Translations under genes and position numbers: made by a program
The notes under the pieces: model-generated
Told to the model about the DNA's origin: nothing
Database searches by the model: none
The model's input: only the letters and a program-made list of their open reading frames with translations
Shown: positions 1-64,000 of the stretch, piece after piece
Position numbering within the stretch: the first letter of the stretch is position 1
How the letters are laid out: each line of letters starts with the position of its first letter
NCBI GenBank assembly: GCA_002104945.1
Contig: MCFH01000051.1
Location: forward strand, 310,001 to 374,000
Direction of reading: 5' to 3'
Source of the DNA: Piromyces finnis finn
Taxonomy: Eukaryota; Fungi; Neocallimastigomycota
DNA: 64,000 nucleotides

Positions 1-811
1 CAGATTCTGATCCAGAATTTTCAAATTCAACATCTATTGGGCAATAATATGGATATTTATAACCTGAATATTGGAACTCATCACAATCAGAACTATCAAA
101 ATCTTCCCATTCATTTTCATCATCTGATTTCTTTCCACAAGCAGCATCAGTTGGTGGTGGTGGCATTCCTGGGCCTGGTGGTGGTGGACATCCATTTGGT
201 GGTGGTGGCATTCCTGGGCCTGGTGGTGGTGGACATCCATTTGGTGGTGGTGGCATTCCTGGACCTGGTGGTGGTGGACATCCATTTGGTGGTGGTGGCA
301 TTCCTGGACCTGGTGGTGGTGGACATCCATTTGGTGGTGGTGGCATTCCTGGGCCTGGTGGTGGTGGACATCCAGCTGGTCCGTGACGATGACCATGATG
401 TGGACCATAACCCCATTTTCTCCATTTTTTCATCATTTTCCTATCCCATGGTGGACAACATGAGTCCCCATATGGACCATGACATCCTTGATGGCCTGGT
501 GGACAGTGTAAACCACCAAAATCAAATGTACCAAAACCTGACTTTGGAACAACATCATATTTTACTTTTAAGCAAAATAATTCACCTGCTTCTTCTTCAT
601 CTTTACCTGAATTTTTGTTTAATTTGAATTTAATATAGTTTTTACCATCATCTCCTTCAATATTAATTTCATTTAAACCTTTTTGAAGAAGTTCTAAACC
701 ATTGTTTATATTTTCATTCTCGACAGATTCGCCACTTTCTTCATTAGAAATTTGAAGTGATTTTAATGGTAAAGTAGTCATTAATAATAAATCGTTCTTT
801 TTTGAGTCCAT
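1..811 (-). CDS. Pro/Gly/His/Cys-rich repeat protein of unknown function; runs off the left edge of the window
   Basis: Hand translation of a minus frame missing from the ORF track. ATG at 811 gives MDSKKNDLLL...HCPPGHQGCHGPYGDSCCPPWDRK...GPHHGHRHGPAGCPPPPGPGM(PPPPNGCPPPPGPGM)n PPPPTDAACGKKSDDENEWEDFDSSDCDEF..., with no stop down to base 2 (270 codons). Confidence 0.8.
   Translation of the reverse strand, partial: MDSKKNDLLLMTTLPLKSLQISNEESGESVENENINNGLELLQKGLNEINIEGDDGKNYIKFKLNKNSGKDEEEAGELFCLKVKYDVVPKSGFGTFDFGGLHCPPGHQGCHGPYGDSCCPPWDRKMMKKWRKWGYGPHHGHRHGPAGCPPPPGPGMPPPPNGCPPPPGPGMPPPPNGCPPPPGPGMPPPPNGCPPPPGPGMPPPPNGCPPPPGPGMPPPPTDAACGKKSDDENEWEDFDSSDCDEFQYSGYKYPYYCPIDVEFENSGSES
153..374. 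repeat. 45-bp coding tandem repeat, ~5 copies (15-aa unit PPPPNGCPPPPGPGM)
   Basis: Unit GGTGGTGGTGGCATTCCTGG(G/A)CCTGGTGGTGGTGGACATCCATTT starts at 153, 198, 243, 288 and 333. Confidence 0.95.
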
Positions 812-1544
812 GTTTTCAAATGAATATGTTATATAATAAACTTTTCGATATTATATATATATAAATATTTATTTAATATCTATTATAAAATTTATTGTCT
901 TTAATATATTTGTCTTTAGAATTAATTAGTGAATTAATTATTTATTTTAAATATTTGTCTGTTTTTATTCAAATAAAATAAGAAAATATAGCAACTATTT
1001 TTAATGTATATATATTATATAATTAATATTATTAATTATCTTTTTTAAATAATTCAACTAATGATTTTTAAAAAAAAAAAAAAAAGCAAGGAATAAACTT
1101 TTCAATTTATACTCATTCTAAAAAATGTTATTTTTCCTTTTTTAATGAAATTTAATTATAAATTTTAATAAAAAAAAACTATTTATAAATTATAGAATTT
1201 GATATTTGATGTATTATAATATTCAAAATAGTATAGAAAAAAAAAGATATATTATTACTAATATATAATTAATAAATATTATTTTGAATATTTTGTTATA
1301 TTACTAATTGTAAATAGGATTAGTAATTCAATAACCTAGAAAAATAAAAATTTTAATATACTTATTTTTAATAATATATTGAAATATGTAAATATTTAAT
1401 ATATACTAATATATTAATTTTAATATATTTTAAAATATAATATAAATAAAAAATTTTAGATTTTCTATTTTACTAATATTTAACAAAGTATTGATATTTA
1501 TCTAAAATAAATATAATCTATTCACTTAAATATTGTAAATACAA

Positions 1545-1660
<116 letters not shown>

Positions 1661-3624
1661 CTTATCCATTATTTATATATATGTTAATACTATTATTATT
1701 AAAAAATAAAATATAAGCATTTATAAATATTTATATATTAAAATGAAATATATATATCATTTTTTAAAAATTGAAAGCATTTATAATATAAAGTTATTCT
1801 TTATGAAGATAATCCTTGGCTTTTTTATTTAAAACAGCCAATGATTAAATCTAATAATAATAACTATTATATTATATTTTTTTTTGAAAAAAAAAAGTTT
1901 TTCTCTATTTCTGCAGAATTAGAATTAAAATTTCAATTAATAAAATTAATATATTTATCTTAAATTATAGAATGAATATTATTATAGTATAAATATAATA
2001 TAAATATCATAAATATAATAAATATTATTTCATCTCTTTTCTAATTATTCACTATAACACTCTCTTCTTGTTAACTTTTAAGGTTTATTCATTTATTCTC
2101 TTTTTTTCTTTTTTATTTAAACAATAATAAAAATATACTTTTTACTATTTATTTCACTCTTTTAAGATTTTAAATTTGAAAAATAACCATTTAAATATAT
2201 AATTACATTCTATAATATACTACAGCATAAAAAAACGTAAATTTATTGGTTCATTCTTGGCATATGTAATAAAAAGGCAAACAAACTTTTATAAACAATC
2301 TTATTAATAATTAGTAATATAAAGAAGTTCGTTTTTTTTTTACCATTTTGACAGTTAAATTATTAATTATAAAAATAAAAAAAAAAAAGGCAATGTCACT
2401 TATATTACTAATGATGAATTCAATTTTTAATTTAATAAAATTAAATATTAAATTTCAATTAATAATTATATTGAGAAAACTTTTAAAAATGACATTAAAC
2501 TTTAATTACTATCAAATAACTTTTGAGTAACTTTAAAAACTGTAATTCTGTAATTTTTTAGGATTTTTTTATAATAAAATTATTAGTATTTTTTAATATT
2601 TAATCCTTTGATAATATTTTAAATTGTATTTTTATTATAATGAATGTAATTATATGTAATTTTGAAATTTCAGTAAAGGAAAAAAAGTTTTAAGTTATTA
2701 AGTAATAAGAAATTTTTAATGTTTAATTGATGAAAAATATTGTAATATCAAAAAATTTGAGAGTAATTTTAACTGAAATTAAAATACATATATATTAAAG
2801 AAGAATAAAATAACTTTTCTATTAACATAACATATATATTTAGAAATCTTTAATTATAAAACAAGTTTTAAATTCATTTATTCTCTTTTTTATTTAATAA
2901 GTATTATATATTATAATCAATATTTTTTTACATTTGATTAGGGTTAGAATATTGTATTAGAAGATTTTATAAAAAAATTTTATTTTTGACTATTATTTTG
3001 TAATAAATTATTTCTTGAAATATGTAATAACTAGTATAATTACTAACATTATTTTATAGATTTAATAAAAATGTATAATTAATTGTTGATTATCAATTAT
3101 TATTGTAATTATTTTAAATGTGATAATCATAAACTTCTTAATGATTAATAATATATAATTATTTGATTTATTATTATTATATAACTTTGTTTTCAATATT
3201 GCAATAGAATAACATTAAAAATATATTTATGAAGAATGATATTAAAAAAATTTCTAATTTATGGTAATCATTTGCTTTTATTTAATTTCTATTTAATAAA
3301 TTCATTTTGAGTGGTACTCTAATTTTATGAAATAAATATATATATATATTGACTTCAATCTTACTAACAGTTTTATTTTTATTTTGAACTTTACTTAAAA
3401 TAAATTTTTATCTACTTTGATACATCTAGAATAGTAGTTATGTCAAATTAAATTTTTTTTTATACTTTGTTCCTACTAAGCATATTACAATATTTGGTTA
3501 TGGCTTATATTTTATATTATTTTATTCATTATATGATATTTCATAATTATATATTCTTTGATTTCTATTTAATCTATTTAAAATTTAGTATTTCTATAAT
3601 ATTTTAGACAACAAAGAATAATTT

Positions 3625-3969
3625 TGAAAATGTTGGATAAAAATATATCAATCGATATCAATATCAAAAAATTCGTGTCATTAAAAAAAATTGAATAGAA
3701 AATATATCATTTTTTTTTAACTATAAATAATTAATTATAATTCAATCTATTGAATACTACAGGAAATGCTTCGAAAAGACAAGCTTTCTTCTCTTTCCAT
3801 TTCGTATTCGATTTGATTTCATTCATATAAAAATATATATATATATATATATAAAACTATAATCGAAAGATCCTTGATCTTGGAGAGGAATGACACGAAT
3901 TTTTTGATATTGATACTGATATCAATATATACATTATATACAATGATATGTTTTTATTCAACATTTTCA
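3625..3969. mobile_element. MITE-like element, copy 1 (long imperfect TIRs, TG...CA ends)
   Basis: Perfect 27-bp inverted repeat: TATCAATATCAAAAAATTCGTGTCATT (3656-3682) and AATGACACGAATTTTTTGATATTGATA (3889-3915). Outer inverted repeat: TGAAAATGTTGGATAAAAA (3625) and TTTTTATTCAACATTTTCA (ends 3969). Confidence 0.7.
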
Positions 3970-4016
3970 TAACTGAATGTTTAATCATTAATATTATAAA
4001 AATATATTATATTAAA

Positions 4017-4592
4017 ATGAAATTAAGTATTATCTGTATTGAATTATTGGCACTATTATGCTTAAGTTGTGCCTATTTCATTAATAATGAAGAAATTACA
4101 TTATCTAAAAGAGATGTAGCAAAGAATGTATGGAATTTGGGTGGATTAGTTGTTGATGTTGGTATAAAAATTGGTATGTTTAAAGATAGTTATAGAAAAC
4201 ATAAACAAATACTAAGAGGTCAATGCGAAAGTGTTGGTGTTAGACCATATGGTACTATTGAAATTTGCTTACAAGGTCCTAATAGATTATATGGTAACTG
4301 GCGTAATCCATCTGTATTTGGATGTTATCATTTTGGTAAAGCATATACTAATTCTTTTACTGAATGCTGTGTTGTAGTTGCTAATGGTAATGTTAAAGTA
4401 CATAATACTATGTGCTCAGGACCAGCAAAAGATTTATTCAATGTTGATATATTTAAACGTTTATATTATCCTCAATGTGCTTATCGTACTAATAAATTTA
4501 ATACACAATGTGGTAATGTTAGTAATAAAACAAGAAAATGTGTTAACTTAAAGGGAAGTGTTGAAAAAGAGTGCAAAGATTATCCAAATTAA
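4017..4592 (+). CDS. Small secreted Cys-rich protein (191 aa): signal peptide, short propeptide, two KR dibasic sites; preprotoxin/effector-like
   Basis: The in-frame ATG at 4017 gives MKLSIICIELLALLCLSCA (hydrophobic signal). LSKR and IFKR are Kex2-type sites; 10 Cys after the first KR; intronless. The ORF-track start at 3948 lies inside the repeat. Confidence 0.8.
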   Translation: MKLSIICIELLALLCLSCAYFINNEEITLSKRDVAKNVWNLGGLVVDVGIKIGMFKDSYRKHKQILRGQCESVGVRPYGTIEICLQGPNRLYGNWRNPSVFGCYHFGKAYTNSFTECCVVVANGNVKVHNTMCSGPAKDLFNVDIFKRLYYPQCAYRTNKFNTQCGNVSNKTRKCVNLKGSVEKECKDYPN

Positions 4593-4713
4593 GTATTTTT
4601 TAAAAAGTATTCTTATATATATATATAAACACTTCCATTATTATAGATTATATAGTATATATTATTCTATCTATTTATATTTATAGTCATATTCATATTA
4701 TATATAAATGTAT

Positions 4714-5041
4714 TAAAATGTATTAAAATATAACAATATCAATATCAAAAAAATCGTGTCATTAAAAAAAATGAATAGAAATATATAATTTTTTTTAACT
4801 ATAAATAATTAATTATAATTCAATCTATCGAATACTACAAGAAATGCTTCGAAAAGACAAGCTTTCTTCTCTTTCCATTTCGTATTTGATTTGATTTCAT
4901 TCATATAAAAAAAAAAATATATATATATATATAAAACTATAATCGAAAGATCCTTGATCTTGGAGAGGAATGACACAGATTTTTTGATATTGATACTGAT
5001 ATTGATTATATACATTGATATATTTTTATTCAACATTTTCA
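4714..5041. mobile_element. MITE-like element, copy 2 (direct repeat of copy 1; left end degenerate)
   Basis: 4737-4995 aligns by eye with 3656-3915 at roughly 90% with small indels. It has the same inner TIRs (4737-4763 and 4969-4995). Its right end ATTGATATATTTTTATTCAACATTTTCA is at 5014-5041. Confidence 0.7.
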
Positions 5042-5327
5042 TATATATAATAATTTTAATTCCATTAAAATTATTACATATCATACAATCATACAAAATA
5101 TCAAAAATATTATTTTTAAAAATACCACACTCTCAGGTTAATTTTAATATATTATATTATATTATTTTAAATATATTTATTATTATTATTATTGTTATTG
5201 ATATTATAATTCATTCTTTTTAAAATTATTGAGGAAATTATTAATATTTTTAAAATAGTTTTTTTTATTAAGCTATTTTAATTTTTTAATAAGTATTAAG
5301 GATTAGAGTACAACATAAAAATTAAAA

Positions 5328-5463
5328 TATTTGTTTATTTGTAATTTTTTTTTTTTTTTAAAATCTCTTTTATTTAGGTATCTATATATAATATTTAAAT
5401 TTTTGTTATAATTCAAGCGTATAAAATATAATAATTTTATTTGAATATACAAGCATTATATTT
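5328..5463. repeat. 136-bp direct repeat, left copy, abutting the copia 5' LTR
   Basis: Identical by inspection to 11459-11594, including the T15 run. Confidence 0.9.
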
Positions 5464-5464
5464 C

Positions 5465-5699
5465 TGTGAAAATAAAATACATTACAAAATAATATTTTAT
5501 GTATTTTTTATGTATTTGTATTTTATAAAATTATAAATTAATATTGTACTACATTTTTATTCTTGGGTTATTTTTTAATAAAAAGATTTTAAGAAAGTTA
5601 CAATATTTATATTATAAAATAAATATAAATAAATAAAAGATTATAAAAACCCAAATAGTTTTATAAATAAATTTAAGTGTAAACTAAATTTATCTGACA
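5465..5699 (+). repeat. 5' LTR (235 bp)
   Basis: TGTGAAAATAAAATAC...AAATTTATCTGACA; no differences from the 3' LTR seen. Confidence 0.95.
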
Positions 5700-5713
5700 G
5701 ATTAAGAGTCTCA
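5700..5713 (+). promoter_or_regulatory. Primer-binding site complementary to the tRNA-Lys(CUU) anticodon arm (half-tRNA type)
   Basis: GATTAAGAGTCTCA abuts the LTR directly. Its reverse complement TGAGACTCTTAATC equals nt 27-40 of eukaryotic tRNA-Lys-CTT as recalled from the vertebrate sequence. Confidence 0.75.
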
Positions 5714-5747
5714 ATTGCTCTTATATTTAAGTAAGTTTTTTTTTAAT

Positions 5748-8700
5748 ATGTCAAAAAGAAAATCTAACGGAGATACTGGATCAATTCCTATATTCGATCC
5801 TACCGTTATGCTAGGAAAGGTCACTTATGAATTGAACAATAAAAATTTCATAACGTGGCAAATGTTTATGAGGAATATTTTAAATTATTATGGTCTTGAA
5901 GATTGGGTTGATGAAAACAAAACCCCAAAGATCAAAAGTGACGAAGGAATGGATATCGACGGAGAAGAATATCTAAAGGCACCTTTTGAAATCAATACCT
6001 ACTATGATAAGAACGTAACCGAAGATGACTTAAAAACAGATAGGAATATCCAATTTTTAATTAGGTATACTTTAGGCCCAAACTGCCAACAAGATATCCA
6101 AGATAGGTCTTTAACAAGCTACGAAATGTGGAAACTATTAGAAGACATTTATTTAGGGGATAAAATAGAAAGAAAGAATAGGCTTATTAAGGAAACAAAC
6201 TCCTTAAAATACGACCCGAAAGAAAGTTTCTCAAGATTTGTAAATAAGTTAAATTCCAACTTTAATAAGTTAGAACAACTAAATGTGAAAATAGATGATG
6301 AAGAAAAAATTGGTTTACTGTATCAAGCCTTACCAGAAAAATATAGGAAAGTCACAGTCCTTAAGCATGAAGACTGGGAAGAATGCAAAAAGGACACAGC
6401 AAGAATGATAGATAAGATGAACAAATTTGATCCGAAAGAGAAATCTGAAACCTTCGGAATTAGACATATCTTTAGTGTTGAAGGTAGTTACAAAGGTGAT
6501 AAAAGAAAGGAAAGTACTAAATACTACCGCAACAAACAAAGTAATAATCATAATAAAAATACAAATAAAGGAAAAGAAAAGTCCAATGAAGAAAGAAATT
6601 GGAATAACAAAAATAAACAAAACATTACATGTTATTTTTGTCATCAAAAAGGACATACTGTAAAACAATGTCGTATTCAAAAAGAACTTTCAGAAGAAGT
6701 TACAAGAAGGCTAAGAAAAGAGAAAAATAAAGGCAAGGAAGCATTTTTAGCAACAGGTGAAATAGTAAATAAACAAACCACTGAAGACTTTGAACCAGAA
6801 GTTGGATATCAAGATTTGTTTACAGTTGATTACAATACATTATTTGACAATAACAATGATGAATGTAATAATAAATCATGCAATTACGTATCTTGTGAAA
6901 ATGTACCTACAAGTTTTACTACATGGACTTTAGATTCTGGTGCTTCTAATCATATTACCAAAGATATAGGAATTCTCAAAAATGTTTTTGAACATGTAGA
7001 ACCAATCAATTATGCAAATGGAGCGACTACAAAGTCAACACATATGGGTGAAGTAAATGGATCTATTAATGAAGAACCAATAAAATTAGAAGATGTAATG
7101 TACATCCCAGATGTAAAACGAAATTTAATTTCTGTTGCCAAGTTAGTTAAAAGTGGCTACCAAATAATCTTTGATGAGAAGAACAATAATGTATTTGCAT
7201 ATATAAAAGATAAGAAAACAGATAATGTATACGAAGTTAAAGCAAATGAATATGATGTATTCAATTTGTACATCAAAGAAGGTAATGTAGTTAATAATTA
7301 CTCAATGTGCGATAATGTACGAAACAATGGTGAATACTGGCATAGAAGAATAGGGCATCTGAATTTCAACAATAATGATGAAAAGAACAATATTCACAAT
7401 TGTACAATATGCATGAGAAGCAAAATGAAAGAAATCCCTCATAAAAGGTCAGATAGTAGAGCATCAAGTGTTTTGGAACTAGTACACATCGATTTGGTAG
7501 GTCCAATCACACCATCAATTCATGACAACGTATACTTTTTAAGTATCTTAGATGATTACAGTCGATATGGATGGGTAATATTTGTCAAGAATAAAAGTGA
7601 TGTTTTCAAAGAATTTGGAAATTGGCTGAATAAAACTACTAATGAATTATCATCCAAAGTAAAATATCTTAGAAGCGATAATGGAACTGAATTCACTTCT
7701 AATAACTTCAAGGAGTTATGTAACGAATATGGAATAACTCAACAATTCACCGTCCCTGGAAATCCGGAGCAGAATGGAAGAGCAGAAAGATTCAATGGAA
7801 AGTTAATAAAAACTGCTACTGCAATGTTAATGGACGCAAGGTTATGTCGTCGCTTTTGGGAAGATGCTGTGAAAACAGCGAACTATGTTCATAATCGAGT
7901 TCCGCACAGTGGAATTAATGGTGAAATACCATTTGAATTAATGTACAACAGAAAAGTTGATTATAAAAATTTAAGAGTATTTGGATGTAAAGTGTATTAT
8001 TTAGATGACAGTAACATTCCAAAATTTCAAGACAAAACTAAGGAGGGAATCTTTATCGGATATGATGAATCTTCAGTAGGATACAGAATATTCGACATAA
8101 AATCAAGGAAAATTAAAGTGAAAAGAGTCGTAGGTTTTTTAGAAGAAGAACCTGGTGACTACAATTATAATTTAGAAAAAGAAAATAATAATGAAACATA
8201 TAGTCAAGATACAGAAACTTTTCAAGTAAGGAACTTTAATTATATGTATGATAAAGAAAATGAAAACAATAACAATAAAGACAAAAAAGAAAAGGACATT
8301 TCAAATGAAAATGATAAATTAATGAATGAAAACCTAGAAACACTCAATGATAAAACTAGTAATAAAGAAGACTTAAAAGAAGTAAATTATGAAGAAAAAT
8401 TTAGAAATATAGAAGAAAAGCTGGATAAGCTCACGTCACTATTAAATAAAGAAAAAAATAATAGTTCTGAAAGTTTTATGCAAGTCTGCGAGGACACTAA
8501 TGATAGTAATATGAGTATAGAAGACTCAGAAGAAGAAGACTTAAATCTCTTAGACTATATTAAACTAAAAGAAAAGAAAAAAGAACGTTTGAACAAAAAT
8601 AATTACCAGAAAATTGAAGGAATGGAAGAAAATAAAGAAATTAAAATAAGTACTTCAATGGAATCTGTAAGTGAAACCAATAAAGAAAAAGAAAACAATA

Positions 8701-11201
8701 ATGACATTTCAGGAAGTAACGACGGCAATATAAATAACTTTACCTTGGAAGAAAATAATTTAAAATATAATAATTTAAAATATAATAGTGCTGACGAAAC
8801 TGAAATTTGTGAAATTAAAGAAGTGAATATAAAGAGAAATGACGACAAGAAAAATAAAAATATAAACAGTAAAGACAATTCAAATATATCAAAGGATAAT
8901 AAAAGGAATAATAAATACCTGAATGCAAAAGGAAATGTTTATTTTATAGAAGAAAATTCAGACATTGTAAATAAAAATGAATTAATTGAAGAAGTATTAA
9001 AAACACCATCAGAAATGGAGATAAATGATTTAACTGGAGAAATTGACAATAATGATTTTTTAAATATCCTGAGTCCTGACATTGATTTAGGAACAAGAAA
9101 GAAAATTGATTTTGAAAATATTGAGAGTGTCAAAAATAATATAAATAAAAATAATAGAAAAGAAATAGAAAATAATTATTCAAATGTAAAAGTAAATTAT
9201 AAGAATGAAGAATATTATAAGAAAAATTACATACCTATTAATGAGAATGAAATAAGAAGAAATTTGAATAAAGAAAATATCAATATTCCTGAAGAAAAGT
9301 CCAAATTTAAAAATATTTCTGATGAAAAAGAAAGTAATTTAAATAATCAAAATAAAAAGGAATATAATTTGAGAAATTTAAAAAATAAAAATGAAATTAA
9401 AGATCCAATCAATAAAGATAAATCTAAGAAAAAATTTTTTGATAAGAAAAAGTTATTATCAAAACAAAATTTTTTGAATAAGAGAAATCTAAATAGAAAA
9501 TTAAAATCCAATAAAAATTTTAAATTAAATGAAAATCATCCACCAAAGGAAGAAAAATTCCCAAGAAAGCGGAAACTTGTTCCAAGTGAAGATGTCATAG
9601 AAGAAAAATTTAGTAAGCCACATGAACATGAACCAGAAAAGAAGAAAATTAAGGAAGTGGCGCTAACTATAGCACAAATCAAGGAGCCAAATTCCTATAA
9701 TGATATATTTAAAAGAAAAGATAAGGATAAGTGGATAAAAGCAATAGAAGCCGAATTGCTAAATATGAAAGAAAGAAAAGTGTTCAAAAGAATAGATGAA
9801 GTTCCAGAAGACGCCAATATTATTGATTCAAGATGGGTATTTAAGATAAAAAGGAATAGCACTGGTGAGATAGAAAAATACAAAGCTAGACTTGTAGCCA
9901 GAGGTTTTACACAAGAATATGGAGAAGACTACAATGAGACCTTTTCTCCTACTCTAAAACAAGACTCATTAAGAATCCTAATAGGAATAGCTGCAATTAA
10001 TAACTATAAAATCCATCAATTAGATGTTAAGGCCGCATATTTGTATGCAGATTTAAAGGAAGATATATATATGAAAGCACCTGAAGGAGATAAAATGTAT
10101 AAAAAAGGATTATGGAAATTAAATAAAGCATTATATGGCTTAAAACAAGCAGCAAGAGAATGGAATAACAACATCAGCAATACTCTCATTGAACTAGGAT
10201 TTCAGAAATTAGTTAGCGAACCATGCATATTTATAAAGACCAAAAACAATAAATTAGTATGTTTAGTTGGAATATATGTTGATGACATCCTAATAACTGG
10301 TAAAAAGGAAGAAATAGATAAAACTATTAAATTAATTAAAGAGAAATATGTTATCACGGATGTTGGTGATGCAAATTTCATCATAGGAATCAAAGTAGAA
10401 ACGTTAAAAGATGGGTATTTGTTACATCAAGAAAGGTATTTAAAGGATATATTACACAAATTTGGTTTAGAAAACTGCAGAGGATCAAAGACAACTACAC
10501 CAATCAAGAATGATGAACAACTCAATCAGCCTTTTGACCCTACTACTTATAGAGCTGCAATAGGAAGTCTTTTATATTTAGCCATAGGTACTCGTCCAGA
10601 TATCTTATTTTCAGTAACCAAAGCATCTAGGTTCTCACAAAATCCTACTATCCAAAATTGGAAGAATGTATTACAAATATTCAAATATCTGAAAGAAAAT
10701 CCTCATTATGGAATCCGTTTTGAAAGAAACTTAAATTTGAAGATTTTTGTAGATTCAGACTATGGGGGAGATGAAGAAACAAGAAAATCTACCACTGGAT
10801 TTGTATTTTTATTGGGAAATGGACCAACAAGCTGGTACTCAAAACTGCAAAAATGTGTATCAACTTCAACCGCCGAAGCAGAATATTATGGACTTTGTGA
10901 ATGCTCAAAGCAAGCTCTGTGGTATAGAAATATTTTTAGTGAATTAAAAATAAAGGAAGAATGCTTAAAAATCAATATTGATAATCAAGCAACTATTTAC
11001 AACGCAAATAATGAAACGATTAATCCAAAGTCAAAACATATTGATATTAAGTACCATAAAGTAAGAGAATTAATTAAAGAAAATAAAATCAGTCTAGAAT
11101 ATATAAAATCAGAAGAAAATTTAGCAGATGGTTTTACTAAATACTTGAATAAAAATAAAATGAAAATATTTAGAGATAGTTTATTATATAAATACAAATA
11201 A
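5748..11201 (+). CDS. Copia Gag-Pol polyprotein (uninterrupted)
   Basis: CCHC knuckle CYFCHQKGHTVKQC; protease WTLDSGASNH; integrase HIDLVGP, ILDDYSRY, LRSDNGTEF, QNGRAER; RT KARLVARGFTQ and YVDD; RNase H FVDSDYGGD, STAEAEY, KHIDIKYH, NLADGFTK. First ATG at 5748. Confidence 0.97.
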   Translation: MSKRKSNGDTGSIPIFDPTVMLGKVTYELNNKNFITWQMFMRNILNYYGLEDWVDENKTPKIKSDEGMDIDGEEYLKAPFEINTYYDKNVTEDDLKTDRNIQFLIRYTLGPNCQQDIQDRSLTSYEMWKLLEDIYLGDKIERKNRLIKETNSLKYDPKESFSRFVNKLNSNFNKLEQLNVKIDDEEKIGLLYQALPEKYRKVTVLKHEDWEECKKDTARMIDKMNKFDPKEKSETFGIRHIFSVEGSYKGDKRKESTKYYRNKQSNNHNKNTNKGKEKSNEERNWNNKNKQNITCYFCHQKGHTVKQCRIQKELSEEVTRRLRKEKNKGKEAFLATGEIVNKQTTEDFEPEVGYQDLFTVDYNTLFDNNNDECNNKSCNYVSCENVPTSFTTWTLDSGASNHITKDIGILKNVFEHVEPINYANGATTKSTHMGEVNGSINEEPIKLEDVMYIPDVKRNLISVAKLVKSGYQIIFDEKNNNVFAYIKDKKTDNVYEVKANEYDVFNLYIKEGNVVNNYSMCDNVRNNGEYWHRRIGHLNFNNNDEKNNIHNCTICMRSKMKEIPHKRSDSRASSVLELVHIDLVGPITPSIHDNVYFLSILDDYSRYGWVIFVKNKSDVFKEFGNWLNKTTNELSSKVKYLRSDNGTEFTSNNFKELCNEYGITQQFTVPGNPEQNGRAERFNGKLIKTATAMLMDARLCRRFWEDAVKTANYVHNRVPHSGINGEIPFELMYNRKVDYKNLRVFGCKVYYLDDSNIPKFQDKTKEGIFIGYDESSVGYRIFDIKSRKIKVKRVVGFLEEEPGDYNYNLEKENNNETYSQDTETFQVRNFNYMYDKENENNNNKDKKEKDISNENDKLMNENLETLNDKTSNKEDLKEVNYEEKFRNIEEKLDKLTSLLNKEKNNSSESFMQVCEDTNDSNMSIEDSEEEDLNLLDYIKLKEKKKERLNKNNYQKIEGMEENKEIKISTSMESVSETNKEKENNNDISGSNDGNINNFTLEENNLKYNNLKYNSADETEICEIKEVNIKRNDDKKNKNINSKDNSNISKDNKRNNKYLNAKGNVYFIEENSDIVNKNELIEEVLKTPSEMEINDLTGEIDNNDFLNILSPDIDLGTRKKIDFENIESVKNNINKNNRKEIENNYSNVKVNYKNEEYYKKNYIPINENEIRRNLNKENINIPEEKSKFKNISDEKESNLNNQNKKEYNLRNLKNKNEIKDPINKDKSKKKFFDKKKLLSKQNFLNKRNLNRKLKSNKNFKLNENHPPKEEKFPRKRKLVPSEDVIEEKFSKPHEHEPEKKKIKEVALTIAQIKEPNSYNDIFKRKDKDKWIKAIEAELLNMKERKVFKRIDEVPEDANIIDSRWVFKIKRNSTGEIEKYKARLVARGFTQEYGEDYNETFSPTLKQDSLRILIGIAAINNYKIHQLDVKAAYLYADLKEDIYMKAPEGDKMYKKGLWKLNKALYGLKQAAREWNNNISNTLIELGFQKLVSEPCIFIKTKNNKLVCLVGIYVDDILITGKKEEIDKTIKLIKEKYVITDVGDANFIIGIKVETLKDGYLLHQERYLKDILHKFGLENCRGSKTTTPIKNDEQLNQPFDPTTYRAAIGSLLYLAIGTRPDILFSVTKASRFSQNPTIQNWKNVLQIFKYLKENPHYGIRFERNLNLKIFVDSDYGGDEETRKSTTGFVFLLGNGPTSWYSKLQKCVSTSTAEAEYYGLCECSKQALWYRNIFSELKIKEECLKINIDNQATIYNANNETINPKSKHIDIKYHKVRELIKENKISLEYIKSEENLADGFTKYLNKNKMKIFRDSLLYKYK

Positions 11202-11223
11202 TGAATTTATAACTTTGGGGGAG

Positions 11224-11458
11224 TGTGAAAATAAAATACATTACAAAATAATATTTTATGTATTTTTTATGTATTTGTATTTTATAAAATTATAAATTAA
11301 TATTGTACTACATTTTTATTCTTGGGTTATTTTTTAATAAAAAGATTTTAAGAAAGTTACAATATTTATATTATAAAATAAATATAAATAAATAAAAGAT
11401 TATAAAAACCCAAATAGTTTTATAAATAAATTTAAGTGTAAACTAAATTTATCTGACA
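11224..11458 (+). repeat. 3' LTR (235 bp)
   Basis: Follows the PPT; same sequence as 5465-5699. Confidence 0.95.
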
Positions 11459-11594
11459 TATTTGTTTATTTGTAATTTTTTTTTTTTTTTAAAATCTCTT
11501 TTATTTAGGTATCTATATATAATATTTAAATTTTTGTTATAATTCAAGCGTATAAAATATAATAATTTTATTTGAATATACAAGCATTATATTT
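11459..11594. repeat. 136-bp direct repeat, right copy, abutting the copia 3' LTR
   Basis: TATTTGTTTATTTGTAA...CAAGCATTATATTT, same as 5328-5463. Confidence 0.9.
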
Positions 11595-14366
11595 TATATT
11601 TATAACTATTATATAAAAAAATAAAAATAAAAATAAAAAACATAGTATTATTTAGAAAGAAAAGATTTATTGATTAATTAAAATTTCATAAATTAATAAT
11701 CAATTTATCATAAAAATAAACAAACAAACGAAAAGACAACAACAAACATTCTACGGATGGTTTCTCTGTAATTTACTATCCCAATTAATTTAGTATTAAT
11801 TAAATTTGACCAGGAAAAAATTACTAATAAAGTTCAAAAAAATTTTTATAAAGTTTTCTTTTTAACAATGCTATTATTATTATTAACATATTTTTTATCC
11901 CTCTTTATCAAATATTTTATAATTTATTATTATTTCTTTTTGAATAATATCAAATTAAATATATATATATTAATAATAATAAAAGTCATTTTTTCTTCTT
12001 CTTTCCTTATAGTAAAGTAAAATAATTTTAATAGAGTGAATTATGAAAAAAAAATTTTTTTTTCTGTAATAATAAATTAAAAATTGTTTTTTTTTTTTTC
12101 TTTTTACATTTTCTAATTTATTATTATTGTTATTATGGAAATATTAATATTAAAAAAGTATTTTCTTTTTCTTTTTTTAATTTCTTTTATATTGTTTTTT
12201 TTTAATACGCCGCAGTAATAATTATTAAATGAAGGATGATGAATCCTTTATTTTTTTTATATTACAAAGAAAAGCCCACTTTATTTACTTGTAATCAAAA
12301 ACTTTTTTCTAGTTATCGCGTTCTTCGTTTTTTTTGTTTATTCTGTTTTTAATCAGTGATTTTTCCATTTTAAGTATGGTAATATAAAACTTTTTTTTAT
12401 AATATTTATTTATATATCATTTTAAATTGATATTAATGTGTTCAATTAATGAATATAAGATTATTGAGTACTAATAAATATAATAATTAAATTTAATGGT
12501 TTAAAGAAAAAGATGATACTTTTTTTTATTATAATTTACATCATAGATGAATAAATCATTGCCCATATTCCTTTCTTTTTTAATGGATTCTTTCTCTAAC
12601 CATTTATAATTGTATGGTATTTAATTTTACTATTTGAATTTTTTTTTCTATATTATTTTAACACTTTCTGTTGGTTTAAACTTGAAACATTCATCAAAGA
12701 TTTATTAATTACATGGCTGAATTGCACTCTTAATCAAACTATTGATTCTTTTTCATTTAAATAATTAAATATAGTATAATATAAGCTTTTTATTAAATGT
12801 CAAAAAAAAAAAAGAAATAATATATTTACAATATATTTATTATATATTAATATAATATATTAATTTTCATTATTAACTATTAAAATCTTTTAAATACATA
12901 TAATAAATTATTATTGGTAAGTGGTAATATACATTTTTAAAGTGATCTACTATGTATACAACCTATAAAATTATTTGTAACATTATACATTTTACCATTA
13001 AAATATTTCCAATTTTAAAATATCAACATTATAAAAGTGTAAAATTTTATTTATTAAGCAGAACATATTAATATATGAAATAATAGTAATAATAGTATTC
13101 TATATTTACATTAAACTACTTTATTGATAATGCTAAAAAGATGTTAAGTCATTCTATGAATATATTCTATATATGTAAATTTTTAAAAAAAAAGAAAAGA
13201 ATAAAAAAAAATTTTACAAATAGAAAATTAAGTTATAGTTTTTTAATTTGTATTACGTTACACATAATATACTATCCAGTGTAATATACTTATGATTAAT
13301 ATAATATATTTATTACCAATAAAATTATTTTTTGTACTACATTTTAATGGAAAAAATTTTTTTAATGATATATTGGAATTATTTGTCATCCTAACTTGAT
13401 TATTCTCCTTAATATTAAATCATTTCTGTGTAATTTATTTCATCAATTATAATGATTGATATTATATTAATGATATATTTTTATTTTCTGGATATTATAC
13501 TGTTGAAAAAATTTTTTTTATATGTAATTACTATTTAAAAATTTTATTTATGTAATTTTTTTTTGTAAAGCTATTATAGTTCCTTAAATTATAAAACATC
13601 TTTAAAAATAATATATTGCTTTTCATTTTAATATATTGCATAGAAAATGCAATAACTTTATAATATATTATTAAAATTTAATTTGCATTTAAATATTATT
13701 TTTATATTAGAATAATTTTTAAAACAAGTATAAATTAACTAATCGAAAGTAAAAAAAGGCTATTAAACTTTAATAGGTAATATTTTACTACTTGATGAAT
13801 CTTAATATAGTTTAATTAAAAAATTTTTATATATAAAAAGATAAATTAACATTATATTATTTTTAATGAAACTTCATTCATAATCTTAACAAGCTTACTG
13901 GGGTATAATTGAAATAATCCATAAATAAAGATAGGATATTGTAAATTTTTGTTATATATACTGTAGGATATATACTAAATAATTAAGCATTAGTTCTATT
14001 AAAATTACTATTAATAATTAATGGTTTATGTATTACACTAAAAACTTTTTTTATCTTGCAAAATCTTTATATTATAGTTTATAAAATGTATATTATTTAT
14101 TATTATTTCATAAATGAATAAAATAGATAGATGTAAAAAATCTTATTATGATAAGATATTTAGCAAGATGTTTTATAAAAGTGTATCCAAGTTTTCGATT
14201 ATTATTTTATCTGTATTATATTTGTGATATAATTTATATTAATAAAGTTAGATAATAGTAAGGCATTAAATAACTATTCTAAATACTTTAGAAATATATG
14301 AAACACATTAATTATATATACCACTAATAGTAAAAAGCTTTTTATTATTATTTTATAAATTGTAAT

Positions 14367-14371
14367 TCATC

Positions 14372-14417
<46 letters not shown>

Positions 14418-14960
14418 TTCCGAGTGCATTTCTCCCATCGATCAGAGTTAGCTCCAATGGTGGTTCTTAGAGAAACGTTGGCTCATTCCTATTGCTAGGT
14501 GGTTGTGACCCTCCTGGTCTGTCATACTGTTTCTTCAGCTTCGACGCTCACTTAATCCATGTACATTAGATGCATGTCGTTGTACGATATTTCACAACTA
14601 CAATGCTAAGCCTCTTATAGTCAATTTGATCACGTGTCAACCGCCCCCTAATGTTTACACTTAAATTGATTAAGGAATATTATGTGTTTTTGGCATAGCC
14701 TAAGTCACCACTTATTAAGTTCTAATTTGGAATGTACCATGTACACTAGACCCTCTCAGGCCGGCTAGACGAGTGTTATTATCATAGTAGTAAATTAGAA
14801 AGTTCATTTATACTTACCTGAATATCATAACCCAACCCATGGCAAACCCAGTGGGAAAATCCACAGGCACTGACATCTGCGGGGTCGAACCAGAAGCCTT
14901 ATGTATGCTAAGGAAACGCCTTAACAACCAGGATAAAAACTGGAACGACATCATCGTTTT
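14367..14960 (-). mobile_element. tRNA-Ala(AGC)-derived SINE, ~575 bp, with poly(A) tail and 10-bp TSD
   Basis: GC-richer island in AT-rich DNA. T42 run at 14373-14414 is a poly(A) tail on the minus strand. TSD TCATCGTTTT at 14367-14376 and 14951-14960. The head (14871-14953) has B box GGTTCGACCCC and loop TTAGCAT in tRNA-Ala register. Confidence 0.8.
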
Positions 14961-17900
14961 AAATAGAAAATTTCTTTTTTTTAAAAAGTTTTATTGATCT
15001 TAATCCTTTTTATTTCTTAATATATTTTAACTAATATATTGTAGATGTATATTACATTATAAATATTCAATATACTATCATAAAATAATAATTAATTAAA
15101 TTATATTAATATACAAAAACATACAAAATTCTAAACAAAATTATATAAAATATATATATTGTTTTAATTAATAATTATTATATTTATTAAATGTTACATC
15201 AAAAAAACATAGAATAAATTTTTTTCAAGAACCTTAATTATTATTAAAATGTAAAGGATTCAATAATCATTAATAAATAATTTTAATAATTAAAATTTGT
15301 CTTTAATTTTTTATTAATTAATAAATAAAGTTCAGGAACCAACAATTTATTAATTAAAATAAAATAATTATATTTAATAAAATAAAATAAAAATAAACAA
15401 ATATAATTATTAATGAATAACTAAAATAAATAAATCATATTGCATATATGTGGTGTAGTAACACTATCCATTTCTTTAATTATTGTTTTTTTTTTTTTTA
15501 ATTCAATGTACTAAATAAATAATATTACCTATATAATCAATTATACTTTAATAAATACTTTATAATTTTTAGTCATATTATTAAATTCATGTTGCTGAAA
15601 ACTATATATGAATTAATATAAAAATTAACAAAAAAAAACTTTATTATTAATGTAAAGGTGTGAAAGATGAATAAAAAAGGAAAATGATTTTCAATTATGT
15701 CTTTTTTTTTAACTTTTAATTAAATAATAATTCATATTATTGATACTAAAAAAGTAAAAATGTCTATCATTGCAATAATGACGACAAAGTATTTTCTTTG
15801 TTTTTTTATCTTAATTATTATTATTTTTATCACATTATTGAAATATTTTTATTTTAATATTTTATTTAAAATTTCTTCCTATGCATTATTCCCTTTATAA
15901 TATATACTACAATCCTAATGTGTTTTATATTATATTTTCTTTTTAATCCACCAAAACCAATAATATTAGATAACTATCTTAATGTGATAAAAGTTTGTTA
16001 AATAAAAATTAAGATTTGATGACTGATAATAATAGGTTAAATTCTATCAACATAAAGTTCTTTCTATTATAAGGAACAATAATAAAAAGCTCATCTGCAA
16101 CTTTAATAATAATGAGGTGTATTAATATTGTAAATAAGTTTGTACAACACTTAAATTTCCTTTTTTTAATAGTTCAAAATCAAAGCAAAGTGGGCAACTA
16201 CTGCGGTTAATTTTATATGAGAAATAAAAAAGTTTAAGGAATTAAAGTTTTAGTAATGGTCAAAGAAGCAATGAAATTATTATCTATAGGATAATTACGT
16301 AATAGAATACAATACTCATTAATAATATGAACTTTATATTCATCATCGTGAGTAAAAACTTTTTATATTTTATTGCTAATAAAAATTCTATACAAGTATT
16401 TTATAATTACCTACCTATATATTTTAATTATATAAATTGATCTTTGTACTGTTCTATTTTTTTTTTTTTTTAATATTGTATTTTGTTGATAATCCATTCA
16501 ATGAAATTTATATATAAAAATTTTAATATAAATTTGAGTATATTTATGATTTATAAAGTTAATATATATACATTTATAAAATACATTTATAACATAATTA
16601 TTATTAAATATAATAAAAATATATTACAATATATTATAATATTAATTTGTATTTATAATATAATATTGGTCTAGACTAAAAAATAAAAAATTTAGGGAAA
16701 ATATCACCAAAAATTAATTGTTTAAAGTTTCTCTATCCACTTTTCATTGTTTAGTATTTATTAATATATTAAAATTTTTATTATTGAATCATAATAAATA
16801 AATGAGAAATATATTCCAATATACTAATTATTATATTTATACTTAATAGATAATTATTTCATTTTATAATGATAAAAAAACTATTGTTACCTTTTTATTT
16901 TATTTGTTATTTCGTACATGACATATAATTTAAAAATGAGTTTTATCCAATAGTCAATTATATAATGATGTGATTTATCTAATTTTATATGTAATAAACC
17001 TTTACATTAATTATAATGTAGTACTACTATAATTAATACGCTATAAAACATTAAGTTAATGTTGGTATAACTTAGTTTAATAAATATATTATTATAGACT
17101 AGTTATCTTTTTAAATCATAATAATATATTATAATAATATATATTATATAACATTATATATTAGTAATAAATACACTCTATAATAATATGTAAGAACAAT
17201 AATTCTATACACTAAATATCATTTTATAATATATAATTAACATATATTAAATTATAAAGCATTTTTATTATCAATATATTGTATAGAAAGCTTTTAAACG
17301 GTTGAAAAGATTAATATTTAAACTTTTTTAAATTTAATTTAATTTAATTAAATACTATTATATTATAAAATATATGATAGTATTATTTTTAACATATAAT
17401 ATTATATATAAATATTATATTTCAAGTCATAGCTTATTGGAAACGATTTAAAAAAAAACAACAACCATATTTAACTAAATTATGAATAATATTTTGGAGT
17501 TGTACAATATTATAGTAATTGAATAAAATATATAAAAATGAATAATAAATCATTTTAATAGTAATTACACTTTTTTAATTAATTAAAAATGTATATTAAA
17601 AAGTACAAAGAAAAAATTAAAAAAAAAGTTAATGAATTAGAAATAAGATAAAATAAAATAAAAAGAACTTTTTTTTTTATTCATAAAAAAAATTATAAAA
17701 AAAAAAAATAAAAAATAAAAATATAAGAATGTTTACTTAAATTAATAATTATTATATTTTAAATGTTTTAAAATCTAGTAAAAATAAGCATATGTTTTAT
17801 TATTTTTTAAAATAATTTATTTATGGGAAAAAAATAAATAATCTTTATATTTATTATATACAAAGGTTATTTAGAGAAAAAAAATAAATAAATTTTTAAA

Positions 17901-18958
17901 AAATAATGAAATATAATAAAAAGAATAATTATAGTAAATAACAACATTTTTTTTTTAATATTATTCTTTTTTTTTTGTAAAATAATTTTTTAATAGGGAA
18001 TACTTAATTCATTTAAAATAATAATATATAGTAAAAAAATTAAATTAATAATTTTAAGTAATTTATATAAAATAAAATAAATAAATAAATTATAATAAAT
18101 AAATTTAATATATAAGCAAATTAATAATACAAACATAATCAGTAAATAAAAAGATAATAATAAATCAACACAATAATTCTAATAAAAAATAATATTTATA
18201 GAAAATTAAAACAATAATAATATACAAACAAAAAAATAATTAGAGATTATTTTAATAACAATATAATATAATAGTTGAATAAAAAAATATACAATAGGCT
18301 CTTATTTATTAAATTTTAAATTTTGATAAAATATTTCTAAAGCAAAAATAAAATAATTTATATCTAGTGTATATATTAATTTTTATTTGTTTTAAGATAT
18401 ATTTTAAATTATTTATTTTAAACTATTTTTGTAAAAATAAAAACAAAATTTAATATAATATTTAAGTATATAAAGTCTATTAAACTTTTTAAAAAGTAAT
18501 AATAATATTATATACCAACATAGGAAAAACCTTATATTTATTGAAAAAGGCCTTTCCTTATTATTAAAATGTATTACTAAGATTATTATTTTAGTAATTT
18601 GTATTTAATGATAAAAAAATATAATATTATTGAATTTATTTAATTTAATATTACGAAATAATTACTTTTTTTTTAATAATTATTGATTTTATTTGGAAAA
18701 AGGTAAGAAATTTATAATTTTAAATTGTAGTTATCGGAAAAATTTATTCTAATTATTATTATTTTATTATAATAATATTATATAGTATTGAATAAGTTAT
18801 ATTTATTAATAATATCAGAATAATTTTTTATTAAAAGTTTAAATTCTTCAAACTGTATATTTTTTTAAAATATAACAAGTGAGAAAACTTTCTTAGTTGG
18901 AAAAACGAATTTAATAGTTGTATCATTTTTTAAAGCCTGTATTTAAATAGTTATATCA

Positions 18959-21900
18959 ATGAAAGCTTTTAGATTAGGAAAATCAAGAAAAAATAGTAAG
19001 GGACAACTTGGAAAAGATAAATCAATAACATCAACTTCATCTAATGCCTCATTGCGTAGTAATTTAAAACATGATAAAGTTCAATCATATACCTCTACTC
19101 TGTATAACTCCATGAATCGGAGTTTTACTTCCTCAACAAACACTACTAATTCGCCAATAAGATCTAATTCATATACCAATTATTTGGCAAATAGTAATAA
19201 TAACAACAATAATAATAATACTATGAGTCATAGAGAAGGCTCACCAAAATCATTAACTAGAAATGTATCATTGGGAAAAGTACCAGAATTTCGAGTTGGT
19301 GTTAGATTAAGACCAATGCTTGAAACAGAAAAAGATGATTCTGAAAATGAAGAATTAGTATATCTCCTCCCACAAAACAATATTCTATGCATACGGGAAC
19401 CTGGTACTGATCGCTTGCCTGAGATTGATGATGGACCACCACCACCGCCAGGTACTATTGCTCCATCTATGGGTCCATATATAGGGACAGATCCATTTAA
19501 TTATGTTTTTGGCGCAAAGAATAACCAAGAAGATGTCTATATGCAAAGTGTACATCCATTAGTTGAACATTTCCATAAAGGTAAAAACTCTTTAGTTCTT
19601 GCATATGGTCAAATGGGTTCAGGTAAAACATATACCATTGGTTTTCAACCTGAAGATTATAATTTAGAGAATTTTCAACCTGATAAAATTGGAAAGGAGT
19701 TAGGTTTTGTTCCAAGAGCCTTTCAAGAAACTCTTTCTTATATGCATCATTTAAAAAGTCAAGGACGTTCTGTAAATCTTCTTGTAACATTTATAGCAAT
19801 TTCTTGTGAAGATATAGCGGATTTATTAGGGGAGTCTATTACTAGATACAAAAGACCTCCATCTCCTGGTCCAAAAATGCATTCCCCAAACGATAAGCGC
19901 GAGACAACTCCACAACCTAAAACAATTACTGTTCATGATCGTGGAAAACAAGGTACTTATCTTAAAGGTGCTAAATACGAACGAATAGAAAGTATGGAAC
20001 GTTTAGCTGAATTGTTATACCGTGGTACTACTTTTCGTCGTATTGTCTTTGGCCCAGATTCAGAAAATCTTTCACACGCTATACTCTCATTTCATTTAGA
20101 ACAAGAAAATCCTAAAAATAATAAAGATAAGATTTATTCTAAACTTAATTTTGTTGATCTTTCTTGTACTGAAAAGATTGATAAAGTTGAAGCTAGAATG
20201 AATCGTATGGAAACAGGTGTTAATGATAAAAGTTGGTTAGCTCTTTCAAAAGTTATTAATCTTTTGACTGGTCGTCCAAAAGGTTATATACCATACCGTG
20301 ATTCCAAGTTAACTCAATTTCTTCAAGATTCTTTAAGTGGTGATGCAATTGTTTTCTTTCTTTCATGTTTAGCTCCGACTGCTTGTGATGAAAGTAAGAG
20401 CGTTTTGAAATATATGATTCGATCAACCAATATTGATCAACGTCAAACGGTTGTTCCACCCAAAATTTTAAAGAGTATTCTTTATAATTTAGAAAATATG
20501 ATGAATGATACACCAACTTCTCCTGTAAATGCTTTAAATCACAGCAGCAATAACAATACTATTAGTCCTAATCAAAGTATAATAAGTCACAATAGTAATA
20601 CAAGCAATAAACAAAAATATGATTCTCCTGCATTAGCTAATATATCTACTACTGTTAATCTTACTTCACCAAATGTAAATGAAGACTTAGCTAGCCCAGG
20701 ACAAGGTGATTCTACATATCCACGTATTTCTAATTCTAATCAAAGTTTAGATAGCAGTTTTTCATCTATGTCAAGACTTGCTGCAAATACTAGTCTTTTA
20801 TTTACAGACGCGGATGCTTCAAACACAATGAGTCCTATATATGAAGAAGAAAATAATCGTGTATCTCAAACCTATAGTAATATCTCAAGTGCTTCAAAAG
20901 GTACTTTGGAAAGACCACCAAGACGTCCAATCAGTAAACGTACTTCAAGTTTGGCTGTTGTAAATAAAGAAGGTAATCTTATTAATCGTACAAATCAACC
21001 TAGTTTACATACTGTTCAAAGTGTTCCTAGTATTAATAGTTTACGTAATAGTTTGATTATGGAACGTAAAAGCAGTGATCGTAAAAGTAGTACAGCTGGA
21101 ATGACTCAAATGCTAGAAGAGCAACTTAAAGCTCTTGATGATATGGAAAAGATGAATAATGAAGATATATCCAATTTAAATAAAAGTAAAGAAATCAAAG
21201 GTCATCATAAAAAGAATAGTGATGGTAAAAAACGTATTAGTTTCCATAAACATTTATTATCTTTCCATAAAGCCGTTTGCACTGAAGTAAATAAACAAGT
21301 AAAAGATAAAGAAATAGAACCAATAGCTAATCAAGTTCCAATTCCAATACCTAAAAGTAATGAAAATATAAATGATTCTCTTGCTGTTATGCTAAATGAA
21401 ATTCGGAATACAATTGGTGAAAAAGCCAGGGCAAATGATGATGTAAATATTAATTCAAATATAAATTCTGCTAATAATGTGGATAAGTTAGTTTACTACC
21501 TTAAAATTCTTCTTCAAAATTATTCCAAGAATGAAGAACAAGTATCAAAATTAACTGCTCTTATTAATAATAGCAATATTATTAATAACAACAATTATCA
21601 CAGCAATCCTTTAAGTGCTGTTGTTTCAAATGTTGAGAACTTAAAATATGAAGAAAGTTCTGGATCTACACCACGTTCAAGTATTGAAATTGTAAATGTT
21701 GCGAATACAACTCCTCCACCAAATCATCCACCACCACCTGTACCAATTGAATCTCCAATTATTAAGCCACCTTCTTATAATAAAAATAATAATAGCAATC
21801 AAATGAGAATAAATACATCTGAATTAGGTTCTGATGATATTAATACTAGTCCAATAAATCGTAACATTAATTCAAAGGAACACAATTTATCTGCATTAGT

Positions 21901-23899
21901 AAGTAAAGGAAAATCTGTATTGAAAAATAGTTTTGTATATAAAAATTCACCCACTGCATCTCCAAATACATATAGTGAAGATATGGTTATGGAAGATATG
22001 GATCAAGCAGAATTAAATAAATATATTACAAATCTTTCTATCCGCTTAAAGAATTCCATTAATGAAGTTAAAGAGGAAAGAGATAAATGCGATCTTTTAC
22101 GCCAAAAGGAAAAGAATTTGGAAAGAAAACTTCGTATTCGTGATAAGGAGTTAGAAGCATTACATATAGAATTGGATGAAAGAATAAATTCATTTAATAA
22201 TGCTGTTAAGGTATTAGTAATGCAATTAGGTATGGCTCAAGAATCTAAAAGTAAAACTCAAGAAGAATTAAGTTCTGTTGAGTATCGTACTATGGAGTTA
22301 GCAAAATCCCTAGAAACTATAAGTGAATTAATGAACGGGGATCGTAAAAATAATCGTAATGCTGAAGATAAGTATCATAATTTTGTAGCCGAATATGAAG
22401 AAGAAATTAATATTTTACAAAGTGAAAAATCTCAAATTATTCATGAAAAAGAATCACTTAAACAACAAAATGCTAATTTGCAATCAAAAATTAATAAATT
22501 GGTTAAAACTTTGAAAAAATTTCAAGTCAATTTAATTGAATCAGAAAAGAGAAATTATTATGATGCAACTGCGAATATGACTAATTTAAAAAACGAGAAC
22601 AATCTTTTAAAGCGTAAAGTAGAAGAACTTAATCAAACAAAAGCCTTTTTGGAAAGCAGTTATCATGATCTTCAAGTGGAATATGAGAAAGTATCTCAAG
22701 CAGCCAATTCATCAAGTTATGAAATGGATGAAGACAATTCAGATCAAATAGAAGAATATAAAAAAGAAATTGAACGCTTGAAGACTAAACTTCGTGAAGA
22801 AGAAGAGGATCATCAAGCCGAAGTTTATAAACTTTTAGATCGTGTTGTTATTGCTGAAAGCAAGCAAGGATCTACTAATTCAAATGTTAATAATTATACT
22901 AAAGAATTAGAGAAAAAATTAGAAATAAGTTATGCTGCTCAAAAAGAATTAAAAGAAAAATTAAAGGCAACAGAAGCTGCTATTAATAAGAAAAGCTTGG
23001 AAAACAAGGAATTAGAGGGTAGATGCTTATCCTTTAAAAAGTCTATTAGCACACTTCAAGATACTGTAAACACCTATGAAAATCATCAAATAAAGCTTTT
23101 AAATACAAATTACAATTTATCATCCCAACTTAATAATAATGGCAAGAAAGGTAAGACTTTAAATACACGCTCTTATTCTGGCTTTAGAACTATAATGCAA
23201 GATATTAAGAAAATGACAGTTACTGAATTACAAGATGAAGTTGTTGAATTGAGACAGGAAGTTGAAAGCATAAATAAGAAAAATTGGGATCTTAAGTTAG
23301 AAGTAGATCGTTATCAATCTGCAAATGAATCTAATCGTCGTACTATTATGCTTTTAATGAAACGTATTAATGGTGAAAAGGGTAATACTAGTAAAAAGGA
23401 TGATGGAAATACTAGTCCTATTGTTGGAGTTGATGAAAGTCGTAGTTCTTCTTTTTCCAAAGATCAAGCTAATTTAAGAAATTCCAATTCATCACTTAAT
23501 TCCAAGCACGAAAGCAATACAACACTTTTAAATAGTGAAACATTTGATGAAGATTATAGTAAATCGTCATCAAAATTACCTGTCTTATCAGAAGTTAATA
23601 ATGAAACATTGCTTAAAGGTGAACGTATTGATGATGAAGATACTACTAATGTTTCTCCATATCTTATTAATAAATCTAATTCATCATCTTCTTCTACAGC
23701 TGTTAATTTACCAATCCACGCTATGCCAAATCATGAAGGTTTTATTGCTAAGGATTCTGAAGCACGTTCTCTTTCTCAAGAGTCTTCATCTTCTGATTTC
23801 TCAATGATTAAGGTGAATGATGAAGTATGCATACGTGAATCCTCACTTTCTACAGAATCAATGAAGTATTCTCAAGATATTAATTATAATGACTATTAA
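18959..23899 (+). CDS. Kinesin-like protein (N-terminal motor, long coiled-coil tail; kinesin-4-like or divergent)
   Basis: FRVGVRLRP, P-loop GQMGSGKT and YIPYRDSKLTQFLQDSL are present, followed by a heptad-rich C-terminal half. 1646 aa, no intron needed. Confidence 0.92.
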   Translation: MKAFRLGKSRKNSKGQLGKDKSITSTSSNASLRSNLKHDKVQSYTSTLYNSMNRSFTSSTNTTNSPIRSNSYTNYLANSNNNNNNNNTMSHREGSPKSLTRNVSLGKVPEFRVGVRLRPMLETEKDDSENEELVYLLPQNNILCIREPGTDRLPEIDDGPPPPPGTIAPSMGPYIGTDPFNYVFGAKNNQEDVYMQSVHPLVEHFHKGKNSLVLAYGQMGSGKTYTIGFQPEDYNLENFQPDKIGKELGFVPRAFQETLSYMHHLKSQGRSVNLLVTFIAISCEDIADLLGESITRYKRPPSPGPKMHSPNDKRETTPQPKTITVHDRGKQGTYLKGAKYERIESMERLAELLYRGTTFRRIVFGPDSENLSHAILSFHLEQENPKNNKDKIYSKLNFVDLSCTEKIDKVEARMNRMETGVNDKSWLALSKVINLLTGRPKGYIPYRDSKLTQFLQDSLSGDAIVFFLSCLAPTACDESKSVLKYMIRSTNIDQRQTVVPPKILKSILYNLENMMNDTPTSPVNALNHSSNNNTISPNQSIISHNSNTSNKQKYDSPALANISTTVNLTSPNVNEDLASPGQGDSTYPRISNSNQSLDSSFSSMSRLAANTSLLFTDADASNTMSPIYEEENNRVSQTYSNISSASKGTLERPPRRPISKRTSSLAVVNKEGNLINRTNQPSLHTVQSVPSINSLRNSLIMERKSSDRKSSTAGMTQMLEEQLKALDDMEKMNNEDISNLNKSKEIKGHHKKNSDGKKRISFHKHLLSFHKAVCTEVNKQVKDKEIEPIANQVPIPIPKSNENINDSLAVMLNEIRNTIGEKARANDDVNINSNINSANNVDKLVYYLKILLQNYSKNEEQVSKLTALINNSNIINNNNYHSNPLSAVVSNVENLKYEESSGSTPRSSIEIVNVANTTPPPNHPPPPVPIESPIIKPPSYNKNNNSNQMRINTSELGSDDINTSPINRNINSKEHNLSALVSKGKSVLKNSFVYKNSPTASPNTYSEDMVMEDMDQAELNKYITNLSIRLKNSINEVKEERDKCDLLRQKEKNLERKLRIRDKELEALHIELDERINSFNNAVKVLVMQLGMAQESKSKTQEELSSVEYRTMELAKSLETISELMNGDRKNNRNAEDKYHNFVAEYEEEINILQSEKSQIIHEKESLKQQNANLQSKINKLVKTLKKFQVNLIESEKRNYYDATANMTNLKNENNLLKRKVEELNQTKAFLESSYHDLQVEYEKVSQAANSSSYEMDEDNSDQIEEYKKEIERLKTKLREEEEDHQAEVYKLLDRVVIAESKQGSTNSNVNNYTKELEKKLEISYAAQKELKEKLKATEAAINKKSLENKELEGRCLSFKKSISTLQDTVNTYENHQIKLLNTNYNLSSQLNNNGKKGKTLNTRSYSGFRTIMQDIKKMTVTELQDEVVELRQEVESINKKNWDLKLEVDRYQSANESNRRTIMLLMKRINGEKGNTSKKDDGNTSPIVGVDESRSSSFSKDQANLRNSNSSLNSKHESNTTLLNSETFDEDYSKSSSKLPVLSEVNNETLLKGERIDDEDTTNVSPYLINKSNSSSSSTAVNLPIHAMPNHEGFIAKDSEARSLSQESSSSDFSMIKVNDEVCIRESSLSTESMKYSQDINYNDY

Positions 23900-26464
23900 T
23901 AAAATCTGATAAAACTATACAAAAATATCAACTAATACAAATACAAAAATATTTTTGCAAAAAGCACATTCTCAGTTTATTTATTAAACATTATATAATA
24001 CAATGCAGTTAATAAAACTTTACCTACTTATCAAATAAATAAAGCAACATAGTTTTTTTTTATAAAACAAAAAATCAAACGTTCCAAAATATAAACATCA
24101 ATTAATACAACATTTCAAATTTATAATACCATAAAACTTAAGATTTTAGAAATTTAAACATAACTTTTCAATTTTTTTTTAATTAAAACATTCCAATTTT
24201 TTTTGCATTTTAGAAAAAAATAGTTCAATATTTTTTTAAAACATTTTAGAGAAGGTGGAAGTATAAAAAAAGAGAAAAAAAATATAATAAACTTATATTT
24301 TATAACAGTTCTTTTAAGCTTTTTTCGACCTATTAAACAATTTTTATCCATTCCTATTTTTTTAACCCTAGAGAAATGAAAAATACTTTCCCATTTCATT
24401 TTTTTTAATTTTACAGTAAATAATGTCATTCGTAAGTTAAGAAATACATTATAAATTCATTATTAATTTGAAAAATCAACATAAAATTTTATACCAAATG
24501 AATTTTTTAAACATTTTTTCTTGTTAAATGAGAAAAATAGTAGAATCAATTTATTCAAAATGATAATACATGCAGATTTTCTTAAAAATTTAAATTTTTT
24601 AAAAAATATTAATTAGATATTAATATTTTTTATCTTTTTTAAATTTTACTAAATGTATTTCTTTTCTTTTTATTTATCCTTTTTTTTTCCCATTCATCAC
24701 AAGCATCAATCAATAATACTTTTTTAAGTTTATAATATATTTACTTTTGAATATATCTTTATAAAAATAATGAATGATAGTATATGCTATTTATTTCATC
24801 ATAGTAATAAATAATAAAATATACTTTCAATTTTTATTGCTTTTTCTTTTTTTTTTAAAAAAAAGAAAATATGCTAAACTGATTAAAAAACAAATAATTG
24901 GATTTTAACAGAAAAAAAAAACAACAACAACAAAATAATAAAACAACAAAATAAATAGTAAATAAATAAACAAAAAAAAAAAATAAGCAATAATTAAAAA
25001 AGCAAACAAAAATTCAAAATAAAAAAATAATCAAAAATAATAATATACTTTACAAAAAACTAAAATACAACAAAAATACAGCAAGCATACTAAATAAAAA
25101 TGTAAAAAAAAAAAACAAAAAAAAAAAAAACAACTTTTATATATATTTTAAATAAATAAAATATATATATTTAAATATGTAAGAAAAGTTGAATTTAAAT
25201 AAAACAAAAATAGAAAACAAAAAACAAATAATACAACAAAAAAGGAATAATAAAGATATATTAAATGGTATAATAAGTTATGATTTATTTGAAATTATTG
25301 TTACAATTTTTATTGTAAGTATCATCAAGGATCATGTGTCTATAAAAGGAATAAAAAAAGTTACACAGAACCGCAAAAGTTACAATAAAAAGTATGATTC
25401 ACTTTTATAATACAAAAAATCATATTTTTTATATTCAAAAATATGTTTACTGTAAAAAAAAATATTTATAATAATATAAAGCTTTTTTTAAATTTTTAAA
25501 TATTTATCATTCAAAAATTATTTAAATGAATAATTAAATAGTTTATATGTGTTAATATTTAATTATAATGATAAAGTAATCAACAATATTTTGAATTCCT
25601 AAAAGAGAATTTAAGATGTATAATCTAGGTAAGATTAATTTAAAAATAAGATTATTTATTTTTAATGTTTCCTTTTAATTGCCATTTTAAGGGATTTTAG
25701 AAAGCAAATATTTAAAAATAAATGAAAATCATTTATTTTCTTGTATAAAATGAATAGTAAACAATAAAAATAACTTTTTTTAATTATTATTTATAATAAT
25801 AATAATTATAATACCTATTTTAAATATTAATAATTATAAAAAAAAAAAAAAAAAAAAAAAGAAAAATTGTAACTATTCAATTGAAATACAAAATAAAAAA
25901 TGTTTATTTTATATTGTAAATTAAAAGAAGTTTTCAAAACAAAACATAAAAAAAAAATCTTTTAATTTCTTTTTAAAATATACAAATAATTTAAAAACAA
26001 TTAATTTATTTTAAATATATACTAATATTTAAATAGCGTATATTTAATAAGCAAAAAACCAAAAAGCAAAAATAAAAAAGCATTTTTTTAAAAACCAAAA
26101 AAAAAAAAAAAGTATATTAAATTATACTTTTACCTCCTTTTTTTTTTTTTTTTTTTTTGTTATTTAATAATTTCTAATTTTAATTAATTATTTTAAAACT
26201 TAGTGAATTTCTTTCCTTTTTTATTCAAGGTGTTACTATTGTGTGTATTTTTTTTTTAAAAAAAGATAGAACCCTTTTTAAATTGTCATCATTTTTTATA
26301 TTAAAAATTTCCTTTTTCATCTATTATGTATAAAAAAAAAATTGATAATATACTCTTTATTTTAAAACTTTATTTCTAAATAAAATAAAATAATGTATTT
26401 CTATTGTATAGATTTGACGAATTGATTTTATTTTATTTTTTAGTTTGATATGTTATAATCAATA

Positions 26465-26501
<37 letters not shown>

Positions 26502-26710
26502 TAGTTTATATTGTTAATAACAAAATTTAATAATAAATAGAAATAGGTATGAAAAAAAAAAAAGTCAATAAAAATTAAAAAAAAAAAAATCTTTTTTAAT
26601 AGATTTTGAGGTGTGACAAAATTGAATCCTTAATTTTTTTTTTTTTTTAAAAAAATTAAAATAAATCCACAATTTATTATTTTGTTTTTATTTAATAAAC
26701 TTTTTTCTTT

Positions 26711-26878
26711 TTAAGCATCTCTATATTTTGGTTCACAATATGGAACTTCCAAGGCATCAAATATTTCTTTCTCTGTTTTTGATGCTATAATAAAAAATGA
26801 TTTGAAAATTAAAAAGAAATAATATAGTTATTCAATATTTTTGTTATTCTAGATGTGTATATTTTTTCATATTATTTA

Positions 26879-26923
<45 letters not shown>

Positions 26924-27257
26924 TAGTTTACCTATTAACATGCCTGATGTTATTTTTGATGCATCTCTATTTCTTAAAACATTACCATATAAACCTCGTT
27001 GATTTAGTCGCCATCCCTATTTTTATATAAGCATATAAATATATATATATATATATTTTTAGTGTTTTAAAGTTTATTATTATTATTTTAAATAATAATA
27101 TTATATAAAAAAAAACCTTACGACGGGCTAATAAACGTAAACTTCTCTGGAAAATATTGAATAAATATTATTAATTTTAATTTAATATATATATTTATCC
27201 TTTTCTTTAAATTAATAGTTATTATACTTACATTAAATACATCACTTCCAGTAAAAC

Positions 27258-27311
<54 letters not shown>

Positions 27312-30300
27312 TGTGTGTTAAGATTTCATTGCTTCATTATGTATGTTAATATTATATTTGATAATTATATTAAGAAATCTAAATATATACTATAAAAGTG
27401 CAGCTCCTAATTCATTCCATGGAACAATTAATAAATCTATTCTACGATGTTTATGACCTTTGATAAAAATTAGATCATTTAGTAATATGAATAAAATTGT
27501 ATATATTGTATATATCTATAGTCATCATCATCATTATTATATGATATATATATTTTACATACCAGGTAATTGGCAAACTCCCATATACTTTGAATGTTCC
27601 TCTGAACTTTTTTTGGAAAACGATAAGTCATGAGTGAGAAAACCATCCTCTTTTAATATTCTGACAACATCATAAAGTAATCCTATTTAAATAATAAAAA
27701 TAATTTAATATTATCTATCTATCTATATCTATATATTCATTTAAAAGTTTTGTGTATTATGAACCTACCTGGATCTAATGTAGCATTTTTTGTTACTATT
27801 TGAAATTTATCATAGTTAATATTTAAAAAATAAATATAAAAAAAAAGTTTATTTATTTAATTTGGGGATATAAAATTATTTTATTATGATTTATTATATT
27901 ACGAACTTATAATATCGATATCACCACAAGTAGGCAAACCTCTGCGAAAAGATCCCATAGTATAAAATTTTAAATCAGGATCATATTGTGTTTGAATAGT
28001 ACTTTCTACTTTTTTGGAGATTTCTTCTGCTTCAGATCTTGGCATTCTTTCTTTAAATTCCTATTAAAAATATTGAAAAAAAAAAAATGAAAAGCGTTGG
28101 TTTTATTGTAATATTGAATGAATAATTTTTACTTTATTGTAAATAAACAGAAATCGAAAGATAAGTATATAGAATTTATTAATAAATGTAAATTATTACA
28201 TTATAAAGTTGAATTCCCACTTTTTGATGATAAGATAATTGCTCATTATTTAAAATATCTTCAATAGATCGATACCCTTTATTATACCATTTTTTTGCAG
28301 TTGATTCCCCAACCCCTTATTATTATTATTATTATTAGTATTAAAATATTTATGAAAAAAAAATAATTAATATTATATATAAAGTTTTTTTTTTTAATAA
28401 ATATTTTATAAAATTACCCCAAATTTGGATAAAAATTTTTAAAACATCATTCATTTTATCCTTTTTAAATGTTTCTAACTTTTTACATGTGCCTGTATTA
28501 ATAACTTCTTCAATCTTTTGTATTATAATAAATATGTAAATTTTTTTTTTAACTTTTTATTAATTCAGATAAACTCTTTACTCTATCTATAATTTTTTAT
28601 GTACCTTTTTTGCAATTCCATCACCTACACCTATAATAGATTTTGCTTGTTTGTAGGACAAAATTTTATGTGGATATCTATATATATATATATATATAAA
28701 TTATTCATTGAGTTATTATTTATAAGCATAAACCAATATGTATATATATATTATTTATTTTTTTTAACTTAGTATTATTTTTACCTTCGAATAGCAGATA
28801 TAGCTTTCTGGTAAGAAATTATTCTCCATTCAGATTTTATAAGATGATAATAATTTAAAAGTTCAGATAGTACTTTAATAATATCTTCATTTTGGCCATC
28901 AACTTTAACTGTTTTAGAATTTTTTCTCATACAAAGATAAGATTCTTGATTAAAAACCTTTAATTCCATAAAAATGGCAAAAAAAAAACATATAAATACC
29001 AATCATCATTAATATTTTTTTTTATATTTAAAAAATAAGATTATTACCTTTCTTGGTTTAAGAACTCCATTTAATTCATTTTCATTACTAGTGCCATTGT
29101 TCTAAATAAAAATAATTAGAGAATAAATTTATATTATATTCATATTAATTATTTTTTGTAAATATTATTTGTCATTATTTTATTATTCGAATTTTTTTTT
29201 TTACTTTTGGTTCTGCTATTTCATTTGTTTCTAACATAGATTCCATTGTACTACTAGTAAGGAGCGAATTTGTTTTTGAATAATATGAACTTTCTAAATT
29301 TGAAGTAAATGATGAATTTAGGATACTAGAATCTTTTATGATATGCCTTTGGTTTAAGTTTGTGGATATCATTATAGGAGTTTTATTTTTTAATGAACCA
29401 GTTTCTGATGTAGTGTTAATCTTATTATCATTTAATTCAATAGCATTAATAAACCTTGATAAAGTATTATTTTCAACAGGAGTAGAAGGGTATGCTGTTA
29501 GAGTTCCAGAATTATCTTTTCTTTTTCTAGTTATTGAAGTAGATAAAGGTGTTGTATTAGAGACAGTAGAGGTAATTGTGAGTATATTTTCTGTATTGTT
29601 GGCAGATATGTTTTGTGATGCTGAAGATGAGTTTATATGTAAAATTTGTTGTTCATACTTTTGACGTGCTTCTTCCTTTTTTCGTTTAAATTCCTTGTCT
29701 TGACTATCGTCTTCATCATTGGCATGATCAGAATGTTGATTAGGATCATTTTTATCTTTACTAATATAAAATTTGTGTTCAAGAATATTTATTTCTTCTT
29801 TTGACCATATCTTATATATTTCCTCATTTACTAAACGCGCATTTTTAAGGCATTGAGAAACCCATTCTGATTTAACAACATATATTTTTTTCTATTATTA
29901 TAAAAAATTTTAAATTTAAGAAATAATATTGTAAATAAAATTATATGATATTTTTTTTTTATTGTAAAATAGTATAATTTTCATTATAATTGCTTACATC
30001 AATAATTTTTAACTTTAAATGGTTAATTATTTCTTCATAAGTTAAATCTGAGATAATATGAGTAATAGCTGTGGAATAGGTATTAATTATTTTCCCTCCT
30101 ATTTAATAATATAAATAATAATAGTATGAAAATATTTTTTTCAATATTAATAAAAATCATTATCTATCATTTTTTAATATATATATAAATCATTGGATCA
30201 TTTAATTTAATTTATTATTTGTATATAAATAATTATTTATTTCATTTTCTTACCTAAATTTTCAATTTTGGATTTCATTAATTTTATGCGAAGTTTAGGT

Positions 30301-30640
30301 ATTTTCTCAGGTATAATCAATGCTACAATTGAAGAAAATAACTTTGTTTTTTTTCCTGCTTCTTTTGAATTTTGTTTTTCTTTTCTTTCATTTATTTCTT
30401 TTAAATCTATTTTATTCTTGTTGGAGGAAAGATCATCGATTTTTTTATGAACACCATTTTTAATTTTATTTTTATTCCTTTCTTTAATTCCCTCTTTTTT
30501 TGATTTTTCTTGTTGCTTTTCTTCTATTTTCACTTTTTTTTCTTTATCTCTAGTTGATATAATAATATTATTGTTAATATTATTATCCTTTTTATTTTCA
30601 ACAAGCATACTGTCTATTGTTACACTACTTTCATTTTTTA

Positions 30641-30681
<41 letters not shown>

Positions 30682-33672
30682 GTTTCATTTTTAATAGTTT
30701 CTTGGTTATTCTTTTCTACTATAATTTTACTATTACTTATTTTCTCTGTTGATGAAGAATGGTTTAATGTAGATGATGATAGTGGAATAGATTTAGGAAC
30801 TAACATCGAAGAATTAGAAGATATTAAAGTACTATTAGCCTTTGCTGTGTTTACTAAATTATTTTGAGTGGGTAATTTTGATGATTTTTCAGCTTTTGCT
30901 ATAATTGGTGATAATAATGTTATAATTTCCTTATTTCCAACAATATGATGAATATTTGAAGAATTTCCTGATTTTTCTCTTTCTTTTGCTTTTATGATAG
31001 CTTTATAGTTTTGTAAACGTTGATTAATGGGGCTTACATATTGTTTTGTTTGATATTTTAATATTGAGAAAATCTTCTCATTATAGCTACTTATATTATT
31101 TTGACTTTGTTTTGGTATGTTTGGGGTAGACAGGACCATTGATGGTGTCACTTTCAATTTTTTAGTTGGTGTATTAGGTGACATTTTAGGAGAATTAGAT
31201 TTTGAAGATATCTTTTCTTTTTTTGGTGATGGCGTTATTGTTATTTTTGTTGGTGTTTTCACTTTTTCCTTTTCTTGAAGTATATTAGTATTAATACTCT
31301 TTTGTTTTTCATTTATATTGTTTGAAGATAGTATTGTACTAGTTTTATGTTTATCGCTTTTATCATCAATAAAAGAGGATGGAACTAATTTAGGAGTAAT
31401 TTCTCCCTTATCACTTGATACTTGTGCTTTTCTTTCATCATTCATTTTTGTTTGATTTTTTGTTAATTTTATTTTTTTCTTTAATGTTTTAGCTTCCATT
31501 TTTAACTTTCTTTTTCTTTCTTTCTTATTTTTTATATAATCTTCAATATTAATAATTTTTACTTTAGAATTATGATCAATTTTTATCTTTTTAAAAGATC
31601 TTGTTAAATAATTAGAAATATAATCCTTATCGATAATATGTTGATATGGTGGAGATGAACTTAATAATGAATTATCTTCTTTTTTAATTTCTTTATTAGA
31701 ACTATATTGTTCTTCTTTTGCAATATTATTAGTTTTATTATTTAATTTTCCTGAAATAAATGAATGAGTAGATTGACTTGATATTGAAGAACTTTGTCTT
31801 TTTCTCTTTACATTATTATCATGATTAATTTGGCGTTTTTTAATTTTTTTATTTTCAATTGTTGTATCATTAACATCATCATTTTTTGAATTTTTATTAA
31901 AATTAATGTAATTAATATTTTTATTATGCATTGTTGAAATTTCTAAATCATTTTTATTTTTATTTATATTAACATCATTCTCACTCTTTCCATTTTCATT
32001 TATTTTTAATTCTTTTGCTTTTGATAGATTTTCAAAGCCAGAGGTACACTTTGAATTTGTATGACTTTCTTTTTTATTTGGAAATAAGTTATTTAATTTT
32101 GAATAAGAAAAATGTTTATCTATGATTTGATGATCATTAGTATCAGGATAAGTAATATTATTTTGATATATAATTGTTGGTTCTGGATTTTCTAGTTTGC
32201 TATATGATATTATTTGATTTATATTACTATCATTAGGGTTATACTCATTTTGTGAAAAGGAATCATCAAATATATTAAAAATTTCTCTATTAACATTTAA
32301 TGCTTTAAGGTTGGTATTATCATTTGACTTTTCATTAAATTCATTAGTAGAGAAATTATTATTTAGAAGTTGGTAGTTATTATCAAAATTTTGAGATGAT
32401 TGATTTCTTATACCTATATAATTTGATATGTCTGTACGCTTTAATTTTTCATCTGTTTTTATTATTTGATCAACAGGCGTATGTTCAGAATACATTTCAT
32501 AAAATGAAGAATTATTTTGTTGTTTTTGGGTATCTAAAGTAATATCAAAATTTGAAGTTTCAGACTTGTCATTTTCTACAATACCTGAATCTGATTCACG
32601 ATGGCTAAGCAAATTTTCATTATATTGAGGATAAATTAAAGGTATGTTATTGTGAAATATAATAAATGAAGATTTTCTTTCATCCGAACTATCATAATTT
32701 TGTAGTAGGTATGATGATAAAGTTTTTTTACTTGAGAGAAGAAGAATATCTTGGATATTTTTACTATTTTCATTATCATTTTCAATATTGCTAATATAAT
32801 GAATATTATTATTTTTGTAGTCATTTATATATTGGTTATTGTCTTCATTGTTGAAAGCTTTATTATTGTTTTCATTAAATATTAATAATAATGGTAATAT
32901 TAAAAGTAATAATAATATTTATGATATCATTTTATAACACATTATTTTATATAACAAATGAAAAGTATGAAGTAGTTTTTTTTTTTTTTTTTTATTAAAT
33001 TAATTTTTAAAAATGTGATTTTAACATGAACAATAATAAATTTTCATTTAAAAAATTAAAAATGTAAAGTAGAAAATTTTCATATATATATATATTTTAT
33101 ATTATGTTTAAATTTTAGTATATTTCTATTTTTAAATTATAATTTAACAATTATTATGAAATTTTACATACATGAATATACTGATTCAGGTAAATGTAAT
33201 AATGATATTGTAGAAGCGTTTGATTCTTGACTGTCAGTTTTTTGTTTATTATTTGAATTTCCAGTATCTATTTTTCCTTGTATATATTTATTTTCTTTTG
33301 AAATAATTTATTTTATTAATTATTATGAAATTTAGTACATTTTAAATTATATGTTTAAATAATGTTAAAATTATTATTTAAAAATAAGGATGAATTTTTA
33401 ATATTTCCATTTATACTATTTATTTCTGAAGATTTACCATTATTTAAATTAAATGACCCAATTCCAAGTTTACTAAGTCGTTCATTGAAACTGTCACTAA
33501 ATGTTAATTTTGGTGTCACGGAAAAAGAATTATTTTTTTCAATTGCTCCTTTATTATTTTCATTTTTCTTTTTTTTGTTATTCTTTTTTCTTTTTTTCTT
33601 TTCATGTTTAATTTTTGTAGAATTTTTTATTTCAAGTTCTTTACTTTTTAATACTTTTTCATTTTCTTTCAT
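26711..33672 (-). CDS. POLL: Family X DNA polymerase (Pol lambda / fungal Pol IV type) with BRCT domain and very long N-terminal low-complexity extension; multi-exon
   Basis: Exons read between GT-AG introns. BRCT: LFSSIVALIIP..LG|GKII..THII..|VVKSEWVSQCL. Lyase: WRIISYQKAI. HhH: SIIGVGDGIAKK and WG|VGESTAKKWY. Catalytic: MGSFRRGLPTCGDID (exon 27903-28060) and HRRIDLL. Then FTGSDVFN|RSLRLLARRK|GWRLNQRGL and end EPKYRDA* (stop 26711-26713). The start at 33672 is tentative. Confidence 0.88.
27259..27308. repeat. (TAA)n microsatellite in a Pol lambda intron
   Basis: Directly visible run of ~16 units. Confidence 0.9.
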
Positions 33673-33909
33673 ACTATATAATTAACTTACATTTATTGGT
33701 ATAGACCTTTTTTTTATATATAATTTAAATAATTTTTTTAATATTTAAAATTTTATCAAAATTGAATTAAACAAAAATAAATTTAAATTCATATATATAT
33801 ATAAATATTATTTATATTTGTTTTTAAAAGATTTTTTTTAAAAAAACTCTTATTGTAAAAATTCTTTTATTAAACTATTTTTAATTTATTTACATATATA
33901 CTATATTTT

Positions 33910-33963
33910 AAATTCAAAATTCAAAATTCAAAATTCAAAATTCAAAATTCAAAATTCAAAATT

Positions 33964-33994
<31 letters not shown>
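33910..33994. repeat. (AAATTCA)8 followed by a poly(A) run
   Basis: Eight perfect heptamers at 33910-33965, then A-run to 33994. Confidence 0.9.
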
Positions 33995-33999
<5 letters not shown>

Positions 34000-34148
34000 T
34001 ATAAATATAATTAAAAAATTAAATATATTGAAAAAAATTGAAATATTTACTTCCATTGTCACAACAAATTTTAAAATTGTTAAGTAATTTAAAAATTTTT
34101 ATAATTGACCAAAAATTATTATTATTATTTTTTAAATGATGACATGAC

Positions 34149-34186
<38 letters not shown>

Positions 34187-34722
34187 CTATTGTTATTATA
34201 ATTAATTTTATTGTTTGAGGTATAATATTATTTATTATTTTATTGTTTTATAAAATGCATAAAGATTATAATGTTAAAAGAAAAAAGATAAAATAAAAAG
34301 AATATATACAATTATAATTAATTATTGAAATATCAAAGTTATTATTTATATCTTTAATATTCTTTTTAAGAGTTTTTATTTGTTATTATTATCAAATATT
34401 TTTTATATAATTTTTGAAGAGTTTATATTATTTATATTAAGAAGAATATAAGATTTATAAATTAAATTTTCATTCAACTTCTTATATGAATTATGAATTA
34501 TTTATTTGTAAAATAAAAAAAACTTTTATTACAATTTGTGAATATAAAACTTATTAATTAAATAGTATTCCCAACATTTTTTCTATTTATAATTAAGATG
34601 TTTTTTAATCAATTTATTGAAAAGGAAATATAAATAAAAAACATATATACAAATAAAAAATAGAGATTCGTATAACTTTTTTTTTTTTTTAAATAATTAA
34701 TTATAATAATAAAAATATATTT

Positions 34723-35360
34723 ACCTAATATAATAAATTATAAATAAACTAATAATAAATTACTACAACAAAAAAGAAACATATATCAATGAAATTAATA
34801 TGTCTAGCTACATATTAGCCATATCTAAAATAATTTTTATTATTTAAAATATATATTTTTTCACATTTAAAAATTTATATATAATATTTCATAATAATAA
34901 TATAATAATTGATATATATTATAATACATTATGTATATATTAGTTATAGAATTCATGTACATATTTCATTATATTCTTAAATATTAATATTATATATTAG
35001 TATTAATTTTATTGTAATACTTATTTGTATTACATTACTTTTTCCTTATATAGTAATGTTTCATTTAAAATGTAAAATATATAATATTATATCCTATTTA
35101 ATTATTATTCATATATTATGAATACATTACATTATATAATTGATATTCAATTATATTATAGGAATTTTATAATATAAAAATATTCATGTAAAAATAATTA
35201 ATAATTAGAAAGAGAAGAGCTTTAATAATTAATAAGAAAATATTATAAGTGAAATTATTAATAAGAGAGAAGTTAATAGTAATAAAATATTTTCACCTAA
35301 TATAATAAATTATAAATAAACTAATAATAAATTATTACAACAAAAAAGAAACATATATCA
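34723..35360. repeat. 66-bp direct repeat pair (34723-34788 and 35295-35360)
   Basis: ACCTAATATAATAAATTATAAATAAACTAATAATAAATTA(C/T)TACAACAAAAAAGAAACATATATCA; one mismatch. Confidence 0.85.
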
Positions 35361-35690
35361 TAACCAGTATCATCAAATAGGTCATCTGACATCCTTTGAA
35401 ATTTTTTAAATCCTTACTTTATGGTAAATAAAAGAATTAATATATGTCATATGACTAATTATAAAACAGAAAGAGTAACATAATTTTTGCTTTTAAAAAA
35501 CTTTATTTTTATTAATTTCAAAATTTATTATCAATTATTCCTTTTTTTTTAATTAATATATTTTGAATTTTTCCACTATAAACTTTGTATTATTTTTTTA
35601 TTTGCTAAAATTACATTAGAAAAAAAAATAATAATTCATATGACCTTTATAGTGATACTGGTTAAATTTATGTAGAAAGAATTAAACTTT

Positions 35691-36022
35691 AAATAATATA
35701 TATTTTATTAATAACTTTATTTATTACGTTCCAATATTTCTATTCTAACTAAATACTAAAACGTCAATTCTGTCGTTGTCAAATATTAAAATTCTAACTA
35801 AAACAAGAAGCCCTTTTTAATAATATTTATTCTAGTTTATTTATACTAATGAGGCTTACTTAATAATTAATTGTCCAATTATAAGGCTAGAACTATATGG
35901 ATCATTCATTTACATTATTCTTTTACATTACATGATATTACATTTGTCGTACATTTACATTATATTCTTATACATTGTAGAAATAATTAATATTATAATA
36001 AAACTATATAAATTTAATATTA
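35691..36022. repeat. Dispersed ~320-bp repeat, copy A (paralogous to 44254-44560)
   Basis: Shared blocks in the same order: TTATTAATAACTTTATTTATTA, GTTCCAATATTT, CTAAATACTAAAACGT, AATTCTGTCGTT, ATGAGGCT(T/C)ACTTAATAATTAATTG, ATAAGGCT, TTTTACATTACATG, TAGAAATAATTAATATTATAA. Confidence 0.8.
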
Positions 36023-36294
36023 GGAAAAATTACTAATAATAATATGTTCAAGTCACATATTATTTTTATATCAATAGTATTTTAATTTTTTTTTTTAAAT
36101 ATGTAAAAAAGATTATGTAAAAACTATTATATAAAGAACTTTTTTTTCTATAATTTATTAAAACCAAAACGTAAATTATATATTTATATTTGATATATAA
36201 ATATTAATTCCAAAAAAAAAAACTCTAATAATTTATAAAATAGATTTTTTTTTTTTTAAAAAATAAAAAACTAATAAAAAAAAAAAAAGTAAAA

Positions 36295-37844
36295 ATGAAG
36301 ATTTTAATATTCACTGGTTTAATTTTACTTTTTATTAACCTTATTAATGCTGACTACAAGTCACTTGGCATTGATGCTACTGCAAAGCAGGAAATTGAAG
36401 AAAAAATTGCGAAAGAATCTCAACTTCCTGTAATTAATATATCAACTAAAAATAATTCTGAAAAAATAAATTATGAAAGTTATGTTGAAAGTATTGTCGA
36501 TGTGTTTAATGTTGAAGATAAACTTAAATTAAAAGAAAGATCTGAAAGGGTTAAAATAAGAGGCAACTCTACTGGTTACTATGGAATCCCTGAATTAATG
36601 TTAAATAACACTGTTCCATACAAAATTAAATTTGACAAGAAAACTAATTTACTTGGTCTTCATAATGGTGAAAAATTTAAAGAATGGGTTCTTCTTAAAT
36701 CTGAAGATGATGTTATCAAAAATGATATTACTTTTAGAATGGGTAAGGTGATTTTTGGAAAAGACTATTATATTACTGATATTCAATATGTCAAGGTTTA
36801 TGTAAATGATGAATTCAAAGGGATTTACTTACTGAACAAAATGAAGTTGATGAAAGAAAAGTTAATGTAACTCAACCAGAAAAGAATTATAACGGAACCG
36901 ATATTGGTTACTATATTGAAATTGACAATTACTATGATTTAAATCCAGGAAGATATTATATTTATGATTTTGATGGTTTATCGGCCAAAGATATTCGAGG
37001 TGAAGAAAGACAATTTGCTCAAGCTGAATTTGTTTTAAAGAGTGATTTTTATTGTCAAGAACAGTTAGACTTTATTGGAAATTACACTGTAAAAGTTTTC
37101 AATATTATTTATCAAGCTGTTAAAAAAGGGGAATACAAAACTTTTGATGAAAATTATAATCTTGTTAATTCTACTTTTATAAGTGCTGAAGAAACTATTT
37201 CAGCTGTAGTAGATATTGAATCATTTACTAATATGTATCTTCTTTATGAAATTGTTCATGATTATGATGTTGGTGAAGGAAGTTTTTACTTTGCTATCGA
37301 TTTTTCAGAAAATAGTAAAATCAGAAAATTCCAAATGGTTTCTCCATGGGATTTCAATTGGACTTACTTTGATAGTCCAAAAAGATACTGGGCAGCTACT
37401 TTTAGTGAACTTGAATTTGCTAATCGTTTTGGTGATAGATCAAATCCATGGTTTATTTTACTTGGTAAAGAATGGTTCCATTAATTAGTTGCTAAGAAAT
37501 GGGAATCTTATTCTAACTTCATTAAATCTCAAATAATTGAAGAAAAGCAATATATTGATGAAAATAAAGATGATTTTTCATTGGTAGGTGATAAGGTTTT
37601 CGATAATATTGAAGAAGTTAGAAATTGGATTGTTAGAAGATTTGATTGGATGGATGAGGCCTTTGTTTCTGGTAAGAGTGTTATGCTCATTCCAAGTGAA
37701 GAAGAAACCGTTGGTGATGAACCAACTGAAGTTGAAACTACCGAACAAATTAATATTGATTCAGATGATGAAATTGAAGTAACAGCAAGTTATGATGAAG
37801 AAGAAGATTCAACTGATGAATGTAGCTCAGAAGAAGAAAAATAA
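36295..37844 (+). pseudogene. cotH: CotH-family secreted kinase, disrupted by a frameshift (~36830) and an in-frame TAA (37482-37484)
   Basis: Signal peptide, KIRGNST, YKIKF, GIYL(L)TEQNE after frame correction, YYIEID, DYDVG, PWDFNW, NPWF. The three ORF-track pieces join into one colinear CotH sequence with an acidic tail. Confidence 0.88.
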
Positions 37845-39928
37845 AATACAATAAAAGCTAAATGCTAAATAATAATTTAAATTATAAAATGAAAGAAAAA
37901 AAATATAAAATATTAATTTAAAAAAAAAAGGAAAAATAAATAAACGATTATTAAAATTATAAAATCATGAAATATAATTATAAATATTTAGATTTAAATA
38001 ATTTTAATAATATTCTTAGAAATAAAAATAGTTATTTTTTATTCTCAATTATGCATTTTATATTTATTGTTAAAAAAAATAAATTGAAATATAAATAATA
38101 AAAGAAAAAAATTCTATAGTGAATATGAAAAATATTTAAATTCCTTTAATTTATTGAAAAGATTATTATAATCAAATACATATATCACAATTTGATAAAG
38201 ATTAGTCTAATATTGAAAGGATTAAATTTTAAATTAAGAATTTTTATTTTAAACTTTATTAATTATGATTTTAACAATTCTTTTAACAATTCATCTTTGG
38301 AATCATACACAATTACTTGAATGTTGTAACACAAAGAGTTTAAAGTTTTTTATTTATTGATAACTTAATATATTTTTAAAAATATGGAAAATATATTATT
38401 TATTAAATTAATATTAATATTTTTGAACACATGTGAAAGTTAGGATTGAAATCAGTAATTTCACAATATTAATTATTGATTATTTTTAAAAGAAAATAAA
38501 ATGATTTTAAATATGGAAATAAAGTTATTATTGTATAATTTATCATAAGTATAAACAAATAGATAATTTTTAGTAATTTCATGGTAATGTTAGAGAAGAC
38601 AGTTATTTAGTTTTATTTATTAATACTCTCTTCTTGATAATGTTTTATATTATTTATTATAATAAAAATATTGGCTTTTGATTTTTTTTATTGAAATATA
38701 TTTTTTTATTTTAGCTAATCAATTTGCTTCGTTCATTTAGATAAATGTGATTATTATAGATTTAATAAATTGTTTAATATTTAATAATACTTTTATTATG
38801 ATTATGTATAATTATTGTTATTGATAATTATGTTTAACCTTAAAATACATTGAAGTTTTTAAATTTAATTTATTTTTTTTTTAAAATTTTTAAAAATCTG
38901 TCGGATTATTTCTAATAAATTTTAATTTTATTATTAGATTACTTTATTAACTTTAATAAACTTAGAAAAAACTGAATGATAGATGTTAAACTCTATTATA
39001 ATAAATTATTATTATTGATCTAGAAATGATTTATTATTTGAATATAATGAATTGAATATTTTGAAATTGAGTTTTGGATTTTTAATGAAAGATTTAATAA
39101 TGGTAAGCAACTAAACATCAATATATAGTTTTTTGTAATAAAAAATTATTGTTTATTTTATATAATATTTTATAATTATGTAAATTTCCTATTATTTAAT
39201 TTCATAATGAATTTTGAAATTAAAGAGAAAGAAAACCTTTAATAAAGTTGAAATTAGTTAACTAATATAAAAAGTTTATTATTTTTTCAATTTATTATTA
39301 TTAAAATTTAAATTTAATAATATAGATTTGGAAAAAAAAAACTATTTGCGACATTTATAGAATCTCAAAATAAAATAATAAATTATTAAACATTATTTTA
39401 ATATAAAAATAAGAAGTTTTTAGTTGTAATTTTAAAATAGAAAGATTTATCTTTTAATATTATTTGCATATATATATTTAAATAAATATATAAATTTAAC
39501 AGAAAGATTCATTATTGGGTAAAAATTCTTAGAATAGAAAAATAAAGGACTAAATCAAGTTTTGAGTAAAATATTAATGTAAAAATATAATAATAATATT
39601 ATATTTAATATAATTATGTTAGAGTATATTTTCTATAAAACATTCTGATATTGAAATATTTAATGGTATAAAGGAAATTATTATTCACTGTTTATTATAA
39701 AATAATATTTAGAGTCGAAAAATAAACTATGATTAGACAAAAAATTTTAAAAAGTAAATAATTTTTAAAAATTTTAATACTGTTTTTGAAATATAAACAA
39801 TCAAAAATATTTATAAATTATTACTTTTTCTAATACCTAGAAAACAAAAAGCCTTTTTATTTTATTAATAAATTTAAAATTTTAGTAACAACAACAATAA
39901 ACACACTGACAAAGAAAGTTTAAAAAAA

Positions 39929-40810
39929 ATGGCAGCAAAGAGAAGTATTATTAATATATTTTACAATTTCTGTTCCATTTGGATGGCAGTTATTGGTTAT
40001 TGCTTCCTTCTTGTATATGTCATAAATGGTGACGATTTGAAAAAACAAGCTCGTACTAAAAAAGTTTCTGATGCCCTTGATAAAAATGGTGGTGTATATA
40101 TGTTTGGTAAATATTTACCATTTTATGGTATGATTTTAATTGAATGGTTTTTAGGTTTTTGCTTGGAATTGATTTACACCAAAATTGCCTTTAATAAAAT
40201 AATGAAAATTTTCACTTTCAAAAATACCAACAGAATCATTCTTCAAACTGCTATTACTTGCTGTATGGTTGGTATGATGGTTCCAACAATGACTTTATAT
40301 GGTGCTTTCTTCTATTATCCATACAATAACGGATTCAACTTCTTAACTGCTATTGCTAATTGGTTCAAATATATGTTTTATGTATTACCATATGGTTTCT
40401 TTGTCCAACTTTTCATTATTCAACCATTTTTACGTTGCAGTTTCAGAATCTTTGGAACTGATGATGCTGATAAGCAAAAGAACAAGATTACTCCAATTAA
40501 TAACAAGACAGAAGCTGATTTAATTAATTATGCCATGGAAAAAATTGATTACATTAAAAAGAACTTAATCATTGATATTACTAAGCTTAAAACTAACCCA
40601 AATGAAAATGAATTTAAAACTTACAATGATGAATATTATAATTCTACTTACTTCCGTACTGAAGATTATCGTACTTATGTCTACATTGCTAAACAATATA
40701 CTACTATGGAATACAGTCCATATGGTTTCCGTATTATTAACAATATTACTAAGAAAACTCTTGAATATGACACCAATTACAAAGGTGAAAGTGATGCCAA
40801 AAAGGTTTAA
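39929..40810 (+). CDS. DUF2798-like multi-pass membrane protein with a ~110-aa soluble C-terminal extension
   Basis: Intronless with several hydrophobic segments. YVING..GGVYMFGK.LP, TAI.C..VG.M.P.M, YYPY..GF...ANW and QLF.IQP..R..F match my recollection of gut Firmicutes DUF2798 proteins. Confidence 0.7.
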   Translation: MAAKRSIINIFYNFCSIWMAVIGYCFLLVYVINGDDLKKQARTKKVSDALDKNGGVYMFGKYLPFYGMILIEWFLGFCLELIYTKIAFNKIMKIFTFKNTNRIILQTAITCCMVGMMVPTMTLYGAFFYYPYNNGFNFLTAIANWFKYMFYVLPYGFFVQLFIIQPFLRCSFRIFGTDDADKQKNKITPINNKTEADLINYAMEKIDYIKKNLIIDITKLKTNPNENEFKTYNDEYYNSTYFRTEDYRTYVYIAKQYTTMEYSPYGFRIINNITKKTLEYDTNYKGESDAKKV

Positions 40811-41252
40811 TTGGTTTAAATAGAAATCAATTAAAGAAATTAATAATATTAATTTTTTTTTTCATTATTATTATTTAATAATTTATGTGAAATCATTATT
40901 TGTTTTTCCTTCATTTTACTTTTTTCCATTTTTTTTATTATTAGTACAATATTATTATTATTTTATGCAATTTATATTATATTCAATTAAATACAATTAA
41001 ATTTATACGCATATGATTAATGCATAATATATATATATAAATAGTAACAATATATATTCATCATTATAGCCATTATTTATCAATTTTATCAATGTTTTAT
41101 TTATAATATTTTTAAATTTTTATTTGATTTCACAAAAAGAAAAAAAATTATTAATATTTAAATAATTAAAATCTTGTATAAAAGAAATTTTAATAAAAAA
41201 TTGTAATAATTGAATTGTAACTTGTTATTATACAATAAAAGAATAAAGTAAA

Positions 41253-41283
<31 letters not shown>

Positions 41284-41295
41284 AAGCCAATATGC

Positions 41296-41327
<32 letters not shown>

Positions 41328-41733
41328 TTTATTAAAAGAAAAATAATTAAAATAAAAAATAACATATTTTCCAATGAAATTTATTTATATGTAAGGATAT
41401 TAGGATAAATATGGATAAATATAGTTTAAAAATATGAAAATTTTCTATATTTAATTATAAAATTATTTTTTTTTAATTAAATTATTAAGCTATTCAATGG
41501 AAAAAAAAATAACTTTATTCTATTCACTTTTTTAATTGTTAAGATTAAAATGATACCATTTAAAACTATTTGAGAAAAAAATAAATATAAAGTCTTTATT
41601 TCACCAAAAATCATATTAAAATATTCTATTGCTAATAAAATATAAAATATAGTTTTATTTATTATAAAATTATATTTTAATATAAGAATATATCAATTTA
41701 TTCTATTCAAATAATACATAAATAACAATAGTA

Positions 41734-44060
41734 ATGAATAGTACAACATCAAGGACAAACTTCCCTAACGAATGGGATAAAAATAATGAAGGTGCGAAAG
41801 AATTGTATGATATGTGTTATGAATATGTAGAGAATCCAAAAGATTTAGAAGATATGTCCGGTACATCACCATTTTTCATTATTTTTGGATTTGTAATATT
41901 CATATATATTATAACAGTTAACATATGGCTTTTATGTTATTACAAAAGTTATATCTTCAATAGACAATGTGTAAAATATTATTTATGTATGATTTTTGGA
42001 ACATTAGTTCTTTTCATAGATGCCTATATTTTAGAAGTGAGAAATAATTATGATTTAATTATATAAATTTTTTTAGAAAACTAGTAAAATAATGATAATA
42101 CATATAAATTTGTTGGAAATAAAATATAATCTAATAGATATTTTATATTTATTGATTAGATATACTATGGCAGCTATCCATGCTTTGTACATCATTTTTT
42201 CACTTCTATAGGTAAAAAATACAATTTTTTTTACAATATATAATAGTTTTTCTAAATTAAATAATTAATGATTTGAAATTTTTAATGTTTTTTTTAGGAT
42301 ATCCAACTTACTTTTTTTCAATTGGATTTATTATTATTAAATATTATAAATATTATTATAAATCCCAGATTGCATATTTCAATTCATTTTTAAAATATTC
42401 AGAGGATAACCAAAATAACATCATGGAAAAAAAATTTATTTTTAAAAAATTATATACCAATATTAATTCAAAACAGGTATTAAATACGTTAGTAATCATT
42501 AATATATTTAGTATTATATATTCAATTATTATCTATTTTGTTGATCCCTGGATAAAAGAATATGGATTTTGTAGTTTAAAGTAATTTAATATATCATAAT
42601 ATAATACATTTAATTATTAAACAACCCTTATTTTCGAAATAATACTCAATTATTTTTTAAATTATTATTAAGAACTGCATATTTACCACAAGTTTTAGAA
42701 TTTGTAGTCTTTATGTTTCTATTTTTGCCGTTAGCATTAATTGAAGCATTAAAGTTTGATGATAAGTTTAAAATGAAAAAAATAATTATTCTATTGGTCA
42801 TACTAAATATAATATATGGTTTTGGATTTTTCAGTGGTTCCCAATTAAATAAATTTAATTGCTCGAAACTTATTCAATATATACCTCCAGGATTGTAAAT
42901 ATAATAAATTTATAATAAATTTATGTTTTTAATAAATATCTCTAATATATATTATATTTTTAAATTATATAGTTTTGTCATTTTATCCTGTTTTACAAGT
43001 ACTAATTTATTATCAGAAACAATGGTAAAAACCAATATTTATCATAATATAATAATAATTCCATATAATATATATTCAAAAAATTATATATATTTATAAG
43101 CTTTAATAATTTTTTTTATTTTGTCAAATAATTAAAATAGTTAAAGGATATCATACATTTAAATAATAGAAATAAAATTTTAAAAGCAACGTATGAAGGA
43201 ATGATCGAAATGTTAAAAGATAAAGTTCTTTTTAGAGAGTTTGGTGAATTTTGTAGAAACGAAAATTGTGTTGAAAATATTGTAAAAATTATTTCATAGT
43301 ATATATGATAATTACTAATTATAAAGTCAATATTAAATTTTAAAATTATTAATTATATATAAAATAGATATTTGTTCAAGAATATTGGAGATATAAAAAG
43401 TTATTTAATAAGAATGAAAAGATATGTGATCAATCTGATATATCATCTATAATTTTAAGAAATAATGAACAATCGATATTAAAAAGCAATCGAGAATCAT
43501 TAACAACTAAGAGTTCTCGTGAACTTTCAGTATCAAAGACCTTTGCAGATACATCCACGAGAAAATGTAGTAGTGAATTATCAGGATCATTTAATAAGAA
43601 TGAGTCAACACCAGTACAAGTATTACGTCGCGAATCTACAATATCAAAATCAAGTTTTGATTTAAAAACAAATTTAATGACTCGATTAACTCGTACAAAT
43701 TCAATAGCTGGTGCTTCTTCTGTAATATCATCAATATTTCTCAATGACAAGAATGAAAGTAAAACTTATTTATCAGTAATTAAAAAACAAGCTAAAGATT
43801 TTTATGAAAGTTTTATTGGTATAAATGCCATATATGAAATTAATATTCAAAATTGTATTACTAAAAAAATTAAAGAGAAATTAATTATTTTATCTGATGA
43901 TGAAAATTATGATATGACTACTGAAGAAAAAATTGAGAGTTATAGCTTTTTATTCGATAAAGCCTACGAAGAAGTAACAAATAATATGTATTTTAATTCA
44001 TATAGTAATTATTGCCATCAAAAACTAAAAACTAAAAATAAAAAAATAATAAATAAATAA
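41734..44060 (+). CDS. Seven-transmembrane receptor-like protein with C-terminal RGS domain (multi-exon)
   Basis: About seven hydrophobic helices across exons 41734-43020. RGS start FREFGEFCRNENCVENI|IFVQEYWRY; RGS end FIGINAIYEINI...FLFDKAYEEVTNNMYFNSYSNY. GT-AG introns link the ORF-track fragments; the last exon 43368-44060 is in frame. Confidence 0.85.
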
Positions 44061-44253
44061 AGTTTATGATGATGAAACAAAAATAACATTGTTGAAAAAT
44101 ACTTTAATTTTTCTTTTCAATAAGAATTTCAATATTACAACAATATATTATATAATAATAACAATGTAAACAAATACTAATTCATAAATAAATATGTATC
44201 ATAAAATATATAAATGATATAATTAAGGTTAATATTTATTCTTAATAATATAT

Positions 44254-44560
44254 AAATAATATATGTTTTATTAATAACTTTATTTATTATGTTCCAATAT
44301 TTTTATTCTGTCTAAATACTAAAACGTTAATTCTGTCGTTAACTATTAAAACTTAAAACGATAAGTCTTTTAATAATATGAGGCTCACTTAATAATTAAT
44401 TGACCAATAATAAGGCTGGAATTATATGGATTATACATCTACAGTATTATTTTACATTACATGTTCTTACATTGGTCATACATTTGTATTAAATTCTTAT
44501 ATATTATAGTATAATAGAAATAATTAATATTATAACAAAAATATATAAATTTAATATTAA
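44254..44560. repeat. Dispersed ~310-bp repeat, copy B (paralogous to 35691-36022)
   Basis: Same ordered blocks as copy A, same orientation, with several substitutions and indels. Confidence 0.8.
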
Positions 44561-44701
44561 GTTTAATTACTATAAATTTTAGTATAAATACAAATTTGTA
44601 TTAAAACTTTATAGTGAAATATTAATATATTACTATAATAAAGTAAATATTAAAAACTCAAGAACAGATATTAAATATAATAGATTGCATAAATAAAATT
44701 G

Positions 44702-44735
<34 letters not shown>

Positions 44736-45281
44736 AGATGCATAATATTTGCTATTATCTATTCAACTTTAGATTATTGAAAATACTAAACTTTGATTTT
44801 TAAAAATAATAGTTAATAAATATATTTCAAAAATTATAAAAATCTAACTTAAACAAAAATATAGAAAGAAATAAATACTTAGTAACTTATATCAAGTTGA
44901 TCCTATTTATATGCTTATTATTAAATGCTAGAAAAAATATATTTATATTTGATTATATAGTTAAAATATGATATAATAAAATAATATTTAGCCAAAATAA
45001 AGCCATACATAAAATATACATAAAATGTAAAATGACTTTTAATAATAAATAATTATAAAATAAAATAAAATAAAAGTTTAATATTAATTGTTCGATATTT
45101 ATTAAAAAAATATTAATATATATTAATTATTTATTTATATTTATTTATAAGTTTATTATAAGTGAATTAATATTTAAATAATCTATTTATTTAGAAAATA
45201 TTTATATTATTTGTAAAATGTAAAAAAAAAATTTATATAAAGTATAATATTTTATTTTCTATTAAATATTAGGAAGAATAT

Positions 45282-48200
45282 TTAGTAATCTAATTTAAAA
45301 CGTTCTTTGTTTTTGGATTTGTTTTTTCTTTTTTCTTTTTTTGCTTTTTTCTTATTTTCTACTCCTAAATATATACTGAAAGGTATTGCTTGGCTTATTT
45401 TAATTTCACTATATGCATTTTCTAAAGATGATTTTAATGATTCAAGTTCTTCTTCTAAAAATTCATCTAATTTTTTATTCCATAATTCTTTCTTTTCTAG
45501 CAATATAAAAATATCCCAATCATAATGATTAAACTGGTCACTAATTAAATATCTTGCAATCATTTTTTGAACTGCAATGCAAAAATCTTCTTTCCTAATT
45601 TGATTATCTTTATTAAAATATTCATCTAATATTTTTATTTGTTCTTCTGTTAGTTTTTTATTTGCATCTTCAGAAACATATTTAATTATTTTATTATAAT
45701 TTAATTGTTCTATATAATCATATAAAGTTATTAATTGACTTAATTTTAAATTTAAATGATTAGTATTAATAAATTTTTCAAATTCTTTATTCAATTTAAT
45801 AACACTTTTAGGTAATTGCTTTATTTCTTCCAATAAAAATTCCTCACCATTAATGTTTCTCTTATTATAAAAGTACTGGAAAAGAGATTGTATACAATCT
45901 AAAATTATACTGTAATCAAAGTATTCCATAGAATTAGTGATATTAGCTTTATCTTCTTTTGATAATTCTTCTTCAGATTCAATCTTACTTTTAAAATCAG
46001 ATATGATATTGTAATTTTTAGTAAATCCTTCAAATTTATATGAGATAAATCTTTGTTCTTTTTCATTTTTAAATAATTTTTTTCCATTCAATAAGATATT
46101 TAATAATTCATTTTCTATTGAATCAAAATCAATAATAATGCTATTATGATTAGAAAAGTTTATATCATTATTATCTTTAACGAAGTTTCTATAAGAAAAT
46201 GCATTAATTAAATCATCAAAAGAATCATATATATCGTTCTTTATATTAAGAGAAGAAACTTCATTAGAATTTGCATCTTGAATTACTATTTCTTTTTCAA
46301 TTTGATATGAATAAGATTGTATATAGTCTCCATTAGATTTTTTTGGAACTAAACTTCTTAAAAATTCATTATGGTATGTAATACAGTCTTTGTAATATGT
46401 TGCAATATATTTTCCAAAACCATCTTCAAAAGTATCATTTAAAATGTATGCTAAAACACATTCATCATCAATATATTTTTTTTCTAATTTACCATGACAG
46501 TCAATATTAGTTAAATCGGTATATATTTTTTTCCATCCTTTTTTAAAGTATTTAAATAGTTTTTTCATATAATTATCATCTTTAAGCTCATTCTTTATTT
46601 TTATACTTTTGGCTTCATTTCTTGATATCTTATTAGAATATTTTTCCAATACATATACAATAAATGGATTTATTAATTGGAAAGTTTCTAAGAATTTAAA
46701 TTTATCAATTTCTGCAATGGATGCATTAATGTAAGAACTAATAGCAGGATATTGTTGAGCTTTATTTGGTATTTCAATGAATTGATCATAAAATTTTTCA
46801 TATGAAGGATAATCAGATGCATAAAAATACCTAATTAATGGATAATTTTCTAGATTTAGTTTATTAATATTTGAAGTTTCTTCAATAATAGATTGTATTG
46901 TATCATCATTAATTTCAAGAATTTCCTTACTATTATTGATATACTGTTGATATAATTTTTGGAAATTAGCAATAGTATATTCTACTTTTTTATTGCATTC
47001 AGTTTCAAAGAGCATTCTTTCATGGCTATTTTCCATTTTAAATTCATTATTCGATATTAATATTGCAATATCAGGTAAAATTAAATTTAAAAAGCACTGT
47101 ATTTTATTATCAATTCCTTTTTTATTTAATTCAATATTTAATAATTCCCAAATGTCTTTTAAAATTGAGAAAATCGATTGTTTATCATCATCTTCATAAT
47201 AAAATTTAATTAAATCGTTTTCTTTTAAATATTTTAATTTTTCATCAAAGAGAATACAAGAGTAAAATATAAAACTTAATAATCTATATGTTATATTATT
47301 AATATTTCTTACTTCTTTTGTGGGATTAGTGAAATATATTTTTAATACTCTTTTTAATCCAGGTTTCTGAGTATTTTTTAAGATTTCAACTTCTTTTAAT
47401 AAGTCACTAAATAACTTTCCTGGAATGTTTTTATTTTCTGCTTGTTCATTTAAATTTTCAAATATTCTTAAATGGCCTTCTCTTTTATGTAACCTATGAT
47501 TTGTACCTCCAATTATTTTTTTGCAAAAAGAGCAATTACTAGTGGAGTTTGGTTGAGTACAATTATCAATATAATAAGACTTTCCACAACTGCATATGTA
47601 AACGCCACTTTTTTCCATAGAGGCTTTTTTATTATCAAAATATTCTTTGATTTCCTTAGCTGAATCTATTAATATACTATATTCCGGTTCACCTCCTGGT
47701 ATATAAATATTATTTATTTTATCCATTATTTCTGATGATAAAATATTTGAATAAACAGTATTTGGTTTTGATTGTGAGCATATAAATGCAAATTTATGTG
47801 AATATAATAATATTTCATATTCTGATAATGATAAATTTTGAATATTTGATACTTCCTTGAATAAAGATTCATAACTGTATAAAATTGAAACAATACTTTT
47901 TGAAGTTTCTGATATATTTGATTTATTCACAATATTTTGTAAGAAATGACACAATTTTTGATAATATGCATTATCAAATGGTTTTTTAAGTAGACTTGAA
48001 AATTCCTCATTTATAATTACATCATAAAAATTTAAAATTGATATATTTTTAGATAATTTTATAAGTTCTTTATTAGTTTTAAAATTATCTATTTTGCTTT
48101 CTCTATATAATTGCTTTAGTATTTTATAATTTTCATAAGAACCATTTTGAAGGAAAAGATTATTAAAAGAAAATGGAACTTTTTCAGAAAAATCAAAGTC

Positions 48201-51200
48201 ATCAATAAATAATTCTTTTTCCTTTATAATTTCAACTAAATTTTTATAATTTTTAATAATTTTATTTAGCACTCTTAATATATATATTTTTATAACTTTC
48301 CTTAACTTAGTTGAATTATCTAAAAATTCTAATATACTTTCCATGTTTATGTCGCTTAAATCATCATTATTCATAAATATTTTACATAAATGATAGCAGT
48401 AGCATTTTATATATGAAATACAATATAATATTTTTAATTTATTATCTTTGGTGATTTTACAATTATAATTCTCAATAATAGAAATAAAGCTTCTAAATAT
48501 AATAAAAGATTGTTTTAATATTTTTTCTTCATCGTTATCTTTTAAATTAAAGTATTTTATAATGGACTCATCAAATAAATATATCAAAACCTCATTTAAT
48601 ATATCACTTTCAGTTTTATTTAAAAACATAATAATTGGATTGTACTTATCATTTTCTATTTGTGATATGAAATTTACACCCATATTTTCATCTTCATTGC
48701 TGTAATAATTATTGATATAATTATTGATATATTCTTCTTCATCACTACTATAGTTATAAATTTTTTCTTCCTCATCACTACTATAAATAATAATACTTTC
48801 TTCATAGCTACTATTATCGCTTTCATTATTTTCATTTAGAGTATATAAATTTGAGGATATCTTATTAATTATATTTAAATTATATTTTTTAAATATTATT
48901 TCAAATATTTTTTTAGATTTAATAATAAGATCATTATCCGAACAAATAATATTTAACATAATTAACATATAACTTTCATTATTAGATATATTTATCTTAT
49001 TATTTAGCAATTTTACTTTTAAATTCAAACAATTATTAATAGATAATTTTTCATTTAAAAACTCAAATTCTTTGATAATTGGATTTTTAATGTCTTTATT
49101 GTTGGATAATTCTATGTTTGCATTATTTAAATATTCTGGTAATAAATATATTTCATTTTCATTTCTTAAAAAGTCTAAATAAATTTTTAAATTTTCTTTC
49201 AATGGTATTTTTGATTTACTAAATTCTTCCTTTACTTCGATTAAATCTCTTAAGTACAATATTTGTTTCAATGTTAAACCCAAATCAATATTTACTTTAA
49301 TTACAGTGTTAGAAATAATTTTAATTTCTTCAAAAAGTTCATTAAATAATTCATTTGATATAACATTAAAATTGTATTTGTAATTAAGAATGCAATAAAC
49401 TAATGATTCGTACAAATTGAATATTATATCATTTCCGATAGAAATCTTCTTATTAACTTTCATAAATGTATTATCTAATATTTTTAAAATAAACATTTCT
49501 GTAAAATCTATAAAAATAGAATCCATAAAGTTAATAAAATCAACTATAATGATAATATATTTTTGGAATGTTTCGATAAATAAGATAAATTTTGTTAATT
49601 TTTCATATAATAATTTAATATCATTATCACTATATTCTTCATAATCATCTTCATTTTCATTTTCATTATTAATCATTTCAAATAATTGACTTAGTGTATC
49701 AAAGAAACGTAATATTTTCTTATTTTTAAATTTATTATTTGATTTTGATAAATAGTATATAATATAATCTTCAAATAAAATTTGAAGTAATTTCTTTCTA
49801 TCAAGTATATTTAATTTCTTTTTATTGTAATATAAAAATATATCCGCAAAGTATTGTTCATCAAACTTTCTTTTAATATTCATTTCAAATATGTATTTTT
49901 CCTTCTTATAGTCATCTTCACTTTTAGTAATATATAAATTTTCATTTTTGAAATAATCATTTTTTAAGTTTTCAACAATGTATTTGTTAATTTTATCAAA
50001 TACAGGAATAATACATGGGTATGAAATCCCTAAAATTAAATCAATATTAGTTACTTGAGATATGGTTTGAGAAGTTAAGGTAGATTCTTCCTTTAATTTT
50101 TTAATATTTTCTTGATAAATTTTTCCAAAATATTTATTTTTCATACATTTATTAGTAGATAATAATGTAGAAAATATATTAAGATTTTCTAATTGGATTA
50201 AAGAACAAATTATAGCATTCTTATAAATATTTTTCATATGCTTAATAAGAACTGAAATAAAATCAATATCATTTTCTTCAAAATTATATTTTTCAAATAC
50301 TTCCATAATTATATTATTATGAATGGAATTAATTTTGTTTAAGACTAGTGAAAAAATATTTCCCATTAATACTTTATTTCCAATAATTAAATCACATACT
50401 TTATTTATATATTCTTCTTTTGAGATATCAGTAAAATTAATTTTATCATTATAATGGATAAAAGTAAATGAATGATATAGTTCATTTTTAAATTCTTCAT
50501 CCAAGTCTATCAAAGTTTTATTTTTAAATAATTCATTTTTGGAAGCACAGATAATATCGTTTAGGTTTGTTATTTTTCCATTCAAGTTATCAATGAAAAA
50601 TTGTTGCCAATTTGTTAAATGTGATATTAAGTATTCATTTTGTATTCTATCTTCTTCATTTTCAATATTATTTTCATTATTTATTGTAATTCTTTTGATA
50701 TGAATAATTAAAATAATTGGTTTTAATTCATTTTCATTTTTGGATGATTCAATATTTTCTATTAAGTAATTAACATGATTTAGATGTTTACATTCATAGA
50801 CATCAAAATGAATAATGCATAGATTATAGTTATTATTGTTGTAATATTCAATAATACATTCTTCAATATCACTTTCTGAACTATACTGACTAATAAAAAC
50901 ATTATTCGTATTTTCTTTTGTAAAAAGTCCATATTTTTCATTTTCAATATTATTTACTTCAAATGCAGAATCTAAAATATTAGAAAAAGTGTAAATAATA
51001 TGTTTATTAATATTAATTTTTTCCAAATAATATTTAATATTTTGATGTTGTTTTGAAGATTCGAGATAAATGTTTAATATCTTTTGATATTTATTTTTAT
51101 GCTGTTTTCCATATTCAGAATATTTAAAAAAGAATATTATATCTTGTGAAAATGTTGGAACAATTTTATGATATATTTTATCTTCTAGTGTTTCTTTTAA

Positions 51201-54200
51201 TTTATCATCATATATTATATTATTTGTAATTAGTTTCGATTTAATAATATCATTATAATTATTTCTTCTTCTAATTTCATTATTATTTGTCTTATTATTT
51301 ATTAACATTTGATAGATAATACCACAAATTTCTTCTAAATCACAATTAACTAATTCTGATTTTAAATCAATTTTTAATAAATTATTCTTTTTATTACAGA
51401 ATTTATTTATGTCATTAAAAATGTTGTTTGTTAAATTTATTGCTTTAGAATCTAGTAAATTTTCGAATGAAATTATATGTTTTTCAAATCTATTAATAAA
51501 TGGAGGATCTTGTTCATTAATTTCTTTCTTATCTAAAAGAACAATACATCTGAAGTTGTCATTGACTTTATAATTTTGTGTATTGGAATTTCCTAACGCA
51601 ATTCTTGCATAATTGCTATTTCCGACTTTTCTGAAATTTTGATTAAAAAGGTCATATAACGATGGATACATGCTAGATAAGTTCTTTAATACCATTACAG
51701 TATCTTCATTCATAGAAATTTGTACCTTATTTAAAATTTTCGCACTATAATATCCTTTTAATGTATCTTCATCAAAATCACTACCATAATAAAATACATA
51801 ATTTTTACATAATTCTTGTATAATTAATGTAATTAGATATTGACTAATCGAACTTTTTGTTACAATTAAAAGATATCTACTATCTGAATCCTTTATATTA
51901 TTAAGGACACAGTTCATTACATCATATTTACTTATATCGTTAACATTTTGATATAAAGTTTTAAACATTTCTTTAAATTTTTCAATAGAATAATCTAAAC
52001 CACCAAAGTTTCTTTCAATACTTTCCATTAAAATATCATCAATTATGCACTTTTCCGTTGGGAATTTATTTTGAATGAATAATTTTGATAAGATTTTTAT
52101 TAAATGGTAAAAATCTCTAGTACCATGAAATTCTTTAATATTCTTATTGGGTAATTTAAAATTAGTTTTATTATTATTTTTAAATTTTAGTGAATTATTT
52201 TTCAATCCTTCCTTATAATTATAATAAGATGATGATAAATATTCATAATAGATTTTATAATCTTGTACTAATTTTGGATCATAGGATTTAGCAATAGCTA
52301 AAGCTGTATCAATTAAATCTTGTTCATCAGGTTCAGGAATTGAAAGATAGATTCCTCTATTCATTTTAGATGCATCGAATGGCCAATTTGAAATACCAAT
52401 GAATGCTATTTTTCTTTCATTATCATCATATTCTAATTGTGAATGTATTACTTTTAGTGGATTATTTTTGGATACTTCCGCAAGTCCCATCTCGTCAAAA
52501 TAAATTGCTGATATAATTTCATTAGAAGTATTTTTTTCCAGTGACTTTCTTGCTTTTTCAAATATTTTCAAAATACCTTGTGAAGTACTTGTACGTGAGC
52601 CTTGATAAGATTTTGTGTATACCTTTGGGAACTCTCTAAAAAATTCATGAGATGAATTTTTTCCATTCATTGATTTAAAAATTAATTGTGCACTTAATGA
52701 TTTACTGCAACCAGGTTTTCCTATTATAAATAAAGGTATCTTTGTGTTTAAACAAACGAAGATAGCAAACAAGTTTTCTAATAAAGCTTTATTTCTAGCA
52801 ATACCTTTATCCAATTTTACAGCAGTTGCAATTTCATTTTCTATTTTCTTTGGAATATCTTCAAATTTAATTTCATTTTTAAATGATCTTTCCATTTTTT
52901 TTATAAATATTATTCTTTTATTTTTATCAAACAATCTTATATAATAACATAGGTATATACTTAAATTTAAGGAATAAATGTATCTTTTTTCATCATCTAA
53001 CATTTCTTTAAAATTTTTAATTATAAATTTATTTTTTAATAATTTATTACAAAACCATTCAAATAGAATACTTAATCTTCTAATTTCTCTTAAACTAACT
53101 GATGAAATATCAAAATTATCTCTTATATATTTATGAGCTTCAAAAATTGAATCTTCTGCAATTGTATGTATTTTATTTAAAATATACCTATTTTTAATAT
53201 TTCTTTGAAGAAATTCATAGGTGATATTTGATATATACTTTCTAATATCTTTATCATTTGGTGAACCAAAATCAAAAACAAAATTAAGAAGAGAATGAGG
53301 TAAAGGATTAACACTGTAAACAAGATTACTCACAATATATTTTTCATCTAATAACCCAGGAATTTCTCTTTTACTAACATCTACTCTATAAGGATTGCAT
53401 GCAGCAATAAATTTTACGTTTTCTCTGATACTTTCTCCCTTACAAGAATGCTTTAACATAATTTCAGTAATTAAACATAATGAATTACAAGTATTTATTT
53501 CATCAAAAAATATCCAAACCATATCCGTTTTCTCCTCATTATCTTTATTTTTACTAATATCATTAAATAAATTGTTATTTCTTATGAATTGAATAATATC
53601 ATCGTCTTCTGTACCAGCATGAATATTTAATGTATACATTGGAATAGATTTTAAACTTGCTATTATTTTTATTAAAGATGTTTTTCCACAGCCTGTTTCG
53701 CCCATTAAAACTACTGGAATATCAGTTCTAAGAAATAAAGATATTAAGATTAATTTCATAAAATTATCAGCTGTAAATACATAAGATTTTACAATATCAC
53801 TTAAATTTTCTAATTTTTTCTTATTAAATTCTCTTGGGCTTTCTTTATCCATTTCATCAATTGGGTTTAAAAGATTTAAAACTTTTTTAAGTTCAATTAA
53901 AAAATCTCTTGGTTTTAAATTATTATAATCAATAAGATTTCCTCTTTTGGTGGTATAATCAAGGTGATAAACAGCCATTAAATGACCAACTTCATTATCA
54001 TCTCTTTGGTTATTATTAGTAGTCTTTATAATAGAAACAGATTGACCGTCTTCATTGATTAACACTAAGCTTGGTCTTATTTTTTCAAATTGAAATATTT
54101 TTTTGTTTGTTAAATATAATGCAGCCTTTTCCTTTGCATCTTCAATTTTAATATCTCCTTTTTGTTGATTGTGGGTTAATTCTTGATCTTTAATAATATC

Positions 54201-57200
54201 ATTATATGTAGATGTTATGAATTGTTCTATTACTTTAGTCAATGAATCAACAAAAAATTTTCTAAAAGTATATAAATATGGATTGTTAAAAATACGATTA
54301 TAATCAAATAACTGATCAATATTTAAATGATAAGATTTAGAAAGAAGTATTAATTGTTCAGCAAGTATATTAATGAAAGACTGAACTTGATAATAATTTG
54401 GTTCTTTTCTTAAATATGAAAAAATAATATTGGAGCATTCTTTATTACTCATCTGTTTTATTTTAATACTTTGTGGTGTTTTGTTATTTATATTTGGAAT
54501 ATATATATCATATTTATTAATATTATTAATATTATTTAAATAATTACAAACAATTTGAATATTTTGTTCTATTCTTGAAGAAATGATTAATTGTGGCATA
54601 GATTTAGAAGTTATGTGTATATTCTGGAAAAATGATAATATTGGAAACAATACTTTAAAATCTATATTACCATTTGGGATTTCGACTTTAATTACTATTT
54701 CACTACTATAATAAAATTTTCTTTCATTAACAGAATAACATTTTAATATTAAAAATTCATACAAAAATTCCCTTAATACTTCTAATTGTTCACTGTAATA
54801 TAAATCTATATGTAATGCAATTCTTTGACCACTATATTTTAATAATCTATTAATAATGTCCTCTTTATTTATATTATCACCTAAAGGGAAATAAACATAT
54901 GTATATTTAGGATTTTTATTTTTGAAATCATTTTTAATTAAAGTGGACTTTCCTAAACCGGAAATACTACTAGAATATACAATTACATTGGAAAACAACC
55001 TTCTTTTCATTAATTTATAATCATAATATTTATGATATGGTAATTTTTTAATTTCTATAATAGCTTCATCTGTTTTATTTCCTTCTGTATAAATAAAAAG
55101 TAAGCACGAAACCATTTTTTTTGGATCACTAGAATAAAGTTCTTTAAGTAATTCGATTAATATGCTTTTCTTTCTACGACTTAAATTTTCAGGCTTAATT
55201 AAAATAAATAAAATATTTTGATCGCATTTAATACATCTATAAAGAAATGATATTATTTCATCTTCAGTTGTATCATTATTACAATATATGACAGTTTGAG
55301 CAATAGGAAATTCACCTGTTAAACTTAATGAACAATGTATTGTATTTTTTTCTATATTTTTTAAAGAACATGAATGACTATAAATACCCCTTTTTTTTTC
55401 ACCATGTTTTATCATTGCTTTTTTAAATATTGTTTCATAACTTTTATTATTAGCTTTAAATAATTTATTTAGATATGTAATATCATCATCAAACATTTGG
55501 TTTAATGATAGTTTATTTTTATTTATTAGAATGTTTGTTTCAAAATTCTTAATTAAATTACCAGTAATATATTTTAAAATATTATCTCTAATTTCATCAT
55601 CTATACTTTTACTTTTATCTTCATTTTCAATTTTGAAAATTTTCAATAAACTATTGTTTCTATTTCTTCTATTATTTTTAATATAATCATATATAAATCT
55701 AAATTGTCTACCATGAACTATTGTACTAATATAGTCTGACTGATATTTATTTTTAATTATATTTTTTGATGATTAAGAATTATATTTAATTCATTAATAA
55801 CTTCGGTCAAAGTTTCATTTTTATCATTATATTTTGATTTTGAAGCAAGAGCATTTCCATTTTTAATATCAATAGTGTATTCAATATCCTCAAAATAACC
55901 CTTTGAAGATATAGTTTTTAATAGCTTTAATATATCTTGTATATTAGTAATAATATTTGCAAATTCATCATAAACCTCGCCCTTTTTTAATAATGCTATT
56001 GTTCTTAATTCTGATAATTCATCATAATTTTTTATAACATATTTACCATTATTTTTATAAGAAACTTCACATTTATATTCTGGATAATTATTTTTTAAAT
56101 CTATTTTACTATCATTATAAATACTTTTTATATGAGCTTTATTTAATTCATTTGGATTCAAATGATTTGTAAATAATTCGTTAAAATCAGAAAACTTTCC
56201 ACTAGAATTCTCAAATTTAAGTCCAATATCATGATAATGTGAATTGGATTTTATAATATCAATAAATATATCTAAAAACTCTTTTTCACTTTTTTTTTAC
56301 TTTTTTTTGTTAATTCTTTTTGGAATTCAATACAAGTTTCTAATTGATCAATATCATTATATGTTAAATAATTATCTTCAGAATCATCAATAAATTCACC
56401 CATGGAATGAACATCACATATTTGTTTATCTTTTATAAATTCCATTAATTTTGGTTCTTCATACATCTTGTCCATCACTTCAAGTGCTATTATACTATCA
56501 TTGGAATTTAAATCCAATATATTTAAATTTAATAAATTCAAGGAATCATTTATTTTTATTAAATCATATAATGATGAATAATTTTCTAAATTAGTTTTGT
56601 TTTCTCTAAATATTGCTCTTAAATTTTCACCATTTAATTTGAAATCTTCCAAAAGTAAAATAATATTTTCATAATAACGAATATTACTATCTTTATTTTT
56701 TAAAAGTGACAGTTTTTCAATAACTCTATTTTCTTGAGTTTTCTCTATATCAAGAATATCAAGTAAAATATTTACTTCTTTCTCTACTTCGCTTTTTTCT
56801 ATATCTTTAATAATACTTTCTAATAAATCTAATTTTATTTTATTTTCAGTTTTTGAATTGAATAACACTTTTAAATTTAGAAATTCATTTTTTGTTTCTT
56901 CAAAAATGAAAATTTCATCATTATAACCTTCAAACTCTTTCTTTTTGATTTCATTAATTATAATAAATATTTTTGAGTTTTTGAATTTTGTAATTTGATG
57001 AGCTTCATGATATATATTTTTAAAATTGTATATTTCTAATCTTCCATCATCTGGAAAATCACAAATTGGATTATTAATAATTTGCTTTTTCAATTCTTTA
57101 TAATTATCAATTATATCATGTTTTTCATTTGGATAATAATTTGAAAAAACATTAATAATTTCATCAATTTCTCTACTCTTAGTAATACAATAATTCATTG

Positions 57201-59910
57201 TATTAACAGTTCTTTCATAGAGAGTAGTTATATTTTCTATATCCCCAAATGACAATATTTGAAATCTATCTTGTAATAAATTCCTATTTTTATCGATTTC
57301 TTTTTCATAGAGATTATACATTGATTCTATTTGATTCATACAAAATTCTAAATTTCTCAATTTTTTAATAATATTATTAACAACTTCTCTAGTTTTCTTA
57401 ATATAAGAAACATTTATAAAATTCTTATTATCTTTTTGTAAATCATTTAATTTAATAATATTTTGTAACAATTCTAATTCATCAGTTAAACCAACATTAA
57501 AAACATCTTCCTCTTTAATTACTTTGCTTTCTAACTTTTCTATAATTTTTATTTTAATCTTTTCTGATTTAGTTTGTTTCAAAGTTTCTATTACCTTATT
57601 ATCGGACATATCATTGATATTTATAATCAACTTTTCACATAAGCTTTCACTTATATCATCTGAAAAGTTATCTATAATAAATAAAAATAAATGATTTACT
57701 TCACGTTCATTTAAAACATTTTTAGTATTTTTTATAATACTTTTAGCACAATAATCCCTATTATCAGAAACTAATTTATATAAAGTATATATAATAATTT
57801 CAATCTCACAGAATTCCATACCATTTCTTTCCAAATCTTTCCCAAAAATATCTACTAGATTTTTAATGATATCTTCACTTTGTCTTGGAATTGATTCAAT
57901 ATTAAAAATTTTATATAATTTTGTTAAATGATTGTACGTTTTAGCATTCTTTACTAAAGATGAAATAAAAACATTATAATTTTTATTAAATTGTTTTTTA
58001 TAATCATATGGATCATTAATATTGCCAATAAATTTTTTACAGAAATCTTCATTAATTTCATCTAAATTAATAAATTTTATAAGAGAAGCAATTCTGGGAT
58101 CACTCTTATGTTCTTTATATGATACTTTAACATCTTCTTGTAAATAATTAAGTATTTCTATATTATTCCATTTATGTTTTTCAATTAATGATTTTCCTAA
58201 ATCATGAAGTGCATTATATACTTTTTCTAAAATCTTTTTAAATAATGGAATATTCGTATCGTCATATTTTAATATAATATTTTTTAATTCATTTAATTTA
58301 TTATAATCTTCCTCCTTTGTTTTCAATACATTAATTAGCATTAAAAATTTTCTTTCGATAGTATCATAGTCACTCTTTTCCAGTTGTACATTCATTTCAA
58401 TTAATTCATTAATAAACGATTCTAATAATTTAATATTAGTTTTACCATCTAATTCTGGTATTTTATCGAATTTTATTTTTACACACTTATTTATAATATC
58501 CTTTTTTACAGAACAGAAGAACGAAATATATTCATTACTATTAGAAGCTAAGATCAATACATCATTTATTGAGGTTTCTTCTTTATTAGCTTTTTCATAG
58601 ATCATTTTTAAATTTTCACATTTTAAATTCGAAAATATATTTTTATTCTTTCTAATAAAATTCAAAATTTCTTTCTTCTTTTGTATTTTAACGTAAATGT
58701 CATTAAAATTCTTTATATGATAAATTTGATTATATATTAATAAAAAGAAGAGTATGTTTTCGCGATTAATATCATCACTATTATATAAATCGAATTTATC
58801 TATAATCTTTTTATAAGGATTTATATTTATATTTATATCTTTTCTTATTCTAATTTCATTTTTTTTTATCAAACTTGATAAAATATTATTTAATAATTCT
58901 TTTACTTCTTTTGATAAATTATTAATAGAGATTTCATTATATAATAAAGTTTCAATATAAATTAATACATATTCAAAATCTATTTTTTTCTGATCAATAA
59001 TGGTAGCTTTACTTTCTTCCAATAAATATAGAACTAAAAGATCCAATTTTTCTCTAATCAAATACTCTTTATAAATAATAAATTTCTGCATATTTGAAAG
59101 ACCATACTTATTTATTATAAAATTCTTGGATTCATTATTATTCTTAAATTTATTACACATTTTTTTATTATTCCTTTATTTTATCAATAACTATATAAGA
59201 CATTGAATAAACAAATTTTTGTTGATACCTTTTTATACTTATACTTGACTTTGATTGGAATATTTCTTTATTATAGTCAAACTCAATTTTAATCCAATCT
59301 TCATCATTTTCCAATTCAATATTTGCTATAAATAAAAAAATACTTTTATCTTTAAAAGAATTATTAAATTCATCAACCTTCAATATCGATTCACTTTTAT
59401 TTCTCATAATTTTATTATTTTTAGACGAAATTAGTACCAAATCTTGTTTCAAAATTTTAATATTATTTTTTGATTTTTCTGATATAATATTAAAATTATT
59501 AAATTTCAAATCTTCGGAGCCAGAAATAACTAAATATATTGTTGTGTTTTGAATATCTTTTTCTTTCTCTTTTCTTATATCTTCTTCTTCGTCTCCACTT
59601 GATTTTTCTACATGATTTTCACCATTATTTGAAAATTGATTATCAAGATTACCTGATTTAGTATAATCCTTATCAATATTATGTATCTGATCATTATCTT
59701 GATAATATGAAGAACTTCCATTTTGAGATGTCAAATCAGAATTGTTAGAGTTATTACTATAACCGTTAATGAATCTCGAATTATAGCATGTTCGCTCGTC
59801 TAAATAGCTGTTTTCACTTTCACTTGAATTTCTCCCCAAATATCATCTTCACTATCGCTTACATCTATAATGTCATATATGTTATTGTCACTATATTTGC
59901 CATAATCCAT
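45282..59910 (-). CDS. Giant RNF213/mysterin-like AAA+ ATPase with RZ zinc finger (~4876 aa after correcting four 1-nt homopolymer frameshifts; as written the gene is broken)
   Basis: SSISGLGKST, GETGCGKT (53679-53702) with IFFDEINT, and GKPGCSKS (52698-52721) with YFDEMGLAE occur in RNF213 order and spacing. RZ finger at 47496-47600. ATG at 59910; ORF pieces 59839, 59160, 56161 and 55646 join by +1/-1/+1/+1 nt changes. Confidence 0.85.
47496..47600 (-). other. RZ-type zinc finger (RNF213/ZNFX1 family) coding segment
   Basis: YICSCGKSYYIDNCTQPNSTSNCSFCKKIIGGTNH aligns without gaps to human RNF213 CPNGHPCSVGECGRPMEQSICIDCHAPIGGIDH (recalled). Confidence 0.85.
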
Positions 59911-60386
59911 TTTCAATTATTTTTTTTTATTTTATATAATGCTATAATGTTATAGTCTTTTAATTTTCATTGATTTAATAATAAAAAATTATTTATTTAA
60001 ATGCATTTATATTCACTAATAAATCAATAAATAAAAAAGAATAAGAAAAGAGAAAAAAGTTTAGAAATATTAAATAGTTATGTATTTTTCAAATGACTGC
60101 TTTTTTTATTAATAATTTGGACATATAAATATAACTTTTTGATTTTCATAAACATACAAATAATATATTTAAAATAAATTGTATTATATATAACAGGTTC
60201 AAATAAATGCATTGTTGGTCTTTATATTTTATTTATCAAGACCTATGAATATATTAACTCAAAATTCAAAATGACCATTTATTTCAGAATTTTATTGGAT
60301 GTAAAAATGAAATTTTAATTTTTCAATTGAAAAAAAGATATAAATATTGGACATAATATATCTTATTAAGCATATTATATAAAATA

Positions 60387-60573
<187 letters not shown>

Positions 60574-61293
60574 TTATTAGAGATAGTTATTTTTTATTTA
60601 CTTTATTTTATATTTTATATGGTCACATGGCCGTATATATGATATGGGTTGATTTTATGTTAATTTTATGTTATTTTATGTTAATTTTATGTAGAAAGAA
60701 TTTAACACGTGTATATCTTATTTTTATGTATTAAATTACCATTTTTATAATTATTTCTAAACTTAAAATGTGGTACATGCATTTTTTTTTTTTTTTTTTT
60801 TGGTTTTACCACATTTATATGGTTAAGCAAAAAAATTTTTAAAAAAATTTTATACTTGATCATTTTATAATTTTTTATCAAAAAAAAAAACTTTAAATGT
60901 ATATTACACATTTTCTAATTATAATAATTATTACATTATAGCTAAGAAAAAAAAAAGTATATAAATAATGAAAATTTCTTTCAAAATATTTTAAAATACA
61001 TCAAATTATTAGTTTATTTGCTTATTTATATTTTATTATAAATAAACAATAAAAAAACAATTCTTTCTTATATTTTTTATCACTTTTAAAAAGGTTTTAA
61101 TTATTTTAAAATTATTCAAATAATTTTTGGTTTCATTTTAAATAAAAAGAAATCAAATAAATTTTATATTCTAATATAACTTAAAATAAAAAAAAAAATC
61201 ATTTTGTTAATCCTATTTTGATTTTGATTTTGATTTTGATTTATATTTCGATTTTAATTTTGATTTTAATTTTGATTTTTGAAAATAATTAAA

Positions 61294-62808
61294 ATGATGG
61301 CTACTATCGCTACTATCGATAATAATAATCTTTCATACACCGAAAATGGTGCTATTGGTTACAAAACTTCTGGAAAAGATTTATTGGATATTAATTTTGC
61401 TATCTCTTCCATGAGAAATATGGATGAAAGTCAAATCATAGAAAAATATATTAAGGCTTTTAATGAAGAAAATATGTTAGCTGTTAAATGGTTGTTTTAT
61501 GCTAGAGATTGTAGAAGCGGTGTTGGTGAAAGAAGACTTTTCAGAATTTGTTTAGATTATTTAGAAAAAAATCATCCAGAAATTGTTCGTGCTTTATTAA
61601 GTTTGATTCCTGAATATGGTCGTTGGGATGATTTATTTGCTTTATTAAAAGGTCAATTAAAATCTGAAGTTTTCAAAGTTATCAAGGATCAACTCGAAGA
61701 AGATAAAAAGAATATGAGTGAAAACAAACCTATTTCACTTTGCGCTAAATGGATGCCTTCCATAAATACCTCTTCAAAAACAACTAGACAATTGGCAAGA
61801 TTACTAATTAATGAATTTAAATATAATGATAAGAAATATAGAAAGATGCTTTCTCAAATGAGATCATTCTTAAAGGTAGTGGAAGTTTCAATGAGCGCAA
61901 AGAAATGGAGTGAAATCAATTATTCTGCTGTTCCTTCAAGAGCAAATCTCATTTATAATAAGGCTTTCCTCAAAAACGATACTATAAGAAGAAAAGAATT
62001 CCTCGAAAAGTTGAAAAAGGGTGAAACTAAAATTAATTCTCAAGTCTTATTCCCTCATGACATTGTAAATAAGTATGGTTCATCTAACAACGTAGATGAT
62101 ACTTTGGAAGAACTATGGAAAGGATTACCGGATTATGTAAATGGAAATGGAAACACTATTTGTGTTGCTGATAGTTCCGGTAGTATGTGCTGCAATGCTT
62201 CTCCAAACTCATCAGTAACTTGTATGCAAGTTGCATTCTCATTAGCTGTATACTTTGCTGAAAGAAGTTCTGGAAGATATAAAGACAAATATATTACTTT
62301 TAGTTCAAGTCCTAGTCTTGTTGATCTCAGTGGTGCAAATACCTTGAAAGATAAATTAAGAATTATTAATAATCATTGTTATTGTAGTAATACTAATTTG
62401 GAAGCTGTTTTCAATTTGATTTTAGATTTTGCTGTTGATAATCAATTACCTCAAGAAGAACTTCCTTCTAACATTCTTATTCTTTCAGATATGGAATTTG
62501 ATTCAATGGTTGATTTTGGCAGCTATCAACGTAGTCAACGAGAAGCTTTCTTCTCAATAATGAAAAGAAAATTCAAAAGCAAAGGATATTTAATTCCAAG
62601 ATTAGTTTTTTGGAATATCAATAGTCGAACTGGAACTATCCCGGTTAAAGAAAATGAATTAGGGGTAGCATTAGTTAGTGGATTCAGTCCAGCAATCATA
62701 AAAATGGTTCTCAGTAATAAGACCGATCCATTTGAATGTCTCTTAGAACAACTTAATTCCGAAAGATATCAACCAATTGAAGATGCCTTAAAAGATTTAA
62801 TAAAATAA
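61294..62808 (+). CDS. DUF2828 family protein (TROVE-like helical domain plus vWA domain)
   Basis: YTENGA, WLFYARDCRSGVGERRLF, YGRWDDL, SLCAKWMP, YSAVPSRA; MIDAS DSSGS, TNLEAVF, ILSDMEFD; PRLVFWN, LVSGFSP. Intronless; first ATG at 61294. Confidence 0.9.
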   Translation: MMATIATIDNNNLSYTENGAIGYKTSGKDLLDINFAISSMRNMDESQIIEKYIKAFNEENMLAVKWLFYARDCRSGVGERRLFRICLDYLEKNHPEIVRALLSLIPEYGRWDDLFALLKGQLKSEVFKVIKDQLEEDKKNMSENKPISLCAKWMPSINTSSKTTRQLARLLINEFKYNDKKYRKMLSQMRSFLKVVEVSMSAKKWSEINYSAVPSRANLIYNKAFLKNDTIRRKEFLEKLKKGETKINSQVLFPHDIVNKYGSSNNVDDTLEELWKGLPDYVNGNGNTICVADSSGSMCCNASPNSSVTCMQVAFSLAVYFAERSSGRYKDKYITFSSSPSLVDLSGANTLKDKLRIINNHCYCSNTNLEAVFNLILDFAVDNQLPQEELPSNILILSDMEFDSMVDFGSYQRSQREAFFSIMKRKFKSKGYLIPRLVFWNINSRTGTIPVKENELGVALVSGFSPAIIKMVLSNKTDPFECLLEQLNSERYQPIEDALKDLIK

Positions 62809-63519
62809 ATCTTTTTTTATTTTTATTTTATTTTATTTATATTATTTTATATTTAAATTATTATTAAATGTATTTTATATAGTATATATCTAGTTTTTTT
62901 TTTTAAAAATCTATAAATTACTTTACTTTCATGTATATATTTGTATTATTTTTTTATCATTATTCATTAATCCACTTATATGTATCATAATTACTTTTAT
63001 TTTTAAATTAATATAACAACAAGGCGAATAATAAAAAAAATACTATCTTTAAAAAAATTTAATTAGTTATTAGGTATATTATTTTTTTCTTAGTGTTGAT
63101 GAATATTTTTTTTATATATAATTTTATGGAAAAATTCTTATTTTAAAGTAATTATTAAATATTTATTGTATTGTTAATTAAAATTAAATAATAAATATAT
63201 GTTGTATGTTGCTATTCATAAACTAATTTAGAATATATAAAGTAACAGAAAGATATATAATAAAATTATTTGGAAAAGATATTTATTAAAATATTATATC
63301 CAATCTTAAAATATTACTTATTACCAAAGTCTAAAAAAAAAACTTGAAATATTAAAATATCTTTTTATAGTAAAAGATTAATATGAATTGTTAGTACGTG
63401 CATAGTTATATCATTTACACCCTTTATGCCCTAATTTCAAAAGATTTGAATGTTCTATAATTATATCAGAAAAATAGAAATATTTCAAAAATTTTGATAG
63501 TCTCTATTTACTATGATTT

Positions 63520-63809
63520 CCCTCTTGGGAACGTGCCTTCATTTATTTAATAAATGTAGTTTCTCAAGGGGGTCTACTCATGCTCATGGTACTGAGAGAG
63601 TAGAAAGAATTAAATCCAAGTATTGCGCAATGGATGCTTGGTGCCCTCTTAGGAATGTGCCTTCATTTATTTAATAAATGTAATTTCTCAAGGGGGTCTA
63701 CTCATGCTCATGGTACTGAGAGAGTAGAAAGAATTAAATCCAAGCATTGCGCAATGGATGCTTGGTTAGTCTTCAAGGGAAAATTATTAGGACTAAGCTC
63801 ATGGTACTG
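63520..63809. repeat. Tandem 123-bp GC-richer structured repeat (two copies, period 124) plus a 13-nt partial third copy
   Basis: 63520-63642 and 63644-63766 differ at 4 positions; GCTCATGGTACTG recurs at 63797-63809. Confidence 0.9.
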
Positions 63810-64000
63810 TGCGATTAAAAAACATTTTATTCATCAAATTTAAGTATTTGATGAATAAGTGAATGTTTGATTTTCAGGTAAGTTTGTATAGTATTTAATT
63901 AGAAGAGTAATACATTTTGTTGCTGTATTTTTTCTTTTATTCATGTATTCATGTAGTACTACTCTTCTCTTGTAAGAATCCAATGTAGTCAACTTTAGCA

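Follow-up and report, generated by a model that had tools for sequence, protein, structure and literature searches.

At positions 3625-5041 of the analysed stretch of Piromyces finnis DNA (the window; 64,000 nucleotides, C180:310001-374000, where C180, like C101, C151, C195 and C200 below, is a contig of the P. finnis genome), a single gene lies between two copies of one repeat, with all features on the forward strand. The genome comprises 56.46 Mb in 232 contigs with approximately 20% G+C. Repeat copy 1 (3625..3971, 347 bp) has both termini intact and consists of a left arm (about 3625-3682), core A (about 3698-3819), an A/T-TA microsatellite (3828-3855), core B (about 3853-3888) and a right arm (3889-3971). 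A 45-bp spacer (3972..4016) leads from its right terminus to the ATG of the cargo gene (4017..4592), an intron-free and uninterrupted ORF of 191 aa ending in TAA. Beyond a 3' flank or UTR (4593..4714) lies copy 2 (about 4715..5043, 329 bp), which starts about 120 bp past the cargo stop codon in direct orientation to copy 1; its right terminus (5014-5041) is intact, whilst the left one has decayed and shows a small tandem duplication (4703-4725). When aligned, the two copies are 95.7% identical (313 matches, 14 mismatches and 20 gap columns) and their homology ends at the repeat termini, the sequences beyond these scoring z = 1.7 and 0.9 against shuffles. An earlier note, made by reading this DNA alone, had described two direct copies flanking a single intronless gene, with the inner left end of copy 2 decayed, and these observations were borne out.

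Imperfect inverted arms are present in both copies and each is predicted to form a long hairpin. In copy 1 a repeat finder matched the terminal 37 nt of the arms at 84% and the sub-terminal 32 nt at 94%, and folding of the single strand gave one long hairpin of -62 kcal/mol (z = -8.5 against 100 shuffles). The outermost ends of the unit (3625-3652 and 5014-5041) form an inverted match at 27 of 28 positions compared with 25 of 28 for the two ends of copy 1, confirming the earlier observation that the outer ends are the better pair, although this is a difference of two substitutions only. The terminal 28 nt of the right end of copy 2 are identical to the inner end of a repeat at a second locus on C101, described below, and as the two agree this sequence is probably the ancestral repeat terminus. 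With terminal inverted repeats (TIRs), small size and no coding capacity other than chance ORFs, both copies display the traits of a MITE. Neither of the two copies, nor the unit as a whole, had a target-site duplication (TSD) above chance when lengths of 2-12 and boundaries moved by up to 4 nt were allowed, in agreement with the earlier note. The sole candidates were two 4-mers at shifted boundaries, equalled by 52% of random position pairs, and around the whole unit (3625-5041) there was no candidate at all. A search for RNA genes in the repeat gave no Rfam match at E <= 1 and that identity was discarded. Tandem duplication of repeat plus gene, with subsequent loss of the second gene, was also rejected, since neither the sequence past copy 2 nor that before copy 1 resembles the gene side of the repeats.

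The database model of the cargo gene (214 aa) starts at an ATG at 3948, inside the right arm of copy 1. This ATG is absent from copy 2 and from the C101 copy of the repeat, both of which have ATA, whilst family alignment and the signal peptide place the start at 4017, indicating that the 214-aa model is probably too long. The encoded protein has a signal peptide, a KR site at residues 31-32 and 10 cysteines in the mature part. A word-based protein search returned the window's own protein alone, but a full HMMER search returned 12 relatives at E <= 1e-3 (best 9.5e-44, 48% identity) from Piromyces sp. E2, Neocallimastix californiae, N. lanati, Anaeromyces robustus, Pecoramyces ruminantium and gut metagenomes, all of them annotated as 'hypothetical'. 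Conserved across the family alignment are the signal peptide, a KR site some 25-32 residues into the protein and the cysteine-containing motifs EIC, GCY, a CC pair and CSGP, and residues E82, C84, L91, G102, C103 and Y104 are invariant. No Pfam family matched the protein, an Atlas search gave no usable match, and metagenome scans for the context of the closest homologue gave no match. A structure model from the single sequence was not usable (pLDDT 39), whereas an AlphaFold model from 21 sequences (pLDDT 68.5) has a beta-rich core at residues 57-140 with pLDDT 80-90. This model had no significant match in the PDB, the best Foldseek hit having E 0.029 and the best VIA hit Z 4.0.

In these comparisons the family is restricted to Neocallimastigomycota, the anaerobic gut fungi, and its members are secreted and probably Kex2-processed. 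As relatives occur across the anaerobic gut fungi, the cargo gene is a resident and vertically inherited gene rather than a foreign one, and P. finnis has no other intact member of its family. The label 'secreted effector' given in the earlier note is consistent with these data in its first word only: the signal peptide and the family-wide KR site point to secretion, but with a family that occurs across anaerobic gut fungi 'effector' is not supported. The family, unnamed, lineage-restricted, secreted and cysteine-rich, may deserve a description of its own. At C151:714855-715010 (L036 2856-3014) the last 52 codons of the cargo gene survive as an old relic, with 77% nucleotide and 58% amino acid identity and one in-frame TAG; no repeat adjoins it.

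Further copies of the repeat were sought by transitive DNA searches and exhaustive pattern scans of the P. finnis genome. The whole-genome DNA search returned the two window copies, pieces on C101 and diverged cores on C195 and C200, and searches with the C195 and C200 relics as query added one further old copy on C200. These older relics, at three sites outside the window and C101, show 71-86% identity. The terminal 19-mer occurs exactly at four sites only in the genome, three in the window and one at C101, and with up to 2 mismatches it gave 131 matches compared with 160 for the reversed control, which is chance level. By contrast, the sub-terminal arm 27-mer with up to 3 mismatches was found genome-wide at 7 sites and in the control at 0, four of the sites being window arms and the other three arms at C101, with none elsewhere. 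A 34-mer from core A was present at 4 sites, twice in the window and once each at C101 and C195. Two GC-richer core blocks are conserved in every copy, including the old relics.

The earlier note took the flanks for MITE copies, but the repeat does not form a multi-copy MITE family: with every arm site at one of two gene loci it is low-copy, with very few copies in the P. finnis genome, and is best described as a hairpin-forming (foldback or MITE-like) repeat of about 330-347 bp. The genome search for the TIRs proposed in that note, which was to reveal an autonomous element with the same ends, gave the four exact 19-mer sites and otherwise chance matches, and no longer element with these termini or arms was found in the 56 Mb of P. 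finnis sequence. The proposed count of solo against paired copies returned no young solo copies in the genome, each young copy lying beside the cargo gene or its pseudogene, and only the three older relics. The alternative raised there, that the repeat occurs only at this locus, does not hold, there being a second repeat-gene block at C101 and relics at the three further sites. The relics on C195 and C200 are intergenic, in unrelated surroundings and without a related gene close by, and the repeats would be remnants of an old dispersed family that is now inactive. At C200:950697-951062 (L035 2698-3063) a 121-aa cysteine-rich ORF ends exactly at the start of an old repeat relic. This ORF was considered as a cargo paralogue and rejected, as it is unrelated to the cargo protein (BLASTP E = 3.7).

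A genome protein search identified one close paralogue of the cargo gene, at C101:366.5 kb. It is a pseudogene, interrupted by a stop already at codon 3 and carrying frameshifts and a 155-bp deletion. Homology between the C180 and C101 loci is confined to window positions 3620-4777, with no homology outside this block, and amounts to 92-97% across arms, cores, spacer, gene and UTR. The order of the shared block is repeat terminus, 45-bp spacer, gene (93-95%), 3' flank (97.4%) and left arm of the downstream repeat. The spacer is kept with the same junction (94.7% including the first 51 nt of the gene), and any promoter of the cargo gene would therefore lie in or adjoining copy 1. The left arm of the downstream repeat at C101 carries the same decayed terminus as copy 2, and it follows that both flanking repeats predate duplication of the block. 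The 155-bp deletion (L037 4039-4048 compared with window 4059-4232) lies between the similar 9-mers TGCTTAAGT and TGCGAAAGT, which suggests that it was microhomology-mediated.

The upstream repeat at C101 is complete but is split into two halves 5.7 kb apart (L033 4487-4692 and L037 3752-3953) by LINE material, with a 31-bp exact duplication at the junctions. The reading of the halves as separate elements, a 'half copy' and a 'solo' copy, was rejected, since they are parts of one element split by a LINE. The two halves were compared separately. The whole repeat, arms and core, is inverted relative to copy 1, and yet its junction with the spacer falls at the same nucleotide. The inner terminus is intact, whilst the outer terminus is only about 55-60% like the consensus although the rest of the repeat, cores included, is 92-96% identical to copy 1. 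Of the downstream repeat only about 75 nt are present, with unrelated sequence beyond. With an inverted upstream repeat whose outer terminus is decayed and a downstream repeat cut at about 75 nt, the C101 block has outer boundaries that are hard to compare with those of the window. The arrangement of intact outer and decayed inner ends, likened in the earlier note to that of a bacterial composite transposon, is not conserved at C101, where the upstream repeat has a decayed outer and an intact inner terminus. Independent insertions at the same site in two paralogues were rejected as an explanation, since the upstream flanks of the two loci are unrelated. The unique flanks are, for the C180 block, window 1-3600 and the sequence past a Copia element, whilst at C101 a spermidine-synthase gene lies to the left.

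The insertion that splits the C101 repeat occupies C101:360692-366253 (L033 4693-10000 and L037 1-3754), and its 31-bp target duplication is unusually long. It consists, in order, of a 5'-truncated 3' fragment of a LINE with poly-A, approximately 150 bp with a short ORF fragment, and a full-length LINE that has a 1504-aa ORF and a poly-A tail of its own; the arrangement suggests that a tandem pair was retrotransposed in a single piece. Elsewhere in the window, 50 bp (14500-14549) within a putative tRNA-Ala-derived SINE match the 3' UTR of the C101 LINE at 85% (L037 3408-3460; L033 4946-4998 and 9908-9960), and the SINE may share its 3' tail with this LINE.

The conservation of the two core blocks in all copies, together with the position of copy 1 ending 45 bp before the ATG and copy 2 starting about 120 bp after the stop codon, could be taken to mean that the repeat is not mobile at all and is instead a hairpin regulatory or structural module, or a small RNA gene, forming part of the control regions of the gene. 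This is the most doubtful of the readings considered. It is at odds with the Rfam result, with the unrelated intergenic settings of the C195 and C200 relics, and with the gene relic on C151, which no repeat adjoins; inversion of the upstream copy at C101 would be intolerable for a directional promoter, although the gene at that locus is a pseudogene. A route through a circle, resembling an IS26 translocatable unit or eccDNA, appears very improbable as well, if not to the same degree. Recombination between the direct repeats would free a circle carrying one repeat and the gene, and integration of the circle into another repeat copy would restore the repeat-gene-repeat arrangement without a TSD. 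Direct repeats of approximately 330 bp at 95.7% identity would be good substrates, the route would account for boundaries at repeats, for the missing TSD and for the lack of a transposase, and the older solo relics show that integration targets formerly existed. However, two direct repeats in the donor orientation would be expected at C101, where the upstream repeat is inverted and the downstream one cut short.

Copies 1 and 2 differ by 4.3%, the C101 repeat differs from the window copies by 4-11% depending on the block, and the gene with its flanks differs by 3-7% between C180 and C101. This small divergence among the repeat copies and between the two blocks indicates events close in time. 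When sites were compared among the two window copies and the C101 repeat, with C195 as outgroup, the pattern was star-like and did not give the order of events.

The composite transposon suggested in the earlier note would have required a transposase supplied in trans that used the outer termini and transferred the 1.4-kb unit, by moving or copying it, from one of the loci C180 and C101 to the other, in the manner of a 'macro' transposition. Two foldback or MITE-like elements would then have carried a secreted-protein gene in an early-diverging fungus. Composite transposition predicts a TSD, a source of transposase, solo copies and a second unit with the same outer ends, and the analysis found none of them. 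The repeat-gene-repeat architecture on which that suggestion was built is sound and is joined by the second block on another contig without homology outside the repeats. Two full direct elements surround the gene with outer ends matching at 27 of 28 positions, if in the window only, the inner left terminus was decayed before the duplication and would have favoured use of the outer ends, and the similar age of all copies is burst-like. C101 would then be a decayed product of a jump, in which recombination between its own arms flipped the upstream repeat, the outer terminus was scrambled, the downstream repeat was deleted past about 75 nt and the LINE was inserted. Three or four additional events would be needed to derive the C101 arrangement from that of the window, and they would leave an outer terminus far more diverged than the rest of the same repeat. 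Neither the unit nor copy 1 has a TSD, despite the intact termini of copy 1 and a divergence of approximately 4%, and neither an autonomous partner nor young solo copies occur in 56 Mb. We therefore regard composite transposition as unlikely, and a transposase cutting at the outer ends as the less likely cause of the duplication. The other mobile structure suggested, a Pack-type element, does not fit because each flank is a whole element with both arms and the cargo is a whole gene with its spacer and 3' flank.

The C101 locus is better accommodated by one homology-primed copying event than by composite transposition. We favour, at about even strength, the explanation that the block was copied by homology-primed repair or by segmental duplication of a resident gene that was already flanked by repeats. 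The cell's own recombination or repair machinery would have copied the block, with repeat homology acting as primer or boundary. In the form of ectopic gap repair, a break would have occurred at a resident, oppositely oriented repeat at C101, and the broken repeat end would have invaded the matching terminus of copy 1 and been extended through spacer, gene and UTR as far as the first 75 nt of copy 2, after which the copied end would have been joined to the other broken end by end-joining. A single event of this kind, primed at the terminal homology and closed by end-joining, would account for the inverted upstream repeat, the precise terminus-spacer junction, the truncation of the downstream repeat, an outer terminus unrelated to the others and the absence of a TSD. 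Since the duplication the C101 gene has become a pseudogene and a LINE has split the upstream repeat. A repeat-bounded segmental duplication would be an alternative route. Against the repair model, on the single outer side that allows a test homology stops at the repeat, as a composite transposon predicts and as a random segmental duplication would not. The gap-repair form also needs a young solo copy at C101, of which none survives elsewhere, and repair leaves without explanation how the gene first gained a repeat on each side.

On present evidence a repeat-flanked gene was duplicated once and the duplicate was quickly inactivated. The repeat-gene-repeat structure is real and has one degenerate duplicate, but no evidence was found for its mobilisation as a composite transposon. 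Movement by transposition, had it taken place, would make the unit a rare eukaryotic counterpart of the composite transposons of bacteria. It would also offer a means of shuffling genes for secreted proteins in the anaerobic gut fungi, a group in which mobile DNA has received little study. The analysis also records a new low-copy hairpin repeat family for P. finnis and corrects a gene model whose database start falls inside a repeat.

Among known systems, bacterial composite transposons such as Tn5 and Tn10, and IS26 units, have their own transposase and generate target-site duplications. The P. finnis unit resembles them in that two element copies flank a cargo, the outer ends are the better pair and one inner end is degenerate, but it has no transposase and no TSD, and the outer architecture of its second copy is different. 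In Drosophila, foldback (FB) elements are hairpin-forming with long inverted arms built of tandem subrepeats, belong to a many-copy family, give rise to inversions by recombination between their arms, and in pairs can carry host genes to new sites, as in the 'transposing elements' of Ising. Like these, the P. finnis repeat is hairpin-forming with inverted arms and has a gene between a pair of copies, but tandem subrepeats in the arms and high copy number were not seen. In Pack-type elements one pair of TIRs encloses fragments of genes, whereas here a whole gene lies between two whole elements. The mimps of Fusarium form a many-copy family with TA target duplications and the autonomous partner impala, and are usually located upstream of genes only. 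These MITEs are present in the promoters of effector genes of Fusarium oxysporum (Schmidt et al. 2013, PMC3599309). The likeness to the mimps is that in both fungi a small non-coding TIR element directly precedes a gene encoding a small, secreted and cysteine-rich protein, but the P. finnis repeat has 4-5 recognisable copies, no TSD and no partner, has copies on both sides of the gene, and resides in a gut commensal rather than a pathogen. In ectopic gap repair and transduplication, as in P-element gap repair and Pack-MULE capture, copying starts at a terminal repeat, proceeds into host sequence and stops at an arbitrary end. This is the pattern seen at C101, although there the break itself is something we only infer.

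Follow-up and report, generated by a model that had tools for sequence, protein, structure and literature searches.

A probable full-length, RING-less relative of RNF213 encoded by the anaerobic gut fungus Piromyces finnis

The window, a 64,000-nucleotide stretch of contig MCFH01000051.1, carries on its minus strand a very large RNF213-like gene, the features of which are collected in Table 1. The DNA comes from Piromyces finnis, which bears out the gut fungus that the initial annotation had proposed as the host. Reading of the deposited sequence begins with an ATG at position 59910 and ends at 45285, and the ORF analysis found four segments that are open from stop to stop on this strand (59842-59171, 59175-56275, 56296-55760 and 55772-45285). 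The four segments lie in different frames and overlap one another by 5 to 22 nt, which is the signature of +/-1 shifts, and the ATG at 59910 sits in yet another frame than segment 59842-59171. The initial annotation had described a single intronless frame of about 4900 aa; this has to be amended, as the deposited sequence contains three ±1 shifts at poly-A and, near the start, either a further shift or a 53-nt intron. As a result of the frame breaks, the gene is split in GenBank into three models of 229, 1124 and 3404 aa. These are probably fragments of one protein of 4860 aa, and the annotation for anaerobic fungi can be corrected in this sense.

All four open segments are colinear with intact homologues of about 5000 aa. 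In a tblastn comparison, residues 138-5041 of the 5073-aa homologue P0001 were colinear with the DNA over 59716..45360 in four frame segments. If the true sequence restores the frame at the breaks, the whole gene would amount to about 4860 codons, across which there are no in-frame stops at a GC content of about 20%. The longest open segment has 3496 codons, and since roughly one codon in ten is estimated to be a stop at this GC content, such a length is far beyond chance. A neighbouring gene with DUF2828/DUF7788 is arranged head-to-head with the RNF213-like gene, but a conserved two-gene module is not supported, as other neighbours are found at two paralogue loci.

Table 1. Features of the RNF213-like locus (positions in the window; residue numbers, here and in the text, are those of the 3454-aa ORF at window:45285-55646:-)
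Feature	Position	Strand	Remarks
Whole RNF213-like gene	45282..59910	-	MCFH01000051.1:355282-369910
Break 0	59800..59852	-	53-nt GT..AG intron (GenBank model) or frameshift, from the ATG frame to the next open segment
N-terminal domain	59171..59572	-	about 125 aa; conserved in fungal paralogues (alignment A3, 17 sequences)
Frame break 1	59171..59175	-	frame 2 to frame 0; adjoins A7 run
Helical N-arm	56317..59160	-	948 aa modelled; all-alpha solenoid in the AlphaFold2 model
Frame break 2	56275..56296	-	poly-A-rich stretch; bridged in GenBank by a 29-nt 'intron'
Frame break 3	55760..55772	-	at A6 run
AAA2-type P-loop SGLGKS	54945..54962	-	residues 229-234
AAA3-AAA4 catalytic core	51384..53804	-	807 residues matched to human and mouse RNF213 by phmmer
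E3 module	46647..50099	-	1151 aa modelled; takes in the RZ finger and the first part of the C-terminal domain
Acidic disordered low-complexity loop	48693..48842	-	inside the E3 module; model residues 420-469
RZ finger	47484..47615	-	Pfam PF20173 at residues 2678-2721
Post-RZ region	45285..47483	-	733 aa; counterpart of the RNF213 C-terminal (E2-binding) domain

To account for the frame breaks, introns, inactivation of the gene and errors of the assembly were weighed. Introns were rejected as the cause of breaks 1-3 because neighbouring open segments overlap and, on the homologues, follow each other without a gap, and the 29-nt 'intron' of the GenBank model is below a realistic fungal intron size. 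For break 0, the 229-aa GenBank model covers a span that leaves 53 nt non-coding. If the frameshifts are real, then the locus would be a recently inactivated pseudogene that yields the 3404-aa C-terminal ORF at most. The presence of three to four frame breaks in the assembly as deposited and the lack of a single gene model from the GenBank annotators are in keeping with inactivation, and with several paralogues in the family the loss of one copy would be tolerable. The nature of the breaks argues against it, however. The three sure breaks (1-3) are all single-base shifts at A-runs, the roughly 4860 codons of this gene with 80% A+T include no nonsense codon, and every catalytic residue is intact.

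Independent sequence data point in the same direction. In the 131 nt around break 3, seven of ten sampled words were present in the contigs of DNA run X1, and likewise in those of RNA run X2, whereas in window positions 52000-56500 (4.5 kb, 465 words) 0.99 of the words were present in these runs and about 1% were missing. This word test covered break 3 alone, and it reveals a local difference there rather than a restoration of the frame. At this break one extra A would give ...NHQKNIIKNKYQSDY..., in agreement with the homologues. A search for transcript-derived protein fragments across break 3 found none. The words missing near break 3 from both DNA and RNA contigs fit a local error of the assembly consensus, and the disagreement of both kinds of contig with the assembly exactly at the tested shift makes an assembly error likelier than a pseudogene. 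Breaks 1-3 are thus most likely homopolymer errors of the assembly, in which case we infer that the gene is intact, and inactivation is considered unlikely. The gene also appears to be transcribed, as 99% of the tested stretch 52000-56500 is represented in the RNA run, for which the growth conditions are not given; this too speaks against a pseudogene.

In terms of sequence, likeness to RNF213 is seen in the catalytic core, where phmmer gave an E value of 5.4e-96 to the human and mouse proteins. The core consists of two AAA+ modules that are homologous to AAA3 and AAA4 of RNF213, each with a Walker A Lys and a Walker B Glu: AAA3 contains GETGCGKT (649-656) and the Walker B motif FFDE (713-716), and AAA4 contains GKPGCSKS (976-983) and YFDE (1049-1052). 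Residues K655, E716, K982 and E1052 correspond to human K2426, E2488, K2775 and E2845, the roles of which have been described (PMC11549300), and they are near-invariant in 51 relatives. Pfam families AAA_5 and AAA_7, which are dynein-related, match AAA3, and the spacing is colinear with RNF213, which has six AAA units in one chain that form a dynein-like ring. Upstream of the core, the AAA2-type P-loop has its two Gly and its Lys invariant in 56 relatives, while the accompanying Walker B motif, LHIDLY, has the Asp without the Glu. Because the Glu is absent, this site probably binds nucleotide without hydrolysis, a reading made by analogy with RNF213. All three of the AAA signatures named in the initial annotation (GxGKS, GETGCGKT/DE and GKPGCSKS/DE) were therefore located. 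Profiles of the AAA1-2 and AAA5-6 regions gave no RNF213 match by sequence against the PDB.

The region downstream of the AAA+ core was compared with RNF213 by means of its predicted structure. The AlphaFold2 model of the E3 module has a pLDDT of 83.5 and a pTM of 0.68, with values below 50 in the acidic loop. VIA-align placed 760 of its residues on human RNF213 3701-4747 with a Z score of 20.9, compared to 6.0 for the next match, and the eight best Foldseek matches were all RNF213 (E 2.8e-6). The AFDB matches of the module carry names such as RNF213-like or RZ-type. A sequence profile of the module against the PDB detected the RZ finger alone.

The RZ finger was recognised by Pfam with an E value of 3e-10 and a score of 40 bits, against a cut-off of 27. 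Its residues C2685, C2696, C2705, C2708 and H2717 are equivalent to human C4505, C4516, C4525, C4528 and H4537, and the Cys/His spacing is identical to that of human C4505...H4537. In human RNF213, C4516 is the nucleophile and H4537 the general base, and H4509 is a zinc ligand, the mutation of which kills the protein (PMC11549300). The equivalents of C4505, C4525 and C4528 are kept, but the position of H4509 is occupied by K2689 and varies among the relatives. An extra Cys, C2687, lies two residues past the first Cys, which results in CxC in place of CxxGH, and C2687 probably takes over the zinc-ligand place of the missing His. Among fungal and rumen-ciliate relatives, C2685, C2687, C2705 and C2708 are found in 84 of 84 sequences, C2696 in 83 of 84 and H2717 in 79 of 83, and, taken together, the catalytic residues of the RZ finger and the two ATPase modules are near-invariant in 51-88 relatives. 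The altered zinc site is a source of testable mutational hypotheses.

The initial annotation was right about the presence of an RZ finger but not about its C-terminal position, since 733 residues follow it. The first 280 or so of these are part of the E3-module model and align up to human residue 4747; in RNF213, the C-terminal domain binds the E2 (10.1101/2025.09.05.674436). The AAA3 Lys is 2030 aa away from the first RZ Cys, compared to 2079 in the human protein. No RING family was found by Pfam in the RNF213-like protein or in P0006, and none is listed for about 200 relatives in the precomputed Pfam data. The stretch that separates the AAA core from the RZ finger is free of Cys/His clusters, and in the protein as a whole the only such clusters are the RZ finger and a non-zinc stretch in AAA1. 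The absence of a RING that had been noted before is thus supported by Pfam and by the lack of any further zinc-type Cys/His cluster, and such proteins offer natural RING-free versions for biochemistry and structure determination.

The N-terminal arm had been described as unrecognised, but it is conserved in both fungal and ciliate relatives (69 relatives, 17-53% identity), and AlphaFold2 predicts an alpha-solenoid fold (pLDDT 89.2). Its likeness to the N-arm of RNF213 is weak (Foldseek E 4.7e-4, TM 0.29) and stands amid generic solenoids, and RNF213 was not among the PDB matches of its sequence profile. The preceding N-terminal domain looks beta-rich, judging from its alternating hydrophobic pattern, and gave no PDB profile match and no usable Atlas match. 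No CBM20-like carbohydrate module was recognised by Pfam or in the PDB profile of this domain. Pfam matches to RNase_J_b_CASP and TMEM232 on small pieces were below cut-off and were rejected. Some paralogues have no extension ahead of the N-terminal domain, and in others it reaches up to about 1000 aa; these extensions consist of repeats and contain no real Pfam domains.

Because of the E value of the AAA core, the fold of the E3 module and the RZ finger with its catalytic Cys and His, the protein is a member of the RNF213 (mysterin) family, as had been claimed from the sequence motifs. The overall data are best explained, with a probability of roughly 80%, by a full-length RING-less RNF213 relative that works through the RZ mechanism and is encoded by an intact and transcribed gene, the breaks being errors of the assembly. 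Such a protein of about 4860 aa would consist of the alpha-solenoid N-arm, a dynein-like AAA+ region with what appear from their motifs to be two hydrolysis-competent modules, the RNF213-type E3 module and the RZ finger. By analogy with animal RNF213, Cys2696 of the RZ finger would take over ubiquitin from the E2~ubiquitin by transthiolation, His2717 would serve as the general base when it is passed on to the substrate, and nucleotide binding at AAA3/AAA4 may gate the ligase activity. Zinc would probably be held by C2685, C2687, C2705 and C2708, with the CxC pair in place of the Cys...His pair of the animal protein.

The nearest system compared is vertebrate RNF213/mysterin (human Q63HN8; PDB 6TAX, 7OIK, 8S24, 9JW1 and 9JWG). 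The two proteins have in common the AAA3-AAA4 core including the Walker A Lys and Walker B Glu of each module, the E3-module fold, the RZ nucleophile Cys and base His at the same spacing, the long post-RZ region, the overall size and the order of the parts. The Piromyces protein differs in the absence of a RING and of a recognisable CBM20, in the CxC that replaces zinc ligand His4509, in the acidic disordered loop within the E3 module, and in a pre-AAA3 part that is about 360 aa shorter, and outside the core and the RZ finger the identity is about 10%. In addition, the Piromyces family is multi-copy and not interferon-linked. No paper on a non-animal RNF213 was found in the literature searched, in agreement with the earlier statement that such a system is not characterised in fungi.

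Anaerobic fungi carry this giant gene family in multiple copies: Piromyces sp. E2 has four paralogues, P. finnis has at least two that are confirmed, and the core tree shows that the paralogues are older than the species splits. The initial annotation had considered the case of a single-copy family; what was found is a multi-copy one with old paralogues. Rumen ciliates, too, have RING-less RNF213-like proteins, encoded for instance on gene-sized chromosomes capped by telomeres (assembly GCA_016295295.1) and on many rumen metagenome scaffolds. They resemble the fungal proteins in architecture, length, the CxC variant of the RZ finger and the absence of a RING from precomputed Pfam lists, with 44-50% identity for the core and 17-28% for the N-arm and the E3 module. 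They are far more numerous, with over 1000 clusters, and likewise uncharacterised, and in the core tree, which has no outgroup, fungi and ciliates form two separate clades, of which the ciliate clade is well supported.

As for the biological role, a cell-autonomous antibacterial or anti-archaeal sensor-ligase, the RZ finger of which coats or ubiquitylates non-protein microbial surfaces such as LPS, is an analogy drawn from the animal protein and is compatible with a full-length RZ ligase. Animal RNF213 ubiquitylates bacteria via its RZ finger independently of the RING (PMC11549300), and the fungal family is multi-copy and diversified, with paralogues that predate the species split. Among fungal relatives, divergence is faster in the N-terminal regions (31-53% identity) than in the core (57-79%), the N-terminal extensions vary in length, and relatives are very numerous in the rumen ciliates, which are bacterivorous. 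On the other hand, quick evolution is normal for non-catalytic arms, the CBM20-like module was not recognised, and filamentous walled fungi are not known as routine hosts of cytosolic bacteria. A sensor-ligase role would matter greatly if true, but it seems improbable.

A housekeeping function from early eukaryotes, such as organelle or lipid quality control at lipid droplets and membranes or the turnover of large assemblies, is possible though doubtful. In animals, RNF213 has an action on lipid droplets as well. Related clusters, of the AAA core and of the RZ finger, are on record from Mucoromycota, Foraminifera, Haptophyta, Rotifera and Mollusca, which suggests an old and broadly useful function; the gene is present in the RNA run of P. 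finnis, and the catalytic motifs are strongly conserved. However, one would not usually expect multi-copy diversification and a patchy taxonomic distribution of core housekeeping genes, and neither at this locus nor at two paralogue loci did the neighbourhood contain a conserved partner that points to a pathway.

RNF213 has been investigated in vertebrates for its part in disease and immunity, and the division of labour between its two ligase elements is debated. That a whole clade has no RING and yet retains ATPase motor, E3 shell and RZ catalytic pair supports the RZ route as the core and older mechanism. It may even be, although we hold this to be quite unlikely, that the RING-less CxC RNF213s are ancient, eukaryote-wide, ATP-gated RZ defence ligases to which the RING was a later animal addition, and that in two unrelated groups of rumen eukaryotes, the anaerobic fungi and the ciliates, they multiplied because of the dense bacteria, archaea and viruses around them, possibly with an exchange of genes between the groups. 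In animals, the RING is dispensable for RZ-dependent activity (PMC11549300).

An RZ finger that serves as a transthiolating E3 element in the same polypeptide as an NTPase is also known from ZNFX1 (10.1101/2025.09.05.674436). ZNFX1 has an SF1 helicase instead of the AAA+ ring, its RZ finger lies at the very C-terminus, and it is without the E3 shell and CTD of RNF213; conversely, Pfam found neither a ZNFX1-type SF1 helicase core nor NFX1-type zinc fingers in the Piromyces protein, so that the RZ finger alone is common. With the single-chain AAA+ rings of the cytoplasmic dynein and midasin type, the protein shares the Pfam AAA_5 and AAA_7 matches at AAA3. It has no dynein stalk, linker or microtubule-binding domain, and RNF213 was its best match by a wide margin.

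The three proteins that GenBank annotates at the RNF213-like locus (229 aa, 1124 aa and 3404 aa) are one gene, and the corrected gene model given here is new. The initial annotation had described a single reading frame. Instead, the minus strand of the deposited sequence, within a window of approximately 20% G+C, is open from stop to stop in four segments (59842-59171, 59175-56275, 56296-55760 and 55772-45285), each of which differs in frame from the next and shares 5-22 nt with it. Residues 138-5041 of P0001, an intact 5073-aa relative, aligned continuously across all four segments in tblastn, and because this match is continuous the three junctions (breaks 1 to 3) are ±1 shifts and not introns; a run of A is present at each. 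Small introns of 53 nt and 29 nt were placed over frame breaks in two of the GenBank models. The 53-nt GT..AG intron (59852-59800), which joins the start ATG at 59910, in yet another frame, to the first open segment, may be real, while the 29-nt intron over break 2 in the 1124-aa model is not credible.

A word index of public sequencing runs of P. finnis was queried, using one DNA run and one RNA run. Each run contained 0.99 of the 465 words sampled from 52000-56500, and the value for the RNA run indicates that this stretch is transcribed. In a stretch of 131 nt with break 3 at its centre, only 7/10 words were found in the DNA run and 7/10 in the RNA run; the expected share is approximately 0.69 when reads and assembly disagree at the central A-run, and 1.0 when they agree. 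The few words missing over the whole 4.5 kb are thus clustered at break 3. One additional A at this position gives NHQKNIIKNKYQSDY, in agreement with the homologues. There are zero nonsense codons in the ~4860 codons of this 80% A+T gene, and its catalytic residues are all intact. Together with the word deficit, which bears on break 3 alone, these observations favour assembly error as the cause of the frame breaks, with a probability of about 0.75-0.8. That the breaks are genuine and the locus is a real pseudogene is unlikely on the same evidence.

The assignment to the RNF213 type was borne out by the AAA3-AAA4 core, by the fold of the E3 module and by the RZ residues. A phmmer search against PDB sequences matched residues 615-1421 to the AAA3-AAA4 region of human and mouse RNF213 (E 5e-96), and every motif listed in the initial annotation was recovered (see the table). 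Beyond the core and the RZ finger, likeness to RNF213 was undetectable by sequence, and structure comparison was therefore used. An AlphaFold2 model of residues 1850-3000 was built on an 88-sequence alignment (pLDDT 83.5, pTM 0.68). Its eight best Foldseek matches were RNF213 entries only, and its AFDB cluster matches were fragments labelled 'RNF213-like', 'RNF213' or 'RZ-type domain-containing'. VIA-align placed model positions 21-1098 onto human 3701-4747 in the focused E3-module chain 9jwg_A, with 760 residues aligned and a Z of 20.9 compared to 6.0 for the second-best match, so that the comparison with RNF213 structures proposed at the outset found the E3-module fold to agree.

Coordinates of the gene, its neighbour and its motifs. 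Gene positions are in the window; residues are those of the 3454-aa open reading frame (window 45285-55646, minus strand). Roles of the human residues are from PMC11549300.
Feature	Position	Strand	Human RNF213	Remark
RNF213-like gene	ATG 59910 to stop 45282	minus		MCFH01000051.1:355282-369910
DUF2828/DUF7788 protein	61279-62808	plus		head-to-head neighbour; 503 aa in GenBank
SGLGKS	229-234
GETGCGKT	649-656			Walker B FFDE 713-716
GKPGCSKS	976-983			Walker B YFDE 1049-1052
AAA3 Walker A Lys, Walker B Glu	K655, E716		K2426, E2488
AAA4 Walker A Lys, Walker B Glu	K982, E1052		K2775, E2845
RZ finger	2678-2721			Pfam PF20173, E 3e-10, exceeds curated cut-off
Zinc ligand	C2685		C4505
Human zinc ligand	K2689		H4509	absent here
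Nucleophile	C2696		C4516
Zinc ligands	C2705, C2708		C4525, C4528
General base	H2717		H4537

The RZ finger had been described as C-terminal, but 733 residues come after it. Its residue spacing is the same as in human RNF213 from end to end, and the sole change is a Lys at the His4509 position together with a new Cys, C2687, two residues past the first Cys. In the 88-sequence alignment, C2685, C2687, C2705 and C2708 were each found in 84/84 rows bearing a residue; the count was 83/84 for C2696 and 79/83 for H2717, and the H4509-equivalent position varied among relatives. The CxC form is thus the rule in this clade, and the putatively rewired zinc site is newly recognised as a clade character. 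The Walker residues were nearly invariant across 51 sequences. Just past the finger, the motif R-x-G-H-x-R-I-F (residues 2722-2729, window 47460-47483) includes another conserved His, H2725 (78/84 rows), and the Pfam RZ match stops short of it.

As initially reported, no RING was found: Pfam gave no RING-family match in this protein or in a close homologue, and no Cys/His cluster was seen from the ATPase core up to the RZ finger. The human RING position, which is interpolated and approximate, falls on a short low-confidence loop without metal ligands in the model, and an acidic disordered loop of 50 residues lies ~100 residues beyond it.

The N-terminal arm had been considered unrecognised. 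It is not an orphan, since a 948-aa piece is kept in 69 relatives at 17-53% identity, and a confident model (pLDDT 89.2) predicts an alpha-solenoid. Likeness to the RNF213 N-arm was weak (Foldseek E 4.7e-4; TM 0.29, the list maximum) and stood among generic HEAT-like matches; a Mytilus 'RNF213' fragment ranked 23 among the AFDB matches. Upstream of the solenoid is a ~125-aa domain with a beta-like hydrophobic pattern, conserved in the fungal paralogues, for which searches gave no match. Farther upstream the paralogues carry low-complexity repeats, from 0 to ~1000 aa in length, that hold no real domains. In the Neocallimastix lanati paralogue P0023 (residues 200-900), the extension consists of a ~70-aa unit with SDNGLWWIFDK, repeated in tandem approximately eight times; other paralogues have different repeats or none, and it is therefore at the extreme N-terminus that the family varies most.

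At E ≤ 1e-5 there were 1922 homologous proteins. The closest are 4.6-5.7k-aa proteins labelled 'hypothetical' or 'RZ-type domain-containing' from Piromyces sp. E2 (four paralogues), P. finnis, Neocallimastix lanati, Neocallimastix sp. 'constans' and Anaeromyces robustus, and RING is absent from the precomputed Pfam lists of all of them. In a maximum-likelihood core tree, the gene paired with P0001, sister to the pair of Piromyces sp. E2 13322 and the homologue P0003, and the other listed P. finnis protein, 318513, clustered with Piromyces sp. E2 58828. Because the P. finnis copies group separately with Piromyces sp. E2 copies, the paralogues are older than the species split. The GenBank model of the paralogue P0010 (L002:8001-22442) has introns amounting to ~198 nt and no straight-through translation, and may hide similar homopolymer breaks.

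Next in closeness are relatives with 44-50% core identity, which form a clade apart from the fungal one. They are a very large expansion of >1000 distinct RING-less, non-fungal proteins on ~15-kb single-gene rumen-metagenome scaffolds (as in L001 and L004) and one GCA_016295295.1 contig, which starts with CCCCAAT telomere repeats (L005:1-30) and on that account is a ciliate gene-sized chromosome. Related clusters in the Atlas came from Mucoromycota, Haptophyta and Mollusca when they had RZ only, and from Mollusca and Chordata when they had RZ+RING. Fragments of the protein are already public in GenBank, where automatic names mark the RZ domain. Consistent with the earlier view that the system is uncharacterised in fungi, a full-text literature search turned up no publication on non-animal relatives of RNF213. 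The occurrence of what is probably the entire RNF213 architecture, minus the RING, in anaerobic fungi and, as it appears, in rumen ciliates is newly described here.

By homology, conserved residues and fold, the protein would be a transthiolating E3 in which Cys2696 would take ubiquitin from E2~ubiquitin and His2717 would aid its transfer. The nucleotide state of AAA3/AAA4 would gate ligase activity, and the stretch after the RZ finger would correspond to the E2-binding CTD of RNF213. An antibacterial function may be proposed by analogy, and is consistent with a multi-copy, diversified family whose relatives are abundant in bacterivorous rumen ciliates; however, no carbohydrate module like the CBM20 of RNF213 was recognised in the protein, and walled hyphae are not known as routine hosts of cytosolic bacteria.

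A two-gene module with the head-to-head DUF2828/DUF7788 gene was not supported, because this gene is absent beside two paralogues, P0010 (L002) and P0006 (L003). Elsewhere in the window, the product of an intronless kinesin gene (18959-23899, plus strand; 1646 aa) matches an annotated P. finnis protein exactly.

Follow-up and report, generated by a model that had tools for sequence, protein, structure and literature searches.

We find that the RNF213-like gene on the minus strand of the window (the whole stretch of 64,000 nucleotides of DNA of the anaerobic gut fungus Piromyces finnis that was analysed) encodes what is, from profile matches and alignment, a genuine RZ-type finger, in which the zinc-binding His of human RNF213 (His4509) is absent and in which a Cys two residues after the first Cys of the finger is likely its substitute. 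As judged from the related proteins compared here, this Cys4 form is a real, conserved subtype of the known RZ domain and is the rule in hundreds of relatives. To the explanation taken as a whole, namely that a genuine RZ finger in a RING-less RNF213 family member would hold a Cys4 zinc site and would carry out ubiquitin-transfer catalysis, we assign a probability of about 0.72 on the basis of sequence comparison and of the predicted fold. Within this explanation, the reading that one ligand has been swapped for another is well supported by the comparison of fingers presented below.

The window is strongly AT-rich, with a G+C content of about 14-31%, and the gene is laid out in it as follows.

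45282..55646, minus strand: main open reading frame of the RNF213-like gene, 3454 residues in the standard code, by translation.
55757..59839, minus strand: three upstream open reading frames matching the first 1500 residues of P0001, a relative of 5073 residues, by tblastn of P0001.

The same locus is represented in the public annotation by a product of 3404 residues that has an RZ-type Pfam match. In the tblastn alignment the identity to P0001 is 64-81%, and since this alignment also extends into the three upstream open reading frames, the true gene probably reaches about position 59800, with the three upstream frames probably being further exons and with the exon junctions upstream of 55646 being provisional. 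In the general Pfam search no CBM20-type match was found in these upstream frames. Two intact open reading frames next to the gene occur letter for letter on contig MCFH01000051.1 of assembly GCA_002104945.1, in which the window spans bases 310001-374000. The nearest named homologues are proteins of Piromyces, Neocallimastix, Anaeromyces and Orpinomyces. It is also observed that one sequencing run, of which the type is only guessed, contains all of the sampled words of positions 46500-48500.

By the homology searches, the host protein belongs to the RNF213 family, lacks a RING and carries its finger at the position homologous to that in RNF213. Besides the finger, its relevant features are the following.

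51447..53804, minus strand: AAA+ core, residues 615-1400, a homologue of the ATPase core of RNF213 (alignment of about 785 residues with human RNF213 chains, E 3.6e-95).
53679..53702, minus strand: first Walker A motif, residues 649-656, with Lys655; its Walker B is D715-E716, at a spacing of 61, close to that of human K2426-E2488 (62).
52698..52721, minus strand: second Walker A motif, residues 976-983, with Lys982; its Walker B is D1051-E1052, at a spacing of 70, equal to that of human K2775-E2845.
45600..47300, minus strand: C-terminal domain (CTD), homologous to the RNF213 CTD, by family profile.

The presence of intact Walker A and Walker B motifs in two AAA modules suggests, by analogy, an ATP-gated activity like that of RNF213. 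When the C-terminal 2054 residues were used as a single query against the PDB no match was obtained, and profiles of the CTD and of the middle region were used instead. The CTD family profile matches residues 4612-5164 of human RNF213 (in a construct of 5247 residues) with E 6e-11, and this region is the E2-binding region in RNF213 according to a ZNFX1 preprint. For the stretch that separates the AAA core from the finger, the profile matches RNF213 over no more than its initial 300-350 positions, which correspond to the AAA5/6 part. A RING pattern is found in none of the exons, and no RING family came up in the Pfam search. Among clusters dense in Cys and His, the RZ finger is the only one in the protein of 3454 residues.

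The finger itself is recognised by Pfam, with residues 2678-2721 matching the family ZnF_RZ-type (PF20173) with a score of 40 bits, above the cut-off of 27 bits (E 3e-10). Its parts and their human counterparts are as follows.

47454..47702, minus strand: RZ domain, residues 2649-2731, in which a conserved P-G-G-E-P lead-in is followed by a helix and then by a beta-sandwich finger (Pfam PF20173, AlphaFold).
47628..47675, minus strand: predicted N-terminal helix, residues 2658-2673, with the conserved Ile2666 (AlphaFold model, family conservation).
47586..47594, minus strand: first putative zinc knuckle, C2685-S-C2687 (CxC), with Cys2687 the proposed replacement ligand (translation, conservation).
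47592-47594, minus strand: C2685, corresponding to human C4505 (translation, alignment).
47586-47588, minus strand: C2687, the extra Cys at +2, new relative to human RNF213 (translation, alignment).
47580-47582, minus strand: K2689, at the place of human H4509 (phmmer and profile alignment).
47559-47561, minus strand: C2696, corresponding to human C4516 and mouse C4462, counterpart of the catalytic nucleophile (phmmer and profile alignment).
47523..47534, minus strand: second putative zinc knuckle, C2705-x-x-C2708 (conservation).
47532-47534, minus strand: C2705, corresponding to human C4525 (translation, alignment).
47523-47525, minus strand: C2708, corresponding to human C4528 (translation, alignment).
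47496-47498, minus strand: H2717, corresponding to human H4537, counterpart of the proposed general base, after a G-G pair (phmmer and profile alignment).
47472..47483, minus strand: R-x-G-H motif, R2722 to H2725, with a second conserved His (family conservation).

The register on which these correspondences depend was obtained in two ways. In the phmmer alignment with mouse RNF213, which is free of gaps, C-P-R-G-H lies opposite C-S-C-G-K, with a single-sequence E value of only about 1; a search of the solved structures with the single finger sequence is thus too weak, the E value to RNF213 being about 1, and a family profile is needed. With the profile of 84 family fingers, the alignment with human RNF213 (C-P-N-G-H) is again free of gaps and the E value is 2.6e-8. 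The sequence-only reading, which was made before any search and which had placed the residues at these coordinates and in a gap-free register with human RNF213, is therefore borne out by the translation of the open reading frame, by phmmer and by the profile. Out of the six conserved Cys and His positions defined for the RZ finger in RNF213 and ZNFX1, five are present, with Lys2689 standing at the place of H4509, and the alignments thus bear out the absence of the zinc-binding His that had been claimed.

Published work gives the roles of these residues. In human RNF213, C4505, H4509, C4525 and C4528 are assigned to the metal, while C4516 and H4537 are assigned to catalysis (PMC11549300). The finger peptide of mouse RNF213 binds metal, mutating each ligand abolishes the activity, and an E2~Ub probe was mapped to the catalytic Cys (PMC12075652). 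Two ZNFX1 preprints give the same picture as that in RNF213, with C1849, H1853, C1869 and C1872 on the one side and the catalytic C1860 and H1881 on the other. The roles given in the sequence-only reading agree with PMC11549300 and PMC12075652. Its claim that the catalytic Cys/His pair is kept also holds, with C2696 and H2717 present here and their columns conserved at 97% and 89% in the family.

The behaviour of the position two residues after the first Cys (Cys+2) and of the position of the ligand His (His+4) was followed through the family. A search with the finger region gave 11 proteins; C-x-C is present in every one of them and His at +4 in none. When 1.84 billion representative proteins were searched with a profile, 666 matched with E of 0.001 or better, and among the 156 of them that were aligned at these positions, 145 have Cys+2 only, 5 have both residues, 5 have His+4 only, which is the canonical form, and the single one with neither is otherwise degenerate. 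The search with the AAA core gave 2594 proteins with E of 1e-10 or better; among the new proteins in the 120 of these that were listed, 83 have an RZ finger, with C-x-C in 81 and a deletion of one residue at the C-x-C site in the remaining two. The pooled set of 250 distinct related fingers gives the following conservation.

Cys0, the column of C2685: 99.6%.
Cys+2, the column of C2687: 97.6%.
+4, the column of K2689: free, with Tyr 39%, Phe 14% and Leu 10%.
Catalytic Cys, the column of C2696: 97.2%.
CxxC pair, the columns of C2705 and C2708: 99.2% and 100%.
H4537 equivalent, the column of H2717: His 89.4%, Tyr 6%.
R-x-G-H motif: Arg 94%, Gly 90%, His 92%.

In the two-by-two count over 248 of the pooled fingers, Cys+2 occurs alone in 233, His+4 alone in 5 and the two together in 9, and a single finger lacks both; the Fisher p of this table is 1.6e-6, a statistic that ignores shared ancestry. 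It is noted that the pooled sample was drawn with a profile built on CxC-type fingers, and the canonical fingers, only 5 in number, are under-sampled. Across these related fingers, as aligned, Cys+2 and His+4 are nearly mutually exclusive. The two positions share one hairpin turn and complement each other almost perfectly, which is the pattern to be expected from a like-for-like exchange of ligands. The sequence-only reading had proposed that a new Cys two residues after the first could give a C4 site; the swap stands, given the 97.6% conservation of Cys+2 and its exclusion with His+4, while the word new does not, because Cys+2 is the standard state of a large family. The same reading had held that free variation of the Cys/His positions among paralogues would speak against an active E3; such variation is not seen, these positions being 89-100% conserved.

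The fold was predicted with AlphaFold2 for residues 2649-2731 from the alignment of 84 sequences, with a mean pLDDT of 88.8. In the numbering of the model, residues 10-25 form a helix, and the strands are 32-36, 42-46, 54-56, 63-67 and 78-80, that is, the short helix plus beta-sandwich of the RZ type. From the positions of the strands, the C-x-C would lie in the beta1-beta2 turn and the C-x-x-C in the beta3-beta4 turn, with the catalytic Cys in the loop between them, which is the published RZ topology (PMC11549300). The helix, where Ile2666 does not vary among the close relatives, corresponds to the one that is described as binding ubiquitin in ZNFX1 and RNF213. When the model is superposed on arthropod RZ domains, the TM is 0.63 over 75 residues, and with chordate ZNFX1-like RZ domains it is 0.64 over 77 residues, both sides of these comparisons being predictions. 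The next structural matches after the RZ domains are the Cys4 ribbons S27e, rubredoxin-like and TFIIS. Among solved structures only weak zinc-ribbon matches were obtained, the best E in Foldseek being 0.22 and the best Z in VIA being 3.4, and no RNF213 chain is among the PDB matches of Foldseek or VIA-align. The lack of an RNF213 match in these fold searches may arise because the RZ finger of RNF213 is only partly resolved in structures (PMC11549300).

Based on these data, we propose that the finger would work as follows. One zinc ion would be held by four Cys residues on two beta-hairpin knuckles, C2685 and C2687 of the CxC and C2705 and C2708 of the CxxC, with Cys2687 taking the role of human His4509. 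The residue at the former His position, which is Lys in this protein and for the most part Tyr or Phe in the relatives, would by now serve simply in packing. Homology further suggests that Cys2696, located in the loop that joins the two knuckles, would take ubiquitin from the E2 as a thioester, with His2717 as the general base in the transfer to the substrate. The preceding helix, through Ile2666, would bind the donor ubiquitin, as expected from its homology with RNF213 and ZNFX1, and the homologous CTD would recruit the E2 as it does in RNF213.

An alternative assignment of the zinc site can be considered, where the fourth ligand is a downstream His (H2725 of the R-x-G-H motif, or H2720) and Cys2687 has another job, for example that of a relay nucleophile as in RCR-type ligases. 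In favour of this assignment are the presence of seven conserved Cys and His residues for one site of four ligands, and also the His of the R-x-G-H motif being conserved at 92% in the family and being kept even in the 6% of relatives where the H4537 equivalent is Tyr, while no His is found at that place in mouse RNF213 in the phmmer alignment. However, it leaves aside the near-perfect complementarity of Cys+2 and His+4 in one hairpin turn over 248 fingers. Moreover, the canonical finger of P0153 (C-x-N-G-H) has both His+4 and the downstream His, so that the downstream His is not tied to the loss of His+4, and CxC plus CxxC already make a complete zinc-ribbon site, the nearest folds outside the RZ family being Cys4 ribbons. 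We thus consider a downstream His ligand to be improbable. From its conservation, the His of the R-x-G-H motif, which did not figure in the sequence-only reading, could be a second base or a structural residue, and is less likely a metal ligand.

Another alternative concerns the function rather than the metal. The finger may be a structural relic, that is, a zinc fold without ubiquitin transfer in a protein that is only an ATPase or a scaffold. There is no RING, no homology to the RNF213 E3 shell is detectable between the AAA core and the finger, and in some full-length paralogues the whole finger is deleted, all of which speaks for a relic. Against this, the catalytic Cys, which is not a ligand, shows the same degree of conservation (97%) as the zinc ligands, and the value for the His is 89%, although a structural finger would need neither of the two, and the Ile of the helix and the homologue of the E2-binding CTD are kept as well. 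As for the lack of a RING, the RING is dispensable for the activity in RNF213 (PMC11549300). As for the paralogues without the finger, their flanks can still be aligned, which implies that the domain was excised cleanly and did not decay; where the function is dispensable, the domain is removed rather than left to degenerate. A finger without transfer activity therefore seems to us about as improbable as the downstream His ligand, and a Cys4 finger active in ubiquitin transfer is the reading that we retain. Finally, the possibility that a Cys-rich stretch of an AT-rich genome matches the RZ finger by chance, as the single-sequence phmmer value taken by itself might allow, is rejected as next to impossible in view of the Pfam and family-profile E values given above, of the flanking AAA core and CTD being homologous to RNF213 in the same order, and of the hundreds of homologues.

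It is useful to compare the fungal finger with the systems known before. It shares with the fingers of human and mouse RNF213 the first Cys, the catalytic Cys at +11, the CxxC at +20 and +23 and the G-G-x-x-His at +32, as well as the predicted helix and beta-sandwich and the location between the middle region and the homologous CTD, downstream of the AAA core. It differs from them in having no ligand His of the C-x3-H type, with the CxC giving a presumed Cys4 site instead of Cys3His, and in having the additional conserved R-x-G-H eight residues past the catalytic His; the host protein differs in having no RING. With ZNFX1 it shares the RZ family, the catalytic Cys/His pair (C1860/H1881 in ZNFX1) and the preceding helix of the ubiquitin-binding type with its conserved Ile. 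By contrast, the finger of ZNFX1 has the C-x3-H ligand pair C1849/H1853, and ZNFX1 as a whole is an SF1 helicase with a Miz/Z-RING E2-binding domain, without an AAA core and without a CTD of the RNF213 type. The likeness to the Cys4 ribbons (eS27/S27e, rubredoxin-like, TFIIS) lies in the two beta-hairpin knuckles with two Cys each; these ribbons are weak matches (Z of 3.4 or less, TM of 0.36-0.49) that have no catalytic Cys/His, no N-terminal helix and no sequence homology with the fungal finger.

Exchanges of Cys and His such as that between RING-HC and RING-H2 change the type of the ligand while the fold and the function are kept. Unlike those exchanges, the one proposed here is not a substitution in place, because the RZ ligand also shifts by two residues along the chain.

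The CxC form is not restricted to this gene. Among named organisms, it is carried by Neocallimastigomycota fungi, by the ciliate Litonotus pictus (P0087) and by the green alga Trebouxia, of which the sequence is a fragment under the name NFX1-type zinc finger protein, with part of a HECT domain in it as well; the taxonomic range thus rests on a handful of named sequences. The form is also present in a gene of 4510 residues on a eukaryotic contig of 204 kb. One of the canonical matches comes from Amoeboaphelidium. A giant gene from an organism with 57% G+C has an RNF213-like AAA core (E 3e-85), a C3HC4 RING and, about 420 residues after the RING, an RZ finger of the CxC type, which implies that the Cys4 finger is not tied to the loss of the RING. 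A homologue search with P0148, a fragment that comprises a RING and an RZ finger, gave no protein other than the query.

The CxC-type fingers reach Pfam scores of up to 65 bits, and several of the proteins are named RZ-type domain-containing protein in UniRef, so that the databases already recognise the domain. The Cys4 finger is a subtype that runs through the whole family, the catalytic domain and the protein family both being known already, and is not a system of a new kind. In the literature searched, we found no mention of the ligand difference of the CxC-type RZ fingers, and no experiment on zinc binding or thioester formation in any of them.

The meaning of the CxC family lies chiefly in what it says about the residue assignment. 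Since the finger is only partly resolved in structures, the roles of the RZ residues have been assigned, for RNF213 as for ZNFX1, from mutants, from metal-binding assays with finger peptides and from AlphaFold models (PMC11549300, PMC12075652 and the ZNFX1 preprints), and the CxC family is an independent natural test of them. The zinc-assigned His4509 appears exchangeable for a Cys at a distance of two residues, and the catalytic residues appear fixed, as the published assignment predicts. Moreover, a fungal lineage without a RING fits the dispensable RING of human RNF213. Machines of the RNF213 type are also widespread outside animals, usually with a putative Cys4 finger, and structural studies could draw on the short and diverse finger sequences of the CxC family.

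Finally, we note a further reading on the history of the domain, according to which the CxC finger would be the older and commoner RZ form across eukaryotes, the animal C-x3-H of RNF213 and ZNFX1 would be derived, and the few fingers in which Cys+2 and His+4 occur together would represent surviving intermediate stages of the change of ligand. We put this forward only tentatively, as a conjecture with somewhat less in its favour than against it. It draws on the gut fungi, the ciliates, the green alga and several further lineages, the RING-bearing RNF213-like giants among them.

It is noted that a conserved motif, R-x-G-H, lies downstream of the catalytic-His equivalent (His2717) in the RZ finger of the RNF213-like gene, at the following position in the window.

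47472-47483, minus strand: R-x-G-H motif (R2722 to H2725), eight residues past the catalytic-His equivalent

The His of this motif is kept in 92% of the fingers (n = 211), and the motif persists also in those fingers where the residue equivalent to human H4537 is Tyr or Phe. Mouse RNF213 is without a His at the position matching the R-x-G-H His of the Piromyces finnis finger.

The AAA core of the main ORF is matched by 2594 proteins in the homologue search (E of 1e-10 or better), many of them with a length of about 4800 aa and residing on contigs of 14-15 kb, which corresponds to about one gene per contig. In three full-length paralogues of about 4700-4800 aa (P0289, P0297 and P0311) the whole RZ finger is absent, with at most about 15 residues standing in place of the finger segment of about 120 residues and with the flanks on both sides being alignable. 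As judged from these alignments, the absence of the finger in the three proteins is a clean loss of the entire segment.

The CxC-type RZ finger, with Cys at +2 in place of the zinc-ligand His at +4, is carried by other proteins as well. A giant split gene at L004:1-16278, in an organism with 57% G+C, combines a CxC-type RZ finger with a C3HC4 RING and an AAA core like that of RNF213, and it therefore represents the RNF213 architecture bearing a Cys4 finger. In P0219, a fragment of 263 aa from Trebouxia sp., the end of a HECT domain is followed directly by a CxC-type RZ finger. Unless the gene model is an artefact, this order of domains would place two thioester-type ligase domains within one protein.

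At its upstream end, the RNF213-like gene probably also takes in upstream ORFs, which are separated from the main ORF by short gaps and a single switch of reading frame, as follows.

59160-59225 and 55647-56271, minus strand: joins between the upstream ORFs and the main ORF

These gaps and the frame change may be short introns or frameshifts. Note also that in the public annotation the start of the gene is placed inside the main ORF. The window also contains the following.

5715-11198, plus strand: intact copia-type retrotransposon polyprotein (gag, integrase and RVT_2 reverse transcriptase)
18959-23896, plus strand: kinesin gene, 1646 aa
36295-36867, plus strand: short ORF with the beginning of a CotH kinase domain
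61279-62805, plus strand: DUF2828/DUF7788 protein gene, head-to-head with the RNF213-like gene
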